Source: Microgenomates group bacterium GW2011_GWC1_46_15
GTDB lineage: Bacteria > Patescibacteriota > Microgenomatia > UBA1400 > UBA12028
NCBI GenBank assembly: GCA_001002285.1
Contig: LCLX01000003.1
Span: 76,915 to 140,914 of the forward strand
Direction of reading: 5' to 3'
Length of the DNA stretch: 64,000 bases
The notes under the pieces: generated by a model
Told to the model about the DNA's origin: nothing
Seen by the model: only the letters and a program-made list of their open reading frames with translations
Database searches by the model: none
Program-made: the position numbers and the translations under genes
Shown here: positions 1 to 64,000 of the stretch, piece by piece
How the letters are laid out: each line of letters starts with the position of its first letter
How positions within the stretch are numbered: position 1 is the stretch's first letter

Positions 1-509
1 AGTGTATACGCCAAAGCCGCGGAGTCCGAAAATATGGCGGAATGCCGCGATTAATGAAGCGGTTAATGGGAATAACAAAAGCAAAACAAGAATGTTTGCG
101 GGTACTCCAACGTCCACCGCACGACGGATCGCAAACTGCACAATAGTCAATGGAGAAAGCGGCTGGCGCGGTTGCTGATCAAGATATGCCGCAAGTTTGC
201 TCTTTACTTGGCTCGACGGCTGAGTAATATCTTTTTCTTGTTTTTGTTGAATTTTTTGTTCAATTTCTGCCGAACTTGTTGCATTCGCAGACGATGTTGC
301 AGTCAGCGTAAAGGAGGATGACGTCGCGGTCAGTGGTGTTGGGCGGGATGATGGATTGGACGTAACCGCGTGAACAGCCTGGGGAAACACTATGATGCTA
401 CTGAGCACAATACATCCCACAATGCCGGAAATCACACCGTTCCACATTCTTTTCATGAGGATAGTATACCTGCGCATCATCGCATTGTCTGCTGGTTATT
501 TATGCAATA

Positions 510-1451
510 TTACAGCTCCGCTTGCACAATAGGCTCTATGTCGGTATAGCTGTATGCACCATTAAATCTTTTCGTATTCACAAAAAATCCCGGTGTCCCA
601 TTGATATCGAACCCGGACTCTCCACCAAGTGTGGTATCTGTAGCTAACTGATCCTTATATTTCCCGCTATCAAGACAGTTCTTCATGTCTGTCGGATTCA
701 TCGCAGATTTAAGAAAATCAGCAAGTTCTTTGGATTTTGACGTGTCATTTTTTACAATGGGACCCGTGGTTGGTTTTCCAGTTGGATCGGTTCCGTTCAG
801 AATTTCATACCCCGCTTTACCCATAAGAAGATCGTGTGCTGCCCAAAACTTTCCTTTTTCCTGTGCACAATAGAGAGCCATTGTTCCCATTTCACCATTG
901 CCGTGTCCCGGGGAATATATCCACACAAACGCGGCCTTGCCTTGGTCAACAAGTTTCCGCATTTCTGGAACTGGAGGAACATAGCTCCCACCCTGGCTCT
1001 TTACTTGAAACTGGACGTCAGCAGACTGATTGAGCTCGAGATTTTCTCCCCCCGCGATGTGGCAGTACGGGCAACTTGGGTCGGAAAACTCAACAAATAC
1101 AACTTTTTTATTTGCGTCACCAAACCGAATTGTGTTCCCACTGAACAATTTTTTTATTTGATCAGCTGTAATTTGTTTCGTTCCCCGCTTCGTCGCCTGC
1201 TGTGGAGTTCCAGCATCCGTTGTCCCCGTTGTTCCTGCTGTCGTTGCCGCACCTCCAACACCCTTTTTGAGATACCGTACTTCTGTTGAGAGTACACCAA
1301 TTAAAAATGCCGCGATAATAATGAGGACTGTACTGAAGTTTTTGAAGATGACATCAAAAGAGCCGCGGAGCGCTCCTCCAACATTCGGTTTTTCTGTCTT
1401 TATGTCTTTCATTTCTCCTCCGTATGTGCAGTTTACTGTAGCAGGGCGCAC
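510..1451 (-). CDS. Membrane-anchored DsbA-like thiol:disulfide oxidoreductase (thioredoxin fold)
   Basis: Thioredoxin-fold CPYC active site (FVEFSDPSCPYCH). N-terminal TM helix followed by a Gly/Thr-rich linker. Lies in a gene neighbourhood with trxA/trxB/ccdA. Confidence 0.7.
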   Translation of the reverse strand: MRPATVNCTYGGEMKDIKTEKPNVGGALRGSFDVIFKNFSTVLIIIAAFLIGVLSTEVRYLKKGVGGAATTAGTTGTTDAGTPQQATKRGTKQITADQIKKLFSGNTIRFGDANKKVVFVEFSDPSCPYCHIAGGENLELNQSADVQFQVKSQGGSYVPPVPEMRKLVDQGKAAFVWIYSPGHGNGEMGTMALYCAQEKGKFWAAHDLLMGKAGYEILNGTDPTGKPTTGPIVKNDTSKSKELADFLKSAMNPTDMKNCLDSGKYKDQLATDTTLGGESGFDINGTPGFFVNTKRFNGAYSYTDIEPIVQAEL

Positions 1452-1460
1452 GCGGGTTGT

Positions 1461-2729
1461 CTATCTCCCTCGTAGAATCATCGCATCCACCACGCGTTTC
1501 ACTGCGTTCACATATGCCGCTAACCGCAAATGGACGTTTTTCTTCTCATGCATGTCCCACATGTGGTTGAACGCATCAACCATGAGGGGCTCGAGCTTTG
1601 CAAATACTTCTTTCTTTGTCCAGGCGTAGCCGTACAGATTCTGTACCCACTCAAAGTATGAAACTGTTACACCGCCAGCATTTGAAAGCACATCCGGCAC
1701 CGAGAGAATGTGTTTCTTCCATAAAATTTCGTCGGCTTCTGGTGTCACAGGGCCGTTTGCCATTTCAACAATCGCCTTCGCGTGAACACGGCCGGCGTTT
1801 TCTGCGGTGATCACGTTTTCCAACGCGGCCGGAACGAGCACGTCAACCGGCAGCTCGAGTAATTCTGCATTGCTTACTGATCGTGTTCCAGTAAACCCCG
1901 CAATGCTTCCCATTTTTTTCTTGTGTGCCATCACCGCGTCTATATTCAATCCTTTTTTCATGTCGTTCGACACGATACCACCGCGACTATCGGAGACCGC
2001 GACAACATTAAATCCAAGTTCTGCTGCAAGTTTTGCAAACCAATATCCCACGTTTCCCAACCCTTGTACCGCAACCGTTGTCTGTGCTGGTTTCAGTTGT
2101 AACTTTTTAGCCAACTGCTCTAACACGCGCACACCGCCCTTCCCTGTTGCTTCTTCGCGTCCGAGTGAACCACCTATTTCCAACGGCTTCCCAGTAAATA
2201 CGCCTGGTTCGTGTCGGCCGATGATTTTTTCATACTCATCGAGCATCCACGCCATAATTTGACCCGTTGTGTTCACATCCGGCGCCGGAACGTCTTTCCA
2301 CACGCCAATGTACGGGGTAATCGCGCGCGCGTACGCGCGGCTCAACCGCTCCACCTCACCTTTTGATAGTTTGGATGGATCAACAATAATGCCACCTTTT
2401 GCACCGCCGTATGGAATTCCGGTGGTCGCACACTTCCACGTCATCCACATAGAAAGCGCCTTCACTTCTTCTACACTTACGTTGTAGTGATACCGGATTC
2501 CACCTTTAAACGGACCCCGCGCGTCGTTGTGCTGGCTACGAAATGCTTTAAATTTTTGTGTTTTCCCATTGTCCATTTTAATAGACAACTCAACTTGTAC
2601 AAGATTCTGCGGAGTCATCAATGTTTGAATCACCGCGCGGAATACTTTCTTATCCCCATACTGCGGCTCCAACAAACTCGCCGCCTGGCGAAGTTGTTCT
2701 TGGGCATTTAAAAATGGATTATTCAGCAT
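1461..2729 (-). CDS. gdhA: Glutamate dehydrogenase (Glu/Leu/Phe/Val dehydrogenase family)
   Basis: Conserved GGIRYHYNVSVEEVKALSMWMTWKCA...GIPYGGAKGG motif block and a Rossmann GLGNVG dinucleotide-binding motif. Length 422 aa. Confidence 0.9.
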   Translation of the reverse strand: MLNNPFLNAQEQLRQAASLLEPQYGDKKVFRAVIQTLMTPQNLVQVELSIKMDNGKTQKFKAFRSQHNDARGPFKGGIRYHYNVSVEEVKALSMWMTWKCATTGIPYGGAKGGIIVDPSKLSKGEVERLSRAYARAITPYIGVWKDVPAPDVNTTGQIMAWMLDEYEKIIGRHEPGVFTGKPLEIGGSLGREEATGKGGVRVLEQLAKKLQLKPAQTTVAVQGLGNVGYWFAKLAAELGFNVVAVSDSRGGIVSNDMKKGLNIDAVMAHKKKMGSIAGFTGTRSVSNAELLELPVDVLVPAALENVITAENAGRVHAKAIVEMANGPVTPEADEILWKKHILSVPDVLSNAGGVTVSYFEWVQNLYGYAWTKKEVFAKLEPLMVDAFNHMWDMHEKKNVHLRLAAYVNAVKRVVDAMILRGR

Positions 2730-2743
2730 ACGATCCTTCCTTT

Positions 2744-3736
2744 TTATGATTGATCTTTACTTTCCTCAAGCCACTTTTCAATATCCAGCGCCGCCATCGT
2801 TCCATATCCCGCGGCCGTAATCGCTTGCTTGTACTTAAAATCAACTACATCGCCCGCCGCAAACACACCATCCACCGACGTCATTGTGAGGTACGGGACC
2901 ATTCCATCTTTGACTGCTTTGGTCGCCAAATCTAGACTTTTTTGCTCAAGCACAAACCGCGTAACAATAAATCCTTTTTCGTCGAGTTCAATCGCGTTTT
3001 TCACAAAATCGGTTGCCGGCTTGTGCCCAATTGCAACAAACACGCCATCAGCGGGAAGCTCCTGCTCTTTTTTCGCGTTCATATCAACAAGAACAATGCT
3101 TGTTACTTTGGAATCGCCCTTAATTTCTTTTACTCCGCTGTTCCATATCACGTTCACTTTTGGATGCTTGAGGACGCGCTCCTGCATGATTTTGCTTGCG
3201 CGGAAACTGTCGCGCCGGTGCACCACCGTGACCGAATCGGCAAACTTTGTGAGTGCCAACGTGTCCTCCATCGCAGAGTCGCCGCCGCCAATCACAAATG
3301 TTTTTTTGCCTTTGAAAAATGCCGCATCGCACACTGCGCACGTCGAAACCCCACGGCCCACAAACTTGTCTTCGCCGGGAACGTTCAACCAAACAGACTC
3401 CGCACCCGTTGTCATTAAGACCGCTTGCGCCTGGTATTCTTCTCCACCTGCCGTTATACGAAATGGCTTGTGTGAAAAATCAACACGTTCAACATTGAGA
3501 TCTTTCACCCGCGCGCCAAATCGCTCAGCCTGCTTGCGCATGTCGGCCATAAGCTGGGGGCCAAGAATACCTTGCGGAAATCCGGGATAGTTTTCAATCT
3601 CTGTGGTAAGCATGAGTTGGCCGCCGCTTTTTTCACCAGCAAACACAAGTGGGTTAAGCTGGGCACGGGCCAAGTACGTTGCCGCCGCCCATCCTGCGGG
3701 ACCCGAACCAATAATAATGACGTGTTCTGTGTTCAT
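2744..3736 (-). CDS. trxB: Thioredoxin-disulfide reductase
   Basis: IIIGSGPAGWAAA FAD-binding motif. Redox-active CAVCD motif. 330 aa, typical low-MW TrxR size. Confidence 0.9.
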   Translation of the reverse strand: MNTEHVIIIGSGPAGWAAATYLARAQLNPLVFAGEKSGGQLMLTTEIENYPGFPQGILGPQLMADMRKQAERFGARVKDLNVERVDFSHKPFRITAGGEEYQAQAVLMTTGAESVWLNVPGEDKFVGRGVSTCAVCDAAFFKGKKTFVIGGGDSAMEDTLALTKFADSVTVVHRRDSFRASKIMQERVLKHPKVNVIWNSGVKEIKGDSKVTSIVLVDMNAKKEQELPADGVFVAIGHKPATDFVKNAIELDEKGFIVTRFVLEQKSLDLATKAVKDGMVPYLTMTSVDGVFAAGDVVDFKYKQAITAAGYGTMAALDIEKWLEESKDQS

Positions 3737-3742
3737 ATCTTC

Positions 3743-4318
3743 TTATCCTGTTTTATCATATTTTTTGATGAGCGCATCCAGTTTTTTAGAAACAGAAAGC
3801 TCCTTCACCATCGGCAAAAGTCCCTTCACACTTGGAGGAACTGGGAGTTTTTCGGACATACTTGATTGTGTAAGCTCGTCCACATCAAAAAATCGCACTT
3901 CATCTGCTTCAGTATTGTTAAAGTTCGGAAACGGACCATTATGTACTCCGACGTACATCGACCAGAACTCTGTTTCGCCATCGGATGGTTCAATAAATTT
4001 TTTGAATGGAGCAAGAGGAAACGATGTGCCAAGTTCTTCTATCATTTCGCGTTTTACCGTTGCACTATATGTATCTCCGCTGTGCACATGCCCACCGACT
4101 GAAAACACCCAATACCCAGGGAATGTATCTTTTGTTTTGCTCCGTTTTTGCATGAGTAGCTGCTTTTTTGTATTGAAGACGAGCACACCAACGGCGCGAT
4201 GAATAAGCGACGGGTCGTGATGCACCTGTTGACGCGTCGCCTGCCCAATAACACGATCTTGTTTATCAACAACATCAAACAGTTCTCCTTGATCGTCTGT
4301 GGTATTTAGGTTGTACAT
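3743..4318 (-). CDS. NUDIX hydrolase
   Basis: Nudix box GGHVHSGDTYSATVKREMIEELG (GX5EX7REUXEEXGU). Start moved to the internal ATG (MYNLNTT) so it does not overlap trxA. Confidence 0.7.
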   Translation of the reverse strand: MYNLNTTDDQGELFDVVDKQDRVIGQATRQQVHHDPSLIHRAVGVLVFNTKKQLLMQKRSKTKDTFPGYWVFSVGGHVHSGDTYSATVKREMIEELGTSFPLAPFKKFIEPSDGETEFWSMYVGVHNGPFPNFNNTEADEVRFFDVDELTQSSMSEKLPVPPSVKGLLPMVKELSVSKKLDALIKKYDKTG

Positions 4319-4322
4319 ACTG

Positions 4323-4646
4323 TTACGCCGTTGCCTTTGCGATGAGATCACGGTATCCCTTTTCTCCACCAAATCCCACTTTGCGGTCAAGTTCCGCGCC
4401 TTTGTTGAACAAAATCACCGTTGGAATGCTCATAACGCCATATTTTTGCGGAGTTTCGCCATTCGCATCAACATCCATTTTGACGATGGTTACTTTTCCT
4501 TTGAGTTCTTCAGAAAGCGCGTCGAGTACGGGCGCCGCCATTTTGCATGGACCGCACCACTCGGCATAAAAATCAACAAGCGCAGGCTTGTCGCTTTCAA
4601 GAACAAGTTTCTGAAAATCTGCATCGGATATGTGTTGTGCTGGCAT
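4323..4646 (-). CDS. trxA: Thioredoxin
   Basis: WCGPCK active site. 107 aa. Confidence 0.9.
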   Translation of the reverse strand: MPAQHISDADFQKLVLESDKPALVDFYAEWCGPCKMAAPVLDALSEELKGKVTIVKMDVDANGETPQKYGVMSIPTVILFNKGAELDRKVGFGGEKGYRDLIAKATA

Positions 4647-4672
4647 GAGCCCCCCTTATTATGTTGATACGA

Positions 4673-4915
4673 TTACGATCCTAAAGAAAACAACTGTTTG
4701 AGAATAGCATCAAATTGATCTTTTTTCGCTGAAGAACGAGAGCACCGCACTGCCTCGTTGGTTAAAAAATCTTTCCCGATTTTTCCCAATGCGTTGCGGG
4801 CGGCAAGAATTTGCTGAACGACATCGAGACAGTCGCGGTCTTCGTTCATCATGCGCGCAATGGCATCTACTTGACCGCGGACTTTATTGAGTTGTTGTGT
4901 GAGTTGTGTCGACAT
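4673..4915 (-). CDS. CsoR/RcnR-family (DUF156) metal/thiol-sensing transcriptional repressor; CstR-like Cys/Cys signature
   Basis: 80 aa helical protein with CsoR-family spacing. The first sensor Cys is in DRDCLDVVQQILAARNAL, the second in AVRCS. The position that is His in Cu-sensing CsoR is Asn here. Confidence 0.65.
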   Translation of the reverse strand: MSTQLTQQLNKVRGQVDAIARMMNEDRDCLDVVQQILAARNALGKIGKDFLTNEAVRCSRSSAKKDQFDAILKQLFSLGS

Positions 4916-4986
4916 ACGTATAGTATACTCCCCCCCAGTACCAAGAACTATACACTACACAAAAGGAATGTGTCAAGTTCTGGCGT

Positions 4987-5289
4987 TTATAACTGAATAA
5001 GATTCATAGAAATGGAGCAATTTTCTGGAAGATGAACTTCGTGGATATGCAAAATATACTTGCCGTCTGGGAGTACATTTATCACTACAATCCCATACGC
5101 CCTACCCTCGTGTAGAATACACACTCTTCCCAAATTTTCCCGTCGGACAAGTTGAGTAAATTTCGGGTGTCGTGGATCAATGGTAATTTCAGTCGGAGTT
5201 ATAAGAATTAAGAGGTTTATTGGGAGCAACATCTTGCCGACCAATCTCGCTACCAAAACCCGGGTTAATCCCATCATGACGTGAAACAC
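4987..5289 (-). CDS. Hypothetical small protein (His-rich C-terminus HIHEVH)
   Basis: ORF only; hydrophobic N-terminus. Lies between the CsoR-family gene and ccdA. No recognised motif. Confidence 0.25.
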   Translation of the reverse strand: MFHVMMGLTRVLVARLVGKMLLPINLLILITPTEITIDPRHPKFTQLVRRENLGRVCILHEGRAYGIVVINVLPDGKYILHIHEVHLPENCSISMNLIQL

Positions 5290-5319
5290 TTGTGTCTACT
5301 GTAATAGACATACACACTC

Positions 5320-6096
5320 CTATACTACTAATGCTACACCCATCGTCAATAAGACCAATCCTATTGCCAGCTTCATCCACTTTTCCGCGTGGTGTTCCCA
5401 CTCCTTGAGTTGGATGATTTTGCGCGCCCGCCAGACCAAAATCAACACAACAATGAGTGGTAAAACGAATAAAAAGTTGTAGTACAAAAAGTAGCCGACA
5501 ATCAACGCGAGTGGCAAACCAGACTGTGCAAGAATTGTCGCGGTGCCAACGTAAATCGGCAGACTACACGGTGTTTCCAACAGTGTCACAAAAAATCCTA
5601 ACGTGATTGTCGCGGGTAACGTCGCCTTCTCTACTAACGGCATGAGGCGGGTTTTGCTCGCAGTCGGAATTCTCAAATGAATCGGCCATTCGGGCTTGAA
5701 AAAATCCTTGATTTGAATTGCTCCCGCGATTAACAAAAGAACACCAAGAATGGGATTAAACCACGAGCGAAACACATGAAGATCGAGTTGTGCGATCGAT
5801 GAATAAAACAACAAACCTACCGTTAAGTATGTGAGAAATACCGTAAGAATGTACGTTAACCCTATTGTAAGAACACGGCTCGACACATCTTTTTTGTTCT
5901 GTTTACCAAATACGAGGAGATACCCAAGCAAAAGGACCATCATGCCGATCGCGCACGGATTAATGCCGTCAACTAGGCCGGCAATGGTAATAAGCGGAAA
6001 ACTGACCAAACCACCTTGTGTGGAGAGCCAACATGCGACGCGGGTGCACGTTGGTGTAGCGAGCGCGAGTGCTGAAGAAGCGAGAAGCGTAGACAT
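5320..6096 (-). CDS. ccdA: CcdA/DsbD-family cytochrome c-type biogenesis / thiol:disulfide electron-transfer membrane protein
   Basis: Polytopic membrane protein with the two conserved TM cysteines (GINPCAIGMM and TPCSLPIY), typical of DsbD_2/CcdA. Confidence 0.75.
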   Translation of the reverse strand: MSTLLASSALALATPTCTRVACWLSTQGGLVSFPLITIAGLVDGINPCAIGMMVLLLGYLLVFGKQNKKDVSSRVLTIGLTYILTVFLTYLTVGLLFYSSIAQLDLHVFRSWFNPILGVLLLIAGAIQIKDFFKPEWPIHLRIPTASKTRLMPLVEKATLPATITLGFFVTLLETPCSLPIYVGTATILAQSGLPLALIVGYFLYYNFLFVLPLIVVLILVWRARKIIQLKEWEHHAEKWMKLAIGLVLLTMGVALVV

Positions 6097-6105
6097 TCCC
6101 CCATC

Positions 6106-6561
6106 TTACTTCCATTCAACAGAATCGCCAAGGTGGATATTGTGCTGATCAATAAAACCCGCAGGAATTTCAAGAACGTGTGTAACAGACGAGTTTGGTG
6201 TGTGCGTTGCAAGCGGTGGCGAAATTGGAACATTCCGTGTTAAATCAACAATACTTCCATTGCGAATCCAGATGAAATCTAATGGGAAACGCATATCTTT
6301 CATCCAAAATGCCGGCTTCATTTCCTGCGGAAGAATAAATAACATTCCATCAGAACCTCGTGTGTCGCGATTACTTAACCCTTGTTCAATTTCTTGCGAT
6401 GTTTGCGCGAGCTCAACACGAAGAGAAATGGGTTGAGACTGTTCGCCACGCGTCGTGATGGTAAGGCTTGCAAATCGTTTTTGCGTACCACGGCTCCAAA
6501 CACTGATAAAAACAAAAAGAATAACGCAGAGTGCTGCCACTTTAAAAAGACGGTGTTTCAT
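6106..6561 (-). CDS. DUF192-family protein (COG1430)
   Basis: N-terminal TM. Conserved GMLFI...FWMKDMRFPLDFIWI...VLEIPAG block characteristic of DUF192. Start placed at MKHRLF. Confidence 0.6.
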   Translation of the reverse strand: MKHRLFKVAALCVILFVFISVWSRGTQKRFASLTITTRGEQSQPISLRVELAQTSQEIEQGLSNRDTRGSDGMLFILPQEMKPAFWMKDMRFPLDFIWIRNGSIVDLTRNVPISPPLATHTPNSSVTHVLEIPAGFIDQHNIHLGDSVEWK

Positions 6562-7319
6562 GTGTTCTTTCTCCAATTGTTCCGCGTGATCAGCCATATG
6601 CCACTCACCGCAATAAGACTTACACTCACCCACTGCGCCGGCGTATATATCCCAATCAATGGAGCTTCAAGCCTCAAAAAATCAAGAAAGAACCGGACAA
6701 CTCCATAACTCACGAGATACCACGCAAAAACGCGACCACTCCCAATCGTTTTATATGCATGACGGCCCACGTAGTTCCATAACACAATCCAAATAACCAC
6801 CATCGCGAGACTTTCATACAAAAAAAGCGGATGGTAGTACATGATACGCTCATACCCGGGAAAGCGATGCGAGACATCAATAAAAATTTTCCATGGAAGC
6901 GTTGTCGGCAAACCATACAATTCCTGATTCACAAAGTTTCCCCATCGGCCAATTGCTTGCCCCAATGGCAAACCAAGCGCGATGAGATCGAGATATGTCG
7001 GTAATACAGTAAGTTTTTTTTTCTTTGCCCAAAGGAACAACGCGGAAGCGATAACGGCTCCAACAACCGCTCCAAAAATTCCCAGACCTCCGTTCCATAC
7101 TGCAATCAATGCAAAAAAGTTAGAACCAACATAGCTTGGCCAATCAGTGATGAGATGATAGACACGCGCGCCAATCAACCCGCCCACAAAAACCCAAACC
7201 GCCAACGATTCTATGTCTTTTTCTAAAGTTTTATTGATATGCGACGCAGCGCGTTGGGCAACACCAATCCCCGTAACAATTCCCAACCCAAGAATAATGC
7301 CGTATGGATGAATGATCAT
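6558..7319 (-). CDS. lgt: Prolipoprotein diacylglyceryl transferase
   Basis: Lgt signature GRWGNFVNQELYG. Multi-TM protein. HPYGIILGLG N-terminal motif. Confidence 0.8.
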   Translation of the reverse strand: MIIHPYGIILGLGIVTGIGVAQRAASHINKTLEKDIESLAVWVFVGGLIGARVYHLITDWPSYVGSNFFALIAVWNGGLGIFGAVVGAVIASALFLWAKKKKLTVLPTYLDLIALGLPLGQAIGRWGNFVNQELYGLPTTLPWKIFIDVSHRFPGYERIMYYHPLFLYESLAMVVIWIVLWNYVGRHAYKTIGSGRVFAWYLVSYGVVRFFLDFLRLEAPLIGIYTPAQWVSVSLIAVSGIWLITRNNWRKNT

Positions 7320-7323
7320 AGAT

Positions 7324-7785
7324 TTACAGGACAAGTATCGCAGCACCGCCGGTCACAAAAAGTAACGCTATCACACCAAGCGCCATCGCCCGGATTGTTG
7401 AATCTTTTACTTCAGCAGATAAATCCCAAAAAAATGTTTTCCGCAAAAGAGCGGGGGTATTGAGAAGGGACAACATCACTAACACGCTGTGAAGTTCTAG
7501 TCCAATCAACACACCAAATCCCTCTGCAGACCGGGTAGACGTCATCACAAAAATTGATATTAATACAAGCGCTCCAAAAAACACCGCCCGCCGGTGAACA
7601 AGCCGGATTGTTTTTCCTAACCGCTCAACTTCTTTGTATAGTGGAATCAAACGCTTTTCTTTCCACAACCGCCGCGCAGGTGCAGAATCTATTACGAGTT
7701 CATCGCTTTGCAGGGCAAATACCGTTTCAAGAAATGGCAACACATACCCTATCGCGATACCTAGTAATAAAAGAAGTCCCTTCAT
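7324..7785 (-). CDS. Hypothetical small membrane protein (about 4 TM)
   Basis: Hydrophobicity pattern only. Confidence 0.4.
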   Translation of the reverse strand: MKGLLLLLGIAIGYVLPFLETVFALQSDELVIDSAPARRLWKEKRLIPLYKEVERLGKTIRLVHRRAVFFGALVLISIFVMTSTRSAEGFGVLIGLELHSVLVMLSLLNTPALLRKTFFWDLSAEVKDSTIRAMALGVIALLFVTGGAAILVL

Positions 7786-8165
7786 GGTGTCTCCTTACTG
7801 CCCAACATTGTTTTTCCGCCCTGCCGCGCACGGCGGATCTCAGCAACTTTCCACATAAACAGTTTTCCCTTGCTCCGCGCGTTCGCATCCAACACAAAAC
7901 TTCTCGCCTGTTCTAGTATAGATCGGTCAACCGTTTTTGCCATCTTGATGTACAACGACGTGTGCGCTTCATCGTTTAACTCACGCGACAAACGATACCC
8001 AAAATCCTGAAACTCGCGCGAGATTCTGCCTCCTTTATCGTCCAACGCGAAGTTCTGTAAAACCGATGAAATAGACTGCATCCCGCCACCCCGTTTTGGA
8101 CGGGCGTCTTCCTTGACCGAAGCTAGCCCCTTACCCCGCTTCATGCGCGCCTCCACCCATTGCAA
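7782..8165 (-). CDS. Hypothetical protein
   Basis: ORF in an operon-like arrangement; no recognised motif. The true start may be the internal MQSISS. Confidence 0.3.
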   Translation of the reverse strand: MQWVEARMKRGKGLASVKEDARPKRGGGMQSISSVLQNFALDDKGGRISREFQDFGYRLSRELNDEAHTSLYIKMAKTVDRSILEQARSFVLDANARSKGKLFMWKVAEIRRARQGGKTMLGSKETP

Positions 8166-9387
8166 TACTCAACAATATACCAAATCCTGCGAGTAAAAAT
8201 GCACCTGTCCATCCGAATGGAAGGATGAAAAAGAGTATAATAATTGACCAAATACATATTGCCGCAAGTGAGTTTACAACCTCACGGTAGATTTGGATAT
8301 GATACACGTGTTTGCCACGGGATTTACGGAAAAAAACCGTGTCAAAAATGGGCTCATACACCCCGACCGCCAATCGGTCTACGAGGTCAATCGTAATAAT
8401 ATGCCAGACTTGTTGAACAAAAATACGCGCGACCCACAACGCGCTTAATAGACTACTGCATAGAACAAACAGTGTTCTTCCTTTATGCTTTCCCAAATAC
8501 CATCCCATAAAGTATGCGATCACGAGTGAAACAAAAAGAACGAGCGAGTACACATACCCCACCCGCTCTACCGTACCAACAATGAAAAAGATGAAGATGG
8601 GCCAAAGCAAAAATACCGCGTCATCAATGTACTTCCCAATTAATCCCGTTGCTAATCGTTGTGCGGCCGGAAGATGAAGCCACGCAAAAAAATCTTTTAT
8701 CGTGACAACATATGAAAACTTCATTTCATTTCCGAGGAGCACTACTACTGCCGCAAGCAAAAATAATATAGCGCTTGCCAAGTGAAGCATGCGAAATCCT
8801 AAACTCGCCGCGATAATACCGCCAAGCATTGGCATTCCTATACGCACAAGCTTATCCAAAAACGCCAACGCGCCAACGTCTTGTCCCAGGTGTTTCAGTT
8901 CTGCATGCACAACAAACTGTGTGTAGTACGGCACCCAATACAATGTCACCACAAACCCTTCTAATACAGCTGCGAGAACAAGGAACCATGCATTTGTGTT
9001 CGCCATGTATAACGCAAGATACATCCCCATATTTAGGAGATTACCAATGAACATACTTTTTACCAAACCGACCATCCGGATAAAACGTGATAATGGAAAA
9101 ATCGTGACCAATGTAACAAGCCGCATGACAAGAAAAAACGCGCACGTGAGAAAAACCGTTTTTTGCAGATCAGAAACGTGCGCAAAAAAGGAGATGTTGA
9201 AAAATCCAATCGAGTGTATCCGCGTGTACAAATACAACGGGATAAAAAGGCCCGCCATTTGCTGAGCAGCGCCACGCAACAACTGAGCTGAAAACAGCCA
9301 CTTTAATCCTTTTGGAAAAAGCGCGTACTCAACGTGAAGACTGTGATGGAAAAGCCTTTGCATAGATCTCTTGTACCACGCGCTCAA
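8131..9387 (-). CDS. MFS-type transporter (about 12 TM)
   Basis: 418 aa protein with about 12 hydrophobic segments, consistent with a 6+6 MFS-like arrangement. Confidence 0.5.
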   Translation of the reverse strand: MSAWYKRSMQRLFHHSLHVEYALFPKGLKWLFSAQLLRGAAQQMAGLFIPLYLYTRIHSIGFFNISFFAHVSDLQKTVFLTCAFFLVMRLVTLVTIFPLSRFIRMVGLVKSMFIGNLLNMGMYLALYMANTNAWFLVLAAVLEGFVVTLYWVPYYTQFVVHAELKHLGQDVGALAFLDKLVRIGMPMLGGIIAASLGFRMLHLASAILFLLAAVVVLLGNEMKFSYVVTIKDFFAWLHLPAAQRLATGLIGKYIDDAVFLLWPIFIFFIVGTVERVGYVYSLVLFVSLVIAYFMGWYLGKHKGRTLFVLCSSLLSALWVARIFVQQVWHIITIDLVDRLAVGVYEPIFDTVFFRKSRGKHVYHIQIYREVVNSLAAICIWSIIILFFILPFGWTGAFLLAGFGILLSIAMGGGAHEAG

Positions 9388-9928
9388 TCATGGGAGCAAG
9401 CACGTCGCGCTCCTCTTTCGTGAATGGGGTAAGGACGTATGTTTCACCGGGAATTTTTTCGCTTGCTTGATCCATGTTTTGCGCGTCGTTGAACCGGGAC
9501 TCCGTCCCAATCCGCACGTTCCAAAATTGATCTGTTCCCAACGCTTGAATGATTGAGTTCACCCCATGATGGATTTTTGGATGTTTTCCAAACTGGATTT
9601 TGTACTGGCCAAATGGAATATCAAGATCGTCGTAACACACATACACCGACTGTAGGTTTGGCGCATCTGTTTTTGCAAGTTCTTCTTTATCAAAATACCG
9701 CACGATACCGCCAACCGCCTCCCCGCTTTTATTCATGAAGGCCTGCGGTTTGATAAGAAAAATTCCTTTTCCCATATCCTGCGCCACTTCTGCCTTAAAT
9801 TTTGAGTCATGCTTCCACATAAGTTCCGCTTTTTGTGCGACCGCGTCTGCGATCATAAATCCAACGTTGTGGCGGGTGTGTGTGTATGTTTCCCCCGGGT
9901 TTCCGAGACCAATAATGTATGTGCGCAT
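9329..9928 (-). CDS. pth: Peptidyl-tRNA hydrolase
   Basis: N-terminal YIIGLGNPGETYTHTRHNVGF Pth signature. Start set at MRTYIIGLGNPG. Confidence 0.85.
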   Translation of the reverse strand: MRTYIIGLGNPGETYTHTRHNVGFMIADAVAQKAELMWKHDSKFKAEVAQDMGKGIFLIKPQAFMNKSGEAVGGIVRYFDKEELAKTDAPNLQSVYVCYDDLDIPFGQYKIQFGKHPKIHHGVNSIIQALGTDQFWNVRIGTESRFNDAQNMDQASEKIPGETYVLTPFTKEERDVLAPMIERVVQEIYAKAFPSQSSR

Positions 9929-9947
9929 ATACGCATGATACACGAAA

Positions 9948-9961
9948 AGGGTAGGTCGGGT
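9948..9961 (+). promoter_or_regulatory. Recurrent intergenic motif GGGTAGGTCGGGTC, copy A (about -60 relative to the 10013 gene)
   Basis: Identical 14-mer also at 30852-30865. Followed by CCTCYCTTTTTCGTGA-like sequence in both copies, and by a TTGGGG-16-TAGAAT promoter ending 7 nt before the ATG (leaderless). Confidence 0.5.
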
Positions 9962-10012
9962 CTCTAGGCCTAGAATAATTGGGGCCTCTCTTTTTCGTGA
10001 TAGAATCACACC

Positions 10013-10888
10013 ATGCAAAAACCATTTTTCTCTGTCATCATTCCAACGTTAGACGAAGAAAAATACCTTCCTAGTCTTCTTCACGATCTTCACAAACAAA
10101 CATTTCACGAATATGAAATCATCATTGTCGATGGAAAATCAAAAGATCGTACACAGGAAATTGTTCAATTATTCACACAAGAACACCCCCAGACCATGTT
10201 GCTTATTTCAAAAAAACGCAATGTAGGCATGCAACGCAATCTTGGGGCAAAATACGCAAAAGGATCCATGTTAGTTTTCCTAGACGCCGATACGCGCATC
10301 CCGCGCTATTTTCTTGAGGGAGTCCACTATCACCTCATGCGGCGCAATGTTGATGCATGGGCAACAGAGCCTCAGGCAGATACAAATGATGCAAAAGACA
10401 AGCTTTCCCTCCGATTTTATAACTCAATCAACGACGTTGCCCTGCTTATCAAGAAACCATTTGTTGTGGGAGCCTGTATAGGATGTAAAAAAAATGTTTT
10501 TGTAGCGCTTCATGGATTTGACGAGGCACTTGCTATCGGCGAAGACTGGGATTTTATACATCGACTTCTTGTTGCACCATATTCATTTACTATTTTTACT
10601 GATCCACATTTTGTACTTTCATTCCGAAGATTCCGAAAAGAGGGGATGTTCCATATGATCAATCACAACTTCATTTCAACGCTCCGCGCAGTATTAAATG
10701 AAAAAATAACAGGGCCGGTTGCCTCTTATCCCATGCTTGGAGGTTCATACTTTATGACACCAAAGAAAAAGAGTTCTTTTTCTCTATCAATGAAAAATTT
10801 CGTGACGATTTTTTCGAAGATGTCGAAACAACAAAAGAAAAATGTGCAAACTATTTTAACCCAACTCAAAACATACTTTCCAGAATAA
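10013..10888 (+). CDS. Family 2 glycosyltransferase
   Basis: FSVIIPTLDEEKYL N-terminal GT2 motif. DAD (FLDADT) and ED motifs present. Confidence 0.75.
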   Translation: MQKPFFSVIIPTLDEEKYLPSLLHDLHKQTFHEYEIIIVDGKSKDRTQEIVQLFTQEHPQTMLLISKKRNVGMQRNLGAKYAKGSMLVFLDADTRIPRYFLEGVHYHLMRRNVDAWATEPQADTNDAKDKLSLRFYNSINDVALLIKKPFVVGACIGCKKNVFVALHGFDEALAIGEDWDFIHRLLVAPYSFTIFTDPHFVLSFRRFRKEGMFHMINHNFISTLRAVLNEKITGPVASYPMLGGSYFMTPKKKSSFSLSMKNFVTIFSKMSKQQKKNVQTILTQLKTYFPE

Positions 10889-10899
10889 GTGGCCGCGTG

Positions 10900-12633
10900 T
10901 TATATCGCGCGTAGTTCTTTCACCGTCGTCGCTTGATCCGGTGTTTTGTCATCGCGGAATCGTTCGAGGCGTGGGAATCGCAGTGCTTTTTCTGCCGAGT
11001 GGGTTGGCGAGTTTGTAATTTCGTCTGCAGCAACTTCTACGACGAGCGATGGTTTCATCCACACATCGGGAATCAAGTTTTCGTGAACAAGATACTCTTT
11101 CGGCTGCGACTTGACCGCAAGTTTTTCTGCGCGGGTTTTGAGTTCTTTCCACTGATCATCGCTTAATCCTGTCCCAATTTTTGCAACCGTGCGGATCGTA
11201 TCGCTTTTTTCATCCCGTACGCCAACTAAAAATGCTCCAACACCAAACCCCGTGCGCTTTCCTTGCCCTTTGTAGTACCCCATCACGATACAATCTAACG
11301 TATCGGATAGCTTCCCAACCGCCCCCTCTTCTTCCTTAAACTTCACCCAACTCCACCCGCGGCGCCCCGGCTGATACTCACTGGCATACTGCTTTATAAC
11401 CGCACCTTCTAATCCGGTAGAAAGCTGTTTCGCATGGAACTCACGCAACTCTTTTGGAGAATCCGTAATAATATATGGCGCAAGCACAAACACACTTCCC
11501 CGTTTTATTGTTTGTTCAAGAATTTCTTTGCGCTCGTACAGCGGAATATGCAGCAAGTTTTTTCCGTTTTTATACAAAATATCAAACACAAAAAAGCGCA
11601 ATGGGACACGCGCCGCTGTTTCTTCAATATCATGTTTGCGTTTGCGTTGAATCGTTTGTTGGAACGGCAAAAGCTTGTCTGTTTCGGGATCGTACCCAAC
11701 CGCTTCCGAGTCCAAAATAATCTCATCCGCGTCAATGGCATCAAGCGCCCGATCTGTTGCTAACTCGGGAAACATCCCGCTTGATTCCTCGAGGTTGCGG
11801 GTGAATGTACGAATGTGCCATTCCTTGCCTGATTTCTGTATATGAATAGACACGCGCGTGCCGTCGTACTTGGGTTCAACATAGACTTTGCCCATTTTTT
11901 CAATCATTTCGTCAGCCGTGTGCAGCCGCTGGCAAAGCGCCGGCGCGATGGGAATGCCGAGTTCAATATCAAAAGAATCGAGCCCTTTTTCGCCCTCTGC
12001 CAAAAATACGCGTGCGAACTTACCGATATCCGCCTTCATCTGATACGCCAACTCCAACGGCTTGCGCAACGATTTATCGCCTGTTTTCGCCCACGACAAC
12101 GCGTCCAACAGCGTCATCTGCGAGAACCCAAGACGCAGTGTTCCCAAAAGGATGCGCACGGTGTATTTTGCCGTTAACCCAGAGCTCTTCCGCAAAATTT
12201 CTGCCATGTGCTGAAGTTTGCGCTCTTGGCTTCCCACACCCCCCTCTTTTGCCAAAGCGAGAAGCGCGTTAAACACTTCTAGAATAGAACGTGTGTCTTC
12301 TGCGTGGGTGTGCAAAAGGTGTTCCGCAACATCACCGAGATCGCCGCATGATTTAAACAGTGATAAAACGGATGAAAGACGCTCTTTATTATCGGCCTTC
12401 GTTGAAGCCGTATCAACACACTCTGCCAACACACGCATCACCATTTTTTCCGCAAAGTTAAACTCGAGATTCACGTAGAGCGGGGCCAACCGCCCAAGCA
12501 ACAACCAACACGCGGGTTCAACATCATCGCGCTGAAGTGTGTTGAATAGATCTGCGAGAAGCGCGGTCATCTCCAACCGTGAAGATGTTTTTTCAATTGT
12601 GGAAAGGCGTGTACAAAAATCGTGGAACGTCAT
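10900..12633 (-). CDS. lig: ATP-dependent DNA ligase
   Basis: Adenylation motif I KYDGTR (EPKYDGTRVSIH) and an OB-fold region. Start set at internal MTFHDF to avoid a 158 bp overlap with the PIN gene. Confidence 0.85.
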   Translation of the reverse strand: MTFHDFCTRLSTIEKTSSRLEMTALLADLFNTLQRDDVEPACWLLLGRLAPLYVNLEFNFAEKMVMRVLAECVDTASTKADNKERLSSVLSLFKSCGDLGDVAEHLLHTHAEDTRSILEVFNALLALAKEGGVGSQERKLQHMAEILRKSSGLTAKYTVRILLGTLRLGFSQMTLLDALSWAKTGDKSLRKPLELAYQMKADIGKFARVFLAEGEKGLDSFDIELGIPIAPALCQRLHTADEMIEKMGKVYVEPKYDGTRVSIHIQKSGKEWHIRTFTRNLEESSGMFPELATDRALDAIDADEIILDSEAVGYDPETDKLLPFQQTIQRKRKHDIEETAARVPLRFFVFDILYKNGKNLLHIPLYERKEILEQTIKRGSVFVLAPYIITDSPKELREFHAKQLSTGLEGAVIKQYASEYQPGRRGWSWVKFKEEEGAVGKLSDTLDCIVMGYYKGQGKRTGFGVGAFLVGVRDEKSDTIRTVAKIGTGLSDDQWKELKTRAEKLAVKSQPKEYLVHENLIPDVWMKPSLVVEVAADEITNSPTHSAEKALRFPRLERFRDDKTPDQATTVKELRAI

Positions 12634-12640
12634 GGGGACA

Positions 12641-13039
12641 TTATAGAGCAAGCGCTCTCCATACTGAACGAAGCTTGCGGTCTTGAGTAACAAGCGCCGC
12701 TTCTCTCTGTTGTAACGCCGCAACAAGTATTCTGGCATCCGAAAAACTGATGCTATGCTCAGCAAACACTTCGAGCGCCTGAGAAGCTTCTCCCGCATGT
12801 TCTATGTGAACATTTTTTATCGAAAATAGGGCGCGGAGAATCAAAATAATTTCTTGTTTTACTTTTTCATATCTCGACTTTAGTACCCAAACAAGTTCAA
12901 ACAACACAATTTCTGGAATAACGACCGTAATTTTCCCATTTTTTGCTTGTGACACAAGCGTAACAAACTCGGGGTTTTCTGTCCTATCAAGCATGGCATC
13001 AAGTACTGCGCTGGTGTCTACGACGACGACATTCATCAT
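12641..13039 (-). CDS. vapC: PIN-domain toxin (VapC-like)
   Basis: N-terminal VVDTSAVLD PIN motif. 132 aa. Immediately downstream of a small AbrB-type gene. Confidence 0.7.
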   Translation of the reverse strand: MMNVVVVDTSAVLDAMLDRTENPEFVTLVSQAKNGKITVVIPEIVLFELVWVLKSRYEKVKQEIILILRALFSIKNVHIEHAGEASQALEVFAEHSISFSDARILVAALQQREAALVTQDRKLRSVWRALAL

Positions 13040-13044
13040 GTGTG

Positions 13045-13305
13045 TTATTTCTTTATGTTTGAAAATTTTGCTTGCATGACTCCATCAAGTGTTTTATGAA
13101 TCAGTGCTTTTGTTGGAACATTGCTTGATTCATGGATTGTTCCAAAAAAATCTTCAATGTTTGATTGAATGGCCGGACGAAGCGTCATCGTGTCTTTGTG
13201 GAATGACAGATGCAACCGTACTCCCTTTTCAAGATTCAACGCTTGGCGGATTTCTGAGGGAATAGTAAACTGTCCTTTTGATGAAATGGGAACAATGAAC
13301 GTCAT
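13045..13305 (-). CDS. vapB: AbrB/SpoVT-type antitoxin (VapB-like)
   Basis: KGQFTIPSEIRQALNL swapped-hairpin motif. 5 bp upstream of the PIN gene. Confidence 0.6.
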   Translation of the reverse strand: MTFIVPISSKGQFTIPSEIRQALNLEKGVRLHLSFHKDTMTLRPAIQSNIEDFFGTIHESSNVPTKALIHKTLDGVMQAKFSNIKK

Positions 13306-13388
13306 GGATCGTATCCTACCGTACTTTCTTACCATTGTCAATATTCCTTACGTTTGTATGATTGTCTTACGCATAGTGCGCTTAACAT

Positions 13389-14513
13389 TTATTCGTTCAG
13401 TATGTACCGCACGCCCTTTGTGACGCCATGCTTGCGGATAATACCCTTCGTGATGAGGTCTTTCACATCGCGCAAAATGGTGTCTGTAGAAATGAGCGGT
13501 AGAGCCTCGTTAGCTTCAGCACTCGTGAGCTCCCCTTTTTGCTGAAGAATTTCTAATAAAATAATTTGACGTTCCGAAAGCGCCACCTGTTTCCCTAACT
13601 TCGACTTCAACTTAATATCCTGCGAAAGTTTTAACACTTGTTGTTTGATGCGGTCCAACTCAACTGCCAAACCGTAGCTAAAGTATTCCAACCAATATGT
13701 TACGTCCTGGTTCTCGCTTTTTTGCACCGAAAGAATTGCGTTGTAGTACCCCTCAATATCCGCATCAAAGTACTCTTCTAGGCTGAAAAATCGCTTGACA
13801 TTGTATCCTTCCGAGTACAGTACAAACATCGCCATCGCACGCGCGGTACGCCCATTTCCCTCGATAAACGGATGGATGCGGACAAGTTCGTAATGCACAA
13901 TACCCGCCCGCAGAACTGGATGAATATCCTGTGCTTCTTGAGAGTTTAGCCACTCAAAAAACTCTTCAATGAACTGTGGGACATCAACGGAAAGCGGTGG
14001 CCTGTATACAACTTCGCCGCTGTCTACACTCCGCACCACAACCTGTTTTGTGCGGTATACGCCAACATTTTCGTCTGGAATGACACGGGAAACGACGAGT
14101 GAATGCAACGCCCGAAGCATATCTTCGGTGTACTCGGGGTGTTTCACTATTTCTTTCCCACGCTCTTTTTTATCTTCCGACATTCCAAGATCCTGCGCGT
14201 CAATCCACTCGAGGACCGCGCGGTAGTTTAAAACCTCTTGAACGTCACGCTCTTTCGCAAACACGCCGGCCTGTTCTGCCGCCTGCTCCGGATCATCACC
14301 TTTTATTTGAACGATTTTCTCCGTTTGTTCTTTTGTGAGCTCATTTCCCTCAAGATGTGTGCCGTGGTGAATAGATCGCACAAGCGCTTCTTGGCGGAAT
14401 TTGGCCTCCCAAGACGGCACGAGCGGTGCGTTATCAATGACTTCTTTGCACGCCTCAATCCGCGAGATGTACTTGAGGAGATTGTTGGAGATGCGGAATG
14501 TTGGTGTGTACAT
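13389..14513 (-). CDS. fic: Fic-family AMPylator
   Basis: Canonical Fic motif HPFIEGNGRTARA. N-terminal Fic_N-like inhibitory segment (GTHLEGNELT). C-terminal wHTH-like tail. Confidence 0.85.
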   Translation of the reverse strand: MYTPTFRISNNLLKYISRIEACKEVIDNAPLVPSWEAKFRQEALVRSIHHGTHLEGNELTKEQTEKIVQIKGDDPEQAAEQAGVFAKERDVQEVLNYRAVLEWIDAQDLGMSEDKKERGKEIVKHPEYTEDMLRALHSLVVSRVIPDENVGVYRTKQVVVRSVDSGEVVYRPPLSVDVPQFIEEFFEWLNSQEAQDIHPVLRAGIVHYELVRIHPFIEGNGRTARAMAMFVLYSEGYNVKRFFSLEEYFDADIEGYYNAILSVQKSENQDVTYWLEYFSYGLAVELDRIKQQVLKLSQDIKLKSKLGKQVALSERQIILLEILQQKGELTSAEANEALPLISTDTILRDVKDLITKGIIRKHGVTKGVRYILNE

Positions 14514-14589
14514 ATGCGCGCGACACTTTCAGCTACTCGGCAGATCATATGAAAATCGAAGGCAATTGTTGCAGATTCTGCGGGGAAAG

Positions 14590-14613
14590 TAAAGGGAGGA
14601 GAGATCGGGACGT
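14590..14613 (+). promoter_or_regulatory. Related motif AAAGGGAGGAGAGATCGGGACGTA in the fic / RHH-vapC divergent intergenic region
   Basis: Shares the AAAGGG...AGATCGGGAC core with 19311-19335 and 19421-19437. Confidence 0.4.
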
Positions 14614-14698
14614 ACAGCATATCCATTTTGCATATTGATTTTCTCCGCATTTTTGATATACACATATATACATATGTTAAATAAGCGCACAAATATTA

Positions 14699-14913
14699 TG
14701 TTTGATGAAAACGTCTGGAATACCCTAGCGTTATACGCAAAGAAAAAGAAGACTACTGTCGGAGTTCTTGTGCGAGATGCTGTAGAAAAAACATACAGTG
14801 TTTCCGATAAACAAAAGCGTATGATGCGGGCACACCGAAATATTGTAAAGCTCCGTACCGTAGGTAAATCCCTCGACTACAAAGCACTCATCGAAGAGGG
14901 GAGAAAATGGTAA
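14699..14913 (+). CDS. Ribbon-helix-helix antitoxin (putative)
   Basis: 71 aa. A 7 bp overlap with the downstream PIN gene gives a classic TA arrangement. The listed ORF begins at a TTG at 14635; the ATG at 14699 is preferred. Confidence 0.5.
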
Positions 14914-15299
14914 ACATCGTTATTGACGCTTCTTTTCTTCTCGCTTATCTCCTCCCAGATGAAAAATATCCTGAAGCTGATAAAGCAATACTTTCGCACA
15001 TTGCCGAAGAAGTTCATTGCATTGCTCCGTCGTTGTTGAAGTTTGAGGTTGCGAACGCATTATACGTAGCGGTTCTCAGAAAACGCATATCTCCTCCATT
15101 GGCGCAAAAACTTATAAAACATATGCTTGATTTATGTATCGAAGAATACCCTATTCAATTTCTTGACGCACTCCAGGTTTCTTTCAAACATCATCTTAGC
15201 GTGTATGACGCGTCATACCTTGTGCTTGCACGGAAACATCGCACCACACTGCTGACGATGGATAAAGAGTTGAAAAAAGTATCTCAAGAAAAACTGTGA
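14907..15299 (+). CDS. vapC: PIN-domain toxin (VapC-like)
   Basis: IVIDASFLLAYLLPDE PIN motif. 130 aa. Confidence 0.7.
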   Translation: MVNIVIDASFLLAYLLPDEKYPEADKAILSHIAEEVHCIAPSLLKFEVANALYVAVLRKRISPPLAQKLIKHMLDLCIEEYPIQFLDALQVSFKHHLSVYDASYLVLARKHRTTLLTMDKELKKVSQEKL

Positions 15300-15300
15300 A

Positions 15301-15597
15301 TCATTGAAACGGCGCACTGCTAGAACTTGGAAGTCTTGCAATGATTTGCTGTATTTTCTGTTCTTTTTCTTTCTTTTCTTTAAGAAGTTCTGCTTGTTCA
15401 TCAAGAAGGTTTTGAGATTTGTTGGCTGTTAGTTCTGTAATAAGTTGGTTTAATCTTAAATTTATCTCTTCCATTCGCGCGGAAAGTTCTTGCAGTCGCG
15501 CCTTATCTATTTTGTGTTCTTGTAATTTTCGTGCCAATCCGCCAAGACCAACATGCTGCGATTGCTCACCTTGTCTAACATCTCTTCCAAGTGCCAT
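15301..15597 (-). CDS. Hypothetical coiled-coil protein
   Basis: Lys/Glu/Gln-rich heptad-like sequence. No recognised motif. Confidence 0.3.
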   Translation of the reverse strand: MALGRDVRQGEQSQHVGLGGLARKLQEHKIDKARLQELSARMEEINLRLNQLITELTANKSQNLLDEQAELLKEKKEKEQKIQQIIARLPSSSSAPFQ

Positions 15598-15647
15598 GGT
15601 TTTCCCCTTCGTATATACTGAGTATTGAAATACGTTTATCACAATCT

Positions 15648-16499
15648 ATGCCTGCCAAAACATCTTTTGATCAGCTTGTCGCCACCGCTAAAGACATTCG
15701 TAAAGATATTATTGAAATGTTATTTACTGCCGGCTCTGGCCACTCCGCTGGATCACTTGGAATGGCCGATGTATTTACAGCACTCTACTTTTCTGTGTTG
15801 AGTCACCAGCCAGACAACCCCTGGTGGGAAGACCGTGACCGCCTTCTTGTTTCCAACGGCCACATTTGCCCCGTGTGGTATGCCACGCTTGCGCGCGCGA
15901 GCTACTTTGCGCACGAAGAACTTTTTACACTCCGTAAGTTTGGGTCACGCCTGCAGGGCCACCCGGTCATGCACGAACTTCCGGGAATAGAAAACACTTC
16001 GGGTTCGCTGGGACAAGGAATTTCGCAAGCGGTTGGCGTTGCATTGGCCGCGAAACTTCAGCATAAAACATATCACACGTTTTGCATCATGGGCGACGGC
16101 GAACAGGATGAGGGTGAAGTGTGGGAGGCGTACTCGTTTGCCGCAGCGCACACATTAACAAACCTCACGGTCATCATGGACCGTAACATGATCCAAAGCG
16201 AGGGATATACCGAACACATTCTTCCACTCGAGCCATTGCGGTCGAAGTTGTACGCGTTTGGGTGGGACGTGATGGAAGTTGATGGACACGACATTCCCCA
16301 GCTTATTCATGTTTTGCGCGAGGCAAAAAGCGCGTACCTCCGCCCCACTGTTGTGATCGCGCACACCATTCCTGGAAAAGGCGTTGATTTTATGGAAGGA
16401 AAGTACGACTGGCACGCACAACCGCCACGGACCGTTGAAGAAGCACGAACCGCATTAAATGATCTGCAAACACTACAAGGAAAAATTGATCATGACTGA
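15648..16499 (+). CDS. tktA: Transketolase, N-terminal (TPP-binding) subunit
   Basis: GSGHSAGSLGMADVFTALYF and GDGEQDEGEVWEA TPP-binding motifs. Split two-gene transketolase arrangement. Confidence 0.85.
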   Translation: MPAKTSFDQLVATAKDIRKDIIEMLFTAGSGHSAGSLGMADVFTALYFSVLSHQPDNPWWEDRDRLLVSNGHICPVWYATLARASYFAHEELFTLRKFGSRLQGHPVMHELPGIENTSGSLGQGISQAVGVALAAKLQHKTYHTFCIMGDGEQDEGEVWEAYSFAAAHTLTNLTVIMDRNMIQSEGYTEHILPLEPLRSKLYAFGWDVMEVDGHDIPQLIHVLREAKSAYLRPTVVIAHTIPGKGVDFMEGKYDWHAQPPRTVEEARTALNDLQTLQGKIDHD

Positions 16500-17487
16500 C
16501 ACACACAGCCCAATGCTATCATCGCAAACAGTAAAAAAAGCGACGCGCGACGGGTTCGGCGAAACACTTGTGGAACTGGCAAAAAACGATACAAAAATTG
16601 TCGCGCTCACCGCTGATTTAACAAGTTCGGTCCGTATGCAGGCGTTTGCGGAAACATTTCCCGACCGGTTTTTTACTGTTGGCATCGCGGAACAAAACAT
16701 GATCGGGATTGCCGCCGGTCTCGCGATGTCCGGGTTTACGCCATTTGCCGCAACGTACGGCGTGTTCATGGGACGCGCGTGGGATCAAATCCGCGTGTCA
16801 GTGTGTCTGAATAATCTCAACGTCAAACTCATTGGAACACACGCAGGCGTTTCTGTTGGCGCGGACGGCGGGACCGCGCAAGCGCTTGAGGATATCGCGA
16901 TGCTCCGCGCGCTTCCCAACCTCACAATCATATGTCCCGCAGACTATGAGGAAACAAAAAAAGCAGTACGGGCGGCGGCGCAGATGCGCGGGCCTGTGTA
17001 CATCCGATTGTCGCGTGAAGAGTCCCCAATTCTTACGCAATCGCATATGCCGTTTGAGATTGGAAAAGCGCAGATTTTACGCCAGGGCCAAGATGTAACC
17101 ATTATTGGGTGCGGGCCACTCTTAGATGAAGCGTTACGGGCTGCGGCATTTTTAGAAAAAGAAGGTATTTCTGCTGAAGTCATCAACTGCCACACGATAA
17201 AACCGATTGATCGGGATACGTTGGTAGCGTCTGCGCGCAAAACACGGTGCGTTGTTACTGTTGAAAATCACCAAATCCGTGGCGGGCTCGGCGGAGCGGT
17301 TGCGGAAACGCTTGCGCAACGCTTTCCCGTTCCCATAGAAATGATTGGTGTACACGATAGTTTTGGCCAGTCAGGAACCGCCGAAGAGTTGCTTCAAGCC
17401 TACGAGTTAACCGCGCCGTTTATTGTGAAAGCCGTCGAATACGTGATGAAAAGAAAACACTCTTCATTGTTTCCGGCAGTTGATTAA
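16459..17487 (+). CDS. tktB: Transketolase, C-terminal (pyrimidine-binding) subunit
   Basis: Transketolase Pyr and C-terminal domains (FFTVGIAEQNMIGIAAGLA). Short overlap with the upstream subunit. Confidence 0.85.
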   Translation: MICKHYKEKLIMTDTHSPMLSSQTVKKATRDGFGETLVELAKNDTKIVALTADLTSSVRMQAFAETFPDRFFTVGIAEQNMIGIAAGLAMSGFTPFAATYGVFMGRAWDQIRVSVCLNNLNVKLIGTHAGVSVGADGGTAQALEDIAMLRALPNLTIICPADYEETKKAVRAAAQMRGPVYIRLSREESPILTQSHMPFEIGKAQILRQGQDVTIIGCGPLLDEALRAAAFLEKEGISAEVINCHTIKPIDRDTLVASARKTRCVVTVENHQIRGGLGGAVAETLAQRFPVPIEMIGVHDSFGQSGTAEELLQAYELTAPFIVKAVEYVMKRKHSSLFPAVD

Positions 17488-18253
17488 CCAAATCGCTGGA
17501 GTTGAAAAAAGGGCCAACTTTTTTGTAAAGGTCATCTCCTGCTTTTTTATTCAAATAACTTCCAACAACCGCGCTGGGAAAAGCGTCGCTTGTGCAGTAC
17601 AACGCAGCAATCAAACCCGCCAACACATCGCCCGTTCCACCTTTTGTCATACCTTCGTTGCCTCCATCCACTTCCTCATACTGTTTCCCCATCGCAACCA
17701 CATCGTGCTGTCCCTTGAGAACAATACACACATCATGATGCTGACGGCTATCTTCACACACTTCTTGTGGGATTTTTGCTGATTTCCCAAACACTCGCTC
17801 ATACTCTTTATGGTGTGGTGTCACAATGATGTGTTCATTGAGCAGTGAAACATCAACCATCTGCAGGGCACCCGCATCAATAACCCATTTTTTCTGCTGA
17901 TATTTCTTCAATAATGTGTTGGTTAATTGAGCGGTTTCATCGTCGCGCGTCATGCCAGGACCGATCAACACACAGTTAGCTTCTTCAATATATGTTTCAA
18001 CTTTTCCGCGGGGAACAACGACGCCGTTCCAAAACTTTTTCTTTGCTTCTTTAAGGTTCGTATTATTCTCGGGCGTTGAGGAGTAAAATACCATGTCGAC
18101 AATTTTGGTCGCAATATCAAGGCTCCATGCACTTGCGGCATGGAATAAATCGCTCCCACCAATAATAAGCAACCGACCGTTTTCTCCCTTATGCAAGTTT
18201 TTTTGCGGTAAACGAATCTGTTTGAGGTATGTACTGATGTTCATTACGTTCAT
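17420..18253 (-). CDS. nnrD: ADP-dependent NAD(P)H-hydrate dehydratase (YjeF C-terminal domain)
   Basis: GGTGDVLAGLIAAL signature of the YjeF_C carbohydrate-kinase fold. Confidence 0.75.
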   Translation of the reverse strand: MNVMNISTYLKQIRLPQKNLHKGENGRLLIIGGSDLFHAASAWSLDIATKIVDMVFYSSTPENNTNLKEAKKKFWNGVVVPRGKVETYIEEANCVLIGPGMTRDDETAQLTNTLLKKYQQKKWVIDAGALQMVDVSLLNEHIIVTPHHKEYERVFGKSAKIPQEVCEDSRQHHDVCIVLKGQHDVVAMGKQYEEVDGGNEGMTKGGTGDVLAGLIAALYCTSDAFPSAVVGSYLNKKAGDDLYKKVGPFFNSSDLVNQLPETMKSVFFSSRIRRLSQ

Positions 18254-18272
18254 CTTCCATCTGTATTGTACG

Positions 18273-19298
18273 TTACACCATCACTACTTCACCACGGGCA
18301 CCGCGAGTTTCGGTCGCAGTCATGATGGTCTGTTGCTTCTTCACCACTTTTTCAACCATATTGCGATGGTCTTCATCTAGCTCGGAAAAAATATCATCAA
18401 GAAGTAAAATCGGGCGTTCTTGTAATACATACTCAACATAGTCCAGTTCCCCAATTTTGAGCCATAACACACCCATACGCTGTTCACCGCGCGAGCCGTA
18501 CGCCGAGATTTCTTTTTTCTGTCCGTTTTCCAGCGTTAAAAACCAGTCATCCTTGTGCGGACCAATGAGTGTGTGCCCCGCCGCGACTTCCTCTACCGCG
18601 TATTGATGAAGACGGTGTTCAGAAATTGTCGATGGATCGTATGTGATATGAAACTCCATGGGAAACTCAACACGCGCGTTTAAAAAATCACAAAACTTTT
18701 GGCGTTTATCCGTTAAGGTGTTCCCGTGCTTAATCAATAACTGATCCCAAAAGGTAAAAGTTGCGCGTGTAGTATTGCCTTCACGCAAAACATCAAGTAA
18801 AGCATTCCTCCGTTGAAGTGCTTTTTCATACGCATCACGCGCATCGCGATATTCTTGATCAATTTGCGTGAGAACAGTATCAAAAAACTTCCGCCGTAGG
18901 CTTGGGCTTCCAGAAATGAGATCGAGATCTTCTGGTCGAAACACCACCGTGACCAAGTGACCAACTAAGTCTTTTTTATGCTTCCCCGCTCCGTCGAGCA
19001 AGTACTTGCGTTTTTGCACTCGCTCGCCCTGTACCATTCCCGTGGTCAGCACAACTTCGAGCTCGATCTCGCTATCAATTTTCCCCTTAACCCGACCAAC
19101 CTCTTTTCCCCACTGCACCATTTCTTCAATTTTATCTGCACGAAAACTCTCACCCGTAGAAAGAAGTGCGATTGCCTCCAGTACGTTTGTTTTCCCTTTC
19201 GCGTTCTCACCGACTAACAGCGTTACCTTGGGAGAAAACGCAAACGTGTGTTTTGTATAGTTGCGGAAATGCTGAAGCGAAAGCGAGAGAAGATGCAT
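18273..19298 (-). CDS. recF: DNA replication and repair protein RecF
   Basis: N-terminal LSLQHFRNYT...LLVGENAKGKTNVLEAIALL Walker A. SMC-like ABC signature region. Start at MHLLSLSL. Confidence 0.85.
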   Translation of the reverse strand: MHLLSLSLQHFRNYTKHTFAFSPKVTLLVGENAKGKTNVLEAIALLSTGESFRADKIEEMVQWGKEVGRVKGKIDSEIELEVVLTTGMVQGERVQKRKYLLDGAGKHKKDLVGHLVTVVFRPEDLDLISGSPSLRRKFFDTVLTQIDQEYRDARDAYEKALQRRNALLDVLREGNTTRATFTFWDQLLIKHGNTLTDKRQKFCDFLNARVEFPMEFHITYDPSTISEHRLHQYAVEEVAAGHTLIGPHKDDWFLTLENGQKKEISAYGSRGEQRMGVLWLKIGELDYVEYVLQERPILLLDDIFSELDEDHRNMVEKVVKKQQTIMTATETRGARGEVVMV

Positions 19299-19310
19299 GG
19301 TGGTATTGTA

Positions 19311-19335
19311 GCGCAAAAGGGAAGATCGGGACTTA
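19311..19335 (+). promoter_or_regulatory. Related motif AAAAGGGAAGATCGGGACTTA upstream of recF (divergent region)
   Basis: Direct copy of the AGATCGGGACTTA core at 19425-19437. An inverted partner AGTCCCGA at 19470-19477 could pair with it into an 8 bp stem. Confidence 0.4.
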
Positions 19336-19573
19336 AAGGGAAAAAAGGCATTGGATTGATGCGTAAATCCTTTTAGTATCTTATAGGAATTATATATACG
19401 GGTTTTGTCTACACCCCCATGGCTAGATCGGGACTTAGCCAAGAGCTGTTTGTGCCTACCCAAGTGACGAGTCCCGAACTAAATATTTATCTATGCATCG
19501 GAGTAATTTGACATGGAAAAAGTGAGGAGTACAATCCAGTCTTAAGTCTTATTGAGAAAGAGGGGGGAGAAAT

Positions 19574-19825
19574 ATGATATGCGTTGATATCTCGAAACAC
19601 ACATATGCAGATCCGCATGAGCTTGCACAACTGCATAAAAAAGTAACGAGGCTTTTACCTGAAACAGCTTCCCTTTCAGATTTGGAAACGGCATTACTGG
19701 AATTGCGATATGAGGTGGCACATCAAGCAGGAAGGGGGGTGGAAGAACTTATTGTGTTTGCACCAAATGGAGCCTCTCTTGCATCGATTATATTGATAGG
19801 ACTTGCAGAACCCGCAACAACATAA
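19574..19825 (+). CDS. Hypothetical small protein (83 aa)
   Basis: Strong SD (GGGGGAG) 7 nt upstream of the ATG. Sits in an unusually gene-poor 0.9 kb region. No motif. Confidence 0.35.
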   Translation: MICVDISKHTYADPHELAQLHKKVTRLLPETASLSDLETALLELRYEVAHQAGRGVEELIVFAPNGASLASIILIGLAEPATT

Positions 19826-19897
19826 TATGAGGAGATAGATATACTCACTATCGATATACTCAGACATGAGGGTGCGGAGGAGGGGCCATATCAGGAA

Positions 19898-20080
19898 TTG
19901 GTGGGGTACGCCAGATCTAGAGCAGCACAAGTACCATCTTTTAAGGGATTCAAAACTGATTTAAGGCGTCTAGACTACATCATTAGGCCTGGAGCAACCG
20001 AAAACAGCATTCTTGTTTATGATGAGAACGAACAGACTCCTCTTGCAACAATCGTCTTGCGTGAACTTGCCGATCAATAA
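19898..20080 (+). CDS. Hypothetical small ORF (60 aa, TTG start)
   Basis: ORF only; weak RBS. Confidence 0.2.
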   Translation: MVGYARSRAAQVPSFKGFKTDLRRLDYIIRPGATENSILVYDENEQTPLATIVLRELADQ

Positions 20081-20206
20081 GCATAATTTTCTTTAGTCCA
20101 ACCGATGGAATCCCTTTTCCCGGCTTTTTTCGTAACAAAACAGGAAAAGTGCGATAGAAAGAAATAGATACGTCAAACTAAGCGTGGCGCTGATCGCCAT
20201 GTTCCA

Positions 20207-20878
20207 CTACGGAATCGCTCCCGTTGCCAAAACCGTACGCATGCTTTCAAATACGTATGTTGTTGGAAGCACGCGCGAAATCATTTGTGCCCACACTGGT
20301 AATACCGATACCGGATAGAACACCGCGCTGAATGGCGCAAACAAAAATCCCATCGTCCACGCAATCGTTTGTACGCGCGTTCCACCGATAATAATAAATG
20401 ATGATCCCAAAAATCCCATAAACCATCCGGATGCCATAAGCAAAGCAATGCATGGGAGAAAAAGCCAACCGATGGTGAAAATATTCAACGAATATAAAAA
20501 CCATACTGCCCCAACACCAACACCAAGTGTAATAAGCATTTTGAGCAGACCAATCAGCATAACGGCAGATACCCACTCCAACGGCTTTAATGGAGTTGAA
20601 AACATGTTGACAAGGTTTGCATTCCACATTTCCTCAAGAAGATTGACCGAGATTTCATAGTTTGCGCGCCACACAACCTGCCAAAACACGAGCGCCGTTA
20701 GAATCGCGAGCGCGACATGTGGAAGAGATACGTTTCTCTGTTGCACATACTGTGTGGTAAATCCCCAAAGGATAATGTCCATAATTGGCCAATACACCAT
20801 ATCTGTTAACCGGTCGAGGCTATGGATAAAAAGATACAGGTGACGGATTGTTACCGCCCATATTCTTCCGATGTTCAT
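20207..20878 (-). CDS. ABC-2 type transporter permease
   Basis: Six hydrophobic segments. 4 bp overlap with the upstream ABC ATPase gene. Confidence 0.65.
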   Translation of the reverse strand: MNIGRIWAVTIRHLYLFIHSLDRLTDMVYWPIMDIILWGFTTQYVQQRNVSLPHVALAILTALVFWQVVWRANYEISVNLLEEMWNANLVNMFSTPLKPLEWVSAVMLIGLLKMLITLGVGVGAVWFLYSLNIFTIGWLFLPCIALLMASGWFMGFLGSSFIIIGGTRVQTIAWTMGFLFAPFSAVFYPVSVLPVWAQMISRVLPTTYVFESMRTVLATGAIP

Positions 20879-21831
20879 GTGTTCTCCTTTTTCACAACTC
20901 TTCCCTGCTTTGCAAGGTACAGAAAATATGTTTCGAGGCTTGGTTTATTAATTGAAATTTGCGTGTACTCCACTCCCACTTTTGCCAGTCCGGAAAGTAG
21001 CTCTGCGATGTGTTGCTCATCTAAAGAAATATTCATCACTCTATTTTCTATAGTATGAGCAAGTTTGTGTTTTTTTGCATATTCTATAGTCCGCTTCATT
21101 CCATCGCCCACCATAAGCTGCACTGTCGCTGTTGAAATGCTCCGCGCAAGATTATCCGGCGTGTCATCTGCAACAATCTTTCCATGCTGTAAAAACATCA
21201 CGCGGTCACACACTTCCGTTACTTCGTCCATATTGTGCGATGTAAAAAGCATCGAAACGTTATACTCACGTCTTTGCTCGAGAACAAACGTGCGGACTTC
21301 GTGCGCAATGTCAGGATCCAAAGAGGCTGTGGGTTCGTCCAACAACGCAATGCGGGGATGTGCGAGAAATGCTTTCGCAAGCATCACGCGTGTTTTTTGT
21401 CCAGCAGAAAGATCACTCATTTGTTTATTTCGCTGATCCCACACACCAAAAAACGTAAGGAATTTTTGAATACGATGTTTTCGCTCTGCAGGAGAAAGGT
21501 TATAAAGCATTCCATACACATTCAGGTTTTCTAAAATAGTAAGTCGGTGCGGTAACTGAATGTATGTGCTTGCAAACGCAACGTGCTGTAACGTTTCACT
21601 TCTGTGCGTATAAAAATCTTTTCCAAAATACGTAATTGTTCCGCTTGTCGGCTTTAATGTACTCAGCAACATTTGAATGGTTGTTGTTTTTCCCGCGCCG
21701 TTTGGGCCAAGAAGTCCCAAAATTTCTCCCTCGTGCATTGAGAAGGAAATATGATCTACCGCGACGAACGGTTTCTTTCCCGTATACGTTTTTGTAAGAT
21801 CGTGGACTGAAAGCACAACATCTCGAGACAT
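20875..21831 (-). CDS. ABC transporter ATP-binding protein
   Basis: Walker A GPNGAGKTT. ABC signature LSAGQKTRV. Walker B LLDEPT. Confidence 0.85.
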   Translation of the reverse strand: MSRDVVLSVHDLTKTYTGKKPFVAVDHISFSMHEGEILGLLGPNGAGKTTTIQMLLSTLKPTSGTITYFGKDFYTHRSETLQHVAFASTYIQLPHRLTILENLNVYGMLYNLSPAERKHRIQKFLTFFGVWDQRNKQMSDLSAGQKTRVMLAKAFLAHPRIALLDEPTASLDPDIAHEVRTFVLEQRREYNVSMLFTSHNMDEVTEVCDRVMFLQHGKIVADDTPDNLARSISTATVQLMVGDGMKRTIEYAKKHKLAHTIENRVMNISLDEQHIAELLSGLAKVGVEYTQISINKPSLETYFLYLAKQGRVVKKENT

Positions 21832-21892
21832 GAATATAGTGTACCAGACGTACCAGAGGAAATATAGAGAATGCTCTTTTTTAAAACGTCAG

Positions 21893-23680
21893 CTATCTCT
21901 CCAACACTGCTAAAAATGCTTCCTGCGGAAGGCTGACGCTTCCAAACTCTTTCATCCGTTTCTTGCCTTTTTTCTGCTTTTTCAGCAACTTATCTTTGCG
22001 CGTTTGATCACCGCCGTACAGCTTTGCAATCACGTCTTTGCGAAACGACGGAATCGTTTCGCGCGCAACAATCTTGCCACCAATCGCCGCCTGAATAGCA
22101 ACTTCAAACTGGTGACGCGGAATCACGTCTTTTAATTTTTTAACAAGCGTGCGGCCGATCGCTTCGGCGCGGTCACGGACGACAATCTGCGAAAGTGCTT
22201 CGATAACATCGTGGTGTACGAGCACATCCAGTTTCACCGCATCAACTGGTTTAAATCCTACAACTTCATACTCCAGGCTCGCAAAGCCGGATGATACAGA
22301 CTTCAACTCATCGTGAAACTTAATAATAAGCTCGGCCAATGGAAGTTCGTATGTCACTTTTACCCGTGTGCCAATATCTTCTAGTTTTTGAAGCGTCGCG
22401 CGGTGGCCTTCGCACAACACCATGACTGCGCCCAAATATTCTTTCGGCGTAAAAACTTCGGTTAATGTCATGGGCTCTCCGTATGTGCGGATCTCAGCGG
22501 GATCGGGCAGCTCGGATGCGTTGTGGGTCATCACCTTTTCACCGTTGACCAATGTAATTTCATACGGCACCGAAGGCGATGTAGCAATGAGTTCCAAATC
22601 AAACTCGCGCTCCAACCGCTCACGTGCGATATCGGCGTGTAAAATGCCAAGAAAGCCAGCGCGCAGTCCATTGCCCAGTGCTTTTGAGTGCGTCGCTTGA
22701 TACTGAATTGCTGCGTCATGAAGCGCAAGCTTGCCCATTGCATCCACCAATAGAACATAGTCATCGCCGTCAACAGGATAAAAATCCATGTACACCATCG
22801 GCTGGGGCTCTTTGTAGCCTGGTAACGGAGTCATCGCGCCGTGAGAAACCGCAGTTGTAATCGTGTCCCCTACCCGCACCAACAACACATCTTTCAACCC
22901 CGTGGCAATGTAGCCAACCTCACCCGCGCGCAACTCTGTAACCGGCATCATTGTGGGATGAAACATGCCGATTTCAATTGGGGTAATGTGCGCGCCGGTA
23001 GCAAAAAACTTCACTTGTTCTTTTTTTAACACACCGTCCACCACACGGACGTACGCCACCACACCTTTATGTACACTATATAAAGAAGCAAACACCAAAA
23101 CACGCAGAGGCTTTTCGGGATGTCCGGTGGGTGCGGGAATATCGCGGACGATCCGTTTCAATAGCTCATCAACACCACCCCCTGTTTTTGCGGACACACG
23201 CACAATCTCGTCCTCTTTGATATGAAAACTTTCCATGAGATCAAGCGCAACGCGGTCGGGATCGGCAGCGGGCAAATCAATTTTATTGATGACGGGGATA
23301 ATTTTAAGACCCTGCGCTTTGGCTTTGTCGTAGTTTGACAATGTTTGTGCTTGAATCCCCTGTGTTGCGTCCACAACTAATAACGCTCCTTCACACGCCG
23401 CCAAAGAACGAGATACTTCGTATCCAAAATCAACATGTCCTGGTGTATCAATGAGGTTTAACTCATATGATTGGCCGTCCAATGTATACGGCATCCGTAC
23501 CGGCGCAAGTTTAATCGTGATACCGCGCTCTTTTTCGATGGGATTACTGTCCATCATCCGCACTTCTAAGTCGCGGGCGGAAACAGTGTTTGTCGCGCGC
23601 AACAGCCGGTCGGTCAACGTTGTTTTGCCGTGATCAATGTGCGCGATAATGCTAAAGTTGCGGATGTGAGAAGATTCCAT
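21893..23680 (-). CDS. lepA: Elongation factor 4 (LepA)
   Basis: IRNFSIIAHIDHGKTTLTDRLL G1 motif, DTPGHVDF G3 motif, and the LepA-specific C-terminal domain. Confidence 0.9.
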   Translation of the reverse strand: MESSHIRNFSIIAHIDHGKTTLTDRLLRATNTVSARDLEVRMMDSNPIEKERGITIKLAPVRMPYTLDGQSYELNLIDTPGHVDFGYEVSRSLAACEGALLVVDATQGIQAQTLSNYDKAKAQGLKIIPVINKIDLPAADPDRVALDLMESFHIKEDEIVRVSAKTGGGVDELLKRIVRDIPAPTGHPEKPLRVLVFASLYSVHKGVVAYVRVVDGVLKKEQVKFFATGAHITPIEIGMFHPTMMPVTELRAGEVGYIATGLKDVLLVRVGDTITTAVSHGAMTPLPGYKEPQPMVYMDFYPVDGDDYVLLVDAMGKLALHDAAIQYQATHSKALGNGLRAGFLGILHADIARERLEREFDLELIATSPSVPYEITLVNGEKVMTHNASELPDPAEIRTYGEPMTLTEVFTPKEYLGAVMVLCEGHRATLQKLEDIGTRVKVTYELPLAELIIKFHDELKSVSSGFASLEYEVVGFKPVDAVKLDVLVHHDVIEALSQIVVRDRAEAIGRTLVKKLKDVIPRHQFEVAIQAAIGGKIVARETIPSFRKDVIAKLYGGDQTRKDKLLKKQKKGKKRMKEFGSVSLPQEAFLAVLER

Positions 23681-23731
23681 TGTGAAGCGTATTGTACTGA
23701 AATCCAGGCGAAGGAGCAATGAACAACACGT

Positions 23732-25447
23732 TTACATCGAACTTGTTGTTTCGTCCGATCCTGCGCTCACCGTCTCGATTGCTTCGCCGGAGCGCGCAAG
23801 CGTCTTGCGCCATGGATCCATTTTCCCCCAGATTTTCTTGAGGATATATAACTCTTCTACGTGGAGCACCAATGCAAATATAATATATGCGCCCATGCCA
23901 ATCAGGCTTACAACACCCGTTAACATCAGCAGTCCAAAGGTTCGCGTGGTGTCAAAAATAACGTTATCCAAAAGCTTCATGGGAAAATAGAGGCCGATTG
24001 CCATAAGCAGGGCCGCCGCAAACATTTTTGCCTGCGGACCAACAATCTTCTGCAAAGAAAACTGCACTTTCGCGTGCAACAACAAAAACAACGCCACTGC
24101 TTCAAAAAATCCTGTTGCTGCGATAGATACCGCAAGCCCAACCAATCGCACATTTGCGGTCGTATCGCCCACATATGTGATGTACCACCCCATCAAGACG
24201 CCCAACACCATCGAGAGCAACGACACAAAGAATGGTCGGCGCGTATCGTGCATCGCATAAAATCCGCGAACGAGTACGTGTGTCATTGCCTGCGCCGCAA
24301 CCGAAAGCGCCATCACGCCAACCAATCTTCCAGTTAGTACTGTGTCAGCCCACGGAAAATTTTTTGCCCCGAATGCGAAACGAACAATCGGAATGCGCAA
24401 AATCAATAATAAAACCGATGCAGGTAACGCAAAAAAAGTGACTTGGTGGAGCGATTGTGTGAGAAGCGCGCGGAATTTATCCATGTCCCCCTCGCTTGTT
24501 TCTTTTGCCAAAAACGGCAATGCGGCTTGGCCAATTGGCACGCCGAACACGCGGATCGGGATGGTCATAAGCCGCTGGGCAAAACGCATGAGTGTTAAAT
24601 TAGCACCAGTAATCGAAGTGATAAAAAAGGTTAAAAAATATGGCTGAATGAGGTCAATCCCCTCACCTAACGCGCGGGGCAACGTGAGCCGCATCACATC
24701 GTGCACTCCGGCATGTTTCCATAGGATAGAAAAGTAGTACCGGAATCCCAGTTTCATCGCGAGTGGAATTTGCAGTGCCATGTGCGCGAACGCACCCAGC
24801 AATACGCCATACACCGGGCCAAAAATACCAAAATACCTGCTGAGTACAACCGTGCCAAAAATGATGCCGAGGTTGTACACTACGGGCGATAACGCGGGAA
24901 TAATGAATCGCTGATACGACTGAATCATGCCGGACATAAAGTTTGAGACCGCAAAAAAGAACTGCGCAAACAACATGATGCGCGTCATGCTTGCCGCGAG
25001 CGTTACTTGTGATTCAGAAAATCCCGCACCAGTCATAAACCGGATGATTTGCGGCGCAAAAATAAACACGACGGTTCCCGCGCACACAAATAACAACAGC
25101 ACTATGTTAATGACACTCGAGGCCATATGAAATGCGTCACGTTCGTCTTTATGTTTGTACTTCGTGAACACTGGAATAAACGCCGCGGAAAACGCACCAA
25201 CGACTAACAATTGGAATACTAAATCAGAAGGCTGAAACGCAACCCAATACGCGTCTAATTGTTCCTGTGTTTTTGTTGTTGGATTGTAAAAGGTTGAAGC
25301 AAGCAAACGATAACTCAGAAGACCGGTGAGCGATGATAATAATACCGATGCCGTCAAAATTGCCGCCGCAGAAAGAATCGAAGTCTGCTGTTGCTCGAGC
25401 CATTGTTTTGCGCCGTTTTGGAAATAATTGAACATCCACTTAAACAT
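23732..25447 (-). CDS. murJ: Lipid II flippase MurJ (MviN)
   Basis: About 14 TM. Conserved N-terminal GAFSAAFIPVF block typical of MurJ. Confidence 0.75.
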   Translation of the reverse strand: MFKWMFNYFQNGAKQWLEQQQTSILSAAAILTASVLLSSLTGLLSYRLLASTFYNPTTKTQEQLDAYWVAFQPSDLVFQLLVVGAFSAAFIPVFTKYKHKDERDAFHMASSVINIVLLLFVCAGTVVFIFAPQIIRFMTGAGFSESQVTLAASMTRIMLFAQFFFAVSNFMSGMIQSYQRFIIPALSPVVYNLGIIFGTVVLSRYFGIFGPVYGVLLGAFAHMALQIPLAMKLGFRYYFSILWKHAGVHDVMRLTLPRALGEGIDLIQPYFLTFFITSITGANLTLMRFAQRLMTIPIRVFGVPIGQAALPFLAKETSEGDMDKFRALLTQSLHQVTFFALPASVLLLILRIPIVRFAFGAKNFPWADTVLTGRLVGVMALSVAAQAMTHVLVRGFYAMHDTRRPFFVSLLSMVLGVLMGWYITYVGDTTANVRLVGLAVSIAATGFFEAVALFLLLHAKVQFSLQKIVGPQAKMFAAALLMAIGLYFPMKLLDNVIFDTTRTFGLLMLTGVVSLIGMGAYIIFALVLHVEELYILKKIWGKMDPWRKTLARSGEAIETVSAGSDETTSSM

Positions 25448-25601
25448 GAATGCATTAAATCATCGCTTTTCTGATTTAGCTAGAGGGGTTTTTCTCCATG
25501 TCGCATGATGTTCTCCAGAGTGCTTCGGGTTTTTGTAGTGTTGTTGTTTTTTTCTGCATCCTATACAGTGATAGCAGGCTTAGCGATAGGCAATTTTTGT
25601 T

Positions 25602-27011
25602 ATGAAACTGTCCGAACTCTTAAAGAAGAAAATCCCGACCATTCTCGGCCTTGTTTTCCTTGGCGGAGGTCTGGTGGTTGGGCTACTCGTACTTGGTCAG
25701 GGAACCGGCGGATTCTTGCCAAAAGCCAGTCCAGAAACAACGCCAAAACAACTCCGCATTACGAATATTACCGACAGTGCATTCACCGTTTCCTTTTTAA
25801 CCGACACCGCGGTGCCCGGGTACGTGAAGTATGGCACCGACCAAGGCCAACTTAAGACACAGGTGTCCGACGACCGCGATCAACTCACAGGAGCGGTGGG
25901 CCAGTTTACAACGCACCACATTACTCTGCGCAACCTTTCGCCCGCAACAAAGTATTTTTTTACGATTGGCACTGCAAGCCGGACAGTCTACACCGATGGT
26001 GGAAATCCGTATAGTACGACAACCGCGCCAAGAGCAACCGGCACGCCGGACGCGCTCACGGTGTATGGAAGCGTACTCACGAGAGCCGCAACGCCGGCGC
26101 AAGACAGTATCGTGTATGTGTCTGTTGATGGCGCGTCCCCGCTTTCATCGCTTGTAAAATCATCCGCAGGATGGGCCATTCCCCTTTCCACCGCACGCGC
26201 GACCGATCTCAAATCGTTTGCGCCCATTACCACGCAAAGCACATTGAACATTTTTGTGCAGGGAAAAGATGCCGCACAAACGTCACGCGTTACCGCGCTG
26301 GTGAAAGATGCCCAACCGGTTGCCGCGATCACGCTTGGACAGTCGCAGGATTTAACGCAAGGCGCGGGTACGCAAACAACAACGGGGGCGACGGGTGATA
26401 CGTCGCAATTTTCCGCGAGCCAACTCAACTCTGCTACAGAGTCAACAACTTCTGGTGGAACGAATGGAAGTTCTAACACCATTCAATTTTTAAATCCTTC
26501 GCAAAACGGCGAAGAGGTGAACACAACAAAACCAGAGATTCAAGGAAAGGCGCCCGCTTCAACGACGCTCATAATCAAGGTCGAGTCCGATCCCGTGTAT
26601 ACCGGAACAGTGCAAACCGATGCGCAAGGAAACTGGACGTACACGCCACCGGCGAATCTTACTCCGGGAGAGCATACTGTAACCGTGAGTTATACCGATG
26701 CCGGTGGTGTTTTGCGATCGGAAAAACGCACATTCTTAGTGTTGGCAAGCGGTTCGAGTTCTTTGCCCGCGCTTACGTCAACTCCATCTGCTACGCCACT
26801 GCCGCGTGTGTCTACGCCAGCAACAGGATCCGGTATTCCACGCGCGGGAAGCACTGGACAAACATTCGCACTTTTATTTGCCGGCTTGTTCTTTATCCTT
26901 GGTGGAGCGTTGTATTGGCAAAAATCACTTGCATATATGGCCGCGGACGAACGAACAATGCAATCAGTTTCGCTTGACGACAATAACCAGGAACCCTATG
27001 CTGAAAGATAG
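25602..27011 (+). CDS. Secreted/surface protein with FN3/Ig-like beta domains and a C-terminal IPRAGSTGQ + TM segment
   Basis: N-terminal signal-anchor. Thr/Ser/Gly-rich beta-rich repeats. C-terminus ...GIPRAGSTGQTFALLFAGLFFILGGALYW. Confidence 0.55.
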   Translation: MKLSELLKKKIPTILGLVFLGGGLVVGLLVLGQGTGGFLPKASPETTPKQLRITNITDSAFTVSFLTDTAVPGYVKYGTDQGQLKTQVSDDRDQLTGAVGQFTTHHITLRNLSPATKYFFTIGTASRTVYTDGGNPYSTTTAPRATGTPDALTVYGSVLTRAATPAQDSIVYVSVDGASPLSSLVKSSAGWAIPLSTARATDLKSFAPITTQSTLNIFVQGKDAAQTSRVTALVKDAQPVAAITLGQSQDLTQGAGTQTTTGATGDTSQFSASQLNSATESTTSGGTNGSSNTIQFLNPSQNGEEVNTTKPEIQGKAPASTTLIIKVESDPVYTGTVQTDAQGNWTYTPPANLTPGEHTVTVSYTDAGGVLRSEKRTFLVLASGSSSLPALTSTPSATPLPRVSTPATGSGIPRAGSTGQTFALLFAGLFFILGGALYWQKSLAYMAADERTMQSVSLDDNNQEPYAER

Positions 27012-27017
27012 AAAAAC

Positions 27018-29147
27018 ATGAGCGATACAACAGTCCTGCCACCACTCACTCCGCAAACACCATCAACGCCACAGGTGCCGCAGATGACTCCTGCGTCAAC
27101 GCCACTCATGCCAACACCGCCCGCCGAGGTGTTCGGTGATGATATAAAAAGTGATATACCCTCAATAAAACCATCGTCGGTAACGCCACTTGTTTCCACT
27201 CAACCACCGGTATCAACCCCACCACTCACCAAGCCCGCTGATACACACACTTCACTCGATCAAGCACTCGCCGACCTCGAAAAAGAAGCGATGAAGCTTG
27301 CAGGAGATGAAGGAAAACAAACAAAAGAAGTTCAACCAAAGATTGCTGAATCAAAATCTGTAGAGAAGCCAGTTGAAAAAATTGGTGAAAAACTTGCTGA
27401 GCCTGCGCCGATGAAACAAGAGCTTCCCTCACTATCTAATGATTTAGAAAAGCCTTTTGTTGTTACTCCAAAAACAGACACGCTTCCACCATTGCCCCCC
27501 ACTTCTCCCGTCATTAAACCCATGATTCAGCTTGCTGAAAAACCAGCGGTAAAACCAGTAGCTCCTGTTACGCCAGGCGCCGGAATGGAAACACTCAAAG
27601 CGCACACATCATCCACAACATCCGTGTTTGATACCAAAATGGAAAGTGTAGAAGAGAAACCAACCGTTACTCCCCCTGTTACTTCTCAGCCAGTAGAAAA
27701 AGGAAAGAAGAAGGAAAAAGATACTACTGTGGAAAGTAGTGCGGATAGTGGTTCTGGAAAAAAGAAAAAAGGATTCGTAAAGAAAATTGTTGCTGCCGCG
27801 GCGCTAGCGGTACTCGTGATTGGGTTAGGTGTTGGTATTTTTGTTGCACAACAATCGCAGGATGTGAGACAACAAGCTGCTTCTGGCTGCATTATTGTAA
27901 ATGGCGGAACAAAAGATGCTGGTATTTGGTGTGCTAATGGTGATTGGATAAAACACTGTGGGGATGCTGTTAATGTTCCATCAGATGAAGCTATGAAGGC
28001 TTGTGAAGACAAAGTGAATGAGTTAAATGGTGTTACAGAACCAGTACCCCCCACTAATGACCAATCCTCAACTACAACTAGATGTACCGCCAAGGATGGT
28101 TCTCTCGGAGAAACGTGTGGGGACTTAAGCAAGTGCGATATCGCTGGAGGATGTAACCCTGCTTGTGGAAGTGGCACAAGAGATGGAAAAATTTGCGACA
28201 TACCAAACGGGTACTGTACATCAGGTTATTCTTGTCGTCCTGGGAGCAATTCTGTCAATGTGAAAAAATGTGATGGGAATCAATGTGTTAATTCATGGTG
28301 TGATACGGCAGATGTTGGTACAGATAGATGTAAAACATGTTCAAGTAACTCAGAGTGTACCGTAGATAATAGTAGTCTCCCCACATGTGCAACCGGTCTT
28401 GACTGTAACCTCCCAGGAGACCGATTTCCAACGGGAGCCATAAGTTGCGCGAGTCCCGTTAGTGGAAAGACAATGTCTTGTTGTCCCGCTGGATATAAAA
28501 GAAATAGTCTAGATCCTACAACAAATTACTGTGTCCCCAGTACAAGCGGGAATTCCTGTCCCAACGATTCTTCAAAACAAATTGCAAAATGCTATAAGTT
28601 TGTGTGTCCAAATGGATGCGAACTCAATAAGGATGACCCTAATGGTGTTGAAGCCTGGAGATGTAGCACTTCTACTCCTGGTGTACAAATCCAGGAACTT
28701 TCCGGAGCTGCTTGTCTTTCTGCTTCTCTTAATGGACAGTGCGGTCAAATCGACATGATTGATACCCAAGGAAACTATTGCGGATATACTGCCTCAGGGT
28801 ATAACTGTGGTGGAAGCTGCCAAGGTAACACACCCCCCTTATCCAACCCTCCCGACGAATCCCCTCCTCCAACAAACCCACCGGGTGCTCCCATGTGCCA
28901 GGGAATTGCGAAAGACATAACCGCGCCCAAAGCCGGTGACCAAGTTGCGTTCACGTGTACCCAATCCACCGACGCAACCCGGTACGAGTTCCGATACAGG
29001 GTCGGCAGTGGCGCGTTTACCGCGCTCGATCCGCTCAACGCAACCGCGAGAACATCCAAATCACTTACTGTACAAGACGGCACGTATGATGTGCAATGTC
29101 GCCCATGTACTAACAACACATGTGCAAGTTGGAGCACTGCAAACTAA
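27018..29147 (+). CDS. Type II membrane protein: about 250 aa Pro/Lys/Glu-rich disordered N-terminus, single TM, Cys-rich ectodomain
   Basis: Low-complexity PTPP/KPVEK repeats. KKKKGFVKK basic patch before the TM (AAAALAVLVIGLGVGIFV). About 60 Cys in the C-terminal 430 aa. Confidence 0.55.
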   Translation: MSDTTVLPPLTPQTPSTPQVPQMTPASTPLMPTPPAEVFGDDIKSDIPSIKPSSVTPLVSTQPPVSTPPLTKPADTHTSLDQALADLEKEAMKLAGDEGKQTKEVQPKIAESKSVEKPVEKIGEKLAEPAPMKQELPSLSNDLEKPFVVTPKTDTLPPLPPTSPVIKPMIQLAEKPAVKPVAPVTPGAGMETLKAHTSSTTSVFDTKMESVEEKPTVTPPVTSQPVEKGKKKEKDTTVESSADSGSGKKKKGFVKKIVAAAALAVLVIGLGVGIFVAQQSQDVRQQAASGCIIVNGGTKDAGIWCANGDWIKHCGDAVNVPSDEAMKACEDKVNELNGVTEPVPPTNDQSSTTTRCTAKDGSLGETCGDLSKCDIAGGCNPACGSGTRDGKICDIPNGYCTSGYSCRPGSNSVNVKKCDGNQCVNSWCDTADVGTDRCKTCSSNSECTVDNSSLPTCATGLDCNLPGDRFPTGAISCASPVSGKTMSCCPAGYKRNSLDPTTNYCVPSTSGNSCPNDSSKQIAKCYKFVCPNGCELNKDDPNGVEAWRCSTSTPGVQIQELSGAACLSASLNGQCGQIDMIDTQGNYCGYTASGYNCGGSCQGNTPPLSNPPDESPPPTNPPGAPMCQGIAKDITAPKAGDQVAFTCTQSTDATRYEFRYRVGSGAFTALDPLNATARTSKSLTVQDGTYDVQCRPCTNNTCASWSTAN

Positions 29148-29162
29148 CAAAAAGATAACACT

Positions 29163-30422
29163 ATGACATTAAAACCAAAAACACGGGCGCTTCTTTTGAT
29201 TGCAGGATCGCTGTTGACTGTGATTCTTGTCGTTGCGACCGTGATTATTTCTCTGCGGTTGAAAAATCAAGGCAGCCGATCGGTAACCCCAACAACACCG
29301 GAATCAAAACCTTCCGCGGATGTTACCGCGTCATGCGCGCTTACGTTTACAGTGGGAACGCAACTTATTCAATGTGATGTTCCAACTATATACAAAAATG
29401 ATTCTCGGAATAGTTCTGGAATATATTTTACTTCTCCTAATGACATTATTGACCCAACAAAAACAAATTTTTCTCCTGGACAAATAATAGTTCTTAAGCT
29501 TCCCATAAAAAATGAAGAAGATGATTTGGAGTATCCAACTGCCGCATGGACTGATGTATTAAGTACACAGCTAACATTTGTTGACGGTGGTAGTGGATGT
29601 ACATACGAACAATCTAATCGTACTGTCACATGCCACACCGGAAATATGCTTTCTTCTTTTATGAGCTGGTTTCGTGTCCGTATAAATGATAGTGCAACTG
29701 GAAAAATAACAAATACTGCAACTATTACCCCGGGAGGATCCGACCCAAGTTCCTGTAGTGTTGAAATTACCATTAGTAGTGCCCCCACCCCGACGCCCAC
29801 TCCAACGCTTGACGCCGGTTTCCTCGTCCAAAAATTCAATGATAAAAATAATAATAAGGCGCGCGATAGCGGTGAAGCAGGTTTGGATTGGGACTTCGAG
29901 TGGAAACTCAATGGCGATAACAACTTCCGCGCGTATCAAACGTATGTCGACAAAAACGGTGAAGGTGGTCGCGTTGGTGGGCTGAAAGACGGTGACAAAG
30001 TCCACATCCGCGAAAAAAGTAAGAGTGGTTGGAGCGCGACAAACGGCACCGAGCAAACATTTACCGTCAAACTTGGTGAAACATATGTTGCATATTTTGG
30101 AAACCGCCAACCAACAACGGTTGGGTGCAACAATAGCTGTTCTGCAGATACTGATTGTGCCTCCGGACTCTTCTGTTCCAAAGCAACTGGCTCCACAAGT
30201 GGCGTGTGCCGCAACAATGCGTGTGTAAACAAAACAAACTGTACGTGTGATGTTGTTACCTCAACCTCAACACCAACAACGATCGTAAAAGCTTCTCCTA
30301 CTCCGACTTCAGTGCCCGAAGCGCCTCTGCCAGAAGCAGGTTCAACCGGTCAATCAATACTGTTATTCCTCGGCGGAACCACGATGACGGTTCTTGGAGT
30401 TATTGGACTGCTTGCGCTGTAG
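29163..30422 (+). CDS. Secreted/surface protein with a C-terminal LPEAGSTGQ + TM segment
   Basis: N-terminal signal-anchor. TPTPTPT linker and a Cys-rich knot. C-terminus PLPEAGSTGQSILLFLGGTTMTVLGVIGLLAL. Confidence 0.55.
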   Translation: MTLKPKTRALLLIAGSLLTVILVVATVIISLRLKNQGSRSVTPTTPESKPSADVTASCALTFTVGTQLIQCDVPTIYKNDSRNSSGIYFTSPNDIIDPTKTNFSPGQIIVLKLPIKNEEDDLEYPTAAWTDVLSTQLTFVDGGSGCTYEQSNRTVTCHTGNMLSSFMSWFRVRINDSATGKITNTATITPGGSDPSSCSVEITISSAPTPTPTPTLDAGFLVQKFNDKNNNKARDSGEAGLDWDFEWKLNGDNNFRAYQTYVDKNGEGGRVGGLKDGDKVHIREKSKSGWSATNGTEQTFTVKLGETYVAYFGNRQPTTVGCNNSCSADTDCASGLFCSKATGSTSGVCRNNACVNKTNCTCDVVTSTSTPTTIVKASPTPTSVPEAPLPEAGSTGQSILLFLGGTTMTVLGVIGLLAL

Positions 30423-30447
30423 TTTCACACCGCTATTGTTGAAAGAG

Positions 30448-30654
30448 TTATACCGCTTTCCGCAACATCTTTTTCAGCCTAAGACCGCCGTACACATTTT
30501 TCGCGCCTGTTTGCGGATCCCGAGCGACAATGCGGAGCGACTCATCATCGTCAAGTGGAACGTCTGCTAATTTTTCGAGTTGAAAGAATGTTTCCCAAAA
30601 CTCGTCATCGCGCTGTTTGTCCAAAAGATCGTTTTTCATATGTAGTCTATTCAT
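30448..30654 (-). CDS. Hypothetical small acidic protein (68 aa)
   Basis: ORF preceded by the conserved hairpin repeat. No motif. Confidence 0.3.
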   Translation of the reverse strand: MNRLHMKNDLLDKQRDDEFWETFFQLEKLADVPLDDDESLRIVARDPQTGAKNVYGGLRLKKMLRKAV

Positions 30655-30676
30655 GCCTGCGAGAAATCATCTTTTT

Positions 30677-30727
30677 GAGGAACTCAGGGTTCGGGGTCCC
30701 CTGGAGACGAAAAAAGATGATCTCGAG
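30677..30727. repeat. Conserved hairpin-forming intergenic repeat, copy 1 (GAGGAACUCAGGG-N4-GGGUCCYCUGGAGACGAAAA)
   Basis: About 85% identical to 41205-41256. Imperfect inverted repeat CUCAGGG...CCCUgGAG. Lies immediately 3' of the tRNA on the minus strand. Confidence 0.6.
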
Positions 30728-30733
30728 CGTATG

Positions 30734-30806
30734 TGGGAGCGCTTGGATTTGAACCAAGAACCTTGAAGGTATAAGCTTCCTGCGCTAACCGTTGCGCCAC
30801 GCTCCC
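30734..30806 (-). tRNA. tRNA-Ile (anticodon UAU), no encoded CCA
   Basis: Hand-folded cloverleaf. Acceptor GGGAGCG/CGCTCCC, D-arm GCGC-AACGGTTA-GCGC, anticodon arm GGAAG-CTTATAC-CTTCA (U33, UAU, A37), T-arm CTTGG-TTCAAAT-CCAAG, discriminator A73. Confidence 0.75.
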
Positions 30807-30851
30807 ATCTGGTGTAGTGTACCATGCTTCGTCTAGTGTTATGGATGAAAT

Positions 30852-30865
30852 GGGTAGGTCGGGTC
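30852..30865 (+). promoter_or_regulatory. Recurrent intergenic motif GGGTAGGTCGGGTC, copy B (about -60 relative to the 30912 gene)
   Basis: See copy A; same position relative to a leaderless promoter. Confidence 0.5.
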
Positions 30866-30876
30866 CTCCCTTTTCG

Positions 30877-30905
30877 TTGACGTTCTTGTTCTAACATGTT
30901 AGTAT
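30877..30905 (+). promoter_or_regulatory. Sigma70-like promoter (-35 TTGACG, 17 bp spacer, -10 TAGTAT) placing the TSS at the ATG of the 30912 gene, i.e. a leaderless mRNA
   Basis: Spacing read directly. No SD between the -10 and the ATG. Confidence 0.5.
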
Positions 30906-30911
30906 TTCAGT

Positions 30912-31193
30912 ATGAATAAAAAAATTCGTACACAAAATATTATTAAAGTCGGGAATAGCCTCGCCGTTACATTGGATAAAGCCTTTGTTGACGCCTACAA
31001 ATTAAAAGCAAAACAGCAGGTTTACATACTTTATACTCAGTATCCCCCGCGAATTATTGTGAAACCCGATTTTTCTCAAGGACCATCACTCACTCAGTCC
31101 GATATAGAAAAATTGCCAAAAGAGTTCCGTAATTGGGTGAAAAAATTCCTCAAGGAAGATCACGAAGCTCTTAAGGCTTTAACACATCTATAG
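30912..31193 (+). CDS. AbrB/MazE-like swapped-hairpin DNA-binding protein (putative)
   Basis: IKVGNSLAVTLDKAFVD motif resembles AbrB/SpoVT-type domains. 93 aa. Confidence 0.4.
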   Translation: MNKKIRTQNIIKVGNSLAVTLDKAFVDAYKLKAKQQVYILYTQYPPRIIVKPDFSQGPSLTQSDIEKLPKEFRNWVKKFLKEDHEALKALTHL

Positions 31194-33521
31194 TTTCGCC
31201 CGCACCGTAATTTCCGCCTCAACAATCTCCTTGTGCTTTCCGTACTTCAACAGTGACAACTCCTTAATCATCTCCGCAACTTTGGGGTTCTTCATTGCAT
31301 TTTCTTTCGTCATATCTCGAGTCAAATCCATACTAAATGCTGGCACCGGTTCATTATTCACAATTGTCTTGGTATATACATGGAATCGCTCAATATTGGT
31401 CAAATCGCTCTCATTAAACACTGGAGCAAACTCGTGTTGCAAAAAGTTTGCGTCCGGCACACCAATGCGGAAACTAATCAATGTACCGACGTTGCCAAAC
31501 ACCGCGTTCTTTACGTCTTCCTCGATCTGCGCGACAAACTGGTTTGCCACGATGAGGTTCAATTTGTACTTGCGGGCTTCGGACAAAATTGTCGCAAAAT
31601 CTTGTGTTGCAAAGTTTTGGAACTCATCAACATAGAGATAAAAGTCGCGGCGTTGCTCGAGCGGAACGTTAACACGCGACATAGCGGCTGCCAAAATCTT
31701 TGGCACCATAATCAAGCCCAAAAACTTGGCATCTTCTTCTCCAAGCGCACCTTTGGACAAGTTCACGAGTAAAATCTTGCCCTCATCCATCACTTCGCGT
31801 AGATTAAACGCGGACTTGCTCTGGCCGATAATGTTGCGCATTGTTTTGTTCGTGATAAACCGGCCAAACTTGGACACGATGTAGTCAAGCACCTCCGACT
31901 TATGGAAGTCGCTTGTTTGGGCAATTTGGTCGGTCCAGTACCGGCGCACAACGGGGTCTTTCACTTTTGGCAGTAAATCCTGCAAGAACTTGCTGTCCGT
32001 CAGCACGCGCACCAACTCAATAAACGTGCTTCCCGGCTCGGCCATGATCGTGAGCATAGCGTTGCGGATCGCGTGTTCAAACCGCGGGCCAATGATACCG
32101 GTTTTGTGTGGATCGTAGAGTTTGTACATCAGCCCAATAATCGAGCCAGCCACAAAGTGCATCTGTTCTTCGGTTTCTGCTTCCATCATGTTCAAACCCA
32201 TAGGACGGTCGGTGTTTGACGGGTTAAAGTAAATAACATCCTCCGCGCGCTCGGGCGGCATGAGCAAGAGTAAATCCTCAACGAGGTCGCCGTGCGGATC
32301 AATCACCGCCATACCTTTGCCCGCGCGGATATCCTGCAATACCATGTCTTTCAAAAACTCAGACTTCCCGGCGCCGGTTTTACCAACAATGTACATGTGG
32401 CGCTGGCGGTCTTTTTCGGCAATATAAATATTGCGTGAGGAACCGCGGTACACACTGCGCCCCAAGAACAGGCCGGAGGTCGGGATTTCGGAAGGAGCCG
32501 GCGCGTTTTTCGCTTTGAGCCAATAAATATGGTGCGTTTCAACCGTTTTGTTCGGGAAGTGGATCATCGTCGCTAACTCTTCGCTGTTGAACACCGTAAC
32601 GCCCCGGCCAAACAACGGCATGTACCGGTAAATGAAGTCAATCATGAAGAGATGTTTGAACCAAATACGGGTCTTTTTGAGATGATTGTGCGCAGACGAG
32701 TACTGCGCGAACGACCCCACAATGTTTGTGAGGTGCGAGTTTGCCGCCATCGCGCTGGTTGAAGAAACAACGATGCGGATTGCAGTTCGGAAACCGGATT
32801 TGCCAAGTTTCGTGTCGATAGAGTCCAAAGACTTGGGATCGTGTGTATAGCTCGCCTTCTCGGGATCTGCTTCTTTTTTCTTTGTTGAAGCAAGGTAACT
32901 TGCACCACGTCTCTGCCATCCTTCACCCGCGGGCTGGAGAACATACTGCACAATCGCCCCCTCCCCCTGCTGCATCTTGGAAAGCGCCGATGTTAACAGC
33001 GATAATCCGTCGGTTGGCAACTCTTTAAATGTTTTAATCGGGAAAAACTCAGACTCTTTGAGTGTGAGCGCAGCAAACGCGACTTTGCCTCCCTCGCTGA
33101 AAATATTTGGTTCATCAACTTCATTGATTTCCGCGCCCGGATATGCCCCATTGATCTGTTTTTCAATCAAGTCGCGCAAGTTCCGCGGACAGGTAAAGTA
33201 AAACTTGATTTCATCGTGAAGCGCGATCACTTCGAACGCGAAGTGGTCTTCGGCGTGGAGAAAATGGAAAAATCCTGATTTCTTTAACGAGTGAAGCGAG
33301 GCAAACATCTGTTCAGCCGCGTCAATTTTAATTTCGTTGTCTTTTGGAAGCGCGACCAACAAATGAATGAACTGCAGACTGTACTCCTCACGGTCGCGGT
33401 GCTTCCACCACTGGATAAATGCATACACAAACGCCGCGAAAAGCGCCACACTCAGCACAAGCACTACTACCGTACTCAATAATGCGGTCATCCGAACGAC
33501 AAAAAGATCAAGTTGATTCAT
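31188..33521 (-). CDS. Membrane-anchored P-loop ATPase of the HerA/FtsK/VirD4 (T4CP-like, DUF87-like) superfamily
   Basis: N-terminal TM. Walker A IVGKTGAGKS followed by VIDPHGDL. Walker B LYVDEFQNF. 777 aa. Confidence 0.55.
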   Translation of the reverse strand: MNQLDLFVVRMTALLSTVVVLVLSVALFAAFVYAFIQWWKHRDREEYSLQFIHLLVALPKDNEIKIDAAEQMFASLHSLKKSGFFHFLHAEDHFAFEVIALHDEIKFYFTCPRNLRDLIEKQINGAYPGAEINEVDEPNIFSEGGKVAFAALTLKESEFFPIKTFKELPTDGLSLLTSALSKMQQGEGAIVQYVLQPAGEGWQRRGASYLASTKKKEADPEKASYTHDPKSLDSIDTKLGKSGFRTAIRIVVSSTSAMAANSHLTNIVGSFAQYSSAHNHLKKTRIWFKHLFMIDFIYRYMPLFGRGVTVFNSEELATMIHFPNKTVETHHIYWLKAKNAPAPSEIPTSGLFLGRSVYRGSSRNIYIAEKDRQRHMYIVGKTGAGKSEFLKDMVLQDIRAGKGMAVIDPHGDLVEDLLLLMPPERAEDVIYFNPSNTDRPMGLNMMEAETEEQMHFVAGSIIGLMYKLYDPHKTGIIGPRFEHAIRNAMLTIMAEPGSTFIELVRVLTDSKFLQDLLPKVKDPVVRRYWTDQIAQTSDFHKSEVLDYIVSKFGRFITNKTMRNIIGQSKSAFNLREVMDEGKILLVNLSKGALGEEDAKFLGLIMVPKILAAAMSRVNVPLEQRRDFYLYVDEFQNFATQDFATILSEARKYKLNLIVANQFVAQIEEDVKNAVFGNVGTLISFRIGVPDANFLQHEFAPVFNESDLTNIERFHVYTKTIVNNEPVPAFSMDLTRDMTKENAMKNPKVAEMIKELSLLKYGKHKEIVEAEITVRAKL

Positions 33522-33533
33522 ATGTTTCTATAT

Positions 33534-34052
33534 CTACGCGATTCTCCGGTACACCACCATTCCTTTAAACTTTTTCATCACACGGATACACCACTCCGCA
33601 AGCCACCGTACGCTGTCTGTCACGCTTTTTGTGACACCCGTTTGGATACCGGATTGCGTGAGCGGGAGCACAATGACCGGCTGCGCCGCGTAGTCTCCCG
33701 TTGGCATGGTTGCCGTTTTGTCTGCCACCACCACTTGTTTTGGCGCGGTAATCTCGTGCGACTCCACTTTTTCCATCCACGTTTCAAGCTCTGGCGGAAG
33801 TTCTGCTGATCTTTCCGATTCAACAATCTGAGCCCCGGGGACTTCCTTTACTAATGTGTCAAGACCGCCCGTCGCGGTGCGTTCTTTTGTACCACTCGTT
33901 TTCCCGCTTACTGCTCCAAGAGGGTTTAATGGGTCAGTTGTTGCGGTTGACTGCAGTACGGCGTTCGCCAAACTGTCGTCTTGCACAATAGCTTGAGGTG
34001 TTTGCGGTGGTGCCTGTGATGTTTGTGGTTGATTCTGGGCAGAGTCCGGCAT
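33534..34052 (-). CDS. Hypothetical protein, low complexity (Gln/Thr/Pro-rich)
   Basis: ORF only. Lies between the cobO-like gene and the T4CP-like gene on the same strand. Confidence 0.3.
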   Translation of the reverse strand: MPDSAQNQPQTSQAPPQTPQAIVQDDSLANAVLQSTATTDPLNPLGAVSGKTSGTKERTATGGLDTLVKEVPGAQIVESERSAELPPELETWMEKVESHEITAPKQVVVADKTATMPTGDYAAQPVIVLPLTQSGIQTGVTKSVTDSVRWLAEWCIRVMKKFKGMVVYRRIA

Positions 34053-34064
34053 GGAATCACTATA

Positions 34065-34652
34065 TCAGAAATCGAGTCCCTTGACAGCGAGTTTTCCCGC
34101 GTCAAAAGGATGTTTTTCTTTCTGAATCACACTCACGAGATCCGCAACTTTCTTTAAGCCAGCCGAGGCATTCCGGCCGGTCAATACAACGTGCGTTTTC
34201 CCTCGCTGTTTAAGCAGTTCCAATACATCGCTTTCCTTTAGTAATTTATCGTGGACCGCGTTGCACACTTCATCAAGAAATAAAACATCAATATGTTGAA
34301 GAAGAAGCGCGCGGACTTTCTCCAGCGCCTCGTGGGCAGCACGACGGTGCTGGGCTGGCGTATCATCATCAACAATCACACTTGATTGTGCGCGGACGGT
34401 TCTAACCGCTCCATGTTGCTGGACTGACCTCAGATAAAATCCCTTGCCCATCGGGAAGAAAAGGAGCCGTTTTTTTGCCGAAGTATTCAGAATTTCGCTA
34501 AGGTGGTGCTCGTTAATCCCCCACCGCTTTTCTTTGTACCAACTCACCCATCCCACACTCCATCCATTGGTTAGCGCGCGCAAAAGCATTCCAAGCGCCG
34601 CGCTCGTTTTTCCTTTGCCATCACCCGTAAATATGTAGATTAAACCGGACAT
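34065..34652 (-). CDS. cobO: Cob(I)yrinic acid a,c-diamide / cob(I)alamin adenosyltransferase (CobA/CobO/BtuR family)
   Basis: P-loop IFTGDGKGKTSAALGMLLRA matches the CobA GNGKGKTTAA signature. About 195 aa. Confidence 0.75.
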   Translation of the reverse strand: MSGLIYIFTGDGKGKTSAALGMLLRALTNGWSVGWVSWYKEKRWGINEHHLSEILNTSAKKRLLFFPMGKGFYLRSVQQHGAVRTVRAQSSVIVDDDTPAQHRRAAHEALEKVRALLLQHIDVLFLDEVCNAVHDKLLKESDVLELLKQRGKTHVVLTGRNASAGLKKVADLVSVIQKEKHPFDAGKLAVKGLDF

Positions 34653-34703
34653 ATCACACACTCCGTGGTAGAAATGAGAATGCGACGCCATTGTATGCCG
34701 AAG

Positions 34704-36299
34704 TTATTGCGCGAACAAGCCTCGGAAGACTCTGTAGTACCAGGGAGTCTGCTGGCTTCCTCCTGGAATCGTTCTTGGAACAGGAATGTACCGTATTGGG
34801 TTATACCAGGGTAACGGAGTGGGTGTTGTGACTTGCTTTGTTGTTGGTTTTGATGTTGGTTTCGGTGTCGCACACACTCCGCTGTATGAAACTTTTACTC
34901 CGTTTTGTTCTGCCGTACACGCATTGCTATATGTTCTGCCGTCCGCACCACATACAGGCATGTATTCCTGCGAACATACTCCATTTGTTAATGGTGTGGA
35001 AATCGGTGTTGCGTATGGGTACGGTGTGGCATAAGGGTACGGAGTCGCGTACGGAGGATATGGCGTAGTGTATGGGTACGGTGTGGCATATGGAGGGTAT
35101 GGCGTAGCGTATGGATATGGAGTGGTGTATGGATAAGGTGTTGATAACGGCGGAGGTGTTACAAGAATCGGCGTTGCATACGGACGGGAAGTTGCATACG
35201 GATATGGTGTGACTGGTGGACGAGGAGAAGGACACATAAGTACCGGCTCGCAAGGAGCTTTTATACACGTAACCTGTGCGTAGTAACATCCACTCGATGT
35301 GGGAGTAGCTTTTGATGTTGGAAGAGGGCTCGATATTGGAGTAGGCATTGGGGTAGATTGCGGAGTCGCTCTTGGTGTTGAAATCGGAGTAGCGGATGTT
35401 GTTAACTTCGACAAATCAACCTCAACGACCGTACTAGGGAGAATACCCATCACTTTTTGGCTGACTATTTTTGTACTCATTCTCACTGGAGGAGCTTGAG
35501 TTTTTGGAACCGCGGCAAGATCTGAGGCGGCGTATACCATAACGAGAGGCAATCGGGTGTGCAACGCCACCTGAACAGCCGCATCTTTAGCATTCTTTAC
35601 ACGCCCTTTGAGTGTTACCACATTTTTTACCACTGTTATCCCGTCAAAAGCAAAGAAATCGTACAACGCCCCCTTTGTCATAACAAAACCACTCCCCTTG
35701 TAGACCACGGACTCTGTTGATGGAGGTGATGAGGGTGGAGTCGTTCGTTGTTGCGAAGATGGTGTTTTTCCGTCTTCAACAGCTACCGCTGCGTATACCG
35801 GTTGGACTACACTTATTGGTTTTGTCGTTTCTATCGAGATACTTGCCTCAACGGAAGTAATCGTGATGTTTTTGTTTAGCTGAGACGCCTCCATATACAG
35901 AGCTTGTCCGGTCCCGTATTGGGGAGATGGCTTCTCTGCTTCCGTTATTTCTATTTTTGCGGATTGATCTGCGCTTGCTTGTGATCGATTATCAGTGGGA
36001 ACTTGTAGAAGATCCAGTCCGACAATACCACCAGAAATAATAATGGCCGCGGTTATACCCCCAATCAGATAATTTTTTATAATGTTTGAAGATGGACCAG
36101 TGGTTTTTGGTTGAGGTTCCGGAGTGGGTTCTATAACGGGTTCAACTGGTTGGATTGGTGCTATTTCTGGGGCTGGCGATACTACTGGTGGAGCAGGAAT
36201 TGAAGCATCAACGGGAGACAAAGAGCTCTCGGGTACTAGATGTTGTGGGCTGGAGTTTGGATCTACGGGCACTTGCCCGGAGAGTACTGGATCGTCCAT
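34704..36299 (-). CDS. Type II membrane/surface protein with Pro-rich N-terminus, PYPYATP tandem repeats and a C-terminal Kazal-type domain
   Basis: TM GGITAAIIISGGIVGL after a Pro-rich N-terminus. Repeats (A/T)TPYP(P)Y x about 9. C-terminal CSQEYMPVCGADGRTYSNACTAEQNGVKVSYSGVC fits the Kazal consensus PVCG[SA]DGxTYxNxC...C. Confidence 0.6.
   Translation of the reverse strand: MDDPVLSGQVPVDPNSSPQHLVPESSLSPVDASIPAPPVVSPAPEIAPIQPVEPVIEPTPEPQPKTTGPSSNIIKNYLIGGITAAIIISGGIVGLDLLQVPTDNRSQASADQSAKIEITEAEKPSPQYGTGQALYMEASQLNKNITITSVEASISIETTKPISVVQPVYAAVAVEDGKTPSSQQRTTPPSSPPSTESVVYKGSGFVMTKGALYDFFAFDGITVVKNVVTLKGRVKNAKDAAVQVALHTRLPLVMVYAASDLAAVPKTQAPPVRMSTKIVSQKVMGILPSTVVEVDLSKLTTSATPISTPRATPQSTPMPTPISSPLPTSKATPTSSGCYYAQVTCIKAPCEPVLMCPSPRPPVTPYPYATSRPYATPILVTPPPLSTPYPYTTPYPYATPYPPYATPYPYTTPYPPYATPYPYATPYPYATPISTPLTNGVCSQEYMPVCGADGRTYSNACTAEQNGVKVSYSGVCATPKPTSKPTTKQVTTPTPLPWYNPIRYIPVPRTIPGGSQQTPWYYRVFRGLFAQ
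35000..35260. repeat. Coding tandem repeat (about 24-27 nt units, Tyr/Pro-rich) within the 34704-36299 gene
   Basis: Repeated tatgggtacggtgtggcata / tatggcgtagYgtatgg units are visible in the nucleotide sequence. Confidence 0.7.
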
Positions 36300-36400
36300 C
36301 TCGTTTCAGCATTGCACATCTTTTTGGACAAAGCAAATCATCACGGAGCATTCCCGCATCATTCACGCAGAATCACCGCATCTCGAGGAGAATCAATCTA

Positions 36401-37030
36401 TTATTGACGATATCCCGTCTTTTCGAACACACTCTCCTCTATATTTACATCAACTTGCACACCAAGATCTTCCAGCATATCGCGCACAGTCATAATGGGA
36501 AAACCAACCACATTCATCGCGCTCCCCCGAACCCCTTCAACAAAGTCTTTTGCCGTCCCCTGCAGGGCATATCCACCAGCCTTGTCATACGGTTCACTAG
36601 TGGCAATGTATTTCTCGAGCGTAGTATTGGAAAAACGTGTAAACGTCACATCGCTCCGCACAACTTCCGTCCGCTTCTCCCCCGTTTCACCATCGTGCAT
36701 CACAACCGCAGTAAAGACCTGATGTGTTCTTCCTCTCAGGGTTGAAAGCATAACACGTGCGTCATCCAAGTTTTTTGGTTTTCCATATGCTTTACCATCC
36801 AAAAAAACAGTGGTGTCCGCACCAATGACGATTGCATCGGGGTGGCGTTTTTCAACGGTTAACACTTTCCCTAAAGCGATCGTTGAAACGTAGTCTTCCG
36901 GATCATCAAAGTCTGAAAACCGCACCGATTCCTCTGGAAAATCGCTGACATCAATCTCAAAAGGAATGCCGAGCCACTTTAGAATTTCCTGCCGGCGGAA
37001 CGAGCTGGAAGCAAGTACAAGATGTTTCAT
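36401..37030 (-). CDS. maf: Maf-like nucleoside triphosphate pyrophosphatase / septum formation protein
   Basis: LVLASSSFRRQEIL N-terminal Maf signature. Start at MKHLVLASSS. Confidence 0.8.
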   Translation of the reverse strand: MKHLVLASSSFRRQEILKWLGIPFEIDVSDFPEESVRFSDFDDPEDYVSTIALGKVLTVEKRHPDAIVIGADTTVFLDGKAYGKPKNLDDARVMLSTLRGRTHQVFTAVVMHDGETGEKRTEVVRSDVTFTRFSNTTLEKYIATSEPYDKAGGYALQGTAKDFVEGVRGSAMNVVGFPIMTVRDMLEDLGVQVDVNIEESVFEKTGYRQ

Positions 37031-37090
37031 CATTTGGTATATTTTGGTATACTTTGGTGTGTTCAGTATTGTATATGAAAGGAGTGATGT

Positions 37091-37645
37091 ATGACAATTT
37101 CTTTTAAACATTCTCTTGCTATTTCCACCATTGTTGTCTTCTTGTCTTTGGGAGTATCATCCGCCCTTGCTACAGAAAATGCTTCCCCAAGTCCAAAAAC
37201 ACGCATCAGAGAAAAGGCTGAGGAGAGACTAGAAAAACAGCAAGAAAAAAGAGAAGAAATTTCTGATCGGAAATCAGTCAATTTGGAAAAGCACTGTACC
37301 GCAATTCAGTCCGGTTTTACAAACATTATCTCAAGAATAAACAGTAGAATTGAAAAACAAAAAGCAGAAGGACGGGATGCCACAATCGCTTCTCAACATG
37401 TTGCGTCCGCTCAAACAGCGCTTGACTCCGCGGTTTCACTCTGCAAACAATCGGTTGCAAAGTTTGACTCTGTTCCTGCTAACAGTTGGGCAACACAAAA
37501 AAGCATTATTCAAGAAGCCCGCTTACTTGCAAAACAGGCACACGATCAGTTTGTGGCCGCGCGGAAAAGCGTTGTTGCAGCAATTCGTGCGCTCAACACA
37601 ACGCGTAAAGATAACAAGACAAACACAACGGAAGGAGAAAAATGA
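37091..37645 (+). CDS. Hypothetical secreted coiled-coil protein
   Basis: Signal peptide then a charged helical sequence. No motif. Confidence 0.35.
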   Translation: MTISFKHSLAISTIVVFLSLGVSSALATENASPSPKTRIREKAEERLEKQQEKREEISDRKSVNLEKHCTAIQSGFTNIISRINSRIEKQKAEGRDATIASQHVASAQTALDSAVSLCKQSVAKFDSVPANSWATQKSIIQEARLLAKQAHDQFVAARKSVVAAIRALNTTRKDNKTNTTEGEK

Positions 37646-37890
37646 TCTCTCTAAAATATATTGCATTGATTGCCGGAGCTAGTGTTATTTTTGGAGGATG
37701 TTCACTGTTAAACCAGGTAAAAAATGTCATAAACACGACAAATACCGCGGATACGGCAACACAGGTTACCGCTTCCCCTACTCCAGTTGCCGCGTCACCA
37801 AGTACGACACAAAGCGATGATACAGGAAGCATTCAAAAAGATGTGGACTCGCTCTCTATTGAGAGTGATTTCAACACACTCGTAAAATAA
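37642..37890 (+). CDS. Putative small lipoprotein
   Basis: Signal peptide with lipobox-like ...IFGGC. 82 aa. Confidence 0.4.
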   Translation: MISLKYIALIAGASVIFGGCSLLNQVKNVINTTNTADTATQVTASPTPVAASPSTTQSDDTGSIQKDVDSLSIESDFNTLVK

Positions 37891-37907
37891 TTTGAGTGTA
37901 TTGAAGT

Positions 37908-40244
37908 TTAGAGTTTGCACTTGCTGTACCCACACTGTAGGCAGAGATTGCACCCCTCTTGATTTTGCATGAGCGCGCCGCACTCCGGACACTTTTCTCC
38001 TTCTTCGGGAATATCAAAAACATCTTCACGCAGTACTTCTTGCTTTGTGAGCGTGGAAAAATCCTTTCGCTGCGCAAGCGGTGTAACTCGGTGCTGACTC
38101 TGCATAATTTGATGTGATTTTTTTGGCGTTGAAGCCTCTGCTGGTGAAGGTGCCGCTTGGGTTTGGTGCTGAACAGAAAGAACCTGTGTTGCCTTCGATG
38201 TATCGCGGTACACCGTAATACCTTTGCACCCCAATTTCCAGGCGAGTAGGTAGGCGCCGCGGACATCCTCAAGCGTTGCGTTGGCGGGAAAGTTAATTGT
38301 TTTACTCACCGCATTATCGGTATGATCTTGAAACGCCGCCTGCATGCGCACGTGCCACTGCCAATCAATATCATGCGAGGTAACAAATACGCGTTTGAGC
38401 TCGGATGAAACGATTGTGCTGTGCTGTACTCCACCGGTTTGTGTTACTTCAGCAACAATCGCATTGAACTCACCATTACTCCCGACATGTTCTTTCAACG
38501 CTCGCTCAAAATATTTATTAATGTATGTGAGGCCAGCGGTGTCAACAACATTCTTTACGTAACTCAGCGCAAAAATCGGCTCGATGCCACTGCTACAGTC
38601 CGCCGCCATTGAAATTGTTCCCGTTGGTGCAATTGTTGTAATTGCGACGTTGCGGAACTTGCGCGGTTTCTTTTTGTGTCCATAGGTATGTGTAACCGGA
38701 TCATATCCTTTGGCAAACCAACTGTTTTTCCATTGTGGAAACGCGCCTTTTTCTTTTGCCAATTTTTCCGAAGCGCTCCACGATGATTCTTGTACGTGTT
38801 TCATGATTTTCTTTGCTAAAGCAACGCCTTCATCGGAGTTATATGGAATGTTGAGTTGAAGCAGAAGGTCGGCCCAACCCATTACACCCAACCCAATCCG
38901 CCGGTGTTGGTGCACGGTTTTTGTGATTTGCGGAAGAGGGTATGTGCACGCGTCAATCACGTTGTCTAACATACGAGTCGCGATCGCGGTAACAGTGGCT
39001 AAACGGTCCCAGTTTATGGTGGTGTGACCTGTTTTTTCGTCTTTTAGTGCAAATGCAGAAAGATTGATTGATCCGAGGTTACACGAATCAAATGAGTGCA
39101 AAGGTTGTTCGCCACAGGGATTAGTCGCATAAATCGGCCCAACAGAGTCTAACAATGGGTTGTTGCGGTTGATCACATCCCAGTAAATCATCCCAGGATC
39201 CCCCGTTCTCCACGCAAGCGATATGATCTGATCCATCAACATACGCGCCAAAATATTTTGGACTGGTTTGTTGGTACGCGGATTCACGAGTGCAAACTCT
39301 TTATCTTTTTCCACAGCACGCATAAACGCATCCGTTGTCCCAACCGAAATGTTGAAGTTGCTAATCTCCCCCTCTTCACTCTTGCACGTAATGAACTCCA
39401 AAATGTCCGGGTGATGAACGGTTAAAATACCCATGTTGGCACCGCGTTGTTTCCCACCCTGCATAACTTGGCGCGTTGCAATGTCAAACACTTTCATGAA
39501 TGAAACCGGGCCTGTAGCAAAACCGCCGGAAGATTTTGTAATCCCATCGCCTTTGGGGCGTAAGCGTGAAAAATCAAAACCCGTCCCACCACCTTTTTGA
39601 TGCACAAGTGCCGTCCACTTCACCGCATCAAAAATACCTTCCATACTGTCTTCAACTGGAAGGACAAAGCAACTTGCAAGCTGATTTTGTGGTGTTCCCG
39701 CGTTATTGAGTGTACGACCACCAGGCAGAAATTCAAATTTTGTCATGACGTCATAAAATTTTTCTTCCCAGATTTTCTTGTGCTTTTTTTCTACAGTGGC
39801 AAGTGTGTGGGCAACACGGCGGAACATTTGGCCGGGAGTTTCCATCGGCTTTCCATCCTGATCGTGAACAAGATACCGCCGTTCAATGACTTTGAGCTGA
39901 TTGATATTGAGATTGAGATCATTCTCTACTCCAATAACGGTCTCCGCTTTGCGGATTTTGGCATGTTCAGCGCGATACAAAATGTATGCTTTTGCGGTCT
40001 TAAAATGGCCAGCGGCCATGAGCACTTGCTCAACCGTATCCTGCACTTGTTCAACGGTAACCAGTTCTTTGCGGACAACAATCACTTTTTCGATAATGCC
40101 CGCGGCGATTCCCGCTAACCGTTGTGCTTCTTTGTCATCAAACTCGCCCGTTGCAATTGCTGCTTTGTGAAGCGCCAACGCGATTTTAACTTTTTCAAAC
40201 GGCATTTCGCGCCCATCGCGCTTAACGATTGTCATGGAGCTCAC
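37908..40244 (-). CDS. nrdJ: Class II (adenosylcobalamin-dependent) ribonucleotide reductase, paralog 1
   Basis: ATP-cone-like N-terminus. Radical-site loop TNPCGEQPL. C-terminal CxxC...CxxC zinc ribbon (CPECG...CLQCGYSKC). Confidence 0.85.
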   Translation of the reverse strand: MSSMTIVKRDGREMPFEKVKIALALHKAAIATGEFDDKEAQRLAGIAAGIIEKVIVVRKELVTVEQVQDTVEQVLMAAGHFKTAKAYILYRAEHAKIRKAETVIGVENDLNLNINQLKVIERRYLVHDQDGKPMETPGQMFRRVAHTLATVEKKHKKIWEEKFYDVMTKFEFLPGGRTLNNAGTPQNQLASCFVLPVEDSMEGIFDAVKWTALVHQKGGGTGFDFSRLRPKGDGITKSSGGFATGPVSFMKVFDIATRQVMQGGKQRGANMGILTVHHPDILEFITCKSEEGEISNFNISVGTTDAFMRAVEKDKEFALVNPRTNKPVQNILARMLMDQIISLAWRTGDPGMIYWDVINRNNPLLDSVGPIYATNPCGEQPLHSFDSCNLGSINLSAFALKDEKTGHTTINWDRLATVTAIATRMLDNVIDACTYPLPQITKTVHQHRRIGLGVMGWADLLLQLNIPYNSDEGVALAKKIMKHVQESSWSASEKLAKEKGAFPQWKNSWFAKGYDPVTHTYGHKKKPRKFRNVAITTIAPTGTISMAADCSSGIEPIFALSYVKNVVDTAGLTYINKYFERALKEHVGSNGEFNAIVAEVTQTGGVQHSTIVSSELKRVFVTSHDIDWQWHVRMQAAFQDHTDNAVSKTINFPANATLEDVRGAYLLAWKLGCKGITVYRDTSKATQVLSVQHQTQAAPSPAEASTPKKSHQIMQSQHRVTPLAQRKDFSTLTKQEVLREDVFDIPEEGEKCPECGALMQNQEGCNLCLQCGYSKCKL

Positions 40245-40663
40245 TTCTCTTCCTCCGGAGTGTAAAGCGGATGTCCCCCACGGGTTGCCGCTTTGATTTT
40301 GTAGTACGCACGGTCTTTTTCCTCTTTTGTAAGGTTGGGATGAAAAATTTCTTCCGGATACTTGACCGCATTCTTTGCCATCTTACGTTCAAACGCTTCC
40401 GCCATATCTATGCCAAGTTTCTGACCCAAATTGGCAAGCCACCACAATACATCGCTCATTTCCTCGCCAATCGCTTCTTTAATGCGCTGATTTTTTTCAA
40501 CATCTTCTCCTTTGAGCCATTGGAAATGTTCGAGAAGTTCGGCACTCTCCAACACCAAAGAAAGCGCGAGGTCTTTTGGATCTTCTTTTGTCCATCCGCG
40601 TTTTTTGCGGAACTTTTCAATAAGCTCTTTAACTTGGGCGATTGTTGTTGTTTGGTCAGTCAT
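40241..40663 (-). CDS. mazG: MazG-family nucleoside triphosphate pyrophosphohydrolase
   Basis: MazG EExxE/ELLEHF-type helical motifs (SLVLESAELLEHFQW). 4 bp overlap with nrdJ. Confidence 0.7.
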   Translation of the reverse strand: MTDQTTTIAQVKELIEKFRKKRGWTKEDPKDLALSLVLESAELLEHFQWLKGEDVEKNQRIKEAIGEEMSDVLWWLANLGQKLGIDMAEAFERKMAKNAVKYPEEIFHPNLTKEEKDRAYYKIKAATRGGHPLYTPEEEK

Positions 40664-40674
40664 TGTTCTCCTTT

Positions 40675-41163
40675 TTACACTGTTTTTACGTATTCATCAA
40701 TGACTTTCTTGTGATCGAATGCAATTTTTTCTGGGAGTTTATCGAAGGAAAACCACTGAATATCTTCGATCTCTTCGTCTTGCTTCTTAAGTTCTCCACT
40801 CAATCCTGTGGCAATAAAACAGTGCCCGATATTTTGGCGGCCATCAAAGTCTCTGTATATATCATCATTCAATCGGAAAAATATCATTGTTTTTGCGCGT
40901 AAACCAGTTTCTTCAAAAAGTTCCCGAGTTGCAGTTGCCGCAAGAGTTTCATCCCAATCAACATAACCACCAGGTAAAGCCCACCACCCCTTTTGCGGGT
41001 CAAGTCCACGCTTTACCATAAGAATACAACCTTGCGCATCCTGGGTAATGATTTCAACGGTACTATTTCTTACATTAAACCGCGCGCAATGTTCACAGAA
41101 CTCTCCCTTTGGAATTTTTCCCGTCGGGTAGTCTTTCCAGGTAGCGTGTGTTAAATCAGCCAT
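40675..41163 (-). CDS. NUDIX hydrolase with N-terminal Zn-ribbon-like segment
   Basis: Nudix box GGYVDWDETLAATATRELFEETG. Confidence 0.75.
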   Translation of the reverse strand: MADLTHATWKDYPTGKIPKGEFCEHCARFNVRNSTVEIITQDAQGCILMVKRGLDPQKGWWALPGGYVDWDETLAATATRELFEETGLRAKTMIFFRLNDDIYRDFDGRQNIGHCFIATGLSGELKKQDEEIEDIQWFSFDKLPEKIAFDHKKVIDEYVKTV

Positions 41164-41204
41164 AATATGTGTCTGTAATACCTAGATAAGATAAAAATTT
41201 CTTC

Positions 41205-41256
41205 GAGGAACTCAGGGCGCAGGGTCCTCTGGAGACGAAAAGAGATTTTTATCGAG
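41205..41256. repeat. Conserved hairpin-forming intergenic repeat, copy 2
   Basis: GAGGAACTCAGGGCGCAGGGTCCTCTGGAGACGAAAAGAG, about 85% identical to 30677-30727. Lies immediately 3' of nrdJ paralog 2 and 5' of the Nudix gene. Confidence 0.6.
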
Positions 41257-43500
41257 CTACATCGTGCACTTACTCCACCCGCAGTCCGGACAGCTTACAC
41301 ACCCACTTTCAAACTTCAATGAGGCAGAGGCACACTCGGGGCAGATTTGTTTTTCTCCTGATGCTGGCTTCGTTGTATGTGTGTGTATATCCGAACGCAT
41401 TGTGGCATCCTTTGAGAGTTTGCTTTCCTTCCCCGCTACATTGAGCACTTGATCCATTTTACTGCCGTCGCGGTAGATCGTAATGCCTTTAAGCCCAAGT
41501 TTCCATCCAAGCATGTACGCTTTCTTCACGTCTTCAACCGTTGCGTTGTGTGGAAAGTTGATCGTTTTACTTACTGAGTTATCAATCCACTTTTGCCACA
41601 CCGCTTGAATTTTGACGTGCCACTCGGGAGAAATATTGTGCGTGGTTGCAAATACACGCTTCGCTTCTTTGCTTAATTCTTTGACATGTTCTACGCCACC
41701 GTCCTGTAAAACTTGCTGCATAATGCGGTTACGTGTGACTTCATCAAAATTTTGCTGAAGATACTCACCAAACACTGGATCGGCGATGGTAAATTCCCGA
41801 GTCGGTGCGTTTGCATGATTATCCTCATTAAAACTGCGGCGCACTTGGACAAGTGAAAATACCGGCTCAATACCAGAACTTGTATTTGCTAACAACGAAA
41901 TTGTTCCCGTTGGGGCAACCATCATCACCGCACAGTTGCGATATCGTTCAGAAGTTCCAGCATACACCGAAACATCAAAATTGGGGAATGGGCCACGAAT
42001 TTTTCCAAGCTCCAGTGAAGCCTCTTCTGCTTTCTTCCGGATGAATTTTGCGAGATGGTCAGCAACGCGCACAGCTTCTTCACTGTTATATGGAACCCTC
42101 ATTCGATATAGTATGTGCGCAAAACCCATCACTCCTAAACCGATACGTCGGTTTCCGTCTTTCACCATCTGCCTGATTTCATCCAACGCATACGTGTTCA
42201 CTTCAATCATGTCATCCAAGAAACGGACACCAAGCTTGACCGATTTTTCGAGATCGTCCCAATCAATTTCCCAATCGCCTTTTTTGTTTTTGACAAGGTG
42301 GCGGTTGAGATCGATTGATGTTAGATTACACGATTCATAGGGCAATAATCCAATTTCTCCACAGGGATTCGTTGCATCCATAATCCCAATTGACGGGGTT
42401 GGATTGTCTTCCTGAAGACGGTCTAAAAACGCCAAACCCGGATCGCCGGTGGCCCACGCGTGTTCTGCAATCAGCTCAAAAATCTCCCTTGCCTTTATGG
42501 TCTTCCACACTTCGCCATTGCGGGGATTAAGTAAATCCCATTCTTTGTTTGCCTGCACGGCCTCCATGAACTTGTTGGACACTCCAACCGAAATATTGAA
42601 GTTTTTAATCGTGCCATCCTGATCTTTCAGTGTAATGAAATCAACAATATCGGGATGATCTGCATTCAAAATCGCGATGTTTGCCCCTTGCCGCTTTGCT
42701 CCCTGTAAAATTTGAGCAAGCGCGGCAGAAAATGCTCTCAAAAAGTCTACCGGCCCGGATGCTGCTTTCGGAATATTTTTGACTTTGTCTCCGTGCGGTC
42801 GGATTCTCGAAAAATTAAATCCTGTTCCGCCATTGTTTTTATGCACAACCGCGGCATCACCAAGTGTTTTAAAAATCTTTTGGATACTGTCTTCTATCGG
42901 CAGAACGAAACAACTGGATAACTGACCTGTTCCTCCGGGATTTCCCGCTTCAAACATCGCTTTGCCCGCGCACACAAACTTTAAGTTCGCCATGCGCTCG
43001 TAGAACTTCCTGGCTGTTTCATCAACAATACCGTTCTCCCCCCACTGAATTTCTGCCTTCGCCATGTGGCGGGCAACACGCCACAACATTTCGCCCGGTG
43101 TTTCAACAACTTTCCCGTTCATGTCGGTGCGGAGGTAGCGTTTTTTTGCAATTTCGTGCGCGGTATCGGTTAAATTCGGCTCAGTAATAGCAAGTTTTTT
43201 GTGTTTCTGTTGTTTTTTCTCACCGTACAAAATGTAGTACTTCGCGGTTGCAAAGTATCCCGCTTCGGCAATGGTTGGCTCAACAATGTCGCGGATTTGT
43301 TGAACGGTAAGCGTGTTTTCTTTTACTACCGCACGCGCGAGTTTCACTTGAACTTTTTTTGTGATTTCAGTAGCAATTTTTTTATCGTACTCCCCCGTAT
43401 CTTTTCCAGCAGCCTCAATAGACGCGGTGATCTTCTCCAGAGTAAAAGGCTTCTTTGTGCCATCCCGTTTGATGACAAACTGTATTGATGACGTTTGCAT
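41257..43500 (-). CDS. nrdJ: Class II (adenosylcobalamin-dependent) ribonucleotide reductase, paralog 2
   Basis: TNPCGEIGLLPYESCNL radical loop. ATP-cone-like N-terminus. C-terminal Zn ribbon. Confidence 0.85.
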   Translation of the reverse strand: MQTSSIQFVIKRDGTKKPFTLEKITASIEAAGKDTGEYDKKIATEITKKVQVKLARAVVKENTLTVQQIRDIVEPTIAEAGYFATAKYYILYGEKKQQKHKKLAITEPNLTDTAHEIAKKRYLRTDMNGKVVETPGEMLWRVARHMAKAEIQWGENGIVDETARKFYERMANLKFVCAGKAMFEAGNPGGTGQLSSCFVLPIEDSIQKIFKTLGDAAVVHKNNGGTGFNFSRIRPHGDKVKNIPKAASGPVDFLRAFSAALAQILQGAKRQGANIAILNADHPDIVDFITLKDQDGTIKNFNISVGVSNKFMEAVQANKEWDLLNPRNGEVWKTIKAREIFELIAEHAWATGDPGLAFLDRLQEDNPTPSIGIMDATNPCGEIGLLPYESCNLTSIDLNRHLVKNKKGDWEIDWDDLEKSVKLGVRFLDDMIEVNTYALDEIRQMVKDGNRRIGLGVMGFAHILYRMRVPYNSEEAVRVADHLAKFIRKKAEEASLELGKIRGPFPNFDVSVYAGTSERYRNCAVMMVAPTGTISLLANTSSGIEPVFSLVQVRRSFNEDNHANAPTREFTIADPVFGEYLQQNFDEVTRNRIMQQVLQDGGVEHVKELSKEAKRVFATTHNISPEWHVKIQAVWQKWIDNSVSKTINFPHNATVEDVKKAYMLGWKLGLKGITIYRDGSKMDQVLNVAGKESKLSKDATMRSDIHTHTTKPASGEKQICPECASASLKFESGCVSCPDCGWSKCTM

Positions 43501-43520
43501 AGATTTCTCGATTCTACCGA

Positions 43521-45599
43521 CTACACACTACATTTGCTATACGCACAATTGGGACACGTGAAACACCCTTCTTGAATAACAAGCGTTGTTCCACATTCCG
43601 GACACGCTTCTTCACCCGGCGCTACTTTAACCAACGGTGCGCCCACAAACGCTTCATTAGCAAATGTTTTTCCTTCTTTCTCGCGCTTCTTCTTTGTCTC
43701 ACCCGTTTCCAACACAACCTTATTACGGCTCCCCGTCACATACACTGTCATTCCCTTGAGTCCAAGCTTCCAGCCTTTGAAGTACGCCTTCCACACTTCC
43801 TCTTCTGTGGCATCGGCAGAAAAGTTAATCGTTTTTGAGATCGCGTTGTCTACAAACCGCTGGAGCGCTGCTTCCATTTCAACGTGTTCATCAACCGGCA
43901 CATCGCCCGAAACCACATACACATTGCGGATCTCTTTTGGCACCTCGTCTATGTCTTGACATGTCCCATGCTGCCGGACTTTTTCAAAAATATTCTCTTG
44001 CTGAGATTGACTCACGCCCGCGCGTTCGAGCGCCTCTTTAAATAATCCACTTTCGTAGTACAACTCACGGAAGTCCTGTCCAATTTTTTCCGCACCCTCG
44101 TGTGTGCGCATCACATAACTCAACGCAAACGCCGGCTCGCATCCATATCCTTCCAGACCGGAAATTGTTGCGATGGCACCCGTTGGTTGGATTGTGTTTT
44201 GGCAACTATTCCGTACGCCAATTTTTCTAATATCGGCCTCTAGTGATTTCCAGTCCAACTTTGGCATGTTAAATCTATGTTTGTACGGGTACAAAGACTT
44301 TGGGGGGCTCCACACTTCAATGTTTTTCGTTTTTAATACCGCAGCGTTCTGTGGACTGTAATCATATCTACTCCCTTTGATTCCAGGAAACGCGCCGCGC
44401 TCCTGCGCGAGTTGATTCGACGCGCGCAACGTATGGTACCGGATAAACTCCATGATCTGTCCCGCACAATCAATGCCTTTTCTGCTCCCATACCGCGTAC
44501 CGATTTTGTACAACACATCCGCCAAACCCATAATGGATACGCCAATGCGCCGGTTGTGTTTCGCAGCCTCTTCTAATTGAGGAACAGCCGATACATATTT
44601 ATTCGTATCTACAACGTCATCAAGCCACCGCACCGTCCATTCAACCGTTTCGCGGAGTTTTTCCCAATCAACGCTATATGCAAAAATACCTTTTTTCCCG
44701 TTTTTCACGTGTTCCGCCAAGTTAATCGAGGCCATACAGCAGTTTTCGAAAGGCAATAAAAATTGTTCGCCGCATGGGTTTGTCGCTTCCAAATCTCCCT
44801 GCGCCGGCGTTGGATTTTCTCGGTTTGCGGCATCCAAAAACAACACTCCTGGTTCGCCGTTGTGATGCGCGAACTTTACAATTTCTACAAACAACTCCCG
44901 CGCTTTTACTTTTTTCCATACTCCGCCATTTCGTGGATTAATCAACGGAAAATCTGTATTTTTCTCTACCGCGCGCATGAATGCATCGGTAATACCAACC
45001 GAGATATTAAAGTGTTCAATCACGCCTTCTTTTTCTTTGCAGTGAATAAAATCGTAAATATCCGGATGATGGACCGGTAAAACTGCCATACACGCCGACC
45101 GCCTTCCTCCACCCTGCCCAATCACCCAAAACGCGGTGTCATATACTTTCAAAAATGAAACTACGCCCGTTGCTTTGCCCTTGGACGAACCAATTGAGTC
45201 CCCCTTAGGACGGATCCGGCCAAATGAAAATCCTACTCCTCCGCCGGACTGTAAAATCAAAACGGCATTGCGTAGCGTGCTAAAAATCCCATCCTGAGCA
45301 CGGCCCATATCATCATCAATCGGGAGAACGAAACAGTTCGCGAGCTGGCCCCACCCAGTTCCCGCGTTGGCCAGTGTGCGGCCGTTGGGCATAAACCGGA
45401 ACTCACTCAACAACGACACAAACATCTTCTCGACTTTTTCTGGAGTCGTTCCATCGCGGTACGCGTGTTCTGCCTGCGCGACAACGTGGGCACACCGCGC
45501 CAAGATGTCTTCAACTTTTTCCGTTGGCTTGCCGGAGTCATCCCGCAGGGCATACCTGTTGATCATGACTTCTTGCGCGTTTGGTGTTAGTTTTTTCAT
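43521..45599 (-). CDS. nrdJ: Class II (adenosylcobalamin-dependent) ribonucleotide reductase, paralog 3
   Basis: TNPCGEQFLLPFENCCMASINL radical loop. C-terminal CPECG...CPNCAYSKC Zn ribbon. Confidence 0.85.
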   Translation of the reverse strand: MKKLTPNAQEVMINRYALRDDSGKPTEKVEDILARCAHVVAQAEHAYRDGTTPEKVEKMFVSLLSEFRFMPNGRTLANAGTGWGQLANCFVLPIDDDMGRAQDGIFSTLRNAVLILQSGGGVGFSFGRIRPKGDSIGSSKGKATGVVSFLKVYDTAFWVIGQGGGRRSACMAVLPVHHPDIYDFIHCKEKEGVIEHFNISVGITDAFMRAVEKNTDFPLINPRNGGVWKKVKARELFVEIVKFAHHNGEPGVLFLDAANRENPTPAQGDLEATNPCGEQFLLPFENCCMASINLAEHVKNGKKGIFAYSVDWEKLRETVEWTVRWLDDVVDTNKYVSAVPQLEEAAKHNRRIGVSIMGLADVLYKIGTRYGSRKGIDCAGQIMEFIRYHTLRASNQLAQERGAFPGIKGSRYDYSPQNAAVLKTKNIEVWSPPKSLYPYKHRFNMPKLDWKSLEADIRKIGVRNSCQNTIQPTGAIATISGLEGYGCEPAFALSYVMRTHEGAEKIGQDFRELYYESGLFKEALERAGVSQSQQENIFEKVRQHGTCQDIDEVPKEIRNVYVVSGDVPVDEHVEMEAALQRFVDNAISKTINFSADATEEEVWKAYFKGWKLGLKGMTVYVTGSRNKVVLETGETKKKREKEGKTFANEAFVGAPLVKVAPGEEACPECGTTLVIQEGCFTCPNCAYSKCSV

Positions 45600-46060
45600 T
45601 ATTTTTTCTGTTCATCAATCAGTTTGTGTATTTCCGCACGGAAATCTTCAATGGTTTGGAAATCCCGGTACACGCTCGCGAACAACATATACGAAACGGG
45701 ATCTATTTTACGCAAACGGTTCATCACAAGTTTGCCAATCTCCCAGCTCTTGACTTCCGTTGAGTCTTTTACCCGCAGTTTTTGCTCAATTCCGTCAATA
45801 AGGGCTTCAATTTCTTCCATGGAAATCGGCCGTTTCCACGTGGCTTTCATCAGGCCTTTTTTTACTTTTTCCCGGTCAAATGGCTCCCGCTCTCCATTTT
45901 TCTTGATGACAAAGAGGTCAATCCCCTCGGCCCGTTCATATGTTGTAAACCGTTTGCCACATTTTGTGCATTGGCGGCGGCGGCGCATACTCCGCTGGTC
46001 CGACCCAATGCGGCTTTCCAAAACAGAGGTCTCATCGTGTGTGCAGTATGGACATCGCAT
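45599..46060 (-). CDS. nrdR: Transcriptional repressor NrdR
   Basis: N-terminal Zn ribbon MRCPYCTHDETSVLESR...CTKCGKRFTTYE plus an ATP-cone. Start at MRCPYC. Confidence 0.9.
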   Translation of the reverse strand: MRCPYCTHDETSVLESRIGSDQRSMRRRRQCTKCGKRFTTYERAEGIDLFVIKKNGEREPFDREKVKKGLMKATWKRPISMEEIEALIDGIEQKLRVKDSTEVKSWEIGKLVMNRLRKIDPVSYMLFASVYRDFQTIEDFRAEIHKLIDEQKK

Positions 46061-46124
46061 ACGTGTTGCAGTCGCGGACGACATGCTCCAATAAACTAAA
46101 TCTAGTAGGCAGGGGTTCAGTGAA

Positions 46125-46170
46125 ACACTATTCGTAGTGTTGGTCAACATATCACACACTATCTGAATGT
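46125..46170. promoter_or_regulatory. Tandem NrdR boxes upstream of nrdR-nrdJ operon
   Basis: 16 bp palindrome ACACTATTCGTAGTGT (46125-46140) matches the NrdR-box consensus acaCwAtATaTwGtgt. A second degenerate box cACACTATCTGAATGT lies about 30 bp downstream (46155-46170). Confidence 0.55.
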
Positions 46171-46315
46171 ATCAGGTTTTATTTTCCAGAGTGGAATAAA
46201 ATTCCAGCAATTTTTGAGGGAATATTTTGCGTTTTGGAAGTGGTTGTGCACAACCATATATAATCGCGTACCAAAAAACACTCCAAAAAAGAGTACATTC
46301 GAGTATGTTTTGTTT

Positions 46316-46876
46316 TCATTCCCTCGAGATAAACGACTGCACAGAATTCTGCAAAGATTCCTCATATGACAAGAGTTGGTCTAAAAACACGCGGTCGGCA
46401 TCACGGTACAGTGGTTTGATCCGCAATAACGTAACGTGGTACCCCCGCAGAATACTATCCATTGCGTGAATATCGTCCGTATTGTGCGGGGCATCATTCC
46501 CTATTCCTTCTTCTATCCCAACCGCTTTTCCTACATAGATGAGTCCTTTTGCGAGCGTCGAAGACGCGAGCATCAACTCATTCCTCTCAAGAAGGGTTTG
46601 GGCTGTGTGGAATCTTGCTTTGGAGTACTCGAGATATGTCCTTTTTTTCTGCTGAGAAGAACGCGCCGTCATTAACCGCGCTCTGTCCGAAACCATACGC
46701 AACGCGTACAAAGGATTTCCAGGCAATACATCGCCTGAAAATAACTTTGCCAGTGGCTGTTGATCGTGTGCCGTTGGTTCCTGTAAAAGATCAACAGATG
46801 AAGATCTGAGAGAGAAAAAAAGAATGACAAAACCGAAAAGAAGGAATGACGCCGAAATGAGCGCGTGTTTAGTCAT
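46316..46876 (-). CDS. Hypothetical secreted/membrane-anchored helical protein
   Basis: N-terminal TM/signal. No motif. Confidence 0.3.
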   Translation of the reverse strand: MTKHALISASFLLFGFVILFFSLRSSSVDLLQEPTAHDQQPLAKLFSGDVLPGNPLYALRMVSDRARLMTARSSQQKKRTYLEYSKARFHTAQTLLERNELMLASSTLAKGLIYVGKAVGIEEGIGNDAPHNTDDIHAMDSILRGYHVTLLRIKPLYRDADRVFLDQLLSYEESLQNSVQSFISRE

Positions 46877-46897
46877 ACGAATCAGGATTATAGCGCA

Positions 46898-47578
46898 TTA
46901 CACCGCATACACGAGGAGCATAAGCCCCCACATGGCGTGCGAGATCGTTACGGCATACACACTTTTTGACCGGAAGTACAAAATCGCCTGGCCAACCGCG
47001 AACACGCCCAATAGTGCAAGGTGCTGCCACGCGATGAGACTGAACCCTGATTCAATAAACCGCAGCGGAGCGTGGAATAACAAAAATATACATAACGCGG
47101 CAAACACCGCGGGAATTTCACGTTTCCCAACCGCATCATAAAACACGTTGAGGACGTATCCAAAGAAAAACAGTGTTTCCCACCAGGCGGTCAAAAGTGC
47201 CAAGAAAAATATGTATCCAAACATGGGAGAGTTCAATACGCTATTCGATGCAACAACCCCACCCTTTGTGATCAATACTGTAATCGCCAAAAATTGATAC
47301 AACCCGCCAATCAACAACCCTAAAAACATCCCGGGCCAAAAGTGCTTGTTTGAAAGACCAAGCCGGTCTTCTCCTCTGCGGTGCGATCTGCAGTACAGCC
47401 AAACGGGAATGCCAAAAACCAGCGCTTTCGCAATGCCTTCATCTACCCATTCTGGAAAATGAAATAAAATGCGGTACAGCGCCCAAACAACAAATATTCC
47501 AAGTATCTGAAGAGTAGAGCGGGTAAAGTCGCTATGTTTTTTTGAGGGCTTGGAGGACTGCGTTGAGTGTTTCTTCAC
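46898..47578 (-). CDS. CPBP-family (CAAX-type) intramembrane metalloprotease, putative
   Basis: Polytopic. Motif-1-like WETLFFFG, motif-2-like LLFHAPLR, motif-3-like ISHAMWG. Confidence 0.5.
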   Translation of the reverse strand: MKKHSTQSSKPSKKHSDFTRSTLQILGIFVVWALYRILFHFPEWVDEGIAKALVFGIPVWLYCRSHRRGEDRLGLSNKHFWPGMFLGLLIGGLYQFLAITVLITKGGVVASNSVLNSPMFGYIFFLALLTAWWETLFFFGYVLNVFYDAVGKREIPAVFAALCIFLLFHAPLRFIESGFSLIAWQHLALLGVFAVGQAILYFRSKSVYAVTISHAMWGLMLLVYAV

Positions 47579-48146
47579 GTGATTTTGAGTATGTGTCTAT
47601 GACTACATCGTAGAGTGCGGGGTCCCAAAAATCAATCGGGCTCTCCTTTTTCATCTTACCGGTATCAACCACCCATTTTCCCCATTCTTCCGCGTATATG
47701 CGCCGCCATTTTCCCAGATTTTTTTCTGTTCTTTCTTGAATATGTTTTTTCGCCTCTTTAATGCTGATGTTGTCTCTGTTCACAATGCGGTCAACACGAA
47801 CCGCAGGATCACTACACAGAAGTAATACTTTGAGAACACCGGGCACACCTTGCGCGAAAAAACTCGAGAGCCAAGACTCTAGTATCCAATGTTTTTCTTG
47901 TTGAAGTTTTGTCCGCATCCCAAAATCTACTTCGCGGTCAAACTCTTCACTATATACTGTCGCATCGTGGTGAAACGTATTATTTTTTGCGTCAAACAAT
48001 CCTTTTTCTGCCGCGTACGCGCGCATAAAATCACCACCAGAGAATCCTTTCCACCCTTTAAGATGTTCGCGTAGGAGTTTGAGAAGCGTTGTCGATCCAC
48101 ACCCAGGTAAACCGGAAATTGTAATATTGTGGTATGCGGCGCCCAT
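47532..48146 (-). CDS. P-loop nucleoside/nucleotide kinase-like protein (cytidylate/adenylate kinase superfamily)
   Basis: Walker A ISGLPGCGSTTLLKLL. About 200 aa. A bona fide cmk is encoded elsewhere in the window. Confidence 0.5.
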   Translation of the reverse strand: MGAAYHNITISGLPGCGSTTLLKLLREHLKGWKGFSGGDFMRAYAAEKGLFDAKNNTFHHDATVYSEEFDREVDFGMRTKLQQEKHWILESWLSSFFAQGVPGVLKVLLLCSDPAVRVDRIVNRDNISIKEAKKHIQERTEKNLGKWRRIYAEEWGKWVVDTGKMKKESPIDFWDPALYDVVIDTYSKSREETLNAVLQALKKT

Positions 48147-48185
48147 ATATCGCTCCTCCTCGAAATATCGTAGAATAGGATAGCA

Positions 48186-50558
48186 TTGTACTACGCGGAA
48201 AAACTCTCTTCTATGGACAAAATATTGATCGCGACGCGTCTCCGCAAAAAAATCCGCCCCATTGTTGCCCGTTTTCGAAAAATCATGCGGGGAAAGTATC
48301 GTATACACATTTTAGTTGGTTTTACCTTTATTGTTATTGCGCTTATTGGCGCCATCGTGTTCCGCGACCTCCCTTCTCCAACAAAACTCAAAAATAATCA
48401 GATATTTTCGATTAGTTCAAAAATATATGATCGCAACGGCGCGCTACTGTATGAGATTTACGAGGATAAAAACAGAACGCCGATTGTATTGAAAGATCTT
48501 CCACCGTATGTATACCAGGCTTCTATTGCAATTGAAGACCAGAATTTTTACAAACACATCGGGTTTGACGTATGGGGTATGTTCCGCGCCGCGCTCAACA
48601 CCGTATTCCGGCAAAAACTACAAGGTGGTTCAACGATTACACAACAGTTAGTTAAAACAACGCTATTAGACCGCCAAAGAACACTTACGCGGAAGGCAAA
48701 AGAGGCGGTTCTTACGGTTGCAAGTGAAGTCATTTACTCAAAACAAGACATTTTGGAAATGTATATGAATAATATTCCATACGGTGGCACCGCGTGGGGT
48801 ATTGAAGCGGCAGCACACACCTACTTTGATACAGACGCGCGCAACCTTTCGCTCGCCCAAGCAGCGTTGCTCGCCGGCTTGCCACAGTCACCCACCAGAT
48901 ACTCGCCGTTTGGAACAAATCCGCAGCTCGCAAAAGACCGCCAGCTTCAAGTCCTCCGCCGCATGGCAGAAGACAAATATATTACACAAGAACAAGCAGA
49001 TAAAGCGGGACAGGAGCCACTTGTGTATGCCATTTCAAAAACAAATATTAACGCTCCACACTTTGTCATGTATGTCCGCGATCAACTCGTGAATACGTAC
49101 GGTGAAACGGTGGTAGCGCGTGGTGGACTGCGGGTATATACAACGCTCGATCTTTCCTTGCACCAAGACGCGCAAGCTTCGCTTTCTGCCGAACTGACCA
49201 GATTGGACAAACGGAAATATAAAGTTGGAAACGGCGCGGCGCTCGTCACCTCTCCAAAGACCGGTGAAATTTTAGCAATGATTGGATCTCGCGATTTTTT
49301 TGATGCGACACACGACGGCCAAGTGAACATCACGTTGCGCGAACGCCAACCAGGAAGTTCAATTAAGCCGATTAATGTTGTAACTGGATTCCAGTTAAAA
49401 AAACTCACCCCCGGGACAATGATTCTTGATATTCCGACATGTTTTCTCGTGGGAGGCCAAGCGCAATACTGTCCAAAAAACTATGACGGAGTTGCGCACG
49501 GACCCGTACAAACGCGTTTCTTCCTTGGGAACTCATACAACATTCCTGAAATAAAGGTCATTTCCATGAACACGCTGGAAAGCGTTGTCGCAACCGCCTC
49601 TGCCATGGGCATCACAACATGGAAAGACCCGTCAAACTACGGGCTTTCTCTTGCGTTGGGCGGTGGTGAGGTGAAGATGGTGGACATGGCTGTGGCATTT
49701 GGAACGCTCGCGAACGAAGGAATAAAAGTTCCACTCCACTCTATTTTGAGGGTTGAGGATTTCCAAGGAAACGTGCTGGAACAGTACAAACCAGAAGAGA
49801 CCGTGGCGGTGGTTGATACCTTAACAGATCATCCTGATACCCCGAGTCTTGGAGAGGCGACCCGCGTTCTTGACCGGCAGCCAGCCTATCTTGTTTCGCA
49901 CATTTTATTGGATAACAGCGCGCGCGTTGGAGCGTTTGGTCCGTCTTCTGAACTGGTCATCCGCAACCAAGTTGTGAGCGCAAAAACTGGGACAACAAAC
50001 GATCTGCGGGATAACTGGACGATTGGGTACACGCCGGACTATGTGACAACGGTGTGGGTAGGAAATAATGACAACACACCAATGAACCAGGCACTTGTTT
50101 CTGGAATTACCGGTGCCGCACCAATCTGGAATGATATTATGTCGCGCGTGTTACGAGGGAAAAAACCAGTGTGGCCGGCACTTCCGCCAGACATTATAAG
50201 TAAAGAAATTTGTACCGTGTCCGGCCTTCTTCCTAACCCTGACGCGCAGTGTTCAACCCGTACCGAATTCTTTTGGAAAGGAACCGAGCCCACCACAATT
50301 GAAAATGTTTTCCGTGATACATGGATCGTTTCTACAACAGGTCTTCCACCAAAGGAGGGCGATCCCACAGATAATCTTGTCCTAGAGCGCCGCACACTTC
50401 TCTCCGATCCATTTACACATGATTTCTGCTTGGACTGCGTGCGACCAGTTGATGATAAAGGGAAAGTGGTGTATGAACAGCACATTGTTGATGTACAAAA
50501 ATACTATGCAGGATATGACGAACGACCCATCATTACCCCACCACCCAAACAACAATAA
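48186..50558 (+). CDS. Class A penicillin-binding protein (glycosyltransferase GT51 + transpeptidase)
   Basis: GT51 motifs EDQNFYKHIGFD, GGSTITQQL. Transpeptidase SSIKP, SAKTG(T). Confidence 0.85.
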   Translation: MYYAEKLSSMDKILIATRLRKKIRPIVARFRKIMRGKYRIHILVGFTFIVIALIGAIVFRDLPSPTKLKNNQIFSISSKIYDRNGALLYEIYEDKNRTPIVLKDLPPYVYQASIAIEDQNFYKHIGFDVWGMFRAALNTVFRQKLQGGSTITQQLVKTTLLDRQRTLTRKAKEAVLTVASEVIYSKQDILEMYMNNIPYGGTAWGIEAAAHTYFDTDARNLSLAQAALLAGLPQSPTRYSPFGTNPQLAKDRQLQVLRRMAEDKYITQEQADKAGQEPLVYAISKTNINAPHFVMYVRDQLVNTYGETVVARGGLRVYTTLDLSLHQDAQASLSAELTRLDKRKYKVGNGAALVTSPKTGEILAMIGSRDFFDATHDGQVNITLRERQPGSSIKPINVVTGFQLKKLTPGTMILDIPTCFLVGGQAQYCPKNYDGVAHGPVQTRFFLGNSYNIPEIKVISMNTLESVVATASAMGITTWKDPSNYGLSLALGGGEVKMVDMAVAFGTLANEGIKVPLHSILRVEDFQGNVLEQYKPEETVAVVDTLTDHPDTPSLGEATRVLDRQPAYLVSHILLDNSARVGAFGPSSELVIRNQVVSAKTGTTNDLRDNWTIGYTPDYVTTVWVGNNDNTPMNQALVSGITGAAPIWNDIMSRVLRGKKPVWPALPPDIISKEICTVSGLLPNPDAQCSTRTEFFWKGTEPTTIENVFRDTWIVSTTGLPPKEGDPTDNLVLERRTLLSDPFTHDFCLDCVRPVDDKGKVVYEQHIVDVQKYYAGYDERPIITPPPKQQ

Positions 50559-51753
50559 AAAAATTAGGATTCCAACATTGTTGGCTCTTTTTTTTATTGG
50601 CATTGGACTAGCGTTCGCAACATTTGCCGGAACACGCATATATACCCAATATATGACCGCAAAGATTTCCCCCATGGGGGTTTCGCAACAGACGCTCTCT
50701 CGCGCTCCATCCACGTTTTCTCAGCAGAAAAAAATTGTGTATGGTTTCCTCCCCTACTGGACAATAAAAACTGCACAAATTCCGCAAACATTGACGCACA
50801 TCGCATATTTTTCTTTGACCTTAGGAAAAAATGGATCATTTCTCACAAAACAAGATGGTGAGCTCGATCTCGGCTGGTATACATTCTCTTCCACCTCTCT
50901 CGAGGGTTTGCGGACGCTCATTAAAAATCAGCATCAAAAATTAGACGTGGTTATTACGATGATGGATGCCGATGAGATCTCTGCATTCCTTTCTGATGCA
51001 CGAGCACAACAAACAGCAATCACAAACATTAAAACGCTTATAAAAACACAACCCATTAACGGCATCAATATTGACATTGAGTACGCTGGAACTGTTACTC
51101 CTGGGTTACGGAAACAGTTCTCTTCATTTATGCAGTCTCTGTCACAAGAAATCAAACGACTCGACCCAACGATAGAACTTTCTGTTGACGTGTTCGCGGA
51201 TGCGGCAATCAAAGAAAGAATTTGGGATATCCCCGCACTCGCAAACTCAGTGAACTATATCGTGGTAATGGCATATGACTTTTTTCGCAGTTCATCCATC
51301 CAATCCGGGCCTGTTGCCCCTCTTTTTGGCAGCGAGAAAAACCGGTGGGACACTGATATCGCGCAGAATCTCAAAGCATATCTTGATCTCGTTCCTCCAG
51401 AACGCATTTTACTTGGCATTCCTTTTTATGGATACGAGTGGCAAACAACCTCAAGTGATCCGGGCGCGCTTACATATCCAAAAAGTGGTGGGCTCGCGAC
51501 ATACAAGCGCGTGCGCAAGTTGATTGATGATCTTGGACTCCGCGAGCAGTGGGACTCCGATGCGTTTTCTCCATATCTTTCGTATGAGGAGAATGGAAAA
51601 ACACAAATGATTTATTATGAAAACTCGCGGTCGCTCTCGTACAAACTCGATTTAGTAAATCAGGCTGAGTTTGGTGGTATCGCAATTTGGGCATTGGGAT
51701 ATGATGGTGAAAATCCGGAGTTGTGGACGGTGATTCAGCAGAAATTTAAGTAG
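50506..51753 (+). CDS. Glycoside hydrolase family 18-like protein (chitinase/YaaH-like fold), secreted
   Basis: GH18 catalytic-motif variant NGINIDIEY (DGxDxDxE-like; D-I-E retained). TM/signal at the N-terminus. Confidence 0.55.
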   Translation: MQDMTNDPSLPHHPNNNKKIRIPTLLALFFIGIGLAFATFAGTRIYTQYMTAKISPMGVSQQTLSRAPSTFSQQKKIVYGFLPYWTIKTAQIPQTLTHIAYFSLTLGKNGSFLTKQDGELDLGWYTFSSTSLEGLRTLIKNQHQKLDVVITMMDADEISAFLSDARAQQTAITNIKTLIKTQPINGINIDIEYAGTVTPGLRKQFSSFMQSLSQEIKRLDPTIELSVDVFADAAIKERIWDIPALANSVNYIVVMAYDFFRSSSIQSGPVAPLFGSEKNRWDTDIAQNLKAYLDLVPPERILLGIPFYGYEWQTTSSDPGALTYPKSGGLATYKRVRKLIDDLGLREQWDSDAFSPYLSYEENGKTQMIYYENSRSLSYKLDLVNQAEFGGIAIWALGYDGENPELWTVIQQKFK

Positions 51754-51864
51754 GCGCGTCCGCATAGAGAGTGAAGTTTTTCTTTCAATCTGGCTAACTC
51801 AAAATATTCCTGATACAATCGCGCAAATTGCATAACTTCTAAAAAGGTTTAAAAAGACAAACTC

Positions 51865-54255
51865 ATGAGAAAAAAACCAAATCAATCATTCAATACTAGA
51901 GCTTTTTTCTTTTCTCTTCTCCGCTTTCCGTTGAGCATCCTCGTATTTTTTGGCCGACCCTTTTACTATGCATGTACATTTCTCCTGCTCTATATCTATG
52001 CGTTTAGCATCATTTCTGTTCCCACATTATGGGAGCAATTGAAACAAAAAATTCCCAAAAAGGGAAAAGTTCCGCGGAAACCCCCTGAGCTCGTTTTGCG
52101 CTTTCCCTCGCTTTCTCCATCCGCGTTACTGCGTGGAACACCCACCGTCATGTACTCTGGTATTGCGGCGATTTTTATGCTTACCGCGCTCACCACATTT
52201 TCATATTTTTATATTTTCAAAGACTTACCTTCTCCAAAAGAACTCATCACGCGCAAACAAATTCTCACAACAAAAATATATGACCGTAATCACGTGGTGT
52301 TGTACAAAATGTTTAAAGACGAAAACCGTACACTTGTTCCGCTTTCTACTGTTCCCATTCCACTTCAGCAGGCAACTATCGCAATTGAGGATAAAGATTT
52401 TTACGCGCATGGGGGGTTTTCTCTTCGCGGTATCGCGCGGGCAATGGTGGCGAATATTCAAGGGAAAAAAATTGAAGGCGGTTCAACAATTACACAACAA
52501 CTCATTAAAAATACTCTGCTTACACCAGAAAAAACATTACGGAGAAAAATCCGCGAAGTCATTCTTTCTGTGATGGTTGAAGCAATGGTTAACAAAGAAA
52601 AGATTTTGGAAATGTATTTTAACGAAGTATCGTATGGTGGATCAGTCTATGGCGTAGAAGAAGCGAGCCGCCGGTACTTTGATAAAAGCGTCCGCGATCT
52701 TTCGTTAGCAGAAAGCGCGTACCTCGCGGGGCTTCCTCAAGCACCAAGCGCGTTTTCTCCGTTTGGGCCAACGCCAGAGCTTGGGTTTACACGCCAACAA
52801 CAAGTGCTTCAACGCATGGTTGAAGACGGATACATTACGCAAGAACACGCTACAAAAGCAAGTGAAGAAAAGTTGGTGTTCCGCGCGGATATTAATGATA
52901 TTAAAGCGCCACACTTTGTGATGTATGTGCGCGATCTTCTTGCAAAACAGTTTGGCGAAGACACTGTTTCTCAAGGTGGCTTAGAAGTCGTCACAACATT
53001 GGATTACGGGGTTCAGCAAGCAGCGGAAAAGGCAGTAGATCAAGAGATGGCACGTGTGCAAAGATTCCACATTACGAATGGCGCAACGCTCGTGACAAAT
53101 CCAAAAGACGGGGAAATTCTTGCTATGGTGGGAAGCCGCAACTACTTCGATATCGCGCGTGACGGTCAAGTGAACGTCACAATCCGGCCAAGACAACCAG
53201 GAAGTTCGATCAAGCCGCTCACCTACGCCACCGCGTTTGAGCACGGCTTTACTCCATCAACAATTTTGGATGACTCTCCTGTGACATACACCACGATTGG
53301 TTCACCTCCATACTCGCCAAAAAATTACGACGGAGCGTTCCATGGAAAAGTCCCCGTGCGCATTGCGCTTGCGAGTTCATACAACATTCCAGCGGTCAAA
53401 ACGCTTGCGACGATCGGTATTAAAACAGTGGTGGAAAAAGCGCGGGAGATGGGAATTACGACTTGGGAAGATCAGCGCGCGTCACAGTTTGGTTTATCGC
53501 TCACACTTGGCGGAGGAGAGGTCAAGATGACCGATATGGCAATGTTGTATGGGACGTTTGCAAACAACGGAATGTCTGTTCCACTCAATCCATTTTTGCT
53601 GATTAAAAACGCGAAGGGCGAGGTATTGTACAAGAATCCCTGCCCAGCCGATCCACAAACCAACCCATGCGGTGGCAAACGCTCGTTAGATCCCCGTATT
53701 GCGTACCAAATCACAAACATTTTGGCGGATAACGCGGCGCGTGCGCCGGCATTTGGCATGAACTCCGTCCTTACTATCCAAAAACAGCAAGTCGCGGTAA
53801 AAACCGGCACAACAAACAGCATGCGGGATAACTGGACACTCGGGTACACAACAAACAGGCTCGTGGCAGTATGGGTTGGGAACAACGACAACTCTCCAAT
53901 GAGTTATGTTGCCTCAGGAATCACTGGAGCATCGCCGATTTGGAACGCGGTCATGCGTAGCCTTCTTGATGAAACGCGTCCACACACATTTGGATCTGCT
54001 CCCGATGGGTTAATAAAAAAGCGTATCTGCGTTCCCACGGGCACCCTATCGTGTCAGGCGTGTCCTGTTCAGCGTGATGACTACTTTATTCTCGGAACAG
54101 AGCCAAAAACTGCATGCAAAAATGAGACGTTTGCACCACCAGAACAACCTCCCGCTGATGGTACACAGAATCAAACACCGCCCACTCCACAACCACGGAA
54201 TATTCAACCACTCCCAAGAAATACTATTCTCGACGGGGCAACAACAGGCCAATAG
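51865..54255 (+). CDS. Class A penicillin-binding protein (second paralog)
   Basis: EDKDFYAHGGF, GGSTITQQL (GT51). SSIKP, VKTGTT (transpeptidase). Pro/Gln-rich C-terminal tail. Confidence 0.85.
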   Translation: MRKKPNQSFNTRAFFFSLLRFPLSILVFFGRPFYYACTFLLLYIYAFSIISVPTLWEQLKQKIPKKGKVPRKPPELVLRFPSLSPSALLRGTPTVMYSGIAAIFMLTALTTFSYFYIFKDLPSPKELITRKQILTTKIYDRNHVVLYKMFKDENRTLVPLSTVPIPLQQATIAIEDKDFYAHGGFSLRGIARAMVANIQGKKIEGGSTITQQLIKNTLLTPEKTLRRKIREVILSVMVEAMVNKEKILEMYFNEVSYGGSVYGVEEASRRYFDKSVRDLSLAESAYLAGLPQAPSAFSPFGPTPELGFTRQQQVLQRMVEDGYITQEHATKASEEKLVFRADINDIKAPHFVMYVRDLLAKQFGEDTVSQGGLEVVTTLDYGVQQAAEKAVDQEMARVQRFHITNGATLVTNPKDGEILAMVGSRNYFDIARDGQVNVTIRPRQPGSSIKPLTYATAFEHGFTPSTILDDSPVTYTTIGSPPYSPKNYDGAFHGKVPVRIALASSYNIPAVKTLATIGIKTVVEKAREMGITTWEDQRASQFGLSLTLGGGEVKMTDMAMLYGTFANNGMSVPLNPFLLIKNAKGEVLYKNPCPADPQTNPCGGKRSLDPRIAYQITNILADNAARAPAFGMNSVLTIQKQQVAVKTGTTNSMRDNWTLGYTTNRLVAVWVGNNDNSPMSYVASGITGASPIWNAVMRSLLDETRPHTFGSAPDGLIKKRICVPTGTLSCQACPVQRDDYFILGTEPKTACKNETFAPPEQPPADGTQNQTPPTPQPRNIQPLPRNTILDGATTGQ

Positions 54256-54278
54256 AAATGTGCGTTAGTTGGTTTTAT

Positions 54279-54445
54279 TAGTTTGTTTGCAAGCTCCAAA
54301 AGTAGTACGAAAACAGTACACTCAGAAAAAATAGCGCAAACACGACCCACTGGCCGCGTTTCGCGCGTTCTTCATCACGCACAATAATCTTGCGTGGATT
54401 TTGCTTTGTTTTTTCCTTTTCATTCTTTATTTCTTTTTTTGCCAT
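54279..54445 (-). CDS. Putative small membrane protein (55 aa; not in ORF track)
   Basis: MAKKEIKNEKEKTKQNPRKIIVRDEERAKRGQWVVFALFFLSVLFSYYFWSL. Lys-rich N-terminus then one TM. Below the 60 aa ORF cut-off. Confidence 0.25.
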
Positions 54446-54463
54446 ATATGTAACCTTACTTAT

Positions 54464-55159
54464 TTAGCTTTGTTGAAGCGTCTTTACCCGCTTTTCTATT
54501 ATATCCACAACTTCATCAATGGTCAGCGGACTCGTGTCCAATACCCAAGCGCCCTCTACAATATGCAGTGGATCAACATCACGGTGCATGTCTCGGTTAT
54601 CGCGTTCCTGAATATCGCGCAGAACATCTTTGTATGATGTATCCGTCCCGCGGGTGAGGAGTTCCGAGTGTCTCCGTTTTGCACGTACCTCAAGTGTCGC
54701 GTCCAGATAAATTTTTAACTGGGCTTCGGGAAGAACGCGAAACGTAATATCTCTCCCCTCCATCACCACGTCTGTTGTTCTCGCGATGTTCCTTTGTTGT
54801 TCAACCAATACTTTACGAACATGTTGAAACTGCGACACAATAGACGATCCCCTACTCATCTCTTCTGTGCGGATTGCCCAAGAAACGTCTTCTCCATCTA
54901 ATAATACGGTGATTTGGCGGCCATCTTTTTCATTTTCTAATGGATTACGCAACGTGATCGTGTGTTTTCCAAGCATTTCGACGAGTTTTGCTTCGTCATT
55001 CCAGTCAACGCCCTGCTGTTTTGCCAATAACGCCGTTGTGCGGTACATCGCGCCAGTATCAACATAGAGAAAACCAAGTCTTGAGGCGAGAAGACGCGCC
55101 ACCGTGCCTTTTCCGGCCGCAACGGGACCATCAATTGCTATCTGCAGTGGCATATCCAC
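54464..55159 (-). CDS. cmk: Cytidylate kinase
   Basis: IAIDGPVAAGKGTVARLLASRLGFLYVDTGAMYR, canonical Cmk N-terminus. Confidence 0.9.
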   Translation of the reverse strand: MDMPLQIAIDGPVAAGKGTVARLLASRLGFLYVDTGAMYRTTALLAKQQGVDWNDEAKLVEMLGKHTITLRNPLENEKDGRQITVLLDGEDVSWAIRTEEMSRGSSIVSQFQHVRKVLVEQQRNIARTTDVVMEGRDITFRVLPEAQLKIYLDATLEVRAKRRHSELLTRGTDTSYKDVLRDIQERDNRDMHRDVDPLHIVEGAWVLDTSPLTIDEVVDIIEKRVKTLQQS

Positions 55160-55170
55160 CCCTCATTCAT

Positions 55171-55395
55171 TTATCTGCGTCTTTTTGAAGACTTCTTCGA
55201 TGGTGTGCTACCCATCCGGCAATTCTCACAGCTTCCGGAAAGTCCAACGAGTCCGATAACCACAAGCACAACTGGCCAGAACTTCCACAACCCCGCTGGG
55301 AGTACGCCAATGTTGACCATCATAACTAAAACACCGACAAAAATAAGTGTCAGTGGCCAAAACAATGTACTATTGTACCCGCAATTTCCACACAT
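55171..55395 (-). CDS. Small membrane protein flanked by two CxxC motifs
   Basis: CGNC...two TM...CENC, then a basic tail. Confidence 0.3.
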   Translation of the reverse strand: MCGNCGYNSTLFWPLTLIFVGVLVMMVNIGVLPAGLWKFWPVVLVVIGLVGLSGSCENCRMGSTPSKKSSKRRR

Positions 55396-55446
55396 AATTC
55401 CTCCTTTTACCTTCGCGTCTGCGAATGGACAGTATTTGTATATTCA

Positions 55447-56406
55447 CTATAGCAAGGGTGGGGTGGGATTCGCAAGATCAATAGAGGAGAGCAGTCCCTT
55501 TTTCGCCCCCATCTGTTGAACCACCGCGGCCGCTTCTTCCTTCCCCATCTCAATTGCTTCAACCAATGTTTTTTCTTTTAACAAGCCTGCGATACATCCA
55601 CTCGCGAACGCATCACCCGCACCAGTTTCCTGCACAACTTTGACCTCTTTTGCAGAATACTCAGAACATTTTCCATCAACACAGTACTTCCCGCCGTTTT
55701 TTCCGTCCGTCACAATGCTTATGTGCGGGCCAACAATACACCATTCAGACTTCCAGTCGCTTTCCTGCGTTAAATCTTTTCCTAACACCATGCCTGCTTC
55801 TTTCCGATTGATGAATAACACGCGGACAGCCGACAAATCTGGTTTGAGCTCACCACTCTTTATGCGTTCCAACTCCCAGTTTCCCGGGTTCCAACTCAAG
55901 GGCACTTGGTGTTCTTTACACCATGTTAGCGTGTTCGTCATAAGTTCAGCGTTTCCAACCGAAGACAAATGAATCCACTTGGTTTGTAACGTATCCCACC
56001 TCACATCAGTACCCTCAAGCATGCGGGAAGCACCGCGGTACACTAGGGCGGTGCGCGCACCATCCTGCGAAATAAGTAAGGCAGAAATCGCGGTATGTTC
56101 CCCTGAAACTTTTACTACCTGCGAAACATCTACTTTGGCGTCTGTTAAGTCCTTCATGACAGTCTGACCCGCAACATCGTCACCAATTTCAGTAATGCAC
56201 GATGATGAAAAACCCAGTTTAGCCAACGCAACCGCGACATTTGTTGCCGCCCCACCACTGGAAATCTCGGCGTGTTCGACATCAAGTTTTTCGTTGTACA
56301 CCTCACACAACGCGGTTGAACCATCTTTTTCAATCAACTTAAATTGAGAAGATTGAAAGAAAATATCGAGTGTTGCTCCGCCAATTGTTACGATATCAAA
56401 CATCAT
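55447..56406 (-). CDS. PfkB-family carbohydrate kinase (ribokinase-like)
   Basis: C-terminal TGAGDAFASG signature. N-terminal GG motif (ISSGGAATNVAVA). Confidence 0.8.
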   Translation of the reverse strand: MMFDIVTIGGATLDIFFQSSQFKLIEKDGSTALCEVYNEKLDVEHAEISSGGAATNVAVALAKLGFSSSCITEIGDDVAGQTVMKDLTDAKVDVSQVVKVSGEHTAISALLISQDGARTALVYRGASRMLEGTDVRWDTLQTKWIHLSSVGNAELMTNTLTWCKEHQVPLSWNPGNWELERIKSGELKPDLSAVRVLFINRKEAGMVLGKDLTQESDWKSEWCIVGPHISIVTDGKNGGKYCVDGKCSEYSAKEVKVVQETGAGDAFASGCIAGLLKEKTLVEAIEMGKEEAAAVVQQMGAKKGLLSSIDLANPTPPLL

Positions 56407-56427
56407 TTCCCTTCATTTTCACTTTTC

Positions 56428-57084
56428 TTATGTTGCGCTGTTGTGATTCATCGCAGAAAATTCCGCATCAAACATCCTAAACGCATCCACCACTTCCTGC
56501 GGCGTGGTCGCGATGCGGAACACGTCTTTTTCGTTCCCACGCATCATCATGTTTTCCGTAATAACATCAACAATCTTGTGCCAAAATGCCCCGTACAGCA
56601 CAAACGGCTTGTGGTGGCCATAATAGAGCCGCGCCATGACCCATGCCGTTCCGAGTTCCGAAATTGTTCCCGTACCACCGTTAAAAATAACGTACGCGTC
56701 TCCGTGTTCCATCAGCTTAAACATACGTTCGATGTAGTTTTGCGTAATGATTTCTGTACCCGCGATGTTCCCAACATACCGCCCCTCAAAACCCGGGGCA
56801 TCTTGTGGGTAAAACGTCACCGCGATTGTTTCTCCACGCACCGCTTGCGCGCCTTTTGTCGCGGCGTCCATCACGCCTGGTCCACCGCCGTCCACAATCG
56901 TCATACCTTGGCTCGCTAAAACTTTTGCAACCTCAAACGCCTCTTTATATAGTGGTGAGTCTGGTTTGGCATCTGCGAATCCAAAAAATGCGACGTTATG
57001 GATTTTTTTCATGAGCTGGTAGTGTTCTTCGCGCGAGTTCTCCGCGCGATCGTGTAGGACGTGGACTGATTTTGTTGGTTTCAT
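56428..57084 (-). CDS. LOG-family protein (TIGR00730 Rossmann fold; cytokinin riboside 5'-monophosphate phosphoribohydrolase-like)
   Basis: VDGGGPGVMDA and GGTGTISELG motifs. Confidence 0.7.
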   Translation of the reverse strand: MKPTKSVHVLHDRAENSREEHYQLMKKIHNVAFFGFADAKPDSPLYKEAFEVAKVLASQGMTIVDGGGPGVMDAATKGAQAVRGETIAVTFYPQDAPGFEGRYVGNIAGTEIITQNYIERMFKLMEHGDAYVIFNGGTGTISELGTAWVMARLYYGHHKPFVLYGAFWHKIVDVITENMMMRGNEKDVFRIATTPQEVVDAFRMFDAEFSAMNHNSAT

Positions 57085-57102
57085 ATGTTTTCCTCTATGT
57101 TT

Positions 57103-57762
57103 CTACGATAGCACAGTCAGCTGATGAAGTGCTTCATATATATCTTGTGCTTTCCACAAAAAACTGCCGACGGCAAGCGACTCTGCCCCAGCTTTTTTGC
57201 ACAAAAGCGCGGTTTCCGGACGAATTCCACCATCAACGCTGATTTCAAACGACAAACTTTCTGCAATTTTTTTCTGTTTGGCATGTTGAATTTTTTCCAA
57301 CGCACTTTCTTCAAATTTTTCTCCTTGAAATCCCGCGTGAATTGTCATAATTTGCAGAACGTCAATATTTTTCCAGCTTTCTGTATCAACCGCAACAAGC
57401 GGTGTATACAGATCGAGTGAGAGACCAACGCGCCACCCAAAACTTTTAACGTGCTCGATAAACGCCGCTTGTGAAGACATACGCTCAACTTGCGCAATCA
57501 CTGTCCGCATACCCCGCAACTCTTGGCACTCCACAACATCGTTGATTGGATCAACCGTTTGCAAATGGACATCAATGGACAACCCTTTCCAGTCCAGTGT
57601 CTGGGCGTCAACCGGAGTACATGTGATGTTATCAACAAACTCGCCATCCATAATATCAAGCTGAATCACGGAAACTTCTCCTGCAACAAGATTAATTTGG
57701 TGTTGGGCGAGTTTGAGCGAGTCGGTCAAAATTGTCGGGTAAATATTCATGTTATACATCAA
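57103..57762 (-). CDS. rpe: Ribulose-phosphate 3-epimerase
   Basis: Collinear Rpe motifs: PTILTDS, QLDIMDGEFVDNITCTP, DVHL, MTIHAGFQGE, SVDGGI. Confidence 0.7.
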   Translation of the reverse strand: MMYNMNIYPTILTDSLKLAQHQINLVAGEVSVIQLDIMDGEFVDNITCTPVDAQTLDWKGLSIDVHLQTVDPINDVVECQELRGMRTVIAQVERMSSQAAFIEHVKSFGWRVGLSLDLYTPLVAVDTESWKNIDVLQIMTIHAGFQGEKFEESALEKIQHAKQKKIAESLSFEISVDGGIRPETALLCKKAGAESLAVGSFLWKAQDIYEALHQLTVLS

Positions 57763-58198
57763 GCATCGCTATCCTGTGCACATGGCGCTCTTCTCCAGAA
57801 AATGGTGTTTCGAGAAATGTTTTGATGATTGTTTTTGCCTGATTCTCGTTGAGCCAATCCGCGGCAAGTGAAAGGATATTTGCGTTGTTTTTTTTGCGCG
57901 CGAGAAGCGCGGACTCAACCGTTGTGCAGTCAACCGCGCGGACTCCTTTCAACCGATTCGCCGCTATCGCCATGCCTCCACCGCTCCGGCAAAACAGCAC
58001 CGCTTTTCCATCAGGATCAGCGAGTACTTTTTTTGCTGCGGAAGTAGCAAAGGCTGGATAGTCATCTCCTGGATCCAGCGTTAACGCGCCAACGTCTTCG
58101 TATGGGACTCCCCACTCACCAAGCCATAACTTTGCTTTTTCTTTAAGTGCAAAACCGCCGTGATCAGCTCCTAGGAATACCATAAGTACATGCTCCAT
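57752..58198 (-). CDS. rpiB: Ribose-5-phosphate isomerase B
   Basis: LGADHGGFALKEK N-terminus and catalytic CRSGGGMAIAANR block. Confidence 0.8.
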   Translation of the reverse strand: MEHVLMVFLGADHGGFALKEKAKLWLGEWGVPYEDVGALTLDPGDDYPAFATSAAKKVLADPDGKAVLFCRSGGGMAIAANRLKGVRAVDCTTVESALLARKKNNANILSLAADWLNENQAKTIIKTFLETPFSGEERHVHRIAMLDV

Positions 58199-58207
58199 TA
58201 TGCGTTT

Positions 58208-58615
58208 TTACTCGACGATCAACTTGCCTTCCATCCCCATCTTCCGGTGATTACCAACGGAACAAAAGTATGCGAATGTTCCTGCCGTGTCTGTTGGAAC
58301 ATCAATGTCCTGTGTTTGTCCTTCACCAATCACGTCTGTTTGTGCATTAAGACCTTCAAACACAATGTTGTGTTTTCCTTCAGTATTCACGAAATGAATC
58401 GTCAATTTTTCTCCTTTTTTGATACGGATTTCTTGCTTGTCATATGAAAAGTTTACGGCGGAAACCGTGATCACTTTCCCTTGCGTTGATGTTTGCACCG
58501 ACATTCGCGTTGGCGGTGTGGCGGGAGAAGAAGATTTTCGCTGTGTTTGTGAAAATAAAAGGTATCCACCCAATGCCAATCCCGCAACGGCAACAAACAA
58601 AAGAGTTTTTTTCAT
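58208..58615 (-). CDS. Membrane-anchored cupredoxin (type-1 blue copper protein)
   Basis: C-terminal Cu ligand set FCSVGNHRKMGM (Cys-X4-His-X3-Met) plus an upstream His (EGKHNIVF). N-terminal TM. Confidence 0.7.
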   Translation of the reverse strand: MKKTLLFVAVAGLALGGYLLFSQTQRKSSSPATPPTRMSVQTSTQGKVITVSAVNFSYDKQEIRIKKGEKLTIHFVNTEGKHNIVFEGLNAQTDVIGEGQTQDIDVPTDTAGTFAYFCSVGNHRKMGMEGKLIVE

Positions 58616-58670
58616 AACGATCCTCTATATAGGAATATCTTTATTTAGTGTAACGTATGTCACACCCGCG

Positions 58671-58997
58671 TTACAACCCAAGGTGCGCGCGCGTTTCTGG
58701 GTTCATCATGTCGATGATCCACGGCGGATCAAACGTAAGTTCTATCGTGATATCGCGGTCACTATCAATCTCTGGAATATCTTTAAACGCATCCTTTACC
58801 ATGTGATCAAACATTGCCGCTAACGGGCATCCTGGAGTCGTCAGTGTCATAAGAATGTGGATATGATCGCGAAGACCTTCGGGCGTTTGGGTAGGTGAAA
58901 TAGAAACGTCGTAGATCAATCCCAAATCTACAATACTCACATGAAGCTCGGGGTCGAGAATTTCATGAAGAAGTTCCATGACTTTTTCTTTTGTCAT
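58671..58997 (-). CDS. DUF59/MIP18-family Fe-S cluster assembly protein (SufT-like)
   Basis: VMELLHEILDPELHVSIVDLGLIYDV conserved DUF59 N-terminus with TPGCP. Confidence 0.7.
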   Translation of the reverse strand: MTKEKVMELLHEILDPELHVSIVDLGLIYDVSISPTQTPEGLRDHIHILMTLTTPGCPLAAMFDHMVKDAFKDIPEIDSDRDITIELTFDPPWIIDMMNPETRAHLGL

Positions 58998-59078
58998 AGA
59001 TGTGTGTTTCTTTTCCATATCGCGTATTGTACCGCATACCAAAGTCCCCCTTCGGAGGACTCTCCTAGATAAATAAAA

Positions 59079-59099
59079 AGGACCCTCCTTACGGAGGGC
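59079..59099 (-). terminator. Rho-independent terminator for the 59128-59325 gene (GC hairpin GGGCCCUCC-GUAA-GGAGGGUCC followed by a U-tract on the minus strand)
   Basis: Perfect 9 bp stem and UUUUUAUUU tract, read directly. Confidence 0.6.
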
Positions 59100-59127
59100 C
59101 CCATTATTTCACATTAAAAAGAAAGGT

Positions 59128-59325
59128 TTATGCTTTCTTCAAGACCGGCATTCCGGTTCTCTTTGTTTCCATGACCTCATAGGCTGCTGGAACAGCGTCC
59201 AACGATCCGTCTCGCACATCACGTGCGAAAAAATAGATCTGCTGCGTGCGACCATTTTTCAGGGTCACCTTACGTGTGTGCAGAAAGTAGGTTTGGCCTT
59301 TACTGTTTTTGTATGCGTATGCCAT
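59128..59325 (-). CDS. Hypothetical small protein (65 aa)
   Basis: ORF followed by a strong terminator. No motif. Confidence 0.3.
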   Translation of the reverse strand: MAYAYKNSKGQTYFLHTRKVTLKNGRTQQIYFFARDVRDGSLDAVPAAYEVMETKRTGMPVLKKA

Positions 59326-59432
59326 ACAGCACCTCCTTTTATATGTATACCGTTCACGCCAAGTTCATTGTATAGCACTCTTGAGGAAAACTTCAAGAGG
59401 GTATTTTTTCCCTCTCGTCTGGAGCGTATGTG

Positions 59433-59927
59433 CTATAAGGAAAGCGCCCCTTCAAGCAGTGTTTTCTCGAGGAAATTATCGTTTTTTGTTTCTTTCGAAA
59501 CAATGATTGTGAGTTCGCCTGTAAGCGAGACGCGTGAAATATAGTCAAGTAAAAATCCCGCTTTTTCTACCTTCAGTGTTCCTAGTTTAACAATGTTCCC
59601 ATCGGCATTTTCTATCCAAGCTTGATAGTATCCGCTGCGGAGTTCGGGAAGCGTGGCAATAATGGTGAGGCTTTTTTTATCATCCGACCAGTTCACAACA
59701 CCCAACCCCTCACTGTCATCAACGCCCTGCATTTGAATACTATTTTGTTTTGGAACACCAAACTTTTGTAAAAGAGAGTTTCCTTGTTCGCTTATTTCAA
59801 CATTTCCTTGGTCTGAAATTTCCGGTGTACGGAGACGGTTTTTTACCGACCACCACCGGTACGAATAAAAGACACCAAGAAACACGAGTACGAGGATGGG
59901 CAGGAGAAACATTGCTTTGTCTTTCAT
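59433..59927 (-). CDS. Hypothetical membrane-anchored extracytoplasmic protein
   Basis: N-terminal TM, then a Cys-free soluble domain. No motif. Confidence 0.3.
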   Translation of the reverse strand: MKDKAMFLLPILVLVFLGVFYSYRWWSVKNRLRTPEISDQGNVEISEQGNSLLQKFGVPKQNSIQMQGVDDSEGLGVVNWSDDKKSLTIIATLPELRSGYYQAWIENADGNIVKLGTLKVEKAGFLLDYISRVSLTGELTIIVSKETKNDNFLEKTLLEGALSL

Positions 59928-59954
59928 GACGTTCTCCTTGGCTTTAGACTACAC

Positions 59955-60581
59955 CTACTTCAAGAGATTTGCAATAGTTTGCTCCAGATCCTGGACGGAA
60001 GTTTTTTGACTATTCACGTAAAACGTTGGTGTTGCGCTTACACCAAGCGCTGTTCCGTCTTTTACATCATTTTGTATCTGTTGTTCAAACGTTTTGCTTG
60101 AAAGCGATGTCTTCATCAACTCTGGAGGAATGCCCAATAATGTGCCATAGGCGATAAAAATCGACTCCGCTTCTTCTGCTGATTTTTCCGACCATTCTTG
60201 CTGGCGTTCAAATAATATATTGTGGTACTCCCAATACTTATTTACACTTCCCGCGGTTTCTGCCGCCAATGCCGCTGCTTGTGAATTTTTGTGAATTGCT
60301 ATGAGTGGAAAGTTGCGGTAAATAAACCGCAGTTGTTCACCATACTGTGTGATAAGTTGCTCAACCAGTGGCTGGGCTGCCCGGCACGCCGGACACTGAA
60401 AATCGCTAAACTCCACAAGCGTTACTTTTGGTGTTGCGCTTCCAGTTGCATGGCGCTCATCCCCAACCAGGCGTTTCATCTCGATTGGAGCGGAAGTTTT
60501 TTGCGAAAATGCAATAGCAATAATGGTCACAACAATGACTGTACCCAACAGCATGCCGATAAGAAGTTTGATGTTTTGCAT
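59955..60581 (-). CDS. DsbA-family thiol:disulfide oxidoreductase (membrane-anchored)
   Basis: FSDFQCPACR CxxC thioredoxin-fold motif. N-terminal TM. Confidence 0.75.
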   Translation of the reverse strand: MQNIKLLIGMLLGTVIVVTIIAIAFSQKTSAPIEMKRLVGDERHATGSATPKVTLVEFSDFQCPACRAAQPLVEQLITQYGEQLRFIYRNFPLIAIHKNSQAAALAAETAGSVNKYWEYHNILFERQQEWSEKSAEEAESIFIAYGTLLGIPPELMKTSLSSKTFEQQIQNDVKDGTALGVSATPTFYVNSQKTSVQDLEQTIANLLK

Positions 60582-60594
60582 ATATGTTTTTAGC

Positions 60595-60867
60595 TTACTT
60601 TGGCCAGACTTGTTCGCCAGTTGCTACGTCGGTGATCACGATTGCCGCGGTGGGACAGCTTTGCGCCGCGAGCAACTTCATATCGTCGAGTTCGTTTTGA
60701 GAAATCACAATCGCTTTTTGTTCTCCATCGAGTTGAAATACTTTTGGGGCAATCGCTACACACGATGCCGCACCGATACATTTATCACGTAGTACTGTAA
60801 CTTTGTATTTTTTTCCTTCTGCCAGCGATGCAGATGGTGCTGTCGGTGGTACTGGCTGATCACTCAT
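60595..60867 (-). CDS. Single-cluster ferredoxin (Pyrococcus-type C-x5-C...CP)
   Basis: CIGAASCVAIAP ... SCPTAAI Cys spacing typical of small [3Fe-4S]/[4Fe-4S] ferredoxins. 90 aa. Confidence 0.55.
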   Translation of the reverse strand: MSDQPVPPTAPSASLAEGKKYKVTVLRDKCIGAASCVAIAPKVFQLDGEQKAIVISQNELDDMKLLAAQSCPTAAIVITDVATGEQVWPK

Positions 60868-60882
60868 GTGTATCTCCTTCGA

Positions 60883-61605
60883 TTAAAAAAACTTTTCGTG
60901 ATGAATATGCTCTTGTTTAACTCCGCGGGCAAGCAACAACTGCTGGACTTCTTTAATCATGCCGCCATTGCCGCACAAATAGTATCCCGCATACTCTACC
61001 ATGGGGTGAACACTCAGACAATCTGTAACACGACCACGGCAGAGTGTCCAGTCATCTCCGGCTTGGGAAAATACAAGGTGGAGTGAGAAGTTTGAAAATG
61101 TTTTTTCTAATTCCTGAAATTCTTGTATCCAAAACGAGTCCTGTGTATACCGAAGACCCCAGTACAACACCATTTTTCGTGCGTCGTGTTTGTTCTGTAG
61201 TTGATCAAGAATGATACTATGTAATGCAGAAATACCAGAGCCCGTCGCAACAAAAACGAGTGCTTTTTCTTGCTGACCAATCTCGGTTTCCTGCGATTCA
61301 ATACCAAACATCCCAACTGGAGCAAGAAAAGATACCGAGTCACCAGGCCGGAGACTTCCGAGATAGCGCGTTCCATACCCGCGTGGCGTGTTGTCAACTA
61401 AAAGTTCCACTGCGTGGTCAAGTGAAGGAGGTGAGACAATGGAGTAACTTTTCTTCTGTTCTGTGCCGGGGACGTTTAATAAAATGTACTGCCCCGCTTT
61501 AAATGAAAGCGTGTGTGGTTCAACGAGTTCAAATGTTATTGAATAAAATTTTTGATTGTATTCAAGCGAGTCGGAAACTTTGGCTGTGTATTGTTGTGGT
61601 GGCAT
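60883..61605 (-). CDS. FNR-like FAD/NAD(P)-binding oxidoreductase (ferredoxin reductase family)
   Basis: FAD-binding RxYS motif (KKSYSIVS). NAD-binding GSGISAL glycine-rich motif. C-terminal CGNGGM. Confidence 0.7.
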   Translation of the reverse strand: MPPQQYTAKVSDSLEYNQKFYSITFELVEPHTLSFKAGQYILLNVPGTEQKKSYSIVSPPSLDHAVELLVDNTPRGYGTRYLGSLRPGDSVSFLAPVGMFGIESQETEIGQQEKALVFVATGSGISALHSIILDQLQNKHDARKMVLYWGLRYTQDSFWIQEFQELEKTFSNFSLHLVFSQAGDDWTLCRGRVTDCLSVHPMVEYAGYYLCGNGGMIKEVQQLLLARGVKQEHIHHEKFF

Positions 61606-61663
61606 ATCAAGGCAAAAGTATGACAAAGAATGCGGTGAATTGCAATAAACTTCCAGAAAAATA

Positions 61664-62530
61664 CTAGAGTTCTTCAATTTTGATCGTTGAAGTATCAAGA
61701 TTCTTATTTAAAAACTGTAAATATTTTTCTGTCGTTGTAATGCGGCGATGGCCGACAAGTTGGCTGACATACACAAGCGGCGTTCCCGCGGCAAGTTGTT
61801 CAACAATAAATGTGTGCCGCAAATCATTTACTTTCGCGCCCGTAATGCCGGCAAGGCGGAAGTAGCGATCAATCGCCGCACGGATGTTTCGTACAAGAAA
61901 CGGTTTGCATGTTTTTGTGACAAACAATGTTTTCTCGCGGGTTTTTGGCCGTACGGTTAAGTACTCTTGAATTGCACGAAGCGCGGCGTTATTGAGTGGG
62001 ATTGCGCGCTCACTATGTGTTTCACTATTTTTCGCAAGAATCGTGCGTTTTCCCGCATCCACATCGCTTACTGCCAAGTTAGCAAGTTCGCTGATACGAA
62101 TTCCTGTTTGTAACAATACCTCTACAATAGTGGACATGCGCCGGTCGGAGCGGCATGCGTCACGGAGCGCACGGTACTCTACTTTCGTTAAAATGCGCGG
62201 CGCAGCGTTTTCATACTTCGGGCGCTCAACACTTGAAACAGGATTCTTTTCTACAACTCCTTCTTCGTGGAGGTATGAAAAAAACGCTTTCATAGAGTTC
62301 ATTTTGCGGACTATAGATTTGTCGGTGTAGCGTTTATCTTTGAGATTTTGCGCGAATAATTCAATGTGTTCCTGCGTAATTTGCGTGGGATCAGTCATGC
62401 GTTGCGTTTCCAACTCTTCGACAAGTTGCTCGACGTCTTTGCCATATGCAAGGAGTGTTGAGGCCGCCTTTTTCTTTTTCTTTAATGCGGTGATAAATGC
62501 TGAGTGATAGTCGCGAAGCGTCTTTGACAT
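61664..62530 (-). CDS. xerC: Tyrosine site-specific recombinase (XerC/XerD family)
   Basis: Catalytic R...HxxR...Y region LRHTFIVEQL...GHRRITTTEKYLQ. N-terminal SAM-like core-binding domain. Confidence 0.8.
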   Translation of the reverse strand: MSKTLRDYHSAFITALKKKKKAASTLLAYGKDVEQLVEELETQRMTDPTQITQEHIELFAQNLKDKRYTDKSIVRKMNSMKAFFSYLHEEGVVEKNPVSSVERPKYENAAPRILTKVEYRALRDACRSDRRMSTIVEVLLQTGIRISELANLAVSDVDAGKRTILAKNSETHSERAIPLNNAALRAIQEYLTVRPKTREKTLFVTKTCKPFLVRNIRAAIDRYFRLAGITGAKVNDLRHTFIVEQLAAGTPLVYVSQLVGHRRITTTEKYLQFLNKNLDTSTIKIEEL

Positions 62531-62599
62531 AGGTGCTGTGATACACTGGGTCAGGAGATGTAATTGGGCGGATAATAACACTTATAGGACCGTTCGTCA

Positions 62600-62995
62600 A
62601 TGAAGTTTTCACAGAATTTTTCTCAGAAAAGGCCTTTTCTTTTTTCCCGAATTTTTTTTGTGATTTGGTTGATTTTTTGCGCGTCCGTGAGTGTTTCGTT
62701 GACCAAAAGCCTCTTTTCTATCGTATCGTCGCAGTCCCGCGTACGTGTTTTAGAAAAACAACACGCCGAATTGGAACGGAAAAACGCAGGCTTAGAACAA
62801 AAGATTACTAACTCCCGCACACCGTTTGCAAAAGAAAGTATTATCCGCAATGAGTTGGGGTTGCAAAAACCAAACGAGGTTGTTGTACAAGTGCCGGACT
62901 CCGCAACGCCAGCCGCTGAGGAACAAAAAAATGAAAATCCATCTGTTTCGGAGCCTATTTATCGTCAATGGATTACGTTGTTTTTCGGCAGTTAG
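62600..62995 (+). CDS. ftsB: FtsB/DivIC-like septum formation initiator
   Basis: TM, then coiled coil, then the conserved IRNELGLQKPNE C-terminal motif. Confidence 0.6.
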   Translation: MKFSQNFSQKRPFLFSRIFFVIWLIFCASVSVSLTKSLFSIVSSQSRVRVLEKQHAELERKNAGLEQKITNSRTPFAKESIIRNELGLQKPNEVVVQVPDSATPAAEEQKNENPSVSEPIYRQWITLFFGS

Positions 62996-63001
62996 CCTGG
63001 T

Positions 63002-63010
63002 ATAATGTCT
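63002..63010 (+). promoter_or_regulatory. Extended -10 promoter element TGGTATAAT upstream of the ncRNA
   Basis: Perfect TGnTATAAT read directly. TSS predicted at about 63017. Confidence 0.5.
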
Positions 63011-63069
63011 TCTCTCGCAAAAACGCGGCGTTGGCGTGATAGATTGGCGCGTAGGTTGCGAGAACATCG

Positions 63070-63346
63070 CGCGGGGTAGTGTACGGCTGCACGTGAGGCT
63101 CAAGTGGGCCACGCCCGTAGAAATACGGAGTGAATTTCGGCTATATCGGTGAAACCTTCAGGCGAAAGCACAGGCAATACCGAGGAAAGATCTCCGGAGT
63201 AATCCAGAGAAATCCGTAGAGACTATACGCCGAACTTGTCGTTAGTTTGCAAAAACTAGCAGATAAGAAGATATAGTCCGACACTCTTGGAAACAAGAGA
63301 AACAGATGCATAATCTCGCAGACAAGGTTCGACTCCTTGCCCCGCA
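63070..63346 (+). ncRNA. ssrA: Structured ncRNA with tRNA-like 3' end; best guess tmRNA (ssrA)
   Basis: A 417 bp non-coding gap sits in a compact genome. The 3' end has a T-arm CAAGG-UUCGACU-CCUUG followed by CCCCGC(A), complementary to 5' GCGGGG at 63070. Promoter lies upstream and a terminator downstream. The tag ORF is not confidently identified. Confidence 0.45.
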
Positions 63347-63357
63347 ACAAAAAAGAC

Positions 63358-63383
63358 CGCCCGAAAGGGCGGTTTTACTATTT
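63358..63383. terminator. Bidirectional rho-independent terminator (GACCGCCC-GAAA-GGGCGGUUUU on plus; hairpin plus UCUUUUUUG on minus)
   Basis: Perfect GC-rich hairpin flanked by T-tracts on both strands. Terminates the ncRNA (plus) and the PIN gene (minus). Confidence 0.7.
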
Positions 63384-63411
63384 ACTATACATAGAGTGAT
63401 TCTCCACACAT

Positions 63412-63834
63412 TTAGTACTCTGCCAACGCCACTACTTTTACTCCCAAGACTTTTTTCTGTTGATGCTTGGGATTATCAGTAATAATCACCGCATTTGTCT
63501 TTTGAGCGAGGCTTAAAAAACTCGCATCGTAAAACGTGATGTTGTGCTGCTGCGCTATATCCATTGTGTGCAACGCCTGTTCTTCGTCTTGCATAATAAA
63601 TTGAATTGGTAATGCATATACTGTTGCTAAAGAAGATTTTGCCTGAGGTGGTTCCATTTTTTTCCGAAGCAAAACATTTCCCACTTCATATTTCGCCAAC
63701 TCTGGAGCTATAAGTGTAATCCCTTTTTTCTTAACATCTTCTAGGATGTGGTCGGCGTTATCTAACCATTTTTCATCTTCACTATTGATCCATTTCACAA
63801 TAACCGAAGAATCAACAACAAAAGTTTTTCCCAT
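63412..63834 (-). CDS. vapC: PIN-domain toxin (VapC-like)
   Basis: N-terminal FVVDSSVIVKWI PIN motif. The cognate antitoxin ORF appears to start upstream of 63838 and runs off the window end. Confidence 0.65.
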   Translation of the reverse strand: MGKTFVVDSSVIVKWINSEDEKWLDNADHILEDVKKKGITLIAPELAKYEVGNVLLRKKMEPPQAKSSLATVYALPIQFIMQDEEQALHTMDIAQQHNITFYDASFLSLAQKTNAVIITDNPKHQQKKVLGVKVVALAEY

Positions 63835-64000
63835 TAATGATTCTCCCTATCTTCTGCAATCATTTGGGACAAATTTCCATGTTTTCCTTTAAATGACCGA
63901 GCGAGTTCAATGTTGTGCCATATGTCATTCCAATTAATCGCTTGTTTTTTTGCTTGAGCGTGGGGCTTAAGAATAACGTTTTCCTGTTTTATCTCGATAC

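Follow-up and report, generated by a model that had tools for sequence, protein, structure and literature searches.

The locus described here raises the question of whether an ultra-small CPR bacterium from groundwater (Candidatus Pacebacteria / Microgenomates) displays a genuine Kazal-type serine-protease inhibitor on its surface and, if so, what such an inhibitor would do there. Within the window, by which we mean the whole stretch of 64,000 nucleotides that was analysed, the gene has three candidate start codons, ATG (codon 1), GTG (codon 10) and TTG (codon 27), and its product is laid out from the N-terminus to the C-terminus as follows.

34704..36299, minus strand: the whole gene, an uninterrupted open reading frame of 531 codons plus stop
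36072..36299, minus strand: N-terminal segment (aa 1-76), acidic and Pro-rich with 19 Pro, 9 acidic and 2 basic residues, disordered in the AF2 model
36003..36071, minus strand: single transmembrane (TM) helix (aa 77-99, YLIGGITAAIIISGGIVGLDLLQ), the only place with Kyte-Doolittle 19-residue means of 1.7-2.0
35400..36002, minus strand: middle region (aa 100-300), beta-rich and without detectable relatives
35295..35399, minus strand: Thr/Pro/Ser-rich linker (aa 301-335, TSATPISTPRATPQSTPMPTPISSPLPTSKATPTS), disordered in the AF2 model
35232..35288, minus strand: second cysteine cluster (aa 338-356, C-x6-C-x4-C-x5-C, GCYYAQVTCIKAPCEPVLMCP), without family match
35007..35210, minus strand: Pro/Tyr stalk (aa 364-431), eight TPYP(P)Y[A/T] units, one at aa 364-370 and seven contiguous at aa 387-431
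34866..34985, minus strand: Kazal domain (aa 439-478), two predicted disulfides, C442-C461 and C450-C476
34707..34865, minus strand: C-terminal tail (aa 479-531), a Thr/Pro/Lys linker and then a basic aromatic end (PWYNPIRY...PWYYRVFRGLFAQ)

The preliminary description of this DNA had recognised, in the last 40 residues of the protein, a domain fitting the Kazal consensus closely. The identity of the domain stands, as both Pfam models score above their curated cut-offs over aa 439-476 (Kazal_1, E=2.3e-7 and 31.1 bits against 21; Kazal_2, E=1.6e-5 and 25.4 bits against 22.8), but not its position, since 53-55 residues come after C476, and the closeness of the fit has to be qualified in that four cysteines are found against the six of the classical consensus. 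In the AF2 model, aa ~441-480 reach a pLDDT of 93-98 in the order strand-strand-helix-strand, with strands predicted at 449-451 and 470-473 and a helix at 460-465. All phmmer matches in the PDB are Kazal domains, the best being those of LDTI, RECK and GmSPI-2 (each E ~1e-6), and the top 50 Foldseek matches in the PDB are all Kazal or follistatin-type domains, including GmSPI-2, LDTI, OMTKY3, infestin and SPINK1 (best rmsd 0.9-1.6 Å, target-normalised TM 0.8-0.9).

The four cysteines of the domain (C442, C450, C461 and C476) correspond to C2, C3, C4 and C6 of the Kazal family, and C1 and C5 are both missing. The six-cysteine framework with bridges C1-C5, C2-C4 and C3-C6 is therefore not present, which excludes the classical Kazal subtype but not membership of the family. 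Indeed, of the three canonical bridges that the preliminary description had expected, two can be mapped, and the third is lost as a pair, as it is in the active inhibitor GmSPI-2. The latter, with exactly two bridges (Cys5-Cys24 and Cys13-Cys39), strongly inhibits subtilisin and proteinase K, and CrSPI-1-D1 is a further active Kazal domain with two disulfides (PMC4169406). As in this non-classical subgroup, four cysteines are combined here with an intact core; the spacing 8/11/15 is that of GmSPI-2, all four cysteines coincide in a gapless alignment of 37 residues, and Foldseek ranks GmSPI-2 first (TM 0.84). The pairing C442-C461 and C450-C476 is predicted from the homology between the two. 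The two proteins differ in that GmSPI-2 is a free insect silk peptide of 36 residues with Thr at P1, whereas the present domain forms part of a membrane-anchored protein of 531 aa and has Gln at P1. In the case of LDTI (PDB 1an1, 1ldt, 2kmo), the best sequence match, identity is 46-49% in structural alignments and the backbone is the closest found (rmsd 0.9 Å), but LDTI keeps six cysteines, with a non-classical placement of C1/C5, and a basic P1 aimed at trypsin-like enzymes. The domain is thus probably a genuine but minimal two-disulfide Kazal protease-inhibitor domain.

The reactive loop is of the canonical form, C442-S-Q-E-Y-M-P-V-C450 with seven residues between C2 and C3, and places C442 at P3, S443 at P2, Q444 at P1, E445 at P1', Y446 at P2' and M447 at P3'; Asn459 corresponds to the loop-bracing Asn33 of the ovomucoid third domain (OMTKY3). 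Furthermore, CSQEYMPVCG parallels CTLEYRPLCG of OMTKY3 (CTLEYRPLCG...TYGNKC). Conservation was counted over 102 prokaryotic Kazal domains from 80 genomes, and the P3 Cys is found in 97 of them, Thr at P2 in 70, Tyr or Phe at P2' in 93 and the Asn33 equivalent in 101, while P1 varies (Met 21, Gln 21, Arg 18, Ala 12, Lys 9). A variable P1 on a fixed scaffold is the pattern expected of working canonical inhibitors. Moreover, Gln at P1 can bind a protease, given that Gln18-OMTKY3 was crystallised as a complex with SGPB (PDB 2sgq). Biochemical evidence for a prokaryotic Kazal domain was not found in the literature searched.

The TM anchor behind a Pro-rich N-terminal tail, which had been read from the sequence earlier, was recovered as a single hydrophobic helix after the 76-residue segment. 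This helix lies at least 50 residues from every candidate start codon and would hence be an anchor, not a cleavable signal peptide; the charges flanking it are, however, only weakly asymmetric (+2/-2 N-terminally, +2/-3 C-terminally). The protein is most likely a type II (N-in, C-out) membrane-anchored cell-surface protein according to this predicted topology, and its N-terminal segment would accordingly lie in the cytoplasm. Surface display of the Kazal domain may reasonably be inferred, because the helix is too distant from the starts for a signal peptide and disulfide domains require an oxidising compartment. In keeping with export and oxidation, genes for DsbA-like, DsbD_2-like and Lgt proteins are present in the window.

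Outside the Kazal domain, the pLDDT is below 50 in the full-length AF2 model, and it averages 34 for the middle region modelled alone. The middle region has no Pfam or NCBIfam match, and an exhaustive phmmer search of aa 110-300 against 1.84 billion representatives returned only three matches, all of them spurious, being highly repetitive giant or Cys-rich proteins whose scores are summed over 5-15 weak repeats. The second cysteine cluster (C338, C345, C350 and C356) was absent from the preliminary description, and a six-frame scan of the other fetched loci showed no motif like it; its reading as a degenerate half-Kazal or follistatin N-subdomain was ruled out, as Pfam gives one Kazal stretch in the protein and nothing at the cluster. 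The Tyr/Pro repeats, first put at about nine, amount to the eight exact units and a degenerate TSRPYA. TRF reports a period of 18 with 7.3 copies at 35004-35141, where the DNA matches only to 69%, and the same TPYP(P)Y peptide units are spelled with differing synonymous codons, which indicates a repeat that is old and selected, not recent slippage or an assembly artefact. The C-terminal tail is Trp/Tyr-rich with two PWY motifs, holds 7 basic and 0 acidic residues (net +7) and contains no hydrophobic helix, and nothing similar to it was seen in the window or in any fetched locus. On sequence comparison, the N-terminal tail, TM helix, middle region, four-cysteine cluster, repeats and C-terminal tail thus appear to be without match elsewhere.

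Based on these features, the explanation that we favour, and hold to be fairly probable, is a type II anchored surface protein whose Kazal domain serves as a canonical serine-protease inhibitor shielding the cell's own surface; its activity, its target class and its protective role are all predicted. Outside the membrane would follow, in order, the beta-rich region, a stalk of ~135 residues rich in Thr/Pro/Ser and Tyr/Pro and interrupted by the small four-cysteine knot, the minimal two-disulfide Kazal domain and the short basic aromatic tail. The domain is predicted to be a tight-binding inhibitor of the standard mechanism, whose exposed loop C-S-Q444/E-Y-M would dock into the active site of a serine protease with a neutral S1 pocket, from either the subtilisin (S8) or the chymotrypsin (S1) clan, and would owe its rigidity to Asn459 and the two bridges, C442-C461 and C450-C476. 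The tether would place the action of the domain at the surface of the cell that makes it, and surface structures would be shielded from proteases secreted by neighbouring or host microbes; such protection is plausible. The proposed logic is that of Phytophthora EPI1 and EPI10 and of bacterial ecotin, in which an extracellular or periplasmic inhibitor neutralises the serine proteases of another organism. In the case of EPI1 and EPI10 the enzyme inactivated is the tomato subtilase P69B, and ecotin gives protection from exogenous proteases (PMC9904509). These inhibitors differ from the present protein in being soluble and not tethered, and the ecotin fold is unrelated (MEROPS I11). If shielding is its role, a surface-held protease inhibitor would be a concrete and testable part of how ultra-small CPR bacteria live on or near other microbes. 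With ~40 residues the domain is easily made and has a clear assay, which would be the first biochemical test of a prokaryotic Kazal domain in the literature searched. Since standard Pfam annotation already yields the assignment and prokaryotes carry the domain widely, only a specific host target would make the gain more than incremental.

The same inhibitory features would serve equally well if the tethered domain controlled exported serine protease(s) of the bacterium itself, such as an S8 subtilase or an enzyme of the HtrA type, kept inactive at the surface of the producer until release or activation, and in animals Kazal inhibitors most often serve such self-control, as with SPINK1 and trypsin. 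However, no protease gene adjoins the locus or occurs among the window proteins scanned with Pfam, so that the context offers no partner, and the Kazal loci of other CPR genomes do not share neighbours with it, no neighbouring gene being common to this locus and 11 CPR/DPANN Kazal loci. We therefore consider self-control rather unlikely. The genes around the ORF encode Maf, a CobO-like adenosyltransferase, a 172-aa protein of unassigned function and a VirD4/TrwB-like ATPase, and give no functional clue.

Many eukaryotic Kazal-like domains, such as those of agrin, follistatin and RECK, are binding modules and not inhibitors. Similarly, the present module could, like those of agrin, follistatin, SPARC and RECK, serve in binding or adhesion without inhibiting, and fasten the cell, together with the basic Trp/Tyr tail, to a surface or to a host cell. 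In RECK domain 2, C1 and C5 are likewise absent and the four-cysteine pattern is identical, the present domain sits near the tip of the ~135-residue stalk, and an aromatic tail of charge +7 suits the binding of anionic surfaces. Moreover, a host-attached life is described for cultivated CPR bacteria in two reports (PMC11665869, PMC11623550). The closest structural matches are nevertheless true inhibitors, and the reactive-loop motif and the Asn33 equivalent are retained both here and in the prokaryotic homologues. In non-inhibitory Kazal-like domains these two elements usually drift. An adhesive role thus appears unlikely, and the retained loop is better in keeping with an inhibitor.

Kazal domains had been called rare in bacteria, which is overstated. 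Indeed, a single narrow motif applied to 185,579 prokaryotic species genomes yielded no fewer than 586 loci confirmed as Kazal, among them loci from several lineages of CPR and DPANN; the domains are uncommon in prokaryotes, not exceptional, and occur in hundreds of bacterial and archaeal species. The spread among CPR that had been raised as a point to check is thereby established for several lineages. Secreted proteins that combine DUF5667 with a Kazal domain occur in CPR bacteria (Giovannonibacteria MFHO01000032.1, Saccharibacteria CAYIPF010000014.1, Uhrbacteria, Paceibacterota and bacterium HR35 among them) and in one MAG labelled 'archaeon'. They carry the same minimal four-cysteine subtype, with a domain identity of 53-65% and frequent P1 Gln, and likewise place it towards the end of a large protein that an ultra-small organism exports. 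In these CPR homologues of 390-820 aa, a hydrophobic N-terminus interpreted as a signal peptide comes first, followed by DUF5667, and some have a terminal cupredoxin domain. The 531-aa protein does not have the signal peptide and DUF5667 that define this family, DUF5667 giving no match in it even at E<=10, and local phmmer and blastp detected no similarity to these proteins beyond the Kazal domain, the module alone being common to both. Small Kazal (lipo)proteins of Bacteroidota, Caulobacterales, Nitrosomonadaceae, Myxococcota and Woeseiaceae share the core C-T-x-E-Y-x-PVCG-x-DG-x-TY-x-N-x-C but differ in size, many having 70-290 aa and some more than 1,000, and in that many bear lipoprotein-like signal peptides; most contain an extra Cys ('PVCGC'), which suggests a different third bridge. 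Surface tethering, as proposed for the 531-aa protein, was also seen in one Peribacteria protein with an SLH wall-anchor domain and in one Micrarchaeia protein with a C-terminal TM helix.

A wider reading, which we put forward as doubtful, would be that CPR and DPANN have one minimal Kazal module in common (four cysteines, 'PVCG[A/T]DG', often P1 Gln), possibly exchanged horizontally and borne by surface proteins unrelated to one another, with which they would counter, in a manner typical of these lineages, the subtilisin-like proteases that their hosts secrete or carry on the surface. On this view an episymbiotic life would generally require tethered protease inhibition, and the 531-aa protein would be one lineage-specific carrier. 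In the literature searched, nothing tied Kazal domains to CPR, DPANN or bacterial surface proteins.

Homologue, phmmer and metagenome searches found no orthologue of the 531-aa protein. Word-indexed homologue searches with the full protein and with aa 437-531 gave no match, a weak result as the 531-aa protein itself was also missed. When JGI metagenomes were scanned with 8-mers taken from the middle region, no relative showed up among the at least 600 pattern matches listed, where chance matches may crowd out true ones, and a second metagenome scan with a Kazal-core DNA pattern gave 30 loci, none with the 531-aa architecture and the source organism itself being absent. Two weak matches without annotation were obtained by tblastn against plasmids.

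That the ORF is not a real bacterial gene, and results from eukaryotic contamination, mis-assembly of a low-complexity repeat or chance, is extremely improbable and effectively refuted already: the GC3 of the gene is lower than that of its neighbours (0.37 against 0.44-0.60) and the gene is in two pieces in one sister assembly, but its sequence and the bacterial gene order around it recur in independent assemblies and samples, the split (GCA_003525295.1) is explained by an 'NN' scaffold gap and is not a pseudogene, the repeat units differ in synonymous codons, and many CPR genomes carry homologous domains. A deletion variant in a 2-kb contig proved to be a gene-calling artefact, in which an antisense ORF at 34786-35034 within the repeat region was called as a gene. 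A scan for promoters and terminators gave the same counts as shuffled sequences. Contigs from four other assemblies or samples carry the gene with identical DNA, and in a fifth there are two changes, both synonymous; the 531-aa protein is identical across at least 23 contigs read from different samples, all DNA differences seen being synonymous.

The gene of the Kazal protein lies in a co-oriented string:
36401-37111, co-oriented with the Kazal gene: Maf gene, first in the string
34704-36299, minus strand: Kazal-protein gene, a single uninterrupted ORF of 531 codons
34065-34691, co-oriented: CobA/CobO/BtuR-type adenosyltransferase gene
33534-34052, co-oriented: gene of an unknown 172-aa protein
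31188-33521, co-oriented: VirD4/TrwB-like ATPase gene, with DUF8128
The three junctions from the Kazal gene through the CobO-like and 172-aa genes to the VirD4/TrwB-like gene (31188-34703, minus strand) all have a spacer of exactly 12 nt. No obvious Shine-Dalgarno motif was seen in these spacers, and a promoter and terminator scan gave nothing above shuffles. The VirD4-like gene is faced by a block (25602-30422, plus strand) encoding three large, probably exported proteins, one of 469 aa with fn3, purple-acid-phosphatase-N and Big_13 domains, one of 709 aa without family match and one of 419 aa with a weak DUF11 match; the three may together form a cluster for the cell surface or for secretion. 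Furthermore, this small-genome CPR bacterium carries three ribonucleotide-reductase large-subunit genes in a row (37908-40244, 41257-43500 and 43521-45599, all minus strand); an ATP-cone is found in one of the three large subunits, and the first closes with a Cys-rich tail resembling a zinc ribbon (CPECG...CLQCG). The nearby CobO-type corrinoid adenosyltransferase (34065-34691) hints at B12-dependent class II enzymes.

The Kazal-protein gene is real. The exact protein is recorded in 26 public assembly blocks, among them NCBI GCA_003524785.1 (DQGK01000004.1) and a number of groundwater metagenome assemblies. NCBI names the neighbouring proteins as those of Candidatus Pacebacteria, Paceibacterota or Microgenomates group bacterium, which places the organism among the CPR bacteria. 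At the DNA level, four other contigs are identical and a fifth shows two third-position synonymous changes. In the sister assembly GCA_003525295.1 the annotation breaks the gene into two pieces (105 and 325 aa); a split gene or frameshift was ruled out, given that 'NN' (DQEY01000013.1, locus L099, 2193-2194) stands there as a scaffold gap in place of 136 bp (aa 102-147). An antisense 82-aa ORF inside the repeat and Kazal region (34786-35034, plus strand), which one short public contig lists as a gene (L102, 48-296), is likewise an artefact, arising from the reverse-complement reading frame of the Tyr/Pro repeat.

The Kazal assignment made in the preliminary description was borne out by a Pfam scan, in which both Kazal_1 (E=2.3e-7, 31.1 bits, cut-off 21) and Kazal_2 (E=1.6e-5, 25.4 bits, cut-off 22.8) passed; NCBIfam gave no model for the domain. 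All phmmer matches in the PDB were Kazal domains, with LDTI, RECK and GmSPI-2 on top. The AlphaFold2 model, built from an alignment of 29 Kazal proteins taken from the profile search, displays a pLDDT of 93-98 over aa ~ 441-480, with strands at 449-451 and 470-473 and a helix at 460-465. Foldseek aligned it to GmSPI-2 (TM 0.84, rmsd 1.6 Å) and LDTI (rmsd 0.9 Å), followed by ovomucoid third domains, infestin and SPINK1, and all of its top 50 PDB matches were Kazal or follistatin-type domains. Based on profiles and predicted fold, we regard the domain as genuine.

The protein is organised as follows:
aa 1-76: acidic Pro-rich segment (19 Pro)
aa 77-99: hydrophobic helix, the sole one in the protein
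aa 100-300: beta-rich region
aa 301-335: Thr/Pro/Ser linker
aa 338-356: second Cys cluster, C-x6-C-x4-C-x5-C
aa 364-431: Tyr/Pro repeats
aa 439-478: Kazal domain
aa 479-531: tail with 7 basic residues, none acidic, and the motif PWY twice
Hence, the Kazal domain does not form the C-terminal 40 aa, as had been thought, and is followed by a tail. The candidate starts (codons 1, 10 and 27) all lie at least 50 residues ahead of the helix, which makes it a membrane anchor rather than a cleavable signal peptide. We infer an N-in/C-out orientation, with a weak charge bias around the helix, from the two Lys directly before it, the need of Cys-rich domains for an oxidising compartment and the Dsb and Lgt proteins of the window:
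510-1451, minus strand: DsbA-like thioredoxin protein
5320-6096, minus strand: DsbD_2-like (DsbD_2/SfLAP-like) membrane protein
6558-7346, minus strand: Lgt
These genes represent extracytoplasmic disulfide and lipoprotein-maturation machinery, relevant to Kazal-domain folding.

The estimate of about nine Tyr/Pro repeats was close, as we count eight TPYP(P)Y[A/T] units (a single one at aa 364, then seven in a row at aa 387-431) and a degenerate TSRPYA unit. In the DNA, Tandem Repeats Finder reports a period of 18 with 7.3 copies and matches of only 69%. Identical peptide units are encoded by different synonymous codons, which shows the repeat to be old and kept as protein sequence. Repeat and TP linker probably make up ~ 135 residues of extended chain, and the stalk would measure in the order of 30-40 nm if polyproline-like.

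The three-disulfide pattern with six cysteines proposed earlier holds in part. The domain is a minimal Kazal with only four, C442, C450, C461 and C476, which in the alignments take the places of classical C2, C3, C4 and C6. Equivalents of the C2-C4 and C3-C6 bridges (C442-C461 and C450-C476) are predicted by homology; C1 and C5, partners in the remaining classical bridge, are both absent. The same pattern is seen in the Galleria silk inhibitor GmSPI-2 (36 residues), which inhibits subtilisin and proteinase K and has four Cys bridged as Cys5-Cys24 and Cys13-Cys39; the active two-disulfide Kazals also include the horseshoe crab CrSPI-1-D1 (PMC4169406). GmSPI-2 aligns to the query without gaps and with the same Cys spacing (8/11/15). 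The sequence of the reactive loop is C442(P3)-S(P2)-Q444(P1)-E(P1')-Y(P2')-M(P3')-P-V-C450, very close to CTLEYRPLCG of the turkey ovomucoid third domain (OMTKY3), and N459 corresponds to its loop-bracing Asn33. Gln at P1 is able to bind a protease, given that the Gln18 variant of OMTKY3 was crystallised with SGPB (PDB 2sgq).

The spread of such domains was examined in 185,579 prokaryotic species, one genome each, with a single pattern, PVCG[CAT][DN][GN][KRN]TY, back-translated from a profile of bacterial-type Kazal domains. It gave at least 599 matches, at least 586 of them confirmed by tblastn. The distribution among CPR, raised in the preliminary description, could be filled in from the best 80, with loci in Giovannonibacteria, Saccharibacteria, Uhrbacteria, Paceibacterota and Peribacteria, as well as 'Bacterium HR35', which has the CPR-typical DUF5667 yet is unclassified in NCBI. 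DPANN archaea (Micrarchaeota, Ainarchaeum), Bacteroidota, Caulobacterales, Nitrosomonadaceae, Myxococcota and Woeseiaceae are also found there. CPR, DPANN or unclassified archaeal MAGs make up 8 of the 13 best matches (9 counting HR35 as CPR), a prominence that is only suggestive as the ranking favours query-like sequences. Among the 102 Kazal domains of the best 80 loci, P3 Cys (97/102), P2 Thr (70/102), P2' Tyr or Phe (93/102) and the Asn (101/102) are conserved and P1 is variable (Met 21, Gln 21, Arg 18, Ala 12, Lys 9); the query has Gln there, as do 4 of 6 CPR domains. The bare 4-Cys form of the query occurs in 6/6 CPR and 4/5 DPANN domains, and an extra Cys ('PVCGC') in 77 of the 91 domains of other bacteria. 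The core DNA motif (CGxDGxTYxNxC) was also seen in 12 IMG/VR viral contigs (L006-L017), including giant-virus MAGs (GVMAG).

Five CPR or CPR-like loci (L018, L022, L023, L026, L028) and an 'archaeon' MAG (L021) share one carrier architecture of 390-820 aa, with a hydrophobic N-terminus (taken as signal peptide), DUF5667, a helical region and a late 4-Cys Kazal domain, followed in L018 and L022 by a cupredoxin/plastocyanin-like domain; no description of it was found in the literature searched. A Peribacteria carrier combines two Kazal domains with an SLH wall-binding domain and one Micrarchaeia Kazal protein has a C-terminal TM helix. Beyond the Kazal module, none of the carriers compared is similar to the query, no neighbouring gene is common to the query's locus and the other Kazal loci compared, and none of the loci examined has a counterpart of the 4-Cys cluster, PY repeat or WY tail. 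Run exhaustively with aa 110-300 against 1.84 billion representatives, phmmer gave no credible match (three were spurious and repeat-inflated). The large protein searches did not recover the query itself, whose exact sequence is absent from that collection, and very close relatives may have escaped them as well; two metagenome scans yielded no orthologue. The query's carrier architecture is specific to its lineage. In the window, a 186-aa protein (46316-46876, minus strand) has a borderline match (26.7 bits, cut-off 27) to DUF5667, the leading domain of Kazal-bearing proteins in other CPR genomes, and no Kazal domain. The L021 contig bears, besides its DUF5667-Kazal protein, a gene (1-1437) with 30% identity over 504 aa to the window's ATP-dependent (archaeal/eukaryotic-type) DNA ligase (10900-12798, minus strand).

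The best-supported reading is a surface protein with a type II anchor, which would hold a canonical serine-protease inhibitor near the tip of a long stalk. The loop scaffold is conserved and P1 variable, the same 4-Cys framework has proven activity in GmSPI-2, and tethering recurs in CPR and DPANN carriers, all of which argues for inhibition at the cell surface. Given Gln at P1, the ovomucoid-type Thr/Ser-x-Glu-Tyr context and established Kazal structure-function knowledge, the targets are likely subtilisin-like or chymotrypsin/elastase-like rather than trypsin-like enzymes. They may be foreign, as first suggested with host or neighbour proteases in mind, by analogy with ecotin and Phytophthora EPI1/EPI10 (PMC9904509), or they may be the cell's own. 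No protease gene was found among the window proteins scanned. The module may also be a non-inhibitory adhesion unit, as RECK domain 2 too lacks C1 and C5 and a basic, aromatic tail such as this one would be suited to anionic surfaces; the loop and P1 features argue for the anchored inhibitor.

The Kazal family, its two-disulfide subtype and its prokaryotic occurrence are either established or plain from Pfam. In the literature searched, no paper was found that discusses Kazal domains of CPR or DPANN; an analogous case comes from a 2026 study, with pacifastin-like inhibitor domains in genomes grouped as Myxobacteria and CPR (PMC13388995). A surface anti-protease Kazal module shared by CPR and DPANN and tied to episymbiosis would be a more ambitious reading, with weak support. 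Elsewhere, the window encodes a Fic-domain protein (13389-14513), a GH18 (chitinase-like) protein (50419-51753) between two class A penicillin-binding proteins (48186-50558 and 51865-54255) and a XerC/phage-type integrase (61664-62581).

Follow-up and report, generated by a model that had tools for sequence, protein, structure and literature searches.

The locus described here is probably an ancient and conserved deoxynucleotide-supply operon of the Microgenomates, in which three non-redundant isozymes of the class II ribonucleotide reductase (RNR) NrdJ are controlled by the repressor NrdR. It is located in a 64-kb stretch of DNA (referred to below as the window) from a groundwater bacterium of the Microgenomates group (CPR/Patescibacteria) that has a tiny genome. 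The window DNA was found identical, short indels aside, in six independent assemblies, which rules out an artefact of assembly. An initial annotation of this DNA regarded a triplicated class II enzyme as unusual and one RNR per class as the norm, which is an overstatement: of the 24,059 representative genomes surveyed by Schell et al. 2021 (PMC8365446), 1108 have more than one nrdJ gene, and multiple gene sets of one RNR class are relatively common (Lundin et al. 2010). Multiple nrdJ genes per genome are thus already documented; the conserved triplet and its motif variants are undescribed in the literature that we searched.

On the minus strand, the genes follow in the order nrdR (45599..46060; 153 aa, with the true start at the ATG at 46060), nrdJ1 (43521..45599; 692 aa), nrdJ2 (41257..43500; 747 aa), a Nudix hydrolase gene (40675..41163; 162 aa), a MazG-like gene (40241..40663; 140 aa), and nrdJ3 (37908..40235; 775 aa). 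The head-to-tail placement of three NrdJ-type genes behind nrdR and the lengths of 778, 747, and 692 aa had been annotated correctly, the value of 778 aa for NrdJ3 being obtained from the GTG at 40244 and that of 775 aa from the ATG used by gene callers. The intergenic gaps from nrdR to nrdJ3 are 0-93 bp, with an overlap of one base between nrdR and nrdJ1 and the largest gap (93 bp) immediately before the Nudix gene. From this spacing we infer that nrdR to nrdJ3 are co-transcribed; promoter and terminator scans at the locus were uninformative on this point.

All three reductases (J1, J2, and J3) contain the Ribonuc_red_lgN and barrel domains and pass the 400-bit cut-off of the NCBIfam model TIGR02504 (NrdJ_Z), with scores of 708 bits for J3, 623 for J2, and 602 for J1. 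Models for class I and class III enzymes stay below their cut-offs with the single exception of TIGR02506 for J3 (369 vs 341); for this protein, the NrdJ model scores about twice as high. The genes nrdB, nrdF, nrdD, and nrdG were not found within the 64-kb window. By direct alignment of J3 to the Thermotoga maritima NrdJ and a multiple alignment for all three, equivalents of T. maritima C134, N320, C322, E324, and C333 were found in J1, J2, and J3, and no copy is deficient in the catalytic Cys, Asn, or Glu. The thiyl loops NPCGEQPL (J3), NPCGEIGL (J2), and NPCGEQFL (J1), as quoted in the initial annotation, are parts of the motif ATNPCGE, which all three paralogues and every sampled orthologue contain and which aligns to N320, C322, and E324. 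The redox pair (C134/C333 in T. maritima) is represented in all three by a conserved L(A/S)(S/N)CFVLP motif and a Cys located 11 residues past the radical Cys. The cysteine-rich C-terminus noted earlier is a six-cysteine tail, CPEC...GC..C..C....C, shared by J1, J2, J3, and their orthologues; a C-terminal domain with six fully conserved cysteines has been described previously (Loderer 2017, PMC5704485). Taken together, the alignments support the assignment of all three proteins as full-length, catalytically complete class II RNRs.

The regulator, a Zn-ribbon and ATP-cone protein, scores 189 bits against the TIGR00244 cut-off of 125 and also matches PF22811 and PF03477; E15, R17, and the RRRR motif are readable in its sequence (cf. 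PMC9110341). The NrdR box previously noticed at the nrdR promoter is a perfect 16-bp palindrome (box 1, 46125..46140; ACACTATTCGTAGTGT, coding strand ACACTACGAATAGTGT) and the single match in the 64-kb window, where 0.57 relaxed box matches are expected by chance; taken alone, it is not beyond chance expectation. This candidate site becomes convincing through its position in a putative promoter spacer, a second box at 32 bp, and the recurrence of the pair in related loci. Box 1 fills the 17-nt spacer between a -35-like hexamer TTGACC (46142..46147, minus strand) and a -10-like hexamer TTCACT (46119..46124, minus strand; conserved GTGTTTCACT), which would form the promoter of the nrdR operon, and the TTGAC(N)/17-nt spacer/TTCACT arrangement is kept in the related loci L007 and L009. 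The candidate box 2 (CTACTAGATTTAGTTT, 46093..46108), matching at 9 of 12 informative positions, begins exactly 32 bp downstream of the start of box 1, leaving a linker of 16 bp in agreement with the canonical 15-16 bp (PMC13584703). Of 45 distinct related loci, 42 have their best pair of boxes at this spacing of 32 bp; the mean pair score is 18.7 out of 24 vs 14.0 (maximum 18) in a control set of 225 coding sequences. These observations support an NrdR-box-controlled nrdR-nrdJ operon; the canonical two-box architecture and the dATP+ATP dependence of NrdR are known from published systems (PMC13584703, PMC9110341).

The three reductases differ in their regulatory and substrate-binding elements. 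An N-terminal ATP-cone is found in J2 and J3 and is absent in J1; by clade, it is never present in J1, always present in J3, and present in some lineages of J2, including this one. The motif of the apical phosphate loop is fixed by paralogue, with PNGR in 113 of 113 J1, xxGK in 106 of 107 J2 (C-A-G-K here), and P[AG]GR in 113 of 113 J3 proteins (P-G-G-R here; P-A-G-R in 102 of the 113 orthologues), and loop 2 is distinct in each (GQGGGRRSACMA in J1, LQGAKRQGANIA in J2, and MQGGKQRGANMG in J3). Among the 48 alignment columns that are conserved within the groups and differ between them, 25 lie within a 100-residue stretch that covers the apical loop, loop 1, and loop 2 (binomial P 4e-8; odds ratio 4.0, P 1.7e-4, for group-specific vs invariant columns in the same region). 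Each paralogue thus has its own fixed loops and cone state. According to the apical-loop criterion of Schell et al. 2021 (PMC8365446), which distinguishes P-[A/S/G]-G-R as the motif of NTP reducers from P-N-S-P, all three enzymes are predicted to reduce NTPs, giving dNTPs directly. J3 carries the former motif; P-N-G-R of J1 and C-A-G-K of J2 retain the Gly and the basic residue but lie outside the motifs tested in that study, so the prediction for these two is an extrapolation. The split between NTP and NDP substrates suggested initially is unsupported, since Gly-Arg/Lys is found in all three loops and P-N-S-P in none. The nearest non-orthologous relatives of J3 are mostly P-N-S-P enzymes, though J3 itself has P-[AG]-G-R.

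The concentration of paralogue-specific substitutions in a region that includes the specificity site and what we take to be the dimer interface of T. maritima NrdJ could also be explained by an obligate hetero-oligomer, in which the paralogues form mixed dimers or higher complexes and either the cone-bearing subunit regulates the cone-less one or the differing loops 2 widen the specificity. Such a complex would fit the strict gene order, the tight spacing, and the nrdR/nrdJ1 overlap, and the C-terminal domain of NrdJ has been reported in oligomerisation (PMC5704485). However, each protein is catalytically complete by itself and has a tail of its own for electron transfer, so that none needs a partner, and some lineages (L025, L026, L036, L060, L062, L063) have J1-type genes that stand alone, with no J2 or J3 in the vicinity. 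We know of no heteromeric NrdJ of full-length paralogues, and consider this explanation rather unlikely.

Two conserved partners of the triplet are found further downstream on the minus strand, namely maf of the nucleotide pyrophosphatase family (36401..37111; PF02545, 3e-53) and a cobA/btuR-type gene of ATP:corrinoid adenosyltransferase (34065..34691; PF02572, 4e-41), each accompanying 23 of the 26 metagenome triplets. The presence of a corrinoid adenosyltransferase nearby had been recognised earlier, but with respect to transcription the gene lies downstream of nrdJ3 and not, as annotated, upstream. The protein scores 142 bits with PF02572 (cut-off 25.7) and falls below the cut-off of the equivalog TIGR00708 (110 vs 168 bits), which is consistent with a divergent CobA/BtuR member whose adenosyltransferase role is backed by synteny; a PduO-type adenosyltransferase stands in for cobA in L014 (Woesebacteria). 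Having a conserved adenosyltransferase gene close by also indirectly supports adenosylcobalamin-dependent activity of the three predicted reductases. No cob biosynthesis genes were found within the 64-kb window, and the organism appears to be dependent on scavenged corrinoids. This apparent need would be compatible with enzymes tuned to different scavenged cobamides, redox states or temperatures and not to nucleotides or effectors; but the group-specific residues cluster in the nucleotide/effector region at the N-terminal end of the barrel and not in the rest of the barrel, and a single promoter offers no condition-specific expression, which makes such a specialisation quite improbable. The window also contains a thioredoxin-reductase-like gene at 2744-3736.

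The Nudix and MazG-like genes are embedded between nrdJ2 and nrdJ3 as initially described. The Nudix protein (PF00293, 1e-26) has an intact Nudix box GX5EX7REUXEEXGU, which reads GYVDWDE-TLAATAT-RELFEETGL in the translation; its PDB matches are generic MutT-like only, and no equivalog model matches it at its cut-off. The MazG-like protein is a predicted DCTPP1-like, all-alpha NTP pyrophosphatase (PF12643, 45 bits vs cut-off 27; PDB matches to 4qgp, 8e-17, and dCTP pyrophosphatase 1 (DCTPP1), 1e-9), in which the metal-binding motifs ExxE ... EExxD are read as ESAELLE and EEMSD. Among the 26 metagenome triplets, only 3 have the Nudix gene and 6 the MazG-like gene, so the role of these genes cannot be core; together with the ATP-cone of J2 they are lineage-specific additions.

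The paralogues are highly diverged, as the initial annotation stated, with 35-40% identity to each other and no detectable long DNA similarity; identity between orthologues is 55-98%. Each paralogue clade has a bootstrap of 100/100, and monophyly of any pair or of all three was obtained in 0/100 replicates. The triplet is seen in L007-L009 and L011-L015, and the order nrdR-J1-J2-J3-maf-cobA is found across Microgenomates: in a closed Woesebacteria genome and, among the 30 metagenome loci whose flank reaches 4.5 kb or more, in 26. All three nrdJ genes are under strong purifying selection (pN 0.12-0.22, with pS saturated at >=0.75). Judged by these comparisons, the triplet is ancient and conserved in synteny across the lineage, and its recurrence points to a maintained division of labour, not an accident. 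Sub-functionalisation, one of the initial proposals, is supported by this deep conservation and purifying selection together with the fixed paralogue-specific residues in the specificity region. The other proposal, recent acquisition of the triplet, is refuted by the conserved gene order and the old divergence.

Genes for MazG and Nudix proteins next to an RNR gene are reminiscent of phage cargo, and since no two of the three nrdJ clades group together as closest relatives, they may at some time have been acquired separately. The copies could then be redundant xenologues, i.e. equivalent genes gained horizontally and observed in the lag before loss; this is the null model proposed by Lundin et al. 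2010, who argue that redundancy should be assumed by default where a genome has several gene sets of the same class. This scenario is very improbable, because the same three groups recur in the same order at 55-60% orthologue identity, including in a closed 1.27-Mb genome, purifying selection acts on all three with paralogue-specific residues fixed, GC and GC3 of the nrdJ genes match the window, and the flanks of the triplet consist of conserved chromosomal genes, with phage genes absent from them. Pseudo-enzymes or a new non-RNR function for one or more copies, as might be read from the unusual phosphate-loop motifs of J1 and J2 and from the extra conserved cysteines (C288, C487) and altered distal loop of J1, are extremely improbable, given that the thiyl Cys, redox cysteines, Asn, Glu, and six-cysteine tail are kept in all sampled aligned orthologues, the scores exceed the NrdJ cut-off by a factor of 1.5-1.8, and in relatives J1 and J2 have inteins inserted at NP|C, as typically happens at active sites that are conserved and functional.

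In the preferred model of three non-redundant isozymes, the operon would comprise nrdR-nrdJ1-nrdJ2-(nudix-mazG)-nrdJ3, with maf and cobA behind it. By analogy with Streptomyces coelicolor nrdRJ, NrdR loaded with dATP and ATP would bind the two 16-bp boxes that overlap the promoter 32 bp apart, and would repress its own gene and everything downstream. Each NrdJ would employ its thiyl cysteine and redox cysteine pair in an AdoCbl-dependent reaction, with the six-cysteine tail passing reducing equivalents to the active site, as in characterised NrdJ enzymes, and with the cobA product making adenosylcobalamin from scavenged corrinoid. The isozymes would divide their labour by: i) activity shut-off via the ATP-cone, ii) loop 1 and loop 2, coupling effector to substrate, and iii) the phosphate-binding loops, the apical one in all three and the distal one additionally in J1. 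More speculatively, the DCTPP1-like MazG, Nudix, and Maf proteins might trim and clean the pool, for example by supplying thymidylate synthesis with dCMP or dUMP made from dCTP or dUTP.

The nrdRJ operon of S. coelicolor, in which NrdR is followed by a class II RNR and autoregulated via two NrdR boxes (PMC9110341), resembles the present locus in having nrdR first with nrdJ co-directional behind, two 16-bp boxes, a 16-bp linker, and promoter overlap, and the Zn-ribbon, R17, RRRR motif, and ATP-cone of its NrdR are kept here. The differences are three nrdJ genes instead of one, the inserted Nudix and MazG-like genes, Glu and not Asp at NrdR residue 15, and a CPR host with a very small genome. 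As in other multi-NrdJ genomes (Schell 2021, PMC8365446; Loderer 2017, PMC5704485), several class II RNRs are maintained and the phosphate loop is usable as a predictor. In contrast to 69% of published multi-nrdJ cases, whose copies differ in predicted NDP vs NTP specificity, all three loops here are NTP-like, which places the triplet in the minority category of all-Gly-Arg/Lys sets (113 of 1108 published cases). Unlike the described multi-NrdJ variants, the triplet has the new motifs P-N-G-R and C-A-G-K and combines three genes in one conserved operon, and whereas one of two NrdJd in Frankia and some Alphaproteobacteria is without the cysteine-rich tail, all three proteins keep it here. The T. 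maritima NrdJ (PDB 1XJE and related entries), which serves as structural reference for dimeric class II RNRs, is the best solved-structure match (E 4e-112), with all catalytic residues aligned, but it is a P-N-S-P enzyme (NDP reducer) without an ATP-cone. Pseudomonas aeruginosa and other multi-class bacteria (Ia, II, III) likewise have several RNRs under NrdR that are presumed to be non-redundant; there the enzymes differ in cofactor and oxygen need and are encoded in separate operons, whereas the three reductases described here have class, cofactor, and promoter in common.

Six co-directional minus-strand genes of the window make up the class II ribonucleotide reductase (RNR) locus: nrdR (46060-45599; 153 aa from the ATG, stretched to a GTG at 46159 in the mechanical ORF list), nrdJ1 (45599-43521; 692 aa), nrdJ2 (43500-41257; 747 aa), a Nudix gene (41163-40675; 162 aa), a MazG-like gene (40663-40241; 140 aa), and nrdJ3 (40235-37908; 775 aa, or 778 aa if a GTG at 40244 is used). 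The junctions in this order are a 1-nt overlap followed by gaps of 20, 93, 11, and 5 nt. The factual description of the operon in the initial annotation is borne out by the ORFs, Pfam and NCBIfam matches, catalytic columns, and Nudix and MazG motifs. The window matches contigs of six Rifle groundwater MAG assemblies (e.g. GCA_001001445.1 and GCA_003525295.1), named Pacebacteria, Microgenomates or "Paceibacterota" by different sources; an assembly artefact is ruled out, as all six carry an identical sequence apart from short indels.

The products of the three nrdJ genes (J1, J2, and J3) contain the all-alpha and barrel RNR domains of Pfam, and in the window proteins the ATP-cone is found in J2 and J3 and is missing from J1. 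All three score 602-708 bits against the NrdJ equivalog TIGR02504 of NCBIfam, well above its cut-off of 400, which upholds their assignment to class II. The closest solved structure is that of Thermotoga maritima NrdJ (E 4e-112), whose residues C134, N320, C322, E324, and C333 are all aligned in J3; the same catalytic columns are kept by J1, J2, and their orthologues in the multiple alignment. Judged by these columns, none of the three is predicted to be a pseudo-enzyme. Each protein also ends in a six-cysteine array, a feature of the NrdJ cysteine-rich domain (Loderer et al. 2017, PMC5704485). No RNR of another class was found in the 64-kb window.

The palindrome that had been proposed as an NrdR box (46125-46140) is the sole match within the window, where a relaxed box pattern is expected to give 0.57 matches by chance. 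It is its context that makes this box convincing: it occupies the 17-nt spacer between the putative promoter elements TTGACC and TTCACT, a second, weaker box (46093-46108) lies 32 bp downstream, leaving a 16-bp linker, and the best box pair upstream of nrdR has the same 32-bp spacing in 42 of 45 distinct related loci. The mean score of these pairs is 18.7 out of 24, versus 14.0 (maximum 18) in 225 coding controls. A canonical NrdR site is a pair of 16-bp boxes joined by a linker of 15-16 bp (PMC13584703), and at the S. coelicolor nrdRJ operon the NrdR tetramer binds only in the presence of dATP and ATP together (PMC9110341). In the window NrdR, R17 and the RRRR motif are retained, and residue 15 is Glu. 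Further NrdR boxes are absent from the window, and thus from the regions preceding nrdJ2, the Nudix gene, and nrdJ3. At the Rfam gathering threshold neither a cobalamin riboswitch nor any other regulatory RNA was detected near the operon; the only matches in the window, one tRNA and one group I intron, are located elsewhere. Scans of 37300-46500 for sigma-70 promoters and for terminators yielded counts no higher than expected from shuffled sequence and are uninformative on internal promoters and terminators. With no additional box, riboswitch, or persuasive internal promoter or terminator detected, the locus is best read as producing a single NrdR-repressed transcript.

The three paralogues share 35-40% protein identity and no long DNA similarity, which rules out a recent duplication. 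The initial annotation had considered a recent acquisition, which is not borne out by the distribution of the triplet. More than 100 orthologue clusters per paralogue (55-98% identity) were collected from CPR genomes named Pacebacteria, Woesebacteria, Beckwithbacteria, Chisholmbacteria or Microgenomates. The order nrdR-J1-J2-J3, with maf and cobA next in line, recurs in four distant orthologue loci (L011, L012, L013, and L015), and the triplet order is also found in the closed 1.27-Mb Woesebacteria genome CP065002.1 (locus L014). A scan of genome contigs with a single protein returned only four loci, and the breadth described here comes from the contexts of exact proteins and one metagenome scan. 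The latter, seeded by J1-specific peptides, yielded 79 loci, in 30 of which the sequence beyond J1 extends for 4.5 kb or more. All three paralogues occur together in 26 of these 30 loci; one contains J1 and J2, its flank being taken up by an intein, and three, at 52% identity, contain J1 alone. J2 is absent from four further loci with flanks of 2.3-4.3 kb. Among the 26 metagenome triplets, the J3 ATP-cone is present in every case, maf and cobA in 23 each, the MazG-like gene in six, the Nudix gene in three, and the J2 ATP-cone in two. On the basis of these counts, the core unit is nrdR-J1-J2-J3-maf-cobA; in the sub-lineage of the window J2 gained a cone, and the Nudix and MazG-like genes, which do not belong to the conserved unit, were inserted. 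In other CPR bacteria, related NrdJ genes occur as isolated single copies, with cobA or with tmk and tdk as neighbours (loci L016 and L017).

In a neighbor-joining tree of 81 sequences every paralogue clade has 100/100 bootstrap support, and J1/J2/J3 pairs or all three as one clade appear in 0/100 replicates; the tree supports each clade as monophyletic and gives no support for joining them, its deep branch order being uninformative. The triplet is therefore old, and may have arisen through early duplication or have been put together from transfers.

Several gene variants were observed among the relatives. Inteins, many with LAGLIDADG domains, occur in relatives of all three paralogues (L007 13285-14402; J2 of L012; L021; J1 of L057, L058, and L079-L083; J3 of L049-L051 and L068) and are missing from the window genes. 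They are inserted between NP and C of the radical loop in J1 and J2, and near residues 217/218 and ~374 in J3. The Woesebacteria J1 orthologue (L014 7554-9995) is 813 aa long, with a TSCPD domain (PF12637) at its C-terminus; a similar J1-type gene of 838 aa stands alone with nrdR in locus L062. In a UBA12128 MAG (L009 12018-12638) a frame change near residue 142 interrupts J2; this is probably an assembly error, as the near-identical metagenome contig L022 reads through J2 (residues 6-747).

The available sequences support a stable functional divergence of the three enzymes, and do not indicate its nature. Every available pair is saturated at synonymous sites (pS at least 0.75, with one exception), so that pN versus pS was used in place of dN/dS; pN is 0.12-0.22 for J1, J2, and J3. 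The apical phosphate loop, which sets the NDP or NTP preference of NrdJ (Schell et al. 2021, PMC8365446), is fixed differently in each paralogue. J1 has P-N-G-R in 113 of 113 sequences, a loop 2 that is one residue longer (GQGGGRRSACMA), and never an ATP-cone; its distal phosphate loop is changed from PTGTIS to PTGAIA, and a further change replaces SSGIEP by EGYGCEP. J2 has C-A-G-K in 74 sequences, with C-S-G-K, V-A-G-K, and others also found and the Lys kept in 106 of 107; its loop 2 reads LQGAKRQGANIA, and the cone is present in some lineages, that of the window included. J3 has P-A-G-R (102 sequences) or P-G-G-R (11), a loop 2 of the form MQGGK(K/Q)RGANMG, and always a cone. Loops 1 and 2 of RNRs mediate effector-substrate coupling. 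Group-specific columns, defined as at least 90% conserved inside each group and different between groups, number 48, and 25 of them fall inside the 100 residues spanning the apical loop, loop 1, and loop 2 (binomial P 4e-8; Fisher's odds ratio against invariant columns 4.0, P 1.7e-4). The paralogues differ at the elements for substrate-phosphate binding and effector coupling. The proposed sub-functionalisation is therefore supported by purifying selection, fixed paralogue-specific loops, and clustering of the group-specific columns.

A division of the triplet into NDP and NTP reducers, as initially suggested, is not supported: P-N-S-P is absent from J1, J2, and J3, and in all three a Gly precedes Arg or Lys, the signature of the triphosphate type. 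Among 1108 genomes with several NrdJ enzymes, 760 mix NDP and NTP types and 113 are all-NTP (Schell et al. 2021, PMC8365446), and the window triplet would belong to this minority. Since P-N-G-R and C-A-G-K lie outside the variants described or tested in that study, the specificity of J1 and J2 is a prediction. The nearest non-orthologous relatives of J3 (45-53% identity) are mostly P-N-S-P enzymes, a Bathyarchaeota NrdJ among them, and therefore J3 is placed near the NDP/NTP boundary of the family. A bolder and rather improbable scenario is that in Microgenomates the job done elsewhere by a single allosterically switched RNR is partly split among three dedicated enzymes, each favouring certain bases, effectors, or phosphorylation states, with P-N-G-R (and its altered distal loop) and C-A-G-K representing unrecognised class II specificity types.

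An intact Nudix box is present in the Nudix protein. The MazG-like protein contains the motifs ExxE and EExxD, and among its named relatives of solved structure dCTP pyrophosphatase 1 (DCTPP1) is the best match. Direct production of dNTPs by J1-J3 would yield dUTP and dCTP without a diphosphate intermediate, and we infer that the DCTPP1-like pyrophosphatase, Nudix, and Maf may clean the pool or feed thymidylate synthesis. The cobA gene, previously placed upstream, in fact lies downstream of nrdJ3 along transcription. Its product is a divergent CobA/BtuR protein, passing Pfam and falling below the NCBIfam equivalog cut-off. A role in supplying AdoCbl to the reductases is supported by comparative evidence, since the position of cobA is conserved and a PduO-type adenosyltransferase replaces it in Woesebacteria. 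Besides cobA, the Pfam survey recognised no btu or cob genes in the window. A DUF4430 and DUF6580 (membrane protein) gene pair, a candidate for corrinoid binding and uptake, adjoins the nrdR operon in L014 (16255-17353, adjacent to the PduO-type gene) and L015 (4425-5436); tblastn found no homologues of these DUF4430, DUF6580, and PduO proteins in the window.

Two small ORFs without family (184 and 82 aa; 37091-37890, plus strand) lie between nrdJ3 and maf on the opposite strand; they are called in all assemblies of the window species, and L015, unlike L011 and L012, has small genes comparable to them. Between maf and cobA, a 531-aa ORF (34704-36299, minus strand) has a weak match to a Kazal-type inhibitor domain and contains a 136-bp indel (35859-35994) that distinguishes assemblies. 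After cobA follow a 172-aa ORF without family (33534-34052, minus strand) and a 777-aa DUF8128/TrwB/TraD-like coupling-protein ATPase (31188-33521, minus strand); both keep this position in L011-L014 and may be part of the Patescibacteria type IV secretion apparatus. The window also holds a thioredoxin-reductase-like gene, two cytidylate-kinase-like genes, and pentose-phosphate enzymes. It encodes a tRNA-Ile with the anticodon TAT (UAU; 30733-30806, minus strand), an uncommon bacterial route to reading AUA. The group I intron (63089-63300; 62.8 bits in Rfam), with flanks GCGGGGTAGTGTACGG...CT and CATAATCTCGCAGACAAGGTTCGACTCCTTGCCCCGCA, interrupts an apparent tRNA-Met(CAT) gene (63040-63345, plus strand), which ARAGORN calls once about 63095-63303 is removed. 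Group I introns in Patescibacteria tRNA genes have been reported for tRNA-Asn and tRNA-Asp (PMC13011429).

Overall, the initial observation is confirmed and its interpretation is partly supported. Genomes with several nrdJ genes are already documented (e.g. Schell et al. 2021, PMC8365446; Loderer et al. 2017, PMC5704485). A full-text literature search found neither a conserved three-paralogue nrdJ operon in CPR nor the P-N-G-R and C-A-G-K loop variants, and there is no mention of CPR in the preprint of Burnim et al. on RNR phylogeny. Why several B12-dependent reductases are kept, and what benefit NDP or NTP specificity brings, are open questions in Schell et al. 2021 (PMC8365446). The triplet offers a natural experiment on them: genomes of ~1 Mb devote roughly 6.6 kb to three presumably co-transcribed paralogues, which have been distinct since before the lineage diversified and differ at elements for phosphate specificity, effector-substrate coupling, and dATP shut-off. 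P-N-G-R and C-A-G-K are candidate new specificity types, and a pair of cone-less and cone-bearing enzymes may provide a floor flux and a regulated flux of dNTPs. Both points bear on DNA-precursor balance in CPR bacteria, which scavenge nucleotides and cobamides. Compared with the Streptomyces nrdRJ operon, the architecture in the window is an expanded version, and it provides a compact, testable system for understanding why multiple NrdJ enzymes persist.

Follow-up and report, generated by a model that had tools for sequence, protein, structure and literature searches.

What kind of RNA is encoded in the non-coding gap at positions 62996-63411 of the window, the stretch of 64,000 nucleotides from Microgenomates contig LCLX01000003.1 that was analysed here? 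An earlier note had described a structured RNA lying between a promoter (a perfect extended -10) and a strong terminator, and had proposed a divergent tmRNA or another tRNA-like RNA, with some segments weakly resembling RNase P RNA. The gap is indeed non-coding (416 bp, bounded by the stop codons of a divIC-like gene and a PIN-domain gene), our analysis supports a stand-alone gene, and the more cautious suggestion of another tRNA-like RNA pointed in the right direction, the gene being a split tRNA. We are fairly confident that positions 63070-63347 of the forward strand are a tRNA(CAU) gene, most probably for the initiator tRNA-fMet, which is split between U33 and C34 by a group I intron of 208 nt. 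A split tRNA gene of this sort was previously known and catalogued; the finding is real and ordinary, and how such introns work is unchanged by it. The neighbouring genes are the following:

61664-62581, reverse strand: XerC/D-type tyrosine recombinase gene (PF00589 and PF02899), conserved divergent neighbour
62600-62995, forward strand: DivIC/FtsB-like septum-formation gene (PF04977, 44.8 bits), conserved upstream neighbour
63412-63834, reverse strand: PIN-domain toxin gene (PF01850, 44.5 bits), part of a two-gene cassette

The gene calls of the record for this contig place a spurious ORF of 58 aa across the 3' exon and the terminator, and the split gene escapes tRNA finders run with default settings. 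The corrected annotation matters because an essential tRNA of this genome otherwise seems to be missing. According to a passage in PMC8172020, split tRNAs can make CPR genomes seem short of tRNAs.

Two exons form a complete tRNA(CAU)

The T-arm and the pairing of CCCCGC with GCGGGG that had suggested a tRNA-like RNA are real and form tRNA acceptor-like ends: CGCGGGG at 63070-63076, CCCCGCA at 63340-63346 and GGTTCGACTCC at 63326-63336 make up the acceptor stem and T-arm. From 63070 to 63347 the RNA measures 278 nt, in line with the length previously estimated from the mature 5' end. Splice sites were set by group I rules, namely a U before the 5' splice site, U(-1), and a G at the intron end, omega-G. 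Only a junction between tRNA positions 33 and 34 fits both together, and it gives the anticodon CAU and two exons:

63070-63100, forward strand: 5' exon, tRNA positions 1-33 (from ARAGORN -i, in silico splicing and the same exon in 33 relatives)
63309-63347, forward strand: 3' exon, tRNA positions 34-73

The 5' exon holds the acceptor 5' strand CGCGGGG, the D-arm, the anticodon-stem 5' strand UGAGG, C32 and U33, the last of which (63100) is U(-1) of the 5' splice site. Anticodon CAU, A37, A38, the anticodon-stem 3' strand UCUCG, a variable region of 4 nt, the T-arm, the acceptor 3' strand CCCCGCA and discriminator A73 follow in the 3' exon; CCA is not encoded after it, the next bases being CAA. 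At the predicted exon-exon junction, GAGGCU is followed by CAUAAUCUCG, and the ligated sequence would read GAGGCUCAUAAUCUCG. The product spliced in silico is 70 nt long, forms a clean cloverleaf and is called tRNA-Met(CAU) by ARAGORN. The cloverleaf is not only intact: pairs 26-44, 27-43 and 28-42, each formed between the two exons, co-vary among the intron-bearing relatives. ARAGORN's own junction, with a 5' exon ending in A and an intron ending in U, would yield tRNA-Leu(CAA); this breaks the U(-1)/omega-G rule, obeyed by the 33/34 junction in 34 of 34 genes, and was therefore rejected.

The insert matches a full-length group I intron

The Rfam group I intron model RF00028 matches over its whole length at 63089-63300, in the stretch that separates the acceptor 5' strand from the T-arm (model positions 1-253 of 253; 62.8 bits at a gathering score of 50, E 1.4e-13). 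The elements of the predicted fold are:

63101-63308, forward strand: group I intron, 208 nt, ending in omega-G at 63308
63097-63110, forward strand: P1, exon GGCU plus intron C (63097-63101) with GGGCC (63106-63110)
63112-63132, forward strand: P2 hairpin with GAAA loop, core at 63115-63128
63136-63141, forward strand: P3 5' strand UUCGGC, pairing with GCCGAA at 63229-63234
63146-63183, forward strand: P4, J4/5 (GAAA) and P5; UCGGU (63146-63150) pairs with ACCGA (63179-63183), P5 hairpin at 63155-63174
63184-63215, forward strand: P6/P6a hairpin with GUAA loop
63219-63225, forward strand: P7 5' strand G-(bulged A)-GACUA, pairing with UAGUCC at 63274-63279 (pseudoknot)
63229-63234, forward strand: P3 3' strand GCCGAA, pairing with 63136-63141
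63235-63267, forward strand: P8 hairpin, 14 bp, GCAA loop, -13.9 kcal/mol
63270-63279, forward strand: J8/7 and P7 3' strand GAUAUAGUCC, matching the Rfam consensus GAAGAUAUAGUC and invariant in the family
63284-63299, forward strand: P9 hairpin CUCUUG-GAAA-CAAGAG; the tail AAACAGAUG comes next and has omega-G as its last base

Besides the covariance-model match, the splice-site nucleotides directly support this assignment, as U(-1) and omega-G are present in 34 of 34 family members. The splice-site wobble of P1 is U63100.G63107, and its inner pairs (U.G, C-G, G-C and G-C/G-U) are each found in all 34 sequences. A longer P1 with three outer pairs into the anticodon-stem strand was discarded, these positions being unpaired in 11-17 of the 34.

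Direct support also comes from covarying helices. Over the 34 sequences, the core helices are 96% paired, compared to 34-44% in slid controls. P3 is 100% paired, with changes on both sides in four of its six pairs, and P9 is 99.5% paired, with three of six pairs changed on both sides and a GNRA L9 in 33 of 34. P4 (98.8% paired) is invariant and thus uninformative on covariation. P7, which by analogy would hold the guanosine-binding site, is 100% paired and likewise invariant, and matches the Rfam consensus AGACUA...GAUAUAGUC; the invariance of P7 and J8/7 is no independent evidence because the search pattern fixed both. The P2, P5, P6 and P8 hairpins are retained in relatives with different sequences: P2 occurs in 34 of 34 (GNRA loop in 21), the GGA/UCC closing pairs and the inner helix of P6 recur while the inner sequence differs, and P8 is found in every relative with 5-15 bp. 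The intron leaves no room for a homing-endonuclease gene, as the longest stop-free stretch has 55 codons and introns of the family span 175-222 nt.

The three strings in which a resemblance to RNase P RNA had been seen do exist, and they have a different place: UUUCGGC, GGUGAAAC and GCCGAAC are the group I P3 5' strand, P4/J4-5 and the P3 3' strand, respectively. Searched with the RNase P RNA models (RF00010, RF00011), the interval 62900-63450 yielded no match at E<=10, and across the window no such match reached the gathering score.

Some lineages carry the intron and others lack it

Introns of this family interrupt the same tRNA site in 33 other species-level genomes, labelled mostly as Microgenomates-type CPR. 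The RF00028 gathering score was reached by five of eight sampled relatives, the other three falling below it. An uninterrupted version of the same tRNA was found on at least 120 metagenome contigs; ARAGORN called tRNA-Met in 112 of 116 uninterrupted orthologues, and five that were sampled scored 43-53 bits as tRNA (RF00005). Because the uninterrupted tRNA occurs at the syntenic xerC-divIC-tRNA locus, which intron-bearing and intron-less loci have in common, lineages differ at this orthologous position, some having the intron and others not. XerC of the intron-less loci L148 and L100 is 55-57% identical to that of the window, a value above that of many intron-bearing loci (46-52%).

The host tRNA looks like an initiator

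The spliced tRNA has an acceptor end with C1xA72, G2-C71, C3-G70, G4-C69 and A73. In 26 distinct spliced products, chosen without selection on any tRNA feature, position 1-72 is C1xA72 in 23 and U1-A72 in three, G2-C71 is found in 25, and C3-G70, G4-C69 and A73 in all 26. Its acceptor stem CGCGGGG/CCCCGCA-A is identical to what we take to be that of E. coli tRNA-fMet, and in global alignments to the presumed sequences of E. coli tRNAs, fMet scored best (18, versus 6 for Met and -1 for Ile2). Two other initiator features differ. Instead of three G-C pairs at 29-41, 30-40 and 31-39, the anticodon stem is A29-U41/G30-C40/G31.U39 (au/GC/gu), in which only G30-C40 is G-C, around the anticodon loop CUCAUAA; and in place of A11-U24 (purine11-pyrimidine24), all 26 distinct intron-bearing genes have U11-A24. 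An au/GC/gu stem is documented among natural initiators, where it preserves the essential G30-C40 (PMC5389676). Taken on these sequence features, the host of this intron subfamily looks like an initiator tRNA and not Ile2, and formylation and use of the spliced tRNA in initiation would follow by analogy.

We consider it unlikely that the split gene is instead a tRNA-Ile2 (CAU to lysidine by TilS) with the same group I intron. This assignment would agree with the name of the seed member Gba28 (our locus L029), Ile2.2Ug, a label from Williams' pipeline with tRNAscan-SE isotype models, as well as with the missing three G-C pairs and A11-U24, and the loop CUCAUAA suits Ile2 equally with Met. However, C1xA72 (or the weak U1-A72) and the CGCGGGG/CCCCGCA-A acceptor stem are hallmarks of an initiator, the au/GC/gu stem is documented for initiators, a separate elongator-type CAU tRNA adjoins, and AUA is readable by a tRNA-Ile(UAU) that is present in this genome and in 30 related loci. 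An elongator tRNA-Met, with the initiator encoded elsewhere in the genome, is very unlikely: while ARAGORN calls the product simply tRNA-Met and U11-A24 is an elongator-type pair, a conventional G1-C72 elongator-type tRNA(CAU) lies 836 nt downstream, such a gene also stands beside the split gene in relatives, and an unpaired 1-72 position is disfavoured in elongators (PMC5389676), which counts against this assignment.

An extended -10 box and a bidirectional terminator flank the gene

Three further features lie outside the exons:

62998-63006, forward strand: extended -10 box TGGTATAAT, exact motif
63013-63063, forward strand: 5' leader hairpin with arms TCTCGCAA (63013-63020) and TTGCGAGA (63056-63063)
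63353-63376, both strands: bidirectional intrinsic terminator

The extended -10 box is present as had been noted and is the probable promoter of the pre-tRNA, judging from its motif; in relatives, this tRNA is preceded at 14-29 nt by a -10 box, often TGnTAnnnT. The best -35-like hexamer, TTGTTT at 62978-62983 with a 17-nt spacer, matches at only three of six positions, and a two-hexamer consensus promoter scanner omits TGGTATAAT for this reason. The strong terminator reported earlier was recovered on both strands (-17.9 kcal/mol, z = -6.9, none of 200 shuffles equally stable). It would end the pre-tRNA on the forward strand and the PIN operon on the reverse strand, and similar terminators follow the same gene in many relatives.

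The long leader hairpin held up in part. Its arms are a perfect inverted repeat (8 nt, 100% complementary) with a predicted -20.7 kcal/mol, but this stability is matched by 12 of 200 shuffles (z = -1.6). Upstream of the same gene in relatives no counterpart was found, the hairpin being specific to this genome, and it is single-copy in the window; a role as a conserved functional element is not supported on these grounds. The leader is presumably removed by RNase P.

A splicing pathway drawn by analogy

Transcription would begin past the extended -10 box (62998-63006) and run to the terminator at 63353-63376. The intron would fold as the P1-P9 core, with the 5' exon end GGCU on the internal guide GGCC and U33 in the U.G wobble (63100.63107). 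Exogenous guanosine bound in P7 would attack after U33, the CA that opens the 3' exon would take the place of the intron's first two bases, also CA, on the guide (P10), and entry of omega-G (63308) into the G site would allow exon ligation and give the anticodon loop CUCAUAA. RNase P would then cut off the leader of ~55 nt and the CCA-adding enzyme finish the 3' end. We infer self-splicing, its chemistry and the order of these steps from characterised tRNA group I introns (Anabaena, Azoarcus).

A decaying gene, in which a non-splicing intron has left a tRNA pseudogene, would be in keeping with the unusually long, non-conserved leader and with a case for splicing that rests on sequence, yet we regard it as highly improbable. 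None of the core elements is damaged, nor is either splice-site nucleotide. With three related loci (L021, L039 and L041) the exons share 99-100% identity, whereas the introns are only 67-75% identical and nevertheless keep their helices, and 24 contigs, drawn from several samples, show the same sequence context. Selection, which counts against decay, is indicated by the compensatory changes in P3, in P9 and in the anticodon stem, whose strands lie in different exons.

The probability of a divergent short tmRNA (ssrA) is close to nil, since the tRNA-like ends, promoter, terminator and structured internal region of ~200 nt that it would share enclose a full-length group I intron, the ends together with the insert flanks form a complete cloverleaf with an anticodon arm, pair 3-70 is C-G and not the alanine-identity G.U, ARAGORN in tmRNA mode found none in the window, the region or loci L001-L008 and reported no tag reading frame, and Rfam tmRNA models including RF00023 gave no match at E<=10.

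Relation to catalogued tRNA introns

The catalogue of Williams (2020, bioRxiv 10.1101/2020.01.27.920355) already holds the '2Ug' setting and a member of this subfamily, Gba28.Ile2.2Ug from Candidatus Gottesmanbacteria GW2011_GWA2_43_14 (LCFP01000004.1), which is part of the gpI_bact_tRNA seed and comes from the same Rifle groundwater project. Gba28 has the same host tRNA, insertion after U33 and U(-1)/omega-G, and shares the core strings UUCGGCUAUAUCGGU, GCAAUACCGAGGA, UCCGUAGAGACUAUACGCCGAA and GAUAUAGUCCGACACUC at an overall identity of 66-69%. It differs in sequence and length of the peripheral P2, P5, P6 and P8 (193 nt versus 208 nt here), and its exons are 80% identical. Its host is labelled Ile2 in the catalogue, whereas the evidence presented here favours an initiator.

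The cyanobacterial tRNA-fMet intron (fMet.2Ug, subgroup IC3, seed Tpc1.fMet.2Ug) likewise interrupts a CAU host with initiator features at the same U33/C34 site under the same splice-site rule. In contrast to Gba28, identity is only 45% and the core strings are not the same (AAACUCGGGGAAG and GACUGGAAGGC against UAUAUCGGUGAAA and GACUAUACGCC). Homing-endonuclease genes reportedly occur in some of the cyanobacterial copies (Bonocora and Shub 2001, as cited in a passage of PMC3984707). The Azoarcus pre-tRNA-Ile(CAU) intron (Ile2.5Ug, IC3) resembles the window intron in its compact size of ~200 nt, its CAU host, GNRA L2 and L9, and the helix order P1-P2-P3-P4-P5-P6-P7-P3'-P8-P7'-P9. However, it is inserted after U36 instead of U33, is 49% identical, and in the seed alignment has P5/P8 CCUAAG...UAUGG tetraloop-receptor motifs, none of which were seen in the window intron by inspection. 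Core strings of the T-loop group I intron in tmRNA genes (Cbo40.tmRNA, Williams), UUUAUCGGUGAAA and GCAAUACCGA, resemble this subfamily, but the window intron lies in the true anticodon loop of a complete cloverleaf and there are no pseudoknots of a tmRNA. With regard to subgroup, helix order and compact size are IC3-like, and P7.1/P7.2 and P5abc are absent; the IC3 seeds Tpc1, Aol6 and Sel1 share no more than 45-49% identity with the window intron and have different strings at J3/4 and P7-J7/3.

What an initiator host would imply

An initiator host, if true, would fold a supposedly new Ile2 class into the classical fMet.2Ug setting, and the initiator-like tRNA of these lineages would be one with an au/GC/gu anticodon stem and often U1-A72. 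It is a rather doubtful proposition, taken jointly, that the split gene is the sole initiator-tRNA gene of a reduced genome, that the intron is a CPR-specific lineage apart from the cyanobacterial IC3 fMet intron, and that CPR initiators depart from bacterial rules (au/GC/gu, U11-A24 and often U1-A72). Were it the sole initiator gene, all initiation would rely on self-splicing that needs free guanosine or GTP, and initiator tRNA supply could be coupled to the guanine-nucleotide pool.

The xerC-like gene is a conserved neighbour and the PIN gene pair looks locally inserted

The suggestion that the tRNA-like 3' end marks an integrated island fared differently for the genes on either side. The XerC-like gene was rejected as an island integrase with a tRNA attachment site, because it is a conserved 5'-side neighbour in both intron-bearing and intron-less loci and hence no marker of an island; homologues with 40-65% identity to it adjoin this tRNA at over 60 related loci. 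For the PIN gene, no homologue was found in related loci. The PIN gene pair sits between the split tRNA and the second tRNA-Met, two genes that are 70-80 nt apart in the closest relatives, and from this arrangement it looks like a local insertion.

A tRNA(CAU) gene predicted to be split by a group I intron

An earlier note had proposed a tmRNA in this region from a set of landmarks (extended -10 box, leader inverted repeat, acceptor strands, T-arm and terminator), every one of which was located. Positions of these and other features in the window are as follows:

30733-30806 (approximate), minus strand: tRNA-Ile(UAU), RF00005, 65.5 bits
62998-63006: extended -10 box TGGTATAAT, exact motif
63013-63020 and 63056-63063: leader inverted repeat, TCTCGCAA and TTGCGAGA
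63070-63076: acceptor 5′ strand, CGCGGGG
63306-63482, plus strand: annotated 58-aa ORF (10707-10883 in L001, a public copy of the locus), from the gene calls of copies L001, L004 and L007
63326-63336: T-arm string GGTTCGACTCC
63340-63346: acceptor 3′ strand, CCCCGCA
63353-63376: bidirectional terminator, predicted on both strands
63412-64000: PIN cassette, continuing onward in L001 (10813-11659)

The tmRNA identity itself was rejected: ARAGORN reported no tmRNA in the window, the region or the public copies of the locus, Rfam returned no tmRNA family at 62900-63450 (E ≤ 10), and the internal region is a full-length group I intron. An RNase P reading fared no better, with no family match over the same interval and threshold; the RNase P-like strings pointed out previously are both P3 strands and P4/J4-5 of the intron. 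The match to the Rfam group I intron model RF00028 (63089-63300; 62.8 bits, gathering score 50; E 1.4e-13) covers model positions 1-253 of 253 and sits between the supposed acceptor 5′ strand and T-arm. At gathering thresholds, this intron and tRNA-Ile(UAU) were the only two Rfam matches in the 64-kb window.

With intron search, ARAGORN found a cloverleaf at 63070-63348 whose anticodon loop is interrupted by 208 nt. Its own junction, yielding Leu(CAA), was set aside because it is placed regardless of group I chemistry. Only one of eight possible junctions, 63100/63101 with 63308/63309, gives both an exon-final U and an intron-final G, and it falls between U33 and C34. Joining the exons at this junction in silico produced a 70-nt RNA called tRNA-Met(CAU) by ARAGORN. 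Judged by its sequence, the suspected tmRNA is a tRNA gene predicted to be split in the anticodon loop by a group I intron.

Williams' 2020 catalogue of split tRNA genes, in whose nomenclature the U33/C34 setting is '2Ug', includes this setting in CAU tRNAs as well as one member of the CPR intron subfamily, and gives 0.49 split tRNA genes per genome for metagenomic assemblies of unnamed phyla (bioRxiv 10.1101/2020.01.27.920355). The gene described here is a further case of this catalogued class and one that default tRNA finders overlook; Lui et al. reported split tRNAs to be difficult to detect in their own circularised genomes (PMC8172020).

Identity of the host tRNA

Base pairs were counted in 26 distinct spliced products, with no selection on tRNA features. 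C3-G70, G4-C69 and A73 occur in 26/26 and G2-C71 in 25/26, while 23/26 have C x A and 3/26 have U-A at 1-72. The acceptor stem in the window is the same as that of E. coli tRNA-fMet. Acceptor ends of the type C1xA72, G2-C71, C3-G70, G4-C69 and A73 are bacterial initiator tRNA determinants (PMC5389676). Two textbook features of initiators are absent: 11-24 is a U-A pair, and the anticodon stem is A29-U41/G30-C40/G31.U39, not three G-C pairs. Natural initiators with exactly this au/GC/gu stem are documented for certain mycoplasmas and alpha-proteobacteria, and the pair demonstrated to be essential is G30-C40 (PMC5389676). Pairs 26-44, 27-43 and 28-42, whose halves are split between the exons, co-vary, which argues for the spliced molecule as the selected product.

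A conventional G1-C72 tRNA(CAU) lies 836 nt downstream of the split gene in the window's genome and adjoins it in many relatives, with at least 102 such genes in related loci. The presence of tRNA-Ile(UAU) in the window and in at least 30 related CPR loci suggests that CPR lineages possessing it decode AUA with no need of a lysidine tRNA; with the elongator-type tRNA(CAU) also present, an initiator and elongator Met CAU pair would complete the set. The host of the intron is most probably the initiator tRNA, and the catalogue's 'Ile2' label for the CPR subfamily is probably a misassignment. The seed 'Gba28.Ile2.2Ug' of Williams' model is the exact sequence of L029 (LCFP01000004.1, about 7616-7878), its source among the intron-bearing relatives. 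The L029 host tRNA combines C1xA72 with a CGCGGAG/CUCCGCA-A acceptor stem, so that it looks like a non-canonical CPR initiator tRNA misassigned as Ile2.

Intron family and structure

A search pattern derived from the intron core alone, run against a single genome for each GTDB species, matched 41 loci, whose informative record titles are mostly Gottesman-, Levy-, Roizman-, Woese- and Shapirobacteria. Where exons could be delimited (33 loci), the host was always the same tRNA, split at the same site, with U at position -1 and an intron-final G in 33/33. Because the introns are only 175-222 nt long, they have no space for a homing endonuclease gene. The longest (222 nt, L044, JBBTWM010000073.1) carries an additional 7-bp hairpin after P9, CCCCGAAGCAAUAAUUCGGGG. 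The window intron shares 69% identity with the Gba28.Ile2.2Ug seed, but only 45% with the cyanobacterial fMet.2Ug seed and 49% with the Azoarcus intron; fMet.2Ug is one of four classical bacterial cases, all of subgroup IC3 (bioRxiv 10.1101/2020.01.27.920355).

A hand-derived structure was evaluated on an alignment of 34 introns. The inner P1 pairs, P3, P4, P7 and P9 were 96% paired, compared with 34-44% when 3′ partners were slid by 1-3 columns. P3 was 100% paired, with both-sided changes at 4/6 pairs; P9 showed such changes at 3/6 pairs, and the splice-site U.G was found in 34/34. P4 and P7 were invariant; since the search pattern fixed P7 and J8/7, their constancy is no evidence either way. 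Three outer P1 pairs of our first proposal were unsupported by the alignment. Peripheral segments, too variable to align, were folded sequence by sequence: P2, P5, P6, P8 and P9 hairpins formed in nearly all (a few P5 were marginal), and GNRA loops occurred at L9 in 33/34 and at L2 in 21/34. In three relatives (L021, L039 and L041), exons are 99-100% identical to those of the window and introns just 67-75%, with the helices kept.

The splicing chemistry we infer is modelled on the Anabaena and Azoarcus pre-tRNAs, the signatures seen here being those of sequence and comparison. After intron folding, 5′ exon GGCU would pair with guide GGCC, placing U33 in a wobble pair for attack by exogenous guanosine. 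The 3′ exon CA would then displace the identical first two intron bases from the guide (P10), omega-G would dock and the exons would be joined, with RNase P and the CCA-adding enzyme completing the ends.

Presence and absence of the intron

The spliced junction within this unusual tRNA matched at least 120 metagenome contigs, and 112 of 116 uninterrupted genes among the matches listed were called tRNA-Met by ARAGORN; the search pattern fixed positions 11-24, 30-40 and 31-39. Five sampled uninterrupted genes scored 43-53 bits with RF00005 and had no Rfam intron match. Whereas most intron-bearing copies have C1xA72 (23/26), intron-less ones mostly have U1-A72 (63/94 distinct sequences among the matches listed).

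In tblastn searches with the window's neighbours, a divergent xerC-like gene and a divIC-like gene flanked the tRNA at dozens of loci of both kinds. The order xerC-like (divergent), divIC-like, initiator-like tRNA(CAU), found at 61664-63347 in the window, is kept in dozens of CPR loci (L012-L168) with or without the intron. These shared neighbours indicate an orthologous locus in which the intron is present or absent by lineage. Some intron-less loci are nearer to the window by XerC identity (L148, 57%; L100, 55%) than many intron-bearing ones (46-52%), so the intron's distribution is patchy.

Several contigs with this CPR-type locus (L009, L013, L014, L017, L022, L023, L025, L035, L039, L040, L042, L045 and L047) bear the TPA_asm titles 'uncultured Gammaproteobacteria' or 'Pseudomonadales bacterium', apparently a placeholder or an incorrect taxonomy. 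Three more, L038 (Chlamydiae), L028 (Eisenbacteria) and L046 (Sulfotelmatobacter), may have been placed in the wrong bin.

Flanking signals and downstream genes

The terminator folds at -17.9 kcal/mol (z = -6.9), and the leader hairpin, at -20.7 kcal/mol (z = -1.6), barely exceeds shuffled sequence. A -10 box, often TGnTAnnnT, is usual in relatives and lies 14-29 nt 5′ of the tRNA, against 72 nt here; the hairpin leader of about 50 nt has no counterpart among their upstream regions. An intrinsic terminator often directly follows the tRNA gene in relatives. The annotated 58-aa ORF, which overlaps the intron 3′ end, 3′ exon and terminator and has no family match, is almost certainly spurious.

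A PIN gene (PF01850) and a small upstream ORF (86/128 aa, no Pfam match) fill the 836-nt gap between the split gene and the elongator-type tRNA-Met(CAU), which begins about 185 nt past the window end. As the two tRNA genes lie 70-80 nt from each other in L021 and L041, and tblastn found no PIN homologue in any related locus, the PIN toxin cassette is a local insertion.
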